Shown: positions 1 to 19,001 of the stretch, in pieces
Layout: each line of letters starts with the position of its first letter
Position numbering within the stretch: the first letter of the stretch is position 1
Assembly (NCBI GenBank): GCA_048939725.1
Contig: JBHLPG010000056.1
Span: forward strand, 1-19,001
DNA from: Promethearchaeota archaeon
Lineage (GTDB): Archaea > Asgardarchaeota > Heimdallarchaeia > Hodarchaeales > Hodarchaeaceae
DNA length: 19,001 nucleotides
Direction of reading: 5' to 3'
Translations under genes and position numbers: made by a program
The notes under the pieces: model-generated
What the model saw: only the letters and a program-made list of their open reading frames with translations
Told to the model about the DNA's origin: nothing
Databases searched by the model: none

Positions 1-66
1 GTTCTGGGATTAAGCTCGTCATATAGCGTTACGATCTAGCTGAGCCGCTATCCTCAGCCGCCTACT
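1..66 (+). rRNA. Possible 3' portion of a 5S rRNA, truncated by the window edge
   Basis: The segments GGGATTAAGCTCGTC..GCGTT and terminal CCGCCTACT resemble the conserved loop-C/helix-II region (GAAGUUAAGCYC) and 3' end (CCGCCUACU) of archaeal 5S rRNA as I remember them. The stretch between is roughly 14 nt shorter than expected, and the 5' half is outside the window. No protein ORF covers the region. Confidence 0.35.
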
Positions 67-92
67 GTTCCATGTAGATTCTTGTGTGTACC

Positions 93-100
93 TTTATAAA
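93..100. promoter_or_regulatory. TATA-box-like element TTTATAAA (palindromic)
   Basis: TTTATAAA at 93-100 in the non-coding region. Direction cannot be determined from the sequence. Confidence 0.25.
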
Positions 101-318
101 CATCGCCCCATGTAAATAGCTGGGTTTCTCTGCAAGTTATCTACAACTAATGTTGAACTATTTTCGCTTCTCTTAGGTTAATATAAGGTGAGTTTTGTAT
201 CCAATTATGTAAAAACATGGGAAAGATTAAATAAATTCAAAGGAGAGATAATAATAAGGCTCTCCCACCTAATCATATAAGGAATCTTACAATTGTAACT
301 AGACCTGGTTGATTATAA

Positions 319-810
319 TTGGCCCTTTCAAACAATTCCTCAAGAAAATCTGAAACTGGACTTCGACAGGTATTAACTGACATCGTAAACTCACTTGATG
401 GTATTTATTCAGGTTTTTGTGTCGATGTAGATGGGCTCTTAATTGAGGAGGTAAATCTTGAAGCTACATTGGGAAAGGAAAGTAGCTTGATCCTTTGCTC
501 ATTAGTAGCTGGAATTCAATCAAATATGGATAATATTGGTCATGAGATTGGGAGTTCCCCTTGGGTCTCTTTTACAGCTGAAAGTAGTAATTACAAATTC
601 TTTTTACGATCAATTGGTTCCCTTGCCTTTTTAGGTGTATTAACGGATCCTTATGTAGATCTCGAGCTCCTTAAATTGATAATTGGACCAGCTGTTGATT
701 CAATTCTCCAAATTATACAACAATGGTCTCCGTTAAAACGGCCTCAATCACAATCCCCTTTATCTATTACTCAAAAAGATTTGGATGAAATCCTAAAAAT
801 GAAGAAGTGA
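319..810 (+). CDS. Roadblock/LC7-like domain protein (profilin-like fold, putative small-GTPase regulator)
   Basis: 163-aa ORF, TTG start. Pattern typical of Roadblock/LC7: LRQVLTDIVNSLDGIYSGFCVDVDGLLIEEVN ... LCSLVAGIQSNMDNIGHEIG ... FFLRSIGSLAFLGVLTDPYVDLELLKLIIGPAVDSIL. Confidence 0.7.
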   Translation: MALSNNSSRKSETGLRQVLTDIVNSLDGIYSGFCVDVDGLLIEEVNLEATLGKESSLILCSLVAGIQSNMDNIGHEIGSSPWVSFTAESSNYKFFLRSIGSLAFLGVLTDPYVDLELLKLIIGPAVDSILQIIQQWSPLKRPQSQSPLSITQKDLDEILKMKK

Positions 811-816
811 ATAGCT

Positions 817-1128
817 TTGACCAAACCTCCTGTGCGCGATTCAAGGATTCCCTGTCCTAATTGCAAAAAAGGAACCCTTTTTTGGAATCCTGAAGAGAAA
901 TTATACGTTTGCACAGATTGTGGGGTTCAAGAGGCGGCTTTAAAAACATGGATTAGCGCTGCCGAGTATCGTCAGGAGAAAAAACATCGAAAACGTGAAA
1001 AAGAACGTCAATGGGCATTAGAAATATTAGGAGTGGAAGATCAGCTTACTCCTTCCAAGAAATCAAAAAAAGAACAAGAGTGGGCTGAACTAATTGATTT
1101 GATTAAAGAAAAAGAGTCTGAACCTTAA
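817..1128 (+). CDS. Small zinc-ribbon protein with charged helical C-terminus
   Basis: 103-aa ORF, TTG start 6 nt after the preceding stop codon. CPNC-x16-CTDC zinc ribbon followed by a Lys/Glu-rich helix. Confidence 0.65.
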   Translation: MTKPPVRDSRIPCPNCKKGTLFWNPEEKLYVCTDCGVQEAALKTWISAAEYRQEKKHRKREKERQWALEILGVEDQLTPSKKSKKEQEWAELIDLIKEKESEP

Positions 1129-1373
1129 AATAGTAGATTTCCCGCTAAAAAGTTACTCTGAAATATTTACCTCTGAATATGGGAGTAACGAAATTTCTCC
1201 CTTGTTTAATTAACCTAAATTTTCAAACTAATCCAGAGATCAATCTTTTGTTTTTTCATGAATTTTATGTTAAATTGAAAACACTTAATTGAAGGTTAAA
1301 TAACCTCTGACTTGATAAACAACTCCACTCGAATACGGAAAACACTTTTCCATTCAGTCCTTGCAAGCAAAAG

Positions 1374-2687
1374 GTGATCCTGAAAATCATGGGTACTTCC
1401 GAAAGGCGAGGAGACATTCCTATTTACTTTTTCTTAGCCCACATTGTTTTTGATGAAGAACATGGTCCTGTATTAAATTCTTATCTAACTTATGGATTGG
1501 AAATCCCAAGAATAATTCTTCAAGGCGTTACTACTACCCTATTTACCATGGCCATTGGAGTAGGTGAACCAACAGGAGAATCTGAAACAGCTATCATTCC
1601 AATTAATGTGACGGACATCCAAGGTCGTGTATTAATTCATTCTTTTGTTATCGATGATCCCGAAGCGAGAGGAAGGAATCGAATTGAAAGTTTCATGTTG
1701 TTTATTCCGAGGTCTCATCAAGATAAATTACTTCAACACTCTCTAGCTTTTTCAAATATATTACAGGAAGCGATCCGCGAAATTAAAATCAAGAATAACC
1801 GTAAAAAAGAAAGTTATTCTTTAAACAAGGTTTTTGAGAATATTAAAACAGTTCTATTAACTAAGATCGATAATTCTATTCAAGACCAAATAAGTGATAT
1901 TTGTACCGATAAAGAAACCGTATTAGTTTCAGATGGAACTATCAGAGCTGTTCATAACATAATCTTGTCCCCAGATATAATCTCATTAGTGAACAAAATT
2001 CCTTCACTAATACAAAATTATGAGGATGAGCTTAAAACATATGGAACTTATTTTGATGCACTTCCTATCGAAATTCATGGAAAAACTTATAGTAATCACC
2101 AATTCTACTTAATAAACATCAGAAATAACTTCATAATAGCCTTTAGCTCAGGCAAAGGACGTCTGGGAAGTTTATTTAGGAATTTTCGTGAAATTCTATG
2201 GAGTTTAAGCATCCAAGGAGATCTCACTAACCAGTCCTCGATTTCACGTTATTTAATTTCAATAAGTGATGAAAGTAATCTTTTTCTTAAGAACAATTTC
2301 TTAGATAGGAGTTTTCAATTATTAAAAAGCTTTAAACCAATAATTACAGAAGTGTCCATTTCACGTTGCAATATGAATATGGTTGAGACACTCCGTACAA
2401 GCTCTGACCGTGTTGTAAAAAAACATGCTTTTATTTGCCAAATTTTTGAAGCTATTAACAATATTTGTTTACGATTATTCCGAACAGATCTGGTTCAACT
2501 GGTTTTGTCTCAACACGGTTCAAATGCTATTGCATTAAAGTGGGCAACCAATACTGAGAAGGATACTTCCTTACTCATGGTTGGGGATTCTTCCAAGGGA
2601 GTTGGACTGCTAAAGCTTGTTGGTGAACAAGTTCTGGAATACAGGGGTAAAGCTGAATCTTTTTCTAATATTAAACTAGATTTATGA
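1374..2687 (+). CDS. Uncharacterised protein, possibly with a longin/profilin-like N-terminal domain
   Basis: 437-aa ORF, GTG start (alternative ATG at 1389). N-terminus IPIYFFLAHIVFDEEHGPVLNSY...; uninterrupted and closely followed (15 nt) by the EndoQ gene. Domain assignment is weak. Confidence 0.6.
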   Translation: MILKIMGTSERRGDIPIYFFLAHIVFDEEHGPVLNSYLTYGLEIPRIILQGVTTTLFTMAIGVGEPTGESETAIIPINVTDIQGRVLIHSFVIDDPEARGRNRIESFMLFIPRSHQDKLLQHSLAFSNILQEAIREIKIKNNRKKESYSLNKVFENIKTVLLTKIDNSIQDQISDICTDKETVLVSDGTIRAVHNIILSPDIISLVNKIPSLIQNYEDELKTYGTYFDALPIEIHGKTYSNHQFYLINIRNNFIIAFSSGKGRLGSLFRNFREILWSLSIQGDLTNQSSISRYLISISDESNLFLKNNFLDRSFQLLKSFKPIITEVSISRCNMNMVETLRTSSDRVVKKHAFICQIFEAINNICLRLFRTDLVQLVLSQHGSNAIALKWATNTEKDTSLLMVGDSSKGVGLLKLVGEQVLEYRGKAESFSNIKLDL

Positions 2688-2702
2688 CAAGGAGAACGAG
2701 TA

Positions 2703-4088
2703 TTGGAAGTAGCAGTAGATCTACATGCTCATTCAGTTTTTGCCGGTGGAACCCAAGCCCTCTCAATAACACCCAAAACAGAAGCTGATAATCAGAAAAA
2801 GGCTATTTCTCATTTATCAAAAACGAATCAAACAATGCCATTAAAGGGTATTGATGTCATTGGTACAGGAGATTGTCAATTCACCTTATGGACTAATATA
2901 CTTAAAGAAATTCTCATTGAAGATATGGAAGGTGTCTTTCTGCTTCAAGATCAGAGAAAGACTCGCTTCATTCTACAAACAGAGATGATATTTACAGCAA
3001 AAATAGGTAAATACTCAAAAGAGACACATATTATCTTTCTTTTCCCTAATTTTTCTTCTGTGGATGAATTTCGTACATTACTAGATAGATGGGGGGTTAA
3101 ACATAAAAAAATGGCAAGACCATTTATTACCTGTAAATCCTCTAGTCAGGTTGCTCAGCGTCTTCATTCTATTTTAGATTTGGATCCTTGGATTGAAGCC
3201 ATTCCCTCCCATATAATGACACCACAAGGTGTTTTTGGAACTGGAAAAGGAAATATTCGAATTAACCACTTAGAAGATTTTTTTGGTTCTGCTACCTCAA
3301 GATTGCAAGTCTTTGAGACTGGATTATCCGCTGATCCAGAATTTTTATCTTTGATCCCAGAATTAGACGATAAAGTGCTAATTTCAAATTCTGATGCACA
3401 CTCAAGTGCTTTACATAGGATGGGACGCGAATTTACGGTGGTATCTACCTTAAAAACTGATTATAAGAATATTATCAAGGCTTTGCGTAATAATAATGTC
3501 TTGTATACTGCTGAATTTCCTCCAGAAGAAGGACGGTTTTTTCTAACAGGTCACCGAGCTGGAAGGAAACGACCAGGTTTTCATGGTGACAGTGATTACT
3601 GTTTCTTTTCTCCTCAAAATGTACCTTCTCATGATGTTTGCCCAATATGTAATAAACCTCTAACTATAGGTGTATTCCAGAGATGTGTTGAGATTAGTAA
3701 TGCTCAAGGTGGAAAAAGAGAGCTTGGAGGAACTACTTCCTTCAAAAAATTCATTCGTATGGTACCGTTGATAGATATATTGGGTCATGTGCTAGAAATA
3801 AAAACTAAGACTGCAAAATCATTAATCACGAAATATCGACAGATTATAGACATTATTGGCCCCGAACGCGTGTTATGGCAAATGGCCTCTGAAGAAGTCG
3901 AAAGTAAACTGAATGATCATATAGAAAACCACATTCTGAAAGCAATTCTCAAAGTAAAAGCTGGGGATTTTACATTTGAACCATATGGGTATGATGGAGT
4001 TTATGGTACTCTAGTAATTGGCCAGAGAGGAAATTATAAAAATGTAAATGTGATTCATTCTTCAAAACCAATTCAACAAACACTTTAA
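2703..4088 (+). CDS. Endonuclease Q (PHP-domain nuclease, deaminated-base DNA repair)
   Basis: 461-aa ORF with PHP motif DLHAHS, SHIMTPQGVFG, SNSDAHS, zinc motif CPICNKPLTIGVFQRC, and C-terminal HILKAILKVKAGDFTFEPYGYDGVYGTLVIG, all characteristic of EndoQ. Confidence 0.9.
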   Translation: MEVAVDLHAHSVFAGGTQALSITPKTEADNQKKAISHLSKTNQTMPLKGIDVIGTGDCQFTLWTNILKEILIEDMEGVFLLQDQRKTRFILQTEMIFTAKIGKYSKETHIIFLFPNFSSVDEFRTLLDRWGVKHKKMARPFITCKSSSQVAQRLHSILDLDPWIEAIPSHIMTPQGVFGTGKGNIRINHLEDFFGSATSRLQVFETGLSADPEFLSLIPELDDKVLISNSDAHSSALHRMGREFTVVSTLKTDYKNIIKALRNNNVLYTAEFPPEEGRFFLTGHRAGRKRPGFHGDSDYCFFSPQNVPSHDVCPICNKPLTIGVFQRCVEISNAQGGKRELGGTTSFKKFIRMVPLIDILGHVLEIKTKTAKSLITKYRQIIDIIGPERVLWQMASEEVESKLNDHIENHILKAILKVKAGDFTFEPYGYDGVYGTLVIGQRGNYKNVNVIHSSKPIQQTL

Positions 4089-4130
4089 TCTGTTCTTTTT
4101 GGTTTATACTTCGATTATTCGTTTTAAGAA

Positions 4131-5408
4131 GTGAATATGACCATGGTAAAGGTACCTGCAAATCAAGAGCTGTGTCTCAGATGTAAAGCTGGTAAATTCC
4201 TCTGTGGTCTTCACTATTGTCCCATTATACTTAAGACAAAGGCCTTGTTACCTGTTAGAAAAATCTTACCAAGATTGAGAATAAAGAAAGAATATTACGG
4301 GCCTAGCCCTCCTAGTTTGTTTGTTGGAAGGTTTGGTTATCCAAAGGTTCGATTGGGACCAATGGCAGCATTGAATTGGGAGGATATTCATTTAATGGAT
4401 GAACCTGACCTATGGCGGACAAATATGTCATTAGAAGACGTTGTAAACCTTCGGGCTCAAATGTTTCGATTTATGGCTGAACCAGTAAATGTAACGGATG
4501 TAACATCACCAACTAAGATTCTTGAAATCACACAGGAACAAATTCAATCTTCTACTCCAGTTGATCTGGAAGTAAAGTTTTCTAAAAAGCCTCAATTAAA
4601 CCTAAATTTTGATCGTTATACTCAACCAATGGGTGCACGTATTAGAATAGACTCTATCCAATTGACGACAGTGCCTAAGATTGATCAACAGGTAGATCGT
4701 GTTGTGAGTGATTCTGATATGAATGCTACTTCTGCAGTTACGAAGCTATATACAACTGAGGCTACAGTAACTCAAATTTCAAGAATACTGTCTGCTGGTT
4801 TGTTAGGCCGAACAAAAAATCGAAGATTTGTTCCAACACGATGGAGTATCACGGCTGTTGACGATATGACTGGAAATTACCTTAGAAAGCAGATTCAAGA
4901 TTTTACTGAAATTCAGGATTATCAGGTTTATCACAACTCCTATTTAGATAATGATTTCTGGGTTCTATTTATTCCGAGACGCGTGTGGCACTTCGATTAT
5001 CATGAAACTTGGAAACAAAAAAGTGCATGGAACCTAACAGGATCTGCCCCATTTATCGCAACAGATACAGAAGGCCCTAATGGGCGAACATCATATGCGA
5101 CAAATACTGTTGGAGGGTATTATGCAGCACGATTAGCAGTATTGGAGAAATTATTTCAACTACGAAGAAAAGCCGCGGTTATTGCTTTTAGAGAAGTTGG
5201 GAAAGGATACGCTATTCCATTAGGTGTATGGCAAGTCCGAGAAAACATGCGAAAGGCACTTAGAAAACCAAGTAAAAGATTTTCTAGCTTAGAAGCAGCA
5301 TTAAGATTCATTCATTCCCATCTTACAATACCCATGAAGTATTATCATCAAAAAAGCCCATTACTCAAGCAGAAAACATTGGATGCCTACTTTAAAAACC
5401 AAACATAA
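4131..5408 (+). CDS. Nre-family archaeal DNA repair protein (NreA-like) with C-terminal PCNA-interacting motif
   Basis: 425-aa ORF. N-terminal Zn motif CLRCKAGKFLCGLHYCPI, SPPSLFVGRFGYPKVRLGPM, and RRVWHFDYHETW...; C-terminal QKTLDAYF matches the PIP box consensus QxxLxxYF. GTG start; ATG codons at 4137 and 4143 are alternatives. Confidence 0.88.
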   Translation: MNMTMVKVPANQELCLRCKAGKFLCGLHYCPIILKTKALLPVRKILPRLRIKKEYYGPSPPSLFVGRFGYPKVRLGPMAALNWEDIHLMDEPDLWRTNMSLEDVVNLRAQMFRFMAEPVNVTDVTSPTKILEITQEQIQSSTPVDLEVKFSKKPQLNLNFDRYTQPMGARIRIDSIQLTTVPKIDQQVDRVVSDSDMNATSAVTKLYTTEATVTQISRILSAGLLGRTKNRRFVPTRWSITAVDDMTGNYLRKQIQDFTEIQDYQVYHNSYLDNDFWVLFIPRRVWHFDYHETWKQKSAWNLTGSAPFIATDTEGPNGRTSYATNTVGGYYAARLAVLEKLFQLRRKAAVIAFREVGKGYAIPLGVWQVRENMRKALRKPSKRFSSLEAALRFIHSHLTIPMKYYHQKSPLLKQKTLDAYFKNQT

Positions 5409-5548
5409 GAGCTTATCCTTCCTCGTCTCATACTAGAATAAATAAATAATCAGATTTCCCTCCTTCTATTGACCACATTTCATTGAAAGATTCCCTTGCC
5501 ATAGTAATAGAAGTCTTTAAATCGAAATACTGATCTAGTCCATAACTG

Positions 5549-5917
5549 GTGATTATTCTCGTGGGTTATTACGAATCTCTAACTGCAGCCATTACCCGTT
5601 ATTACGTCTTTAGCGGTCTTTTTCGTGAGGGCGATGAACAGATGACTTTTGAAGTAGCTGACGCAAATTTGATTGAAGTAGGCCAGACTGTGGAAAAAGA
5701 ATTCGCAGGAAGCGCCCGAGCTTTCTTTATTGAACTAGATAGCTTTGATGACGAAACATATCAATGTGAAATCATCATTGGATTCACATTATGGCCCTAT
5801 GAAGACGATGAAAATGAAGAAAAGCTTATTCTAGATAGTTTACGTGAAGAGCTCGAAAAAATAGGTTTTGTAGAGGATGATGCATATTATCTGGGGGATG
5901 GGCCTGATAGGCGCTAA
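5549..5917 (+). CDS. Small acidic hypothetical protein
   Basis: 122-aa ORF, GTG start (alternative GTG at 5561). Amphipathic alpha/beta-like sequence; no recognised family. Confidence 0.55.
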   Translation: MIILVGYYESLTAAITRYYVFSGLFREGDEQMTFEVADANLIEVGQTVEKEFAGSARAFFIELDSFDDETYQCEIIIGFTLWPYEDDENEEKLILDSLREELEKIGFVEDDAYYLGDGPDRR

Positions 5918-5950
5918 AATGTCTTTAGATTATTTTCTAGAGTGAGCACC

Positions 5951-6904
5951 TTACATTTCTATATGATGATAATATTTGATCCTCTTCCCATAAATCTGTT
6001 GAAACGTCATATGAACAGTTTGGGGTGGGATTAAACCCGCTTCAGTAATGTAGGCCGAGATATTATAACGATCTATTGTTTCAAAAGCAGGGTTCAGGAT
6101 TTTTATTCCTGCGGGAACATCCTCATCCCAAATTTCAAAAGGAGCACGCATTTCGATTTCACTAAGACGGCCAATACTTGTAGCTTGATCATATTTTAAG
6201 AGTGATGTGCATATATACAACGGAATGTGTTCTTCTTCAGCTGCTAAAGCACATAAACGGGAACCAATCTTATTTAAGGCAACACCTTCAACAGTTATCG
6301 CATCTGCTCCCATAAAAACCATATGAGGATTAAAAATATTCATTGCCCACCGCATTGCAGAATCTACAATGTGTGTAACACGAATATTATGATTTATCAG
6401 CCTTTTAGCTGTCTTTCTGCCTTGGTACAGGGGTCTTGTTTCAGTAGAAATAACTTCGAAATCTTTCCCTTGTTTTGCAGCCTCTAGAAATATTCCTACA
6501 GTGATGGAGGAATGACAGTGAGTGAAAACTCTTGAGCCATCTTGAATTCTCTCAGCACCAGTTTTAAAAATTTTCAATTTAGCATCATTTATGAGGTCAA
6601 TATACTTCTTACCATGTTCTACAGCAGACTCTTTTCCATCAAATTGAATCCCAGTCATCACATAACGTAAACCGTTCCTTAATGCTGGTTCAGTTACTCT
6701 TACCTTACTGAGCTGATCAACAACAACCTCTAAATGATCAAATAATTCTTTTTCTTTTAATGGAACAGTCTTTGCATGATTTGCGAAAGCACGAACCCCG
6801 AAAATAGCTACATTTGTGGCACCTTGAATAGTCAGATTTCTAATTTCCTTCATTGTAATTTTTAGCGCACGATACTCTGGGGTTTCTACAAAATTGTTTT
6901 TCAC
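5951..6904 (-). CDS. Ribose-1,5-bisphosphate isomerase (eIF2B-related, archaeal nucleotide-salvage type)
   Basis: 317-aa ORF, GTG start. FTHCHSSITVGIFLEAAKQGKDFEVISTETRPLYQGRKTA, MVFMGADAIT and NKIGSRLCALAAEEEHIPLYI match the eIF2B-alpha/R15P isomerase family. Distinction from other eIF2B-like paralogues rests on the THCHSS and GADAI context. Confidence 0.82.
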   Translation of the reverse strand: MKNNFVETPEYRALKITMKEIRNLTIQGATNVAIFGVRAFANHAKTVPLKEKELFDHLEVVVDQLSKVRVTEPALRNGLRYVMTGIQFDGKESAVEHGKKYIDLINDAKLKIFKTGAERIQDGSRVFTHCHSSITVGIFLEAAKQGKDFEVISTETRPLYQGRKTAKRLINHNIRVTHIVDSAMRWAMNIFNPHMVFMGADAITVEGVALNKIGSRLCALAAEEEHIPLYICTSLLKYDQATSIGRLSEIEMRAPFEIWDEDVPAGIKILNPAFETIDRYNISAYITEAGLIPPQTVHMTFQQIYGKRIKYYHHIEM

Positions 6905-7286
6905 AATTAATCCTCTCCTAGGAAATTAACCAGCGGATTAAGATACTTTTTTACCTTTACTTAATATGTCTATTACAATCAAAAAACGTAGACTTGATTC
7001 TTCCACTCCAGCCTAGGGTGCTGGTTCCATTAAATTCGATGTTTCAAAGCTAACTAATAAAAATTTAAAAGCAAAAGGAACATACAGTTTAAGAATCACG
7101 ATAATCAGCCTAATCGTACTTTTTTGAATGTAATTAACTTCTCACAATTATTTTTTATTATCCCAAGAGCTTTATTTGTAAAAATTTATGAGTGAAGGCT
7201 AAAAAGTTTTACATAAATAACTGATTTATTTTCCTTAGGAGCAATGACTGATCTATAGCGATCGGTGGTTACCACTGTCAAGCATA

Positions 7287-8225
7287 CTGCGAAGAATATT
7301 CAAAGGTAAGCCTGTTGAGAAATACGAAATAACTATCATTGGTCTCGACGGTGCAGGAAAAACTACAATCGTGAATCGATTATTACGCTCTGAATTTGTC
7401 CCTACAACACGAACTCTAGGTGTTAACTATCGTACTGTAAAATATCGTCAGATAGAGTTCAATTTGGTTGATTTGGGGGGGCAGGAAATCTATCGAAATC
7501 TTCTTTGGCACGATTCTTTAGATAAGGCTTCAGCTATCGTTTTTGTGTTAGATAGTGCTGATATTCGTATTTCCGAGGCATCTGAGGCTTTCTGGGATTC
7601 AATTCAGCGCAATGAAAAGGTTCCTGTCTTGTTTATTGCAAACAAAATTGATCTTCCAGGTGCTCGAGCATTTGACCGGATTGTTAAAGATCTCGATCTA
7701 CCACGTGCTCAAAGATCAGCGAGGTCCGTTGGACTTTTTCGAATCTCTGCAAAGACTGGTGAGAATTTTTACGATGCATTCGACTGGATAGCTGATATTC
7801 TCACGGGAGAAGAGTCTAAGTTTAAATGTAAGGTACGAGTGGTGATCTTAATCAATTTAGATACCCATCAGATATATACAACGAAATTCACGAACATAGA
7901 TCGTTTTGTTCTAGATCAATTGAATATGGGTATTAGTGAAACAGTAAAAGAGCTGTCAAAGAATTCAACTGGAATGGAGGTAATTACTGCGTCTGATTTG
8001 CAGCTTACTATAGTGAAGAATGATCCTTTAGTGATCGGCCTCATAATAGGCTATTCAGATTCTGTTGTGCGAGCTAAATTGATTGCTGAGAGGCTAATGA
8101 AAACAGCTTCTGCATCAATTGAAATTGATCAATTCGATTCACGAGTACTTTTAAAATTAATGAAGAAACAATGGCCTTTAGACATATACAAGCCACAAGT
8201 GCAAACTGAAGAAGAGACTGTCTGA
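7287..8225 (+). CDS. Arf-like small GTPase with C-terminal extension domain (longin/Roadblock-like fold suspected); start codon non-standard or gene disrupted
   Basis: The ORF track starts at GTG 7371, but in-frame translation upstream gives LRRIFKGKPVEKYEITIIGLDGAGKTTIV, which contains the G1/P-loop GLDGAGKT (7341-7364). Downstream: DLGGQE (G3), NKID (G4), SAKTG (G5), then about 134 extra residues. The 7287 start (CTG) is tentative; the true start lies somewhere in 7248-7323. Confidence 0.85.
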   Translation: MRRIFKGKPVEKYEITIIGLDGAGKTTIVNRLLRSEFVPTTRTLGVNYRTVKYRQIEFNLVDLGGQEIYRNLLWHDSLDKASAIVFVLDSADIRISEASEAFWDSIQRNEKVPVLFIANKIDLPGARAFDRIVKDLDLPRAQRSARSVGLFRISAKTGENFYDAFDWIADILTGEESKFKCKVRVVILINLDTHQIYTTKFTNIDRFVLDQLNMGISETVKELSKNSTGMEVITASDLQLTIVKNDPLVIGLIIGYSDSVVRAKLIAERLMKTASASIEIDQFDSRVLLKLMKKQWPLDIYKPQVQTEEETV

Positions 8226-8228
8226 TAA

Positions 8229-10535
8229 TTAGAGATATTCTTTTATTCCCAGTAAATCCTTTCTACCGATTTCCGATTTACCTAGGAGCTTCTTTTCCAG
8301 TTCCATAAATTCTTTGATAATTCTCTCGTTAATACTGGGATGAATAGCCTTCTTGGCATCATGAAAATGACGTTGTTCAATTAATTCTGTGTTTAAATCC
8401 TCACGGAGAGCAATCATTACCGCTTCGCGGCATATTGCTGCAATATCAGCCCCTACATATCCATCTAGATCACTAGCGAGCTGAGAAAGGTTTACATCAT
8501 TACCTAACTTCATTCCGCTTGTGTGGATCTTTAGAATTTTCTCCCTAGATTTCAAGTCAGGAGGTTTCACTAAAAGTAATCGGTCAAATCTCCCAGGTCG
8601 GAGAAGGGCTGGGTCAATCATATCTGGTCGATTACTTGCTCCTAAAACCATAACATCACGTAAACTTTCTAAACCATCTATTAATGACAAAATTTGGTTT
8701 ACCACACTCTCTGTAACATGGCTTCCACCCGGAAAAGCGCCGCGGCGTGGAGCAATTGCATCTAACTCATCTAAAAAAATAATGGAAGGAGAAGCCTGCT
8801 TAGCTTTCCTGAAAACTTCACGAACGGCTTTTTCGCTTTCACCAACCCATTTTGATAATAATTCAGGTCCTCGAATAGCGATGAAATTGGCTTGACTTTC
8901 AGTAGCGACCGCTTTAGCCAAAAGGGTTTTTCCTGTGCCAGGAGGGCCATAAAGAAGAATGCCATGAGGAGGAGTGACACCATGGCGTTGGAAAATCTTA
9001 GGATGAGCTATAGGCCATTCGACAGCCTCAATAAGTTGTTGTTTCACTGTTTCTAGTCCTCCGATGTCTTCCCAATGGACATTTGGGATTTCAAGCAGTA
9101 CTTCCCTCATAGCTGATGGTTCTGTTATCTTAAGTGCTTCATCAAAGTTTTCTTTTGACACAACTAACTTCGAAAGAATCTCAGGAGTAAGGGGCTTGTC
9201 AAAATCAATTTTAGGCAGGACTTTTCTGAGAGTATGCATTGCAGCTTCTTTAGTAAGAGCAGCAATATCTGCTCCAACAAATCCATGAGTTTTAGCCGCA
9301 TATTCATGTAGGTCAACATCATCAGCTAAAGGCATTCCTCTAGTATGAACTAATAAGACCTCGTAACGGCCATTTTTATCTGGAACTCCGATTTCGATTT
9401 CTCTATCAAATCGGCCAGGCCGACGCAATGCAGGGTCAAGAGCATTCGGACGATTAGTCGCTCCAATTACAATGACTTTACCACGGCTCTTTAAACCATC
9501 CATTAAAGCGAGAAGTTGAGCTACAACACGTCTTTCTACTTCACCAGTAACCTCTTCCCGTTTCACAGCGATAGAGTCCAATTCATCTATGAAAATAATG
9601 CTAGGTGCCTCTTTTTCTGCATTTTGAAATATTTCCCGAATACGTTGTTCACTCTCTCCATAAAATTTAGACATAATTTCTGGACCCGCTATTGAAACAA
9701 AATTCACTCCTGATTCATTTGCAACTGCTTTCGCTAACAGAGTTTTTCCTGTTCCAGGGGGCCCATGTAATAAAACTCCTTTTGGGGGATCAATACCTAG
9801 ACGCTCAAAAAGTTCGGGGTGCTTCATCGGAAGTTCAATCATCTCCCGAACCCTTTTTATTTCCTCTGAAAGCCCTCCAATATCTTCATATGTCACACGT
9901 GGCATCATTCTAAGATCCTTAGGAGCTTCTTCGACAATTGTAACTTCTGTTGTATCTCCTACAGTTACGATGCCTTCTGGATCTGTTGCTACAACTATAA
10001 CTTTAATTTCACCCAAAGAAACAGGGCTTGTTGCCCCAAAGAATCTAGATATAAAATCATCCATTCCTGTACCAGTAGTTCCTCCTCCAGAAGGAGGTAT
10101 CTTCCTGATTTGTCCTGTGATAACTAGTAAATCTCCCCGAGAAACAGGATGATTCTGTAAGCGTTCACGAATAATCTCAGATCGAACTAAAAGACGAATT
10201 CTTTCTTCTGCGGGAGCAATCGTAATACGTTTTGCTTCTCGCTTCCTGATTTTCCGAATTCGAACTGTTTCCCCTAAACTTGTCCCCACATTTCCTCGAA
10301 TCAATCCATCCATCCGAATGATTTTTTTTCCCCGATCTTCTCTTCTTCCAGGTATGACCAATGCACCTGTTTTCTTACCTCCCGTCCTTTCACTGGCAAT
10401 CTCTACAATATCTCCAGTTTCTAATCCATTTTCCCGCATAATAGAATAGTCAACTCTGACTAATCCTCGGCCAACATCACCCTGGTTGGCTTCAACTACT
10501 TTTAAAAGTAGTTCCTTCTCATTATCATCTGTCAT
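8229..10535 (-). CDS. CDC48/VAT/p97-type AAA+ ATPase with two AAA modules
   Basis: 768-aa ORF. CDC48 N-domain; two Walker A motifs ([15 protein letters not shown]), Walker B IIFIDELD and IIFLDELD, and SRH motifs [20 protein letters not shown] and [20 protein letters not shown]. Confidence 0.96.
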
Positions 10536-10602
10536 TTGACAAACAATTCCCTAATGCTTTTTTTCCTTAATTTAATCTAAGTTTGAAAGAATTATAATTA
10601 TT

Positions 10603-11409
10603 TCACCTGTCATTACCTGTTGAATTAATCAATTTATGAAGATATGCTTTTGCAGCAAGGACATCTTTCTTAGCAACCTCTACTGAGTCAGCTGTTTTAG
10701 AAATAATCAGGTGTATATTTTTTTCCTCCTGATATGCCTCAGGAAGTGATTTTATCCATACATCATGCTTTTGACGTACTTGTATTAAGAATGGGGCAAG
10801 TAATGATTCATCTGTAAAAGCTGAGGTGAACTCTGTCTCATAATAACCAATTTGCTTTTGATTTTTTAAAACAGAGATTTTCGTCTCAACTGCTTTATAC
10901 ATCTCCTTCATCTCACGGGGAACCCCTGGAAGACAAAAAATCCATGTATTCGAAAAATCGTGGATAAAAAAGATGCCAGGAGCAGTTCCTACTGGATTAT
11001 CAATAATTTCAGAACCTACTGGAAGAATTGCCATTTTTTTACGTGCTGGTGTAATCTCAGCAGTGTCTACTAGACCCTTATCAAATAGGTCTTTGTAACG
11101 CTTAGTTACCATTGATAAGGCTTCAATGTTAAGTTCAGTATTCACATTTAATGCTTTAGCTAAGAAGATTGCAGTCGAATCATCCCAAGTTGGGCCTAAT
11201 CCTCCTGTAATTAGAATAAGGCGATATCGACCAGAAGATATAAGGAGAGAAATTTCATTTGGAACTACATCTGGGTCATCAGGAAGGGTCAAGATTTTCT
11301 GAACAACAAAACCAAGGTTTGTGAGTTTTTTCGCAAGAAAGTTAGCGTTTGTGTTAACGGTTTTCCCTGACAGTAATTCATTTCCAACAGAAATCAAGCA
11401 CACATTCAT
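10603..11409 (-). CDS. CinA-like / MoCF (molybdopterin-binding) domain protein
   Basis: 268-aa ORF. MNVCLISVGNELLSGKTVNTNANFLAKKLTNLGFVV, ILITGGLGPTWDDST, NPVGTAPGIF and CLPGVPREMKEM are CinA N-terminal domain motifs. No C-terminal deamidase domain. Confidence 0.88.
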   Translation of the reverse strand: MNVCLISVGNELLSGKTVNTNANFLAKKLTNLGFVVQKILTLPDDPDVVPNEISLLISSGRYRLILITGGLGPTWDDSTAIFLAKALNVNTELNIEALSMVTKRYKDLFDKGLVDTAEITPARKKMAILPVGSEIIDNPVGTAPGIFFIHDFSNTWIFCLPGVPREMKEMYKAVETKISVLKNQKQIGYYETEFTSAFTDESLLAPFLIQVRQKHDVWIKSLPEAYQEEKNIHLIISKTADSVEVAKKDVLAAKAYLHKLINSTGNDR

Positions 11410-11730
11410 TTATTAAAAGCCTCAAAAAAGTAAATCTGTTGATTTTACCACTCGATAGACATTTCTTTGGTCAAAACTCCTAAAAAGAAGAATATCTTCT
11501 TAATTTTTCTATCCAAAATGACTTGAATCTTTTCTATGTTCAATATGAGATTAAATTTGTTTAATAGAAATGTATTAATTTTTCTATGAATTATGAAGCA
11601 GGGTACTTATACTACAGAGCTCATTCAACATTTAAAGGTTAAATCTATTTGATCTGATTAGATTAATTTAAAAAAGGAGTAAGCTATCGTGAACTAAAGT
11701 ATGTCATTGTAATACACATATATAACTGAA

Positions 11731-11738
11731 ACATATAA
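11731..11738 (+). promoter_or_regulatory. Candidate TATA box (ACATATAA) upstream of the tubulin-like gene cluster
   Basis: ACATATAAAG at 11731-11740, about 55 nt upstream of the ATG at 11792, in the divergent intergenic region. Confidence 0.3.
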
Positions 11739-11791
11739 AGAACCCTCTCTGGAAGTAGTAACGAAAAGAAACTACACATCATCTTCAAAGG

Positions 11792-14700
11792 ATGCTTGTT
11801 AAAATGTCATCGGAAGGAAAGCTTCTGGTTTCAAAAGAAGTACTTCATAAAATTAGAGATTTAGTGACTGAGTTACGCTCAATTGACCCCACAGTGCAAG
11901 TTGTCTCCGCATTAAATGAAGCCCAAAAATTAGTGATAGAAATCGAAAAACTAGAGAAAGCCTTACCAAAAGCTGGTTTCTTTAAAAAGAGGGGAATTAA
12001 TAAAACTCTTACTCAAGATAAGGAAAAGTACAACAAGCTGACAGAGGAGTTACTAAACGCTCTTTTGGTTGGATTTCGTAAAATTTACTTTGATCTGGCA
12101 AATAACATCAAAGAAATAGCTAAATTTATCCCCCAGGAAACAGAAACTATTCGGAAACTGCAAATTCCAAGCTTTGATGTAAACGAAATCCTGAAGTTTA
12201 GTTCACAAGTTCTGAGGACATATAACCAGATTTCTGAGGTTTTACGAGGGAAAAATGTTTCAATTTTGTTATTTAATCGTGAGATTATCGAGCTTTATGG
12301 AAAATTTGTTAATTTTGATGAAGAAAAGGTTCAAGTGACAAATCAGACGACAAAAACAAGTATTCATGTGATGACAATACCCGATTTACTTGAAGTTTAT
12401 AGTCTTTTAGATGCTGAAAATGCGTATCTAAAGCAGCGGAGGAAAGGTACAGAAGGCAAAATACAATTGGCAATTGTTCAAATGTCCTCTGAACTACAAC
12501 AGCATATTGATACTGTTGCATCAATTGGTTTAGACCTTTGGAATAAAATTGATATTTTGAAAGAGGAAGTTCAAGACGTTCAGACAAGTGCGGACAGAAC
12601 AACTTCAGTTGAAACTCTTATCTCGTTAGAGAAACGACTTAATTCCCTTAGTAATGAGTTTATCAACATTTTACGGACATATGAAATATCCCTTAAGACA
12701 GAAACAGATGATCAAATTGGACGAATAATTCAGATCTTTGGGAAGGAAGGACTAGAGTCTACTTTTTCCCCAGCTCCAGAAACAGATATATCATCTACAA
12801 TTATTCCAACTATTATCCAGGATATCGAGAAAATTCGTTCTTGGCGCCAACAGCAGATAATTGCTACAAAAAAGATTCTTAGTACATCAGAGCTAATCAA
12901 TTCATCCAAAGCAATTCGTGCGATGAAGATACCAGTCCCTCCTAACATTGAGAAAGATGTACGGGCGATAGAGAAAGAAGCAGCAAAAACAAGCGACCTT
13001 CAAGAGTGGGTAGAACTAGCAAAAAGGTATCATGACTTGAAAACATCCCTTGCTGGCGAATGCCAGAATTATTTTTTCCGACTACTCGAAAATCCACATA
13101 TTCAAGAGGTCATTAACCTAAGTGAAGGGCCACAGATACCTACCATTCGCGATTTTGAAGCTCTTAGTCCCAGTGAATTAAGTAGTAAAGCTCGTGAGAT
13201 CAAGGATTGGGAGACTCGTTTGGTTGCTTATTTTTCTAAACCCGCTCAACAAAGCCTCAGACAGAATTTATTAAATTTATATGATTCTCGTGAAAGTTTA
13301 CGGGATATTATGTCACCTGAGTTGAAAGAACAAATCGATTATCAAAGAAAGCAGAAGATTGCAGAGGAAATTGATATTCGTGACTTAGTTCATGAGATTG
13401 AGGGGTTGCATAGACTTAATGCAAACATTAAAACTGAGCTTTGGAATAAAATAGATAATGAGATACATCCCATTTACAATCAACTTACAAATCTCGAAAC
13501 AATTCCTCCAAAATTAAAAATACATGTTCCAATTCTCACAATAGACGATTTAAAATCCTTCCGAGAAGAAGCCAGTGAAGCAGCTCAAAAAAGTATTCAG
13601 GAGCTGTTAGATGAATATGAAAAGATACCACTGTGGAAATACAAGATATCCTCCCGAATCCGTGAAAATTTGAAAGCAATTCCTTTTCCTTTAATACCTG
13701 TAGAGACACGATTCGATTTAAGGGAAAAACGTAATCAAATTGTTGATTTAATAGATGATTTTTCAGAACAAGGGAACATTGAAGCCGTAATCAAAGAATA
13801 TATTTCTTTCTTAGAAACAATTGAAGAAAATAAGAAGGAAATTCTTATTGAATTGAAAAAACAAATAGGGAATCTTGAAGGAGTCGATAGAAGACTCTTT
13901 AGATTATTAAAATCTCGGAAAACTAGTTTAATCTATTCTACAGATAAAGAAATAGATAATCTTGATTATTCTGAAGCTTTAACAGAATTCTGGCAATTAT
14001 CTGCCTTTATCGATCGAAAAGCTTCAACATTAGCAGAGCAAATGGAACGTGAGATTTCCTCTCATATACAGGACTATTCAAAACTTCCTAGTCAGTATTC
14101 AGGTTTTTTTGATGAAACCTTGAAACTTATGGAAGAGAAAATGGATGAAATTAAAACCCATAAAGATATTGTCCGTTTAGTTAATGTTTTTGAGAGTTAT
14201 AGCTTGGAAAGCTTACAAATGGCAAAAGATTCCTTAGCCAAACTTCATCAAAATCTCTATAATTGGCTGAGGGTTAGTCTCCCTAGGATAAATGAAATAA
14301 CACCTCTTCATGAAGCGATTTTTAGTGCGGAGAAGAAAGTTGCTGATTTTGAAGCTGAGGAAGTATCTCATGAGCGATTAGCTCACAAATTAAGACAGTT
14401 GATATTCCTTTATGATACGGAAATCTTGGCTGTTTTACTAGCACATGGAGTTCAGGAATCACGAAGGGTTCTGAAAAATGTTAACGACTTGAAAGATGTC
14501 GGGATCAATATTATTGAGTATGTTGGGAGTTATATCGAAAATTTCAGTCAAATAATTGTCAAAAACCAAGAAGATGTTCAATTACGAGAAGTAACTGATG
14601 TTTTCATCGAAATTGATAATTTACAGACTGATACTAAAGCTTGTCGTGAAATTCGATCCATGGGAAAACGCTATATTACTGAAATTCAAGATTCCGTGGA

Positions 14701-15307
14701 ATATTCATTTAATCATTATCAAATTGACTTACGTCAGGATGAACGAGTTGATCTAGCATATCTTAGCAAATTTCAAGAAATAGCAACGACTGATCACGTT
14801 AGTCGTTTAACTGAAGCTATCCTTGAATTAGCTGCAGTTAGAACCTCTGTAATTGAAATTATGAAAGCAATTGAGAAAAGTCGAAATGCTGCTCTACAGG
14901 CCGAGTTGGGGGAGTTAGAATATTATTCTGACATTCAAGAAGTGTTCAAACGATATACAAAGGAAGCATCAGAAAAGATATTCCCATTGTCAGAATTAAT
15001 TAAAGCTCGTGAGGAATTTCTTGATTCTCATGATCTTAGATATATTCTAGAGTTATTACCAAAAATAGATGAGCAAAGAAATGAGTGGAAAAACGTATCA
15101 ATACAGTTAAACCATTGGCACCGAGCTGTTCGAATGTTTCGACCTCGTTACACCCCAACAGAGAGTAGAGATGAAAATTTACGATTTTATAAAGAAATAT
15201 CTAAGAAAATCAAAGATACATATCCTCACAATGAAGTAATTCGTTCTTATTTAAGTCTAGTAATGAAATTACTAATTGAAATTAAATCTGGAATAAAATT
15301 GGAGTAA
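11792..15307 (+). CDS. Giant all-helical / coiled-coil repeat protein (uncharacterised), first gene of the tubulin-like cluster
   Basis: Uninterrupted 1171-aa ORF, ATG start (second ATG at 11804). Rich in Leu/Ile/Glu/Lys with heptad-like periodicity. Recurring units include LWNKID repeated 301 codons apart. Confidence 0.9.
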   Translation: MLVKMSSEGKLLVSKEVLHKIRDLVTELRSIDPTVQVVSALNEAQKLVIEIEKLEKALPKAGFFKKRGINKTLTQDKEKYNKLTEELLNALLVGFRKIYFDLANNIKEIAKFIPQETETIRKLQIPSFDVNEILKFSSQVLRTYNQISEVLRGKNVSILLFNREIIELYGKFVNFDEEKVQVTNQTTKTSIHVMTIPDLLEVYSLLDAENAYLKQRRKGTEGKIQLAIVQMSSELQQHIDTVASIGLDLWNKIDILKEEVQDVQTSADRTTSVETLISLEKRLNSLSNEFINILRTYEISLKTETDDQIGRIIQIFGKEGLESTFSPAPETDISSTIIPTIIQDIEKIRSWRQQQIIATKKILSTSELINSSKAIRAMKIPVPPNIEKDVRAIEKEAAKTSDLQEWVELAKRYHDLKTSLAGECQNYFFRLLENPHIQEVINLSEGPQIPTIRDFEALSPSELSSKAREIKDWETRLVAYFSKPAQQSLRQNLLNLYDSRESLRDIMSPELKEQIDYQRKQKIAEEIDIRDLVHEIEGLHRLNANIKTELWNKIDNEIHPIYNQLTNLETIPPKLKIHVPILTIDDLKSFREEASEAAQKSIQELLDEYEKIPLWKYKISSRIRENLKAIPFPLIPVETRFDLREKRNQIVDLIDDFSEQGNIEAVIKEYISFLETIEENKKEILIELKKQIGNLEGVDRRLFRLLKSRKTSLIYSTDKEIDNLDYSEALTEFWQLSAFIDRKASTLAEQMEREISSHIQDYSKLPSQYSGFFDETLKLMEEKMDEIKTHKDIVRLVNVFESYSLESLQMAKDSLAKLHQNLYNWLRVSLPRINEITPLHEAIFSAEKKVADFEAEEVSHERLAHKLRQLIFLYDTEILAVLLAHGVQESRRVLKNVNDLKDVGINIIEYVGSYIENFSQIIVKNQEDVQLREVTDVFIEIDNLQTDTKACREIRSMGKRYITEIQDSVEYSFNHYQIDLRQDERVDLAYLSKFQEIATTDHVSRLTEAILELAAVRTSVIEIMKAIEKSRNAALQAELGELEYYSDIQEVFKRYTKEASEKIFPLSELIKAREEFLDSHDLRYILELLPKIDEQRNEWKNVSIQLNHWHRAVRMFRPRYTPTESRDENLRFYKEISKKIKDTYPHNEVIRSYLSLVMKLLIEIKSGIKLE

Positions 15308-15347
15308 TATTCCCTATAAACAGATATTAAAAAAAGAGTGTGTCAAA

Positions 15348-16718
15348 ATGTCAATTGAAGGTGGACCAGAATCAGAGATCTTTGCAATTGGAATTGGTGA
15401 ATGTGGTAGTAATCTTGTGGGAAGCTACCTAGCCAGATCTAAGAAAGGCGAGCTACCTCAACGTATTAGAGAATATCTGGTACTAAATACTGATCGTGGC
15501 GATTTATTAAAAGCCCGAAAAAAATATTCCATTTCAAAAAATCGAACTCTTCTCTATTCAGACGCTGAAATTGGTGTCGGGGGAAAATTCTCTGCGGGAT
15601 ACGAATCGGTTATGAACTCTCAAGATATTATTCTAAATCAATTACAAGGTTTGGGCTACGAAGGGATTAGTGGTTTTTGCATTTTTACCAGCTTTGGGGG
15701 TGGAACTGGATGTGGGGGGACTCCTGCTTTAATACAATTGTTAAGAAAGCGGTTCGCTGAGGAGGAAAAGCGTAAGATCTTCATTTATGTTTTTGGGGTC
15801 TTACCATTTGTTAATCAATCATCTGAAGCAGTAAATAGTGTCTGGGCTTTATCAAAATTACTCCGACTTCAGCTTGAGGAAGGAAATATGGGACCTGATT
15901 TAATACTTCTTCTTTCTAACAGAACAATGCTTGAGAGGGTTTTAAGCTGGCAACGTGGGGAATCCGTTGATTTGTTGAGTCGTCAAATAGGAAAAGATCT
16001 AGCTGACTTGAGCAGTGAGCAAGTAAGCTCCAGTATTCCTGCTGTTATTGGCCAAGACGGGACAGCTTATCCAGCTCAGCTAGAAGAAGCATTTGTAGAA
16101 TTGGTTAACCCTCTAGCCTTGGAATCCATAGCTGAAATGTTATCCCCAGGAGTACCTGAAGTTGGGAAAGAAGTCTTACCTACAACTGATATTGGTGATT
16201 TCGCTCTAAAATTAGATAGTGTGGTTGTTCCAGCTATGTTTGATGATTTAGCTGTTTTTCCAGAAGTTGGAGGGATGGATTCACAGCTTTCTACTGCAGT
16301 TGAATATACTCTTTCTAATTGTAGCTTGACAGATATGGGAACAAACCCCACAGCTTCTTCTGTTTTTTCGGTACTCAGTGGACCACAGAATATTGCACGC
16401 GTAGAATATGATCCGCTTTTGAAAAAAGCATTGGCACCTTTTTTAGCTAAAGGAGCAAGTATCTCTCCAACATATTGTGCCTATGATGATGATAATACAA
16501 GAGCATCTCTTCTCCTGTTATTCGGCCTTCCAAAAATCCCAGAACTTCATGATATTCTTGAAGAAGCTAAAGCACTCATAAACCTTCATAGTGGAGACTC
16601 TGAATTAAAACAACATTGGTTTAAACGGTCTAAAGGTACAACACGAAAGGAATTGGAAGAAGCAGTGAGCGATTTAGAAAAATTATTTGGATATTATATT
16701 AAACCAGAAAAAGTTTAA
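15348..16718 (+). CDS. Divergent tubulin/FtsZ-superfamily GTPase
   Basis: 456-aa ORF. T1-like FAIGIGECGSNLVGSYLA, T3-like GVGGKFSAG, T4 signature FGGGTGCGGT (tubulin/FtsZ GGGTGxG), PDLILLLSN and T7-like TTDIGDFALKLDSVVVPAM. Too divergent to be called canonical FtsZ1/FtsZ2 or CetZ by eye. Confidence 0.88.
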   Translation: MSIEGGPESEIFAIGIGECGSNLVGSYLARSKKGELPQRIREYLVLNTDRGDLLKARKKYSISKNRTLLYSDAEIGVGGKFSAGYESVMNSQDIILNQLQGLGYEGISGFCIFTSFGGGTGCGGTPALIQLLRKRFAEEEKRKIFIYVFGVLPFVNQSSEAVNSVWALSKLLRLQLEEGNMGPDLILLLSNRTMLERVLSWQRGESVDLLSRQIGKDLADLSSEQVSSSIPAVIGQDGTAYPAQLEEAFVELVNPLALESIAEMLSPGVPEVGKEVLPTTDIGDFALKLDSVVVPAMFDDLAVFPEVGGMDSQLSTAVEYTLSNCSLTDMGTNPTASSVFSVLSGPQNIARVEYDPLLKKALAPFLAKGASISPTYCAYDDDNTRASLLLLFGLPKIPELHDILEEAKALINLHSGDSELKQHWFKRSKGTTRKELEEAVSDLEKLFGYYIKPEKV

Positions 16719-16732
16719 GGTGCTAGATCAAA

Positions 16733-17794
16733 TTGGACAGAAAAGATCCCCCAAGGTTTGAATACACTAACAAAGAACATCCAAACTCTAATGAATCTAA
16801 TGAAAAATCATCTGACCAAGATGAAGAAAAACTCCCTTCATCTGATTTTTGGATGTCCAGGGGAAACATGGGTGAGAAGATAAATATCCTTATAGGATTA
16901 AATCTCGTTCTTATAAACTTAGTTTCCTCATTTATGCTAACTAAGGATGATCCTATTCCTGGTGATTTGGTTAAAAGTCTAATCAAAACCCAGGAATTTC
17001 TTAATAAAATGGTCATGCAGCCAGAAAAAGGGTTAGAAATTTTAGAAAATATTGAAATAGTTTACTCCAAAGTGGCCACATTAATGGAGGGAGTTACAAA
17101 TTCTACTATGTCAACCATTGCTTTAGAAAAGAAACCTCAGGATGTCCCAGAAAATGTCTTTGGTTTATTTCAAAGAAATGCAGTCTACCTAGATAAATGG
17201 GGGATAATTGAAAGTATCGAAAACTTAATCGCTTCTTACTCAAATTTATCTCATATAGGTTTTCCGAATTTTTACTTCACTGCGAGTAAAGAGTTGCATC
17301 GTTATGAATTGACACAGGATCCTGTTTCAAACCAATATGATATTATTCAAATACCCTCCTTTCAACTTAGAAATCTGGTAAGTAAGTTATTACGTGAAGC
17401 ACCCGCAGCCCGTTTATTACAAAATCTTCGGAAAATGTTTCCTGCAGAAGAAGATTCAGCTCTTACTTCAATAGAACAAGATGAAATCCATAACATTGTA
17501 GAATTGTATTATAAAAACATTTCAGAATATTTTAGCGGAACTCGCAGCTTGCAGGATTCTCTCCGCATCTCATCAGGGATCTTAAAGAACTATAACCTAG
17601 GAACAGGAGATTTGGAATCAAGAATACCTAATGTTTCTTTTAATATTACAAAAGAAATCAATTTAGAGCTTCAAAATACGGAGAATATATTGAAACAGTA
17701 TATATTATCTGAAACCATCATCCTGATCCATCGATTGAATGATTCACTCTTACAGAGTGAAAGATTTGTCCTCTTCTTAAGACATCTAAAATAA
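16733..17794 (+). CDS. Uncharacterised helical protein with disordered N-terminus and one hydrophobic segment (possible membrane anchor)
   Basis: 353-aa ORF, TTG start 14 nt after the tubulin-like gene's stop. Residues 1-45 are polar/acidic and low-complexity; residues 50-69 are INILIGLNLVLINLVSSFML; the rest is predicted helical. Confidence 0.75.
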   Translation: MDRKDPPRFEYTNKEHPNSNESNEKSSDQDEEKLPSSDFWMSRGNMGEKINILIGLNLVLINLVSSFMLTKDDPIPGDLVKSLIKTQEFLNKMVMQPEKGLEILENIEIVYSKVATLMEGVTNSTMSTIALEKKPQDVPENVFGLFQRNAVYLDKWGIIESIENLIASYSNLSHIGFPNFYFTASKELHRYELTQDPVSNQYDIIQIPSFQLRNLVSKLLREAPAARLLQNLRKMFPAEEDSALTSIEQDEIHNIVELYYKNISEYFSGTRSLQDSLRISSGILKNYNLGTGDLESRIPNVSFNITKEINLELQNTENILKQYILSETIILIHRLNDSLLQSERFVLFLRHLK

Positions 17795-17885
17795 TAACTT
17801 TTTTATGAAATAAGACATAATTAAAAATATAAATTTCATAATTATTTCTTGTCAAGACTGAAGGAACTATGTGTGAGGTAAGAAT

Positions 17886-18752
17886 ATGGGAATAGAAGAT
17901 GGTATTAAGAATATCCAACAGATGACAATAGAGAATAAGCAATCCCTTAATAGAATTAAAGATGTTGTAAGCTCACTTCAAGGATTTCAAGATCCTTCTG
18001 AATCAATCCAAAAGCTCTCAATGGTAATACTTGGTTTTGAAGAAAACATTAATTCCTTGCTTAAACTAGTTGAATCCTCTCGAATAAGTTCAGAGTTACA
18101 ATCTTCAATTGAAAGCCTTCCTCAAATGATCTCAAGCTTAGAGGAATCACTTGGTAAGATTCTTAGTACTTTTGAAAAAACTTCTGAAGAAACAAAAAAT
18201 GATTTAAAATTTATAAAAGTCAGTTACGTTGAAGACGTTGTTGGAAATATGCGTAATTTATCTAACAAAATTACTGAAGAGGTGGGTGGTTCCAACAACA
18301 GAATTACCGCGTTATATGAAGCAACAGTTGACCATTTTGGGGAAATAGTGGAAAAACTTAACAATGTTGAAAGTAGTTTAAACGCTCTAGTTGAGAATCA
18401 AGCAGATCAATTAGCCACAGTAGCAGATCTCAGGGATCGTGTTAGTGCAATCATTCAGGTTGAGTTAGCATCACTAAGAGATCGAATTGCAATATATCTT
18501 GAGACATCGATAAATGAGTTAAAAACATCAGTAACAGAACGCTTGGCTACCCAGGATGGTACTCTTCAAAACTTGACAAACGTCACCCGACAATTAACCC
18601 AGAACATTAATGCTTTACCTGAATTAGTAAAACAGCAAATAGAAGCAGCAGTTGAAACAAGAGTCACCACTGAACTCACTTCAATGGAAAAAGAAATGAA
18701 AAAGATGACTGCTTTTATTATCAGGGCCATGAAAGACAAAGATTCTTCATGA
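17886..18752 (+). CDS. Coiled-coil protein (uncharacterised)
   Basis: 288-aa ORF, ATG preceded by GAGGTAAGAAT (SD-like). Long heptad-like stretches such as LATVADLRDRVSAIIQVELASLRDRIAIYLETSINELKTSVTERLATQ. Confidence 0.85.
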   Translation: MGIEDGIKNIQQMTIENKQSLNRIKDVVSSLQGFQDPSESIQKLSMVILGFEENINSLLKLVESSRISSELQSSIESLPQMISSLEESLGKILSTFEKTSEETKNDLKFIKVSYVEDVVGNMRNLSNKITEEVGGSNNRITALYEATVDHFGEIVEKLNNVESSLNALVENQADQLATVADLRDRVSAIIQVELASLRDRIAIYLETSINELKTSVTERLATQDGTLQNLTNVTRQLTQNINALPELVKQQIEAAVETRVTTELTSMEKEMKKMTAFIIRAMKDKDSS

Positions 18753-19001
18753 TTCAGTAACGATTCGTTCAAAATTATACGCTTCAAATAGCCCTCGCTC
18801 TGTTAAGTATTTGAATAAATCAAGAATCTTCTCGCCATTATCCGTACCAAAACGTTCTAGACAATCATTGAAAGAAACCATGCTGTTTTTATCTAACATA
18901 TCATCAATTAATTCATCAAGGCTTTCCTGAGGAATATCATCCTGAATTTCTAGAGTTTTAGGAAATTCTTTGTAAAATGAATATAGCTTCCCCCCACGAG
19001 G
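18747..19001 (-). CDS. 3' end of a hypothetical protein gene running off the right edge (5' end outside the window)
   Basis: Reverse-complement frame is open for 84 codons: PRGGKLYSFYKEFPKTLEIQDDIPQESLDELIDDMLDKNSMVSFNDCLERFGTDNGEKILDLFKYLTERGLFEAYNFERIVTES followed by TGA. Not in the ORF track, presumably because it is partial. Confidence 0.6.
   Translation of the reverse strand, partial: PRGGKLYSFYKEFPKTLEIQDDIPQESLDELIDDMLDKNSMVSFNDCLERFGTDNGEKILDLFKYLTERGLFEAYNFERIVTES

Follow-up and report, generated by a model that had tools for sequence, protein, structure and literature searches.

The group of proteins closest to the system described here, Asg.Tub, was defined in 2023 by Santana-Molina et al. 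(Front Microbiol; PMC9871819) from four sequences, with no function assigned. It was placed as CetZ-like, in an unstable position between CetZ and the tubulins, and its neighbouring genes were remarked upon as unknown, with coiled-coil regions (PMC9871819). Tubulin-superfamily proteins of Asgard archaea have also been classed as non-canonical and outside the boundary of CetZ, a family whose own gene neighbourhoods feature type IV pili, cofactor biosynthesis and a sugar epimerase (PMC9856176). The OdinTubulin gene is preceded by one for a helical PRC1/Snf8-like protein and followed by one for a coiled-coil protein (PMC9871819). In the Halo_adaptin system, a non-canonical CetZ-like GTPase is part of a lineage-specific multi-gene module linked to membrane and protein sorting (Makarova et al. 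2024, PMC10936438).

The window analyzed here, a whole stretch of 19,001 nucleotides, contains four consecutive genes on one strand, as the preliminary description had stated, with intergenic gaps by ORF coordinates of 40 nt (g1/g2), 14 nt (g2/g3) and 91 nt (g3/g4). The genes, taken from the ORF list, and the region that precedes them, taken from reading of the sequence, are:

11410-11791, no strand: AT-rich intergenic region between a divergent CinA/MoCF-like gene and g1
11792-15307, + strand: g1, 1171 aa, ATG start
15348-16718, + strand: g2, 456 aa, ATG start
16733-17794, + strand: g3, 353 aa, TTG start
17886-18752, + strand: g4, 288 aa, ATG start

Since each of the four has many homologs, they are genuine genes and not chance ORFs. 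All are under purifying selection, with pairwise dN/dS of 0.014-0.034 for g2, 0.04-0.08 for g1, 0.06-0.17 for g4 and 0.13-0.20 for g3; values of about 0.02, such as that of g2, are in our judgement usual for proteins that form filaments and have many contact surfaces. The intergenic region 5' of g1 presumably contains the module's promoter; only weak two-copy AT-rich repeats were seen there, and a search for an iteron-like array found none. A bacterial-type promoter scan was also run there, with a model that is uninformative for an archaeal host. A Pfam scan of the remaining window ORFs, with a minimum length of 100 aa, detected no SepF, FtsA or ESCRT gene, in agreement with the earlier claim that none is adjacent.

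The product of g2 matched Pfam PF00091 (Tubulin/FtsZ GTPase domain) with 65.1 bits, the cut-off being 33, and retained intact T1, T4 and T7 motifs, which bears out its first reading as a divergent tubulin/FtsZ-family GTPase:

15390-15413, + strand: T1 loop GIGECGSN, residues 15-22
15696-15719, + strand: T4 tubulin signature GGGTGCGG, residues 117-124, from family alignments
16179-16202, + strand: T7-like loop PTTDIGDF, residues 278-285, with acidic D281 and D284

Within T1, residues G15, G17, E18, C19, G20 and N22 were invariant in nine diverse members. In T4, residues 117-123 did not vary in any of the aligned family members, and the two most distant of these have Ala at position 124. The T7 acidic pair was invariant down to 40% identity in alignments of 44 and of 9 sequences, and the PTTDIGDF stretch aligned with the similar SVTDLGDF of the Methanosaeta CetZ-like protein 3zid. 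Among solved structures, the profile of the g2 family (more than 150 clusters at 90% identity) best matched Haloferax CetZ1 (4b46, 5e-12), 3zid (2e-8) and Haloferax CetZ2 (4b45, 4e-7), followed by OdinTubulin, BtubA and tubulins. OdinTubulin, BtubA, AtubA and tubulins were weak matches (1e-5 to 1e-4) over part of the N-domain only, gamma-tubulin was weakly matched at about 1e-4, and no canonical FtsZ chain was present among the 60 best PDB matches. The alignment to CetZ structures was restricted to approximately residues 15-175, in the N-terminal GTPase domain, whereas the C-terminal half (residues 240-456) had no detectable sequence similarity to the C-domains of solved tubulin, FtsZ or CetZ proteins. 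From these features, g2 is predicted to be a competent, CetZ-like GTPase of the tubulin superfamily.

Three other assignments were tried and rejected. An ordinary FtsZ, within which the GTPase might have been nested, was rejected on the TIGR00065 equivalog model (31.2 bits against a cut-off of 295.2), FtsZL1 on PF13809 (21.7 bits where 27 are required, compared with 65 bits on PF00091), and a eukaryote-like tubulin on the weak matches confined to part of the N-domain. By sequence, g2 instead belongs to Asg.Tub, the CetZ-like Asgard group, sharing 57% identity, across 99% of its length, with OLS26264.1 of Heimdall LC_3, one of the four founding members. The locus had been put forward as an undescribed system; the GTPase family is thus already in the literature, while the partner families g1 and g3 were left undefined there and neighbourhood conservation was not tested. 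Here, by contrast, two orphan families were found to co-occur with g2.

This co-occurrence was observed across lineages. A g1 gene lay 5' of g2 in all 28 loci with upstream sequence, and a g3-like gene lay 3' of g2 in 26 of the 28 with downstream sequence. The order g1-g2-g3 on a single strand was found in Hodarchaeales-type loci, two further Hodarchaeales-type lineages, Thor, Heimdall LC_3 and three very distant lineages; in the lineages sampled, the genes overlapped or were separated by 0-105 nt, with g2 identity down to 40%. These short gaps, together with start/stop overlaps between module genes in loci L023 and L026, suggest co-translation. Genes flanking the triad were unrelated between lineage groups, and across lineages with changed flanks g2 was 40-58% identical and g1 only 16-25%. 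The association of g1 with g2 also holds in the opposite direction: each of the three most distant homologs of g1, recovered by profile search alone, was located 2-9 nt 5' of a PF00091 gene. In the loci examined, neither g1 nor g3 was ever encountered away from a g2 homolog, so for these two helical genes an existence independent of the GTPase was not seen. Each Hodarchaeales genome carries at least two paralogous modules, the second of which has g1 and g2 and lacks g3. Insertions of 4.3 kb and 9.8 kb part g1 from g2 in two genomes, which indicates that strict co-transcription is dispensable. We conclude that g1, g2 and g3 are a real linked unit, as expected from the original proposal that the tubulin-like gene is tied to dedicated partners. 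A loss of gene order in relatives, which that proposal had named as a refuting outcome, was not seen.

The g1 family ranges from about 900 to 1400 aa, and two parts of the window protein recur in its homologs:

11843-12718, + strand: N-terminal module, approximately residues 18-309, kept in shorter Thor-type g1 homologs
13979-15277, + strand: C-terminal module, approximately residues 730-1162, with tblastn and HMM matches to all distant homologs

The N-terminal module gave tblastn segments of 24% identity (E 1e-14 to 1e-16) to Thor proteins of 895-897 aa, and the C-terminal module is both the best-conserved and the most confidently modelled part (pLDDT mostly 85-94). Since orthologs begin with MSSE, the true start of g1 may be Met5 (nt 11804). 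The AlphaFold2 model was all-helical, with 44 helices (pLDDT 81.5, pTM 0.40), and depicts g1 as a multi-domain helical-bundle protein. Only 38 clusters among 1.84 billion representatives matched the family in a profile search, and no match was found to Pfam, NCBIfam or PDB sequences. Foldseek with the model returned nothing below E=0.19 in the PDB and nothing below E=0.008 in BFVD; PRC1 was the second-ranked match and non-significant (E 0.34, probability 0.2). GCP/Spc97-98 chains were not matched although the PDB library contains gamma-TuRC structures. Thus g1 is an orphan family.

The same holds for g3, which had zero matches among Pfam and PDB sequences and none by Foldseek of its model against the PDB (best E 0.38, TM <0.25), so that for both partners the sequence and structure searches gave no significant match. 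The AlphaFold2 model of g3 is helical with three short strands, and along the protein an acidic, disordered N-terminus is followed by an Asn-striped hydrophobic helix and then by a compact domain at the C-terminus:

16880-16942, + strand: hydrophobic helix INILIGLNLVLINLVSSFMLT, residues 50-70, Kyte-Doolittle 19-residue mean 2.09 in the window protein
17150-17791, + strand: C-terminal alpha domain, residues 140-353, pLDDT mostly >90

HMM matches in distant loci fall in the C-terminal domain, where the motifs EAPxARLLQNL and LGxGDxExRIP are invariant. The helix accounts for the putative membrane segment noted earlier in one partner, which stands for the window protein but is not a conserved transmembrane feature: the median Kyte-Doolittle value over 60 orthologs was 1.78, many of them have charged residues (K, R, D or E) within this stretch, and in Thor, LC_3 and more distant orthologs the helix has values of 1.0-1.6 or is merely amphipathic. 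Residues 50-70 are a possible membrane or oligomerization helix. The designation of a membrane adaptor, based on this segment, was not upheld, as the helix is too weakly hydrophobic in distant orthologs and often charged.

Membership of g4 in the module is doubtful. This gene was found in 15 Hodarchaeales-type loci and was absent from every module outside the window's own clade, so the conserved unit has three genes and not the four initially claimed. Because nine genes 5' of the cluster are likewise collinear within the g4-bearing clade, adjacency of g4 is functionally uninformative and likely to be merely historical. Profile scans of g4 gave sub-threshold generic coiled-coil matches only; the weak EzrA-like matches in 2 of 16 orthologs are noise of this type. 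Heptad periodicity was seen in 23% of its sequence windows, and at most g4 would be a coiled-coil accessory restricted to one lineage. The portrayal of all three partners as all-helical or coiled-coil proteins lacking an enzymatic motif therefore holds in part: the g1 and g3 models are helical and no Walker A or CxxC motif was found in g1, g3 or g4, but a coiled coil fits g4 alone.

Set beside other tubulin-superfamily systems, the triad is familiar in its logic and distinct in its parts. FtsZ, of the same superfamily as g2, is likewise a GTPase polymer needing dedicated adaptors (SepF, FtsA, ZipA and EzrA, the last an all-helical regulator), but neither g1 nor g3 resembles a protein of solved structure in sequence or fold, solved FtsZ partners included, and SepF and FtsA are absent from the surroundings of g2. 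The BtubA/B-BtubC, AtubA/B and OdinTubulin operons also place a tubulin-family gene beside helical partner genes. However, BtubA/B and AtubA/B are A/B GTPase pairs whereas the module has a single GTPase gene, and the neighbours of OdinTubulin, similar in layout, are genome-specific, unlike g1 and g3, which different Asgard classes share. Makarova and Koonin reportedly described in 2010 a divergent FtsZ-like GTPase, FtsZL1 or Tubulin_2, with its own conserved neighbourhood and a proposed role in membrane remodelling. This is the family to which the preliminary description alluded. The module resembles it in those first two respects, and the vWA and GTPase partners that the preliminary description assigned to that family, and called absent here, are no part of the conserved g1-g2-g3 unit. 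CetZ neighbourhoods are unrelated to that of the triad and CetZ has no g1- or g3-like partners. Halo_adaptin provides an earlier case of a CetZ-like GTPase that belongs to a multi-gene module, but its Vps4/ESCRT-III, Ig-like and beta-propeller components are not found in the Asgard triad.

We propose, with a probability of roughly 0.55, that g1-g2-g3 is an Asgard-specific, operon-encoded cytoskeletal module in which a GTP-dependent filament works with two dedicated partners, separately from FtsZ-SepF division. Gene structure, family membership, motif conservation, synteny and selective constraint were observed directly, and from them we infer polymerization, physical interaction and a cellular role. 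Most likely, g2 would bind GTP and assemble head-to-tail into protofilaments, D281 and D284 of one subunit completing the GTPase site of the next. From genomic association alone, we propose that g1 would be an obligate filament-associated scaffold (nucleator, bundler or organizer) and g3 an oligomerizing adaptor that would link the filament to its site of action, possibly contacting the membrane in Hodarchaeales.

Gamma-tubulin is held by large helical GCP proteins, and g2, rather than forming a filament, could similarly serve as the GTPase in a stable, stoichiometric complex with g1 (and perhaps g3) that nucleates another polymer or acts as a GTP-regulated switch. The large, all-helical g1 is strictly coupled to g2 in every lineage, a fixed stoichiometry is suggested by genes that overlap or almost touch, the very low g2 dN/dS fits a protein locked in a complex, and the g2 profile weakly matches gamma-tubulin. 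We nevertheless consider such a complex unlikely, as the invariant T7 acidic pair is a hallmark of polymerization-coupled GTP hydrolysis, g1 has no Foldseek match to GCP/Spc97-98, and g2 matches CetZ better than gamma-tubulin. An alternative or auxiliary division ring, in which g2 would be a third protein of the FtsZ kind and anchors of its own would stand in for SepF, is more improbable still. The place of g2 in the FtsZ/tubulin superfamily, partner genes that could substitute for SepF or FtsA and the EzrA-like matches of g4 would fit, but those matches are noise, g2 scores far under the FtsZ equivalog cut-off, CetZ and tubulins rather than canonical FtsZ fill its best PDB matches, the ribosomal and tRNA surroundings in which archaeal ftsZ1 typically lies (PMC9871819) are missing here, and most Asgard archaea already encode FtsZ and SepF (PMC10936438).

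Two further readings have very little in their favor. TubZ and PhuZ are also divergent tubulin-like GTPases encoded with dedicated partner genes, and insertions do occur inside the module in two genomes, but a DNA-segregation or mobile-element partition system of this type is highly improbable, since no DNA-binding (wHTH/RHH) domain was found in g1, g3 or g4 and no iteron-like centromere array upstream, PADLOC defence-system models gave coiled-coil noise only, no viral protein significantly matched the fold of g1, and the module is chromosomal, has a stable neighbourhood of housekeeping genes and has itself been passed on vertically across an order. Historical adjacency of independently acting genes is just as hard to credit: collinearity of the upstream genes makes synteny uninformative within Hodarchaeales, but g1-g2-g3 stay together at the identities given above while all flanks change, and g1 and g3 homologs were not found outside the g2 context.

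For Asg.Tub, the dedicated filament module that we favor adds to the published group more than 150 clusters, paralogous modules and two specific orphan partner families. Since Asgard archaea separately encode FtsZ and SepF according to the literature, its role would probably lie in cell shape, protrusion or membrane organization rather than in division. Such a role would likely parallel that of CetZ, whose relatives are described as governing cell shape, not division, in a passage of PMC12583498 that cites Duggin 2015.

The cluster consists of four consecutive plus-strand genes, and the ORF list confirmed the positions and spacing reported in the preliminary description:

g1: 11792-15307, + strand, ORF of 1171 aa
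g2: 15348-16718, + strand, ORF of 456 aa
g3: 16733-17794, + strand, ORF of 353 aa with a TTG start
g4: 17886-18752, + strand, ORF of 288 aa

Consecutive ORFs are separated by gaps of 40, 14 and 91 nt, and the NCBI annotation of the contig agrees for the g2 and g3 products. Since homologs were numerous for each gene and the dN/dS ratios of orthologous pairs, calculated by the Nei-Gojobori method, were low (0.014-0.034 for g2, 0.04-0.08 for g1, 0.06-0.17 for g4 and 0.13-0.20 for g3), all four ORFs are genuine genes. The constraint on the g2 GTPase was shown to be extreme. g3 changes much faster than its neighbors: between the window and the homologous locus L005, where dS values are similar, its identity is 71%, as compared with 97% (g2) and 93% (g1), and its dN/dS is approximately 0.2 versus 0.014 for g2, with the changes clustered in the N-terminal half.

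The motifs of g2 identify it as a tubulin-superfamily GTPase in which the nucleotide pocket and the catalytic residues of T7 are intact. PF00091 (Tubulin/FtsZ GTPase domain) matched residues 10-171 with a score of 65.1 bits (cut-off 33). The T1 glycine-rich loop, GIGECGSN (residues 15-22), is invariant across the family, while the T4 signature, GGGTGCGG (residues 117-124), carries Cys in place of the Ser/Thr of GGGTG[ST]G and is invariant except at position 124, where the two most distant members have Ala. A T7-like loop, PTTDIGDF (residues 278-285), aligns with SVTDLGDF of 3zid, and its D281 and D284 are invariant both in a 44-sequence family alignment and in a 9-sequence alignment extending down to 40% identity; the T7 acidic residue would activate GTP hydrolysis in the neighboring subunit. 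Pfam detected neither FtsZ_C nor Tubulin_C in g2, and a PDB sequence search with the C-terminal half (residues 240-456) matched no solved protein. Between a conserved LLSNRTML (T6/H7-like) stretch and an NPL motif, g2 carries a low-complexity insertion of ~45 residues (residues ~201-247; window 15948-16090) that is variable, differing in length and sequence in each lineage.

When the g2 family profile was compared with the PDB, the best matches were to CetZ1 (4b46, 5e-12), a Methanosaeta CetZ-like protein (3zid, 2e-8) and CetZ2 (4b45, 4e-7), followed by OdinTubulin, BtubA/B, tubulins, gamma-tubulin and AtubA at 8e-6 to 2e-4. All of these matches, including those to the leading CetZ chains, were confined to the N-terminal domain. 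An identity as a eukaryote-like tubulin (alpha/beta/gamma, BtubA/B, OdinTubulin or AtubA/B) was rejected, as these partial matches covered only profile positions ~59-205 and came without Tubulin_C. FtsZL1/Tubulin_2 was likewise rejected (PF13809, 21.7 bits versus a cut-off of 27), and the vWA/GTPase-type partners that the preliminary description attributed to that family are not part of the conserved g1-g2-g3 set. An NCBI "Promethearchaeota archaeon" MAG encodes a protein identical to the window g2, and its closest relatives are encoded by Hodarchaeales/Heimdallarchaeota MAGs, closed chromosomes included.

The CetZ clade is bounded by Thermococcales CetZs and has specific residues around the nucleotide pocket; Brown and Duggin regard Asgard tubulin-superfamily proteins as non-canonical and outside CetZ (PMC9856176). 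Santana-Molina et al. 2023 described a "CetZ-like" Asgard group, Asg.Tub, with an unstable position between CetZ and tubulins or outside CetZ, and with a genome context of unknown genes with coiled-coil regions (PMC9871819). Their supplement builds the group from four sequences, OLS26264.1, OLS30664.1, KXH77455.1 and PWI48967.1, the first of which is the g2 homolog that we had recovered as P0069. Because the window g2 is 57% identical to this founding member over its full length (99% coverage, E 5e-162), it is a member of Asg.Tub. The GTPase family of this supposedly undescribed system was thus already named, whereas the conserved set of three components and the two orphan families to which the partners belong appear undescribed so far; beyond PMC9871819, our literature search found no paper using the name Asg.Tub or describing the g1 or g3 partner genes.

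Among 16 species-level Hodarchaeales-type genomes, the order and strand of g1-g2-g3-g4 were kept wherever the contig allowed, and the nine-gene upstream stretch (nreA-u122-if2b-arf-cdc48-cinA) of the same loci was also collinear with the window. Because the resulting segment of approximately 14 kb, nreA-u122-if2b-arf-cdc48-cinA-g1-g2-g3-g4 (window 4131-18752), was collinear in L005-L020 despite protein divergence (41-97% identity), synteny within the order cannot serve to argue for a functional link. Two related Heimdall/Hod MAGs carry an insertion between g1 and g2 that leaves both genes intact. The insertion in L016 (B3_Heim, 5711-9979) is one ORF of 1202 aa whose product is acidic at the N-terminus, contains an internal duplication and matched nothing in Pfam, and that in L017 (159-10000) is an island of about 9.8 kb with seven ORFs, one encoding an AAA ATPase and the others of unknown kind. 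In Hodarchaeales genomes, a second, paralogous module was found at L003 5568-13590, on the chromosome of L005, and at L025 5566-13605, in the MAG of L019. It comprises an uncharacterized 311-aa protein, a g1-like protein (~1140 aa) and a g2-like protein (441-444 aa, 54-55% identical), without g3 or g4; the upstream 311-aa gene gave no match to the g3 HMM and was rejected as a displaced g3. Next comes a convergent gene whose 737-740-aa product has a Gtr1/RagA-type GTPase domain at its N-terminus (104 bits in L025).

Beyond the window's clade, homologs of g1, g2 and g3 were found in that order on Thor contigs (L001/L002, L004 and L023), in Heimdall LC_3 (L022) and in two more Hod-type lineages (L021 and L024), with gaps of 0-105 nt or overlapping genes and with unrelated flanking genes. 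The g1 homologs in this set span 895-1400 aa at 16-25% identity (HMM E 1e-46 to 1e-227), and g3 homologs were detected at 1e-28 to 1e-40. A search of 1.84 billion representative proteins with the g1 profile returned only 38 clusters. Each of the three most distant full-length matches examined is followed, after 2-9 nt, by a PF00091 gene whose product is 40-50% identical to the window g2, and in two of these three lineages, where the contig continues, a 269-293-aa gene matching the g3 HMM (E 1e-17 to 4e-26) then follows. Roughly 30 loci were syntenic, and the genomic coupling of g2 to two orphan helical proteins was shown to be tight, ancient and reciprocal: the g2 GTPase is always accompanied by g1 and almost always by g3. 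Of the self-contained four-gene module proposed earlier, the g1-g2-g3 triad stands, its gene order holding from Thor, LC_3 and Hod-type genomes to very distant lineages, but g4 was found only in the window's clade.

At L024, where g2 is 60% identical, g1 is again directly preceded by a CinA/MoCF-like gene, here on the same strand, and the g3 homolog is a 602-aa protein in which only the C-terminal part is g3-like and the remainder has no Pfam match (L024 2953-3843, 9421-11229). Arf-family GTPases are encoded near several modules (the window, L003, L022, L024 and L025). Since Asgard genomes encode many such GTPases and the Thor loci have none, we judged their proximity not significant and rejected them as module partners.

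The AlphaFold2 model of g1 is all-helical, with 44 helices of up to about 44 residues (pLDDT 81.5, pTM 0.40), and describes the protein as a chain of helical bundles, not a single long coiled coil. Shorter Thor homologs keep the N-terminal (~18-309) and C-terminal (~730-1162) modules. For g1, searches of Pfam, NCBIfam and PADLOC yielded nothing beyond helical noise below threshold, and the same was true of a PDB profile search with a close (A1) and a diverse (A5) alignment and of nine distant homologs scanned against Pfam. Foldseek comparison of the model with the PDB and BFVD likewise gave nothing significant. Because its top matches (dynein tail, PRC1, alpha-catenin and phage tape-measure proteins) were generic long helical proteins below significance, a GCP/gamma-TuRC-like identity for g1 is unsupported.

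In the g3 model, an N-terminus that is acidic and disordered is followed by a hydrophobic helix (~43-68), a poorly modeled helical linker and a C-terminal alpha domain (140-353) with pLDDT >90; neither Pfam, PDB sequence nor PDB fold (Foldseek) searches gave a match. The Kyte-Doolittle value of the helix is 2.09 in the window, with a median of 1.78 over 60 orthologs, many of which place Lys, Arg, Asp or Glu inside it, and in Thor, LC_3 and more distant proteins the helix is only amphipathic, with a conserved Asn stripe. We therefore rejected g3 as a conserved single-pass membrane anchor; the helix may insert into a membrane, but a role in oligomerization or partner binding is at least as likely. 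The earlier claim of a membrane adaptor is weak, since this helix is not conserved as a membrane segment. g4 has clear heptad character with generic coiled-coil matches only, all sub-threshold, and was rejected as a SNARE, ESCRT-III, EzrA or apolipoprotein. It was undetectable outside the window's clade, HMM search included, and synteny within that clade is no stronger than background, so it was not retained as a core component. By hhalign (probabilities of at most 3.5%), g1, g3 and g4 are mutually unrelated. Conserved patches in the triad include the C-terminal WFxRSKG...LFGYY region of g2, the C-terminal module of g1 and the EAPxARLLQNL motif of g3. The g4 orthologs at L007 12628-13482 and L008 12634-13488 end in a short Cys-rich tail (KCPQCGKDVTC/KCPHCGKDVTC), missing from the window g4, that may form a small zinc-binding knuckle.

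The other window genes, encoding a folliculin-like protein, an Arf-family GTPase, a Roadblock-like protein, Cdc48, NreA, an aIF-2B-family protein and a CinA/MoCF-like protein, fit an Asgard archaeon. An ORF trio at 319-2687 encodes a Roadblock/LC7-like protein (319-810, sub-threshold), a small TFIIB-type zinc-ribbon protein (817-1128) and a folliculin-N-like protein (1374-2687; 31.7 bits versus a cut-off of 23.3), and together with the Arf-family GTPase 5 kb downstream it resembles the eukaryotic Rag/folliculin/Roadblock regulatory toolkit. For the Arf-like gene (listed at 7371-8225, + strand), the same reading frame ahead of the listed GTG start (7245-7371) encodes both the P-loop GLDGAGKTT and an amphipathic N-terminal stretch, LSSILRRIFKGK. 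Seven orthologs start with GTG-TCx-AGx (V/M-S-S-I-L-R-R); in the window this codon (~7275-7277) reads CTG, so that the conserved start is mutated, which could reflect initiation at a non-canonical CTG, an error in the assembly or the onset of pseudogenization. Our promoter and terminator scan used bacterial models and is uninformative for an archaeon.

We propose that g2 would form GTP-dependent protofilaments, with g1 as a scaffold and g3 as an adaptor that both bind g2, and that the system would act outside division, since Asgard archaea separately encode FtsZ and SepF (PMC10936438) and CetZ relatives act in cell shape. The main alternative is that g1 and g2 form a non-polymerizing complex. 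A division ring is disfavored: g2 is not a canonical FtsZ (TIGR00065, 31.2 bits versus a cut-off of 295.2, matching only residues 9-134), CetZ chains lead its PDB matches, and a division-type context (a SepF/FtsA partner, or a dcw or ribosomal/tRNA neighborhood) is absent from the window and related loci, in agreement with the earlier remark that no SepF or FtsA gene is adjacent. A TubZ/PhuZ-like DNA-partition system is also disfavored, as no iteron array lies upstream of g1, no TubR-like adaptor was found, and g1, g3 and g4 have no DNA-binding domain in Pfam or NCBIfam.

In its broadest and still tentative form, to which we give a probability of roughly 0.3, the filament reading would make the triad a third, Asgard-specific cytomotive filament system beside FtsZ and the true tubulins/Lokiactin, with a polymer functional only together with its dedicated giant helical partner g1 and the smaller adaptor g3, both of folds outside the PDB. 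In Hodarchaeales and Thorarchaeia, which lie near the eukaryotic stem, it would shape protrusions or membranes. If so, g1 would be the first conserved protein known from prokaryotes to be analogous to large microtubule-associated or nucleating proteins.

Earlier work in this field has dealt with Lokiactin, FtsZ1/2 and the rare true tubulins. The g2 family is much commoner than the latter, occurring in Hodarchaeales, other Heimdallarchaeia, Thorarchaeia and further lineages, and to our knowledge it has not been studied experimentally. With our analysis, what had been a lone "CetZ-like paralog" becomes part of a defined system of three components open to co-expression, reconstitution, imaging and modeling, and g1-g2-g3 is well suited to experimental study in the lineage closest to eukaryotes. 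If g1 and g3 bind the polymer, they would represent new classes of tubulin-superfamily-associated proteins and could show how systems of filaments plus accessory proteins diversified before the origin of eukaryotes.

Follow-up and report, generated by a model that had tools for sequence, protein, structure and literature searches.

Which kind of tubulin-superfamily protein is encoded by a divergent GTPase gene in a Hodarchaeales genome, and with what does it act? Hodarchaeales are the proposed closest relatives of eukaryotes. The window analyzed here is a stretch of 19,001 nucleotides from a Promethearchaeota archaeon (contig JBHLPG010000056.1). An earlier note, made from the sequence alone, had read one of its genes as a GTPase family of its own, with FtsZ as the yardstick. 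Our analyses place the gene in a family that has already been catalogued, and reveal a conserved operon around it.

Assignment to the Asg.Tub family

ORF calling and translation confirmed the following gene, which starts with ATG.

15348..16718, plus strand: Asg.Tub-family tubulin-superfamily GTPase, 456 aa (by PF00091 match, database identity, similarity to OLS26264.1 and AF2 model)

The translation is a 100 % match to MFX1506004.1 at NCBI, which is annotated 'hypothetical protein' and derives from the MAG of a member of the Promethearchaeota (Asgard). The Pfam Tubulin/FtsZ GTPase domain, PF00091, matches aa 10–171 with E=1.4e-17 and 65.1 bits, far above the cut-off of 33, and the resemblance to tubulin and FtsZ is therefore not due to chance. 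OLS26264.1 (P0069) shares 57 % identity with the window protein over 98–99 % coverage (E=5e-162). This protein is a seed of the published Asg.Tub-C.hmm, and its C-terminal region aligns throughout with that of the window protein. Judged by these similarities, the gene is a member of Asg.Tub, a CetZ-like Asgard group that is already catalogued, and the family is not new.

Asg.Tub was catalogued phylogenetically by Santana-Molina et al. 2023 from four seed sequences of the Heimdall and Thor lineages (PMC9871819). A 2026 tubulin study refers to it as the 'CetZ-related Asgard archaeal clade' and takes it as an outgroup (bioRxiv 10.64898/2026.02.15.705738). In the literature that we searched, no experimental, biochemical or structural study of any member was found. 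The published members and the window protein are alike in length class (440–475 aa), in the C-terminal region and in their Asgard-only range. They do not differ in kind, and the window protein is a Hod-type orthologue. What goes beyond the published description is a wider range of lineages, the presence of two paralogues in Hodarchaeales, the definition of signature motifs and the conservation of a three-gene operon.

The database search returned 152 Asg.Tub homologues. Among the 120 listed, all are at least 52 % identical to the window protein, and the named homologues among the matches listed all come from Asgard MAGs. Species-representative genomes contain 123 loci, the best 80 of which are all Asgard. 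The family is widespread in the Thor and Hod lineages, and its range now reaches Hermod, Sif, Borr and Baldr. Its boundary is sharp in an exhaustive profile search, with scores of 734/479 bits inside Asg.Tub, 149 for the next match and at most 76 thereafter, and with only two full-length clusters at 50 % identity. Hodarchaeales carry two paralogous Asg.Tub modules.

For phylogenetic placement we relied on the published ML tree, which holds the 57 % orthologue of the window protein, together with the score gaps. In that tree (Fig. 6, PMC9871819), Asg.Tub forms a clade with 100 % support on a stem of 2.0 substitutions/site, and lies outside the canonical CetZ node; its sister-group relation to Halo.Tub has a support of only 62 %. 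The position of Asg.Tub in published trees is unstable, and some of them have it between CetZ and the tubulins (PMC9871819).

Nucleotide loops and the T7 acidic pair

The elements of the GTPase fold could be traced along the whole protein, as listed below. Invariance refers to the family alignment A1.

15390..15413, plus strand: T1 phosphate loop GIGECGSN, aa 15–22; G15, G17, E18, C19, G20 and N22 invariant
15486..15494, plus strand: T2 loop N47-T48-D49, FtsZ/CetZ-like 'NTD'; N47 and T48 invariant, aligning with FtsZ N43/T44
15573..15584, plus strand: T3 loop G76-V-G78-G79; G76, G78 and G79 invariant, G78 corresponding to FtsZ G71
15696..15719, plus strand: T4 tubulin signature GGGTGCGG, aa 117–124, aligning with E. 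coli FtsZ G105–G111
15804..15827, plus strand: T5 loop P153-F154-V-N-Q157-S-S-E160; P153, F154, Q157 and E160 invariant
15918..15920, plus strand: T6 Asn191, base/ribose contact; invariant, corresponding to FtsZ N165
16074..16142, plus strand: central helix H7, aa 243–265 (DSSP helix in the model), with base-contact Asn254
16179..16202, plus strand: T7 loop and start of H8, P278-T-T-D281-I-G-D284-F; P278, T279, D281 and D284 invariant
16518..16637, plus strand: C-terminal helical region, H11/H12-like (LFGLPKIPEL, aa 391–400; HWFKRSKG, aa 423–430); strongly conserved

The coordinates that the earlier note had given for the reading frame and for T1, T4 and T7 proved exact to the base. T1 is of the tubulin/CetZ 'GQCG' type and not of the FtsZ 'GGGGG' type. 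GECGSN occurs in 112 of the 120 Asg.Tub members listed, and G20 and N22 align with FtsZ G22 and N24. Within T4, GGGTGCG covers aa 117–123 (nt 15696–15716), while GGGTGCGG extends to 15719 and is present in 117 of the 120. Cys122 stands where E. coli FtsZ has Thr (T110) and where CetZ (consensus GGGTGSGG) or tubulin has Ser. That this Cys is unusual, as had been pointed out, is borne out by the 149 nearest non-redundant representatives, in which the position is S in 61, T in 14, N in 13, G in 9, C in 8 and A in 6, the T4 motif being missing in 38, mostly fragments. GGTGCG is also shared by orphan sequences of the P0140, P0149 and P0151 type. In T5, P153/F154 correspond to FtsZ P134/F135, and the ribose-binding Glu of both FtsZ (E138) and CetZ has given way to Q157. 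In H7, the residues N254, P255, L256 and A257 are invariant, and N254 corresponds to FtsZ N186 and to the H7 Asn of CetZ.

The segment TTDIGDF occupies aa 279–285 (nt 16182–16202), and PTTD[LI][AG]D[YF] is found in about 118 of the 120 members listed. Because of the insertion described below, hhalign mis-registered the H6–T7 stretch when the variable loop was left in; the T7 equivalence was obtained by realignment after this loop had been excised. D281 then corresponds to FtsZ D209 and to the Asp of the CetZ 'VVD', and D284 to FtsZ D212 and to the E/D of CetZ, while T279 sits at the position of FtsZ N207 by spacing. The previous reading of T7, with both acidic positions kept and Thr in place of Asn, is thus upheld. 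H8 spans aa 281–288 in the AF2 model.

All the nucleotide-contact positions can be aligned with FtsZ and CetZ and are invariant in Asg.Tub, the only changes being T110 to C122 and E138 to Q157. The conservation of these loops suggests that the window protein may well be a competent GTPase, as had been proposed. Speculatively, nucleotide binding could be sensitive to redox state through the invariant Cys pair of C19 in T1 and C122 in T4. At the other end of the protein, LFGLPKIPEL and HWFKRSKG reach block conservation values of 0.87 and 0.82, matching those of the GTP loops. The conserved region of aa 391–430 is a candidate for a partner-binding or lateral surface.

The H6–H7 insertion

15954..16079, plus strand: family-specific H6–H7 insertion, aa 203–244; two short additional helices, then a hypervariable loop

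The distance from G117 in T4 to D281 in T7 is 164 residues, as compared with 104 (G105 to D209) in E. coli FtsZ WP_000462776.1 and 104 in CetZ 3ZID, counted from the alignment. The earlier note had placed an expansion of 50–60 residues around H6–H7. Its distance arithmetic holds, but the H6–H7 share is only about 42 aa: the stretch from the S6 Asn to the H7 Asn accounts for 42 of the 60 additional residues, that from T4 to S6 for 14, and the H7–T7 loop for 4. The S6-Asn to H7-Asn segment measures 63 aa in the window protein against 21 in FtsZ, and ranges from 51 to 70 across Asg.Tub. The peptide quoted in support of the expansion corresponds to aa 200–238 (nt 15945–16061).

The core of the insertion, aa 221–245, has the highest entropy in the protein, is its most gap-rich part (gap fraction 0.39), and differs in length by about 20 residues among Asg.Tub members. 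Its pLDDT in the AF2 model is 31–47, and it is probably disordered. Since this hypervariable core, with pLDDT below 50, behaves as a flexible loop, the proposal that the insertion alters filament geometry is without support. For the insertion, a role as a flexible spacer or docking loop is more likely than one in determining filament geometry.

A conserved operon with two helical partners

The neighbors of the gene on the same strand are as follows.

11792..15307, plus strand: large partner, 1171 aa, all-alpha; ends 40 nt upstream of the tubulin-like gene
16719..16732, plus strand: intergenic spacer of 14 nt with an SD-like GGTG at 16719–16722, as read from the sequence
16733..17794, plus strand: small partner, 353 aa, helical; a homologue lies directly downstream in 78 of 85 loci
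17886..18752, plus strand: fourth gene, 288 aa, coiled-coil-like; only in the Hod-type module

The SD-like GGTG precedes the TTG start codon of the downstream partner gene by 10 nt, and together with the short spacer it is consistent with co-transcription and translational coupling. Across genomes, the same-strand triad of large partner, Asg.Tub and a small partner of ~355 aa was found in 71 of 85 loci by ORF scan and in 2 more via tblastn, with intergenic gaps typically of about 0–50 nt. It spans the lineages from Baldr, where it is found at 41 % identity, to Hod and Thor. In metagenomes the reciprocal test, run with a narrow Thor-type alignment of the small partner, placed Asg.Tub directly upstream of the small partner in all 22 loci with upstream room.

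Homologues of the large partner, of 895–1400 aa, lie immediately upstream of Asg.Tub in 78 of 85 loci by ORF scan and in 2 more by tblastn, Baldr being included; the seeming absence of the gene from loci L010 and L049 is due to runs of N. No Pfam match, PDB sequence match or fold match was found for the large partner, whose C-terminal part, aa ~1040–1171, is conserved. Its AF2 model is all-helical (pLDDT 82, pTM 0.39), and the best Foldseek match against the PDB, a dynein tail, is not significant (E=0.02, TM 0.13 or lower). A database search with the diverse partner alignment A3 added nothing to the 37 Hod-type proteins retrieved with a single sequence, so that the alignment behind the partner model is shallow. 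We also considered an origin of the large partner from GCP/Spc97-98 and rejected it, as there was no Pfam GCP match in 18 orthologues, no PDB profile match and no GCP chain in Foldseek.

In the small partner, also without a Pfam or PDB match, the motifs HRY, LxEAPxARLLQ and GGxxLExR are conserved. Its N-terminal helix is hydrophobic, with a conserved sequence and an Asn at its center. The KD value of this helix is at least 1.6 (TM-like) in 13 of 16 Hod-type orthologues; in the others the median is 1.49 and the maximum 1.73. Our analysis identified neither a membrane anchor nor a cargo-binding element. The small partner is not obligatory, given that the second Hodarchaeales paralogue lacks it. 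Homologues of the fourth gene occur at 16 loci, all Hod-type, 90–300 nt past the small partner, and have weak coiled-coil-type Pfam matches alone.

Arf-family GTPases were seen near the module in the window and at loci L003 and L004, which we take as incidental. A linkage scan by phmmer (E 1e-5), seeded with the divergent Arf ORF of the window, found this ORF alone and missed the Arf genes of L003 and L004, the test being insensitive.

Operons that combine a tubulin-superfamily gene with dedicated partners include TubZ-TubR-TubY, BtubA/B-BtubC, and artubulin with a Snf7-like gene. They follow the same principle, in which a tubulin-fold polymer is encoded together with lineage-specific accessory proteins, but the Asg.Tub partners show no detectable similarity to TubR/TubY, to the TPR protein BtubC, to Snf7, or to any Pfam or PDB entry. 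The published account describes the neighbors of Asg.Tub as 'unknown genes, mostly coiled-coil' (PMC9871819), and the conserved triad is a new point of the present analysis. It suggests a three-part cytoskeletal module. Conservation of the gene order points to a functional linkage, and Asg.Tub may interact physically with its partners. Between Thor, LC-3 and Hod, Asg.Tub is 50–57 % identical, and the operon partners only 20–27 %, with the same rank order in metagenomes. The higher conservation of Asg.Tub would fit a polymer-type constraint.

We consider it likely that Asg.Tub is a GTP-binding, head-to-tail polymer that acts with helical partners as a dedicated non-division cytoskeletal module. 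Another possibility would be that Asg.Tub is a non-polymerizing GTPase held in a stable complex with the large partner, as gamma-tubulin is with GCP, and serves as a nucleator, cap or regulator. Gamma-tubulin (gamma-TuRC) is indeed among the top Foldseek and profile matches, the genomic pairing with an all-helical protein of 895–1400 aa looks obligate, and the presence of two paralogous modules in Hodarchaeales would also fit. However, the large partner is without GCP/Spc97-98 similarity in sequence or fold, and a strictly invariant T7 acidic pair is characteristic of hydrolysis that is activated in trans at a longitudinal contact. Moreover, only about 1 % of Asgard genomes are reported to encode bona fide tubulins, which such a complex could nucleate, whereas Asg.Tub is widespread. 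We therefore regard a non-polymerizing complex as unlikely, and favor the polymer acting with helical partners.

Predicted fold and position among known tubulin-superfamily proteins

A structure prediction had been proposed as a check, and the AF2 model of the window protein (pTM 0.79) indeed displays the full two-domain tubulin-type fold. The C-terminal helices 398–413, 419–429 and 433–448 are H11/H12-like, while the T7 loop (aa 269–280) and the insertion are of low confidence. The best Foldseek match is OdinTubulin (2e-18, TM 0.67/0.72), followed by gamma- and beta-tubulin; CetZ 3ZID is matched at 5e-17 with TMt 0.76–0.80. Tubulins and CetZ are matched with a probability of 1.00 over about 450–500 alignment columns, with TM 0.6–0.8. 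As Foldseek and the profile search both give CetZ and the tubulins as the nearest relatives of Asg.Tub, FtsZ was the wrong yardstick.

CetZ is an archaeal tubulin homologue that controls cell shape. The window protein might be a canonical CetZ, working as CetZ1 does in Haloferax. The best PDB sequence matches of the Asg.Tub profile are the three solved CetZ structures (4B46, 4B45 and 3ZID, 5e-12 to 1.6e-7), the phmmer local alignment with 3ZID sets 'VTDLGDF' opposite 'TTDIGDF', and two Asg.Tub members in the database are annotated 'Tubulin-like protein CetZ'. With a validated CetZ profile, hhalign gives a probability of 99.6 % (E=8e-25) over 350 columns and both domains, the C-terminal domains being paired at low identity. 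The style of T2 and T5, the T7/H8 acidic pair and the C-terminal helices beyond the FtsZ core are common to both groups, and the published inspection of the MSA described the indels of Asg.Tub as CetZ-type (PMC9871819). However, identity to the CetZ profile is 22 %, and true CetZ is found at 1e-150 to 1e-43 with the CetZ profile but at no better than 5e-12 with that of Asg.Tub. The signatures also differ. CetZ has GQ[AC]GG[KR] in T1, GGGTGSGG in T4 and VVDxxE in T7, where Asg.Tub has GECGSN, GGGTGCGG and PTTDxxD; the acidic pair itself reads VVDxxE/D or TDLGD in CetZ and TDxxD in Asg.Tub. CetZ is about 390 aa long, and the window protein, at 456 aa with its 42-aa H6–H7 insertion and a T4-to-T7 segment longer by about 60 residues, has neither the consensus motifs nor the length of a canonical CetZ. 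CetZ is found in Euryarchaeota/Halobacteriota, and Asg.Tub in Asgard with its distinct two-partner operon. Furthermore, the published work sets Asg.Tub outside the CetZ node, reports no match of its CetZ C-terminal HMM to the archaeal tubulin-like groups, and finds the genomic contexts of CetZ and Asg.Tub unrelated (PMC9871819). A canonical CetZ is therefore quite improbable.

A further possibility would be that the window protein is a bona fide early tubulin, Odin/Atub-like and able to form tubules. OdinTubulin tops the Foldseek matches and tubulins dominate the list; OdinTubulin, AtubA/B/C and alpha/beta/gamma-tubulin have the closest overall folds (TM 0.63–0.72), and share the Cys-containing T1 and the H11/H12-like C-terminal helices. 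Some published trees place Asg.Tub between CetZ and the tubulins, as noted above. Yet identity to these proteins is only 12–17 %, profile E-values are only 1e-5 to 1e-6, Pfam gives no Tubulin_C match in the window protein, and T2 'NTD' and T5 'PF..Q..E' are of the FtsZ/CetZ type rather than the tubulin type. The indel pattern and midpoint rooting speak against a tubulin affiliation, according to the published authors (PMC9871819), and the 2026 tubulin study uses the clade as its outgroup (bioRxiv 10.64898/2026.02.15.705738). An early tubulin thus seems very improbable.

That the protein is a divergent cell-division paralogue of FtsZ (E. coli WP_000462776.1; FtsZ1/FtsZ2) is barely credible: it shares with FtsZ the PF00091 GTPase-domain architecture, the T2 'NTD' and the T7/H8 DxxD pair, but scores 31.2 bits with TIGR00065 (FtsZ) against a cut-off of 295.2, has no Pfam FtsZ_C match and no FtsZ-type C-terminal tail peptide (it stops 8 residues past the last helix), retrieves no FtsZ among the top 50 Foldseek matches or the 60 profile rows shown, has neighbors that are neither division nor ribosomal genes, and comes from archaea most of which are reported to have separate FtsZ1 and FtsZ2 (PMC9871819). 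The family is therefore separate in the sense that it lies outside canonical FtsZ1, FtsZ2 and CetZ, by the TIGR00065 score, the published tree and the score gap, although it was known before as Asg.Tub.

Discussion

Our analyses can provide a working picture of the Asg.Tub module. The window protein would most likely bind GTP through loops T1–T6 and polymerize head to tail in a GTP-dependent manner. As in FtsZ, CetZ and tubulin, the D281/D284 pair would complete the active site of the neighboring subunit and so trigger the hydrolysis of GTP. Such polymerization is the likeliest mode of action because the contact residues and the T7 acidic residues are kept, and because the fold is of the tubulin type, closest to OdinTubulin, the tubulins and CetZ. 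The tubulin-like gene is most likely co-transcribed with those of the 1171-aa and 353-aa partners and, in Hodarchaeales, with that of the 288-aa coiled-coil protein. Asg.Tub is not the division FtsZ, and together with its partners it would constitute a non-division cytoskeletal module.

The module is present from Baldr to Hod and Thor. We tentatively propose, at slightly less than an even chance, that the triad is an ancient, Asgard-specific, three-component cytomotive system with accessory families that have no detectable relatives, and that, given this range, an early Asgard ancestor probably had it already. Among the tubulin-superfamily cytoskeletons of these archaea it would be the main one outside cell division, far commoner than bona fide Asgard tubulins, and duplicated as a whole module in Hodarchaeales.

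Asg.Tub is widespread and unusually well conserved in Asgard, whereas true tubulins are rare there (about 1 %). The present work supplies residues to mutate (D281, D284, C19, C122 and Q157), a loop, aa 221–245, that can probably be deleted or tagged, and two obligatory-looking partner proteins for co-expression. Should the triad prove to work as a filament system, a third kind of tubulin-superfamily cytoskeleton would stand beside FtsZ and tubulin in Asgard.

Family identity

The tubulin-like gene is a member of the known, uncharacterised Asg.Tub family. NCBI lists an identical protein, annotated as hypothetical, from a Promethearchaeota (Asgard) MAG, and a database search returned 152 homologues. 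The 120 listed share at least 52 % identity and are mostly 440–480 aa long, a few partial sequences aside; the named ones among them all belong to MAGs of Hodarchaeales/Heimdall, Thor, Hermod or "Loki/Promethearchaeota", and automatic annotation has labelled two of them "Tubulin-like protein CetZ". A relative with 57 % identity, OLS26264.1 (Heimdall LC_3), is one of the four "Asg.Tub" seed sequences of Santana-Molina et al. (2023, PMC9871819), who defined the group as a novel CetZ-like Asgard paralogue, and the family is therefore already catalogued. The searchable literature yielded no experimental study of Asg.Tub, whether biochemical, structural or cell-biological. The earlier note had proposed a separate, GTPase-competent family; the family is indeed distinct and, judging from its residues and predicted fold, probably GTPase-competent, but it is not new.

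Motifs and nucleotide-contact residues

In this AT-rich window (GC 0.32–0.41), the ORF call and translation gave the following features, and the positions first read for the three motifs proved exact.

15348–16718, + strand: tubulin-like ORF, 456 codons
15390–15413, + strand: T1 motif GIGECGSN, aa 15–22
15696–15716(15719), + strand: T4 motif GGGTGCG(G), aa 117–123(124)
16182–16202, + strand: T7 motif TTDIGDF, aa 279–285

The Pfam Tubulin/FtsZ GTPase domain covers aa 10–171 (E=1.4e-17, far over the gathering score), and the Pfam scan detected neither an FtsZ_C nor a Tubulin_C domain in the protein. The T1 sequence GECGSN is present in 112 of the 120 family members, the T4 signature GGGTGCGG in 117 and the T7 signature PTTD[LI][AG]D[YF] in about 118, and all three are kept in a Baldr-type member (41 % identity). 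As hhalign misregistered around the insertion that precedes T7, the variable loop was excised and the sequence realigned with CetZ and FtsZ.

Residues of the tubulin-like protein and their E. coli FtsZ equivalents in the loop-excised alignment
G20 / N22: G22 / N24
N47 / T48: N43 / T44
G78: G71
G117–G123: G105–G111
P153 / F154: P134 / F135
N191: N165
N254: N186
D281 / D284: D209 / D212 (CetZ VVDxxE)

Only two contact positions differ from FtsZ: C122 replaces T110 and Q157 replaces E138, both family-invariant. The T1 loop resembles the "GQCG" loop of tubulin and CetZ, whereas T2 ("NTD") and T5 resemble those of FtsZ and CetZ. Taken with the predicted fold, this residue conservation makes GTP binding and trans-activated hydrolysis in a head-to-tail polymer the most probable mechanism.

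The position of the T4 Cys is mostly Ser in the nearest non-family representatives; GGTGCG also occurs in a few orphan relatives, P0149 and P0151 sharing its Cys with Asg.Tub, and the T4 Cys is thus uncommon, not unique. Each phosphate loop carries one near-invariant cysteine, Cys19 (T1 GECG, 15402–15404) and Cys122 (T4 GGGTGCG, 15711–15713). In anaerobes, Cys in place of Ser may be a neutral choice; alternatively, the two could be sensitive to redox state or metals.

Predicted fold and the H6–H7 insertion

An AlphaFold2 model built on a 15-sequence alignment (pTM 0.79, mean pLDDT 75) predicts the tubulin/FtsZ order of secondary structure, with S1–S6 and H1–H6, H7, T7, H8 and a C-terminal beta-sheet domain. 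The model contains the following helices.

aa 243–265: long central helix H7
aa 281–288: H8
aa 398–413, 419–429 and 433–448: three C-terminal helices

The predicted C-terminal helices resemble H11–H12 of tubulin and CetZ, whereas FtsZ has no counterpart of them. In Foldseek searches of the PDB, the best match was OdinTubulin (E=2e-18, TM 0.67/0.72), with gamma- and beta-tubulins and CetZ 3ZID (5e-17, TMt 0.76–0.80) at essentially equal rank, and no FtsZ appeared in the top 50. The structure check suggested by the earlier note thus points to a tubulin-type fold.

The T4-to-T7 distance is 164 residues, compared with 104 in authentic E. coli FtsZ, drawn from an annotated genome as the spacing yardstick, and 104 in CetZ 3ZID, counted on the alignment. 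The longer spacing noticed at first reading therefore holds, but the 50–60 aa placed around H6–H7 are really about 42 there: of the 60 surplus residues, the stretch from the S6 Asn to the H7 Asn accounts for 42, that from T4 to S6 for 14 and the H7–T7 loop for 4. In the model, the H6–H7 segment forms two short extra helices (205–214, 218–221), followed by a stretch at pLDDT 31–47. Family members differ in the spacing of the S6 Asn and the H7 Asn (51 to 70 residues), and aa 221–245 have the top column entropy and the top gap fraction (0.39) in the whole protein; the proximal part, aa 199–220, is moderately conserved and includes the invariant D217. An influence of the insertion on filament geometry, as first suggested, is not borne out, because a geometry determinant would be expected to be conserved, whereas the core of the insertion is the most variable and gap-rich part, has low pLDDT and behaves like a flexible surface loop. 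The top non-catalytic surface conservation lies in the C-terminal helices (LFGLPKIPEL 391–400 and HWFKRSKG 423–430), and we propose this surface as a candidate partner-binding or lateral-contact site.

Distance from CetZ, tubulins and FtsZ

Scored against 1.84 billion representative proteins, the Asg.Tub family profile gave only 195 matches with E ≤ 1e-3. At 50 % identity, the family falls into two full-length clusters, scoring 734 and 479 bits, the latter with MAG labels that are mostly Baldrarchaeia, one Odin and a few others; below them come one orphan at 149 bits and then matches of at most 76 bits to the GTPase domain alone. Against PDB sequences, the three solved CetZ structures ranked on top (5e-12 to 1.6e-7), followed by OdinTubulin, gamma-tubulin, BtubA and AtubA (about 1e-5 to 1e-6), with no FtsZ among the 60 matches listed, the weakest of which was at 2e-4. 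FtsZ, the yardstick of the earlier note, is therefore not the nearest one, since both these ranks and Foldseek give CetZ and tubulins as the closest relatives. With a validated canonical-CetZ profile, E-values are 1e-150 to 1e-43 for CetZ and 1e-24 for FtsZ, so that the gap between Asg.Tub and all other groups far exceeds that between CetZ and FtsZ. Profile–profile comparison with CetZ (99.6 % probability, E=8e-25, 350 columns, 22 % identity) nevertheless indicates clear homology across both domains.

The NCBIfam FtsZ model argues against identity as FtsZ, scoring 31 bits where its cut-off is 295. In the published ML tree, the Asg.Tub clade has 100 % support and a stem of 2.0 substitutions/site, and lies outside canonical CetZ and outside tubulins, joined to Halo.Tub at 62 % support only. 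On this tree, the FtsZ score and the search distances, the protein falls outside FtsZ1, FtsZ2 and CetZ.

The 149-bit orphan, P0140 (457 aa, T4 AGGTGCG; 7001–8374 of locus L086, Logan SRR7811641 contig), lacks the large partner described below and is overlapped by a 262-aa ORF of no assigned family; SMC and ScpA are located about 2.8 kb upstream of it, with four other same-strand genes intervening. P0140, P0149 and P0151 may be intermediates between the Asg.Tub and CetZ-like groups.

A conserved three-gene module

The new information here is the genomic context. Two same-strand genes flank the tubulin-like gene, followed by a fourth.

11792–15307, same strand: large partner, 1171 aa, 40-nt gap
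16733–17794, same strand: small partner, 353 aa, 14-nt gap with an SD-like GGTG inside
17886–18752: coiled-coil-like protein, 288 aa, only in the 16 Hod-type loci

Each of the two flanking proteins has homologues across the Thor, LC-3 and Hod loci, but at only 20–27 % identity, versus 50–57 % for the tubulin-like protein. A scan of species-representative genomes gave 123 loci; the best 80, four loci fetched earlier and the window made up a context set of 85 from Hod/Heimdall, Thor, Hermod, Sif and Borr MAGs. The ORF scan found the triad, with gaps of about 0–50 nt, in 71 of these 85, and two more cases are masked by runs of N; the other loci without it are mostly at contig ends. A Baldr-type locus has the same order (1023-aa protein, tubulin-like gene, 299-aa protein). 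In a reciprocal test starting from the small partner on independent metagenome contigs, 22 loci had enough sequence upstream; Asg.Tub lay directly upstream in every one of these, and the large partner came before it wherever the contig extends far enough.

Individual loci vary. In L016 (B3_Heim), a 1202-aa ORF (2154–5762) with neither a Pfam match nor similarity to the large partner sits between the latter and the tubulin-like gene. L017 has a near-identical small partner, and the 6 kb upstream revealed no large partner. A second Hodarchaeales paralogue (441–448 aa, about 54 % identical) comes with a separate large partner of about 1140 aa and lacks a small one (loci L004 / L076, CP070695.1, about 2.89 Mb; L079, L080, L083 and L084). 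JSW11_13745 thus occurs alongside JSW11_03435, and ACFFDC_14065 alongside ACFFDC_07800 of the window. In L004, two Arf/Rag-family GTPase genes follow, one of 737 aa.

Partner proteins and neighbouring genes

Individual Pfam scans of 18 large and 17 small orthologues gave no match, nor did single-sequence and profile searches of PDB sequences with either partner. The large partner is predicted to be all alpha-helical, with many helices of 30–45 residues (pLDDT 82, pTM 0.39), and Foldseek against the PDB returned nothing significant, dynein tail bundles being best (E=0.02, TM 0.13 or lower). GCP/Spc97-98 was absent from the matches, which leaves an analogy with the gamma-tubulin complex without support in homology. 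The small partner has a conserved N-terminal hydrophobic helix (aa 52–70, 16886–16942) with a "..LN..L.." motif and a conserved Asn. In 13 of 16 Hod-type orthologues the KD19 of this helix is 1.6–2.35, compared with a median of 1.49 and a maximum of 1.73 in other lineages; hydrophobicity is thus transmembrane-like in most Hod-type orthologues but not elsewhere, and the helix is possibly a lineage-specific membrane anchor.

Other genes of the window are Asgard-typical (Roadblock/LC7, Folliculin-like longin, Arf-family GTPase, Cdc48, Nre and eIF2B). Three features deserve mention.

319–4088, + strand: four consecutive same-strand genes
7371–8225, + strand: Arf-family small-GTPase ORF, 284 aa, Arf profile match from position 32 on only
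16076–16351 and 16723–17016, − strand: antisense ORFs of 91 and 97 aa, overlapping the tubulin-like and small-partner genes

The products of the four genes are a Roadblock/LC7-like protein (weak match), a TFIIB-type Zn-ribbon protein, a protein of 437 aa resembling Folliculin/longin and one of 461 aa that matches RHH weakly. Together the genes may form a cluster of GTPase regulators in the style of Rag/Ragulator, as is typical of "eukaryotic signature" regions in Asgard archaea. The Arf-family ORF retains DxxGQ, NKxD and SAK and is extended at the C-terminus by about 140 aa; its P-loop (G1) is missing, and no upstream ORF is able to supply one. Possible explanations are a pseudo-GTPase, truncation of the gene or an error of assembly. 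Both antisense ORFs are most likely spurious, the 97-aa one having no Pfam match.

To conclude, the interest of the locus lies in its conserved three-gene module, with two partner families lacking detectable relatives and a duplication of the module in Hodarchaeales. The broad Asgard distribution of Asg.Tub, set against the rarity of bona fide tubulins, is also of interest.
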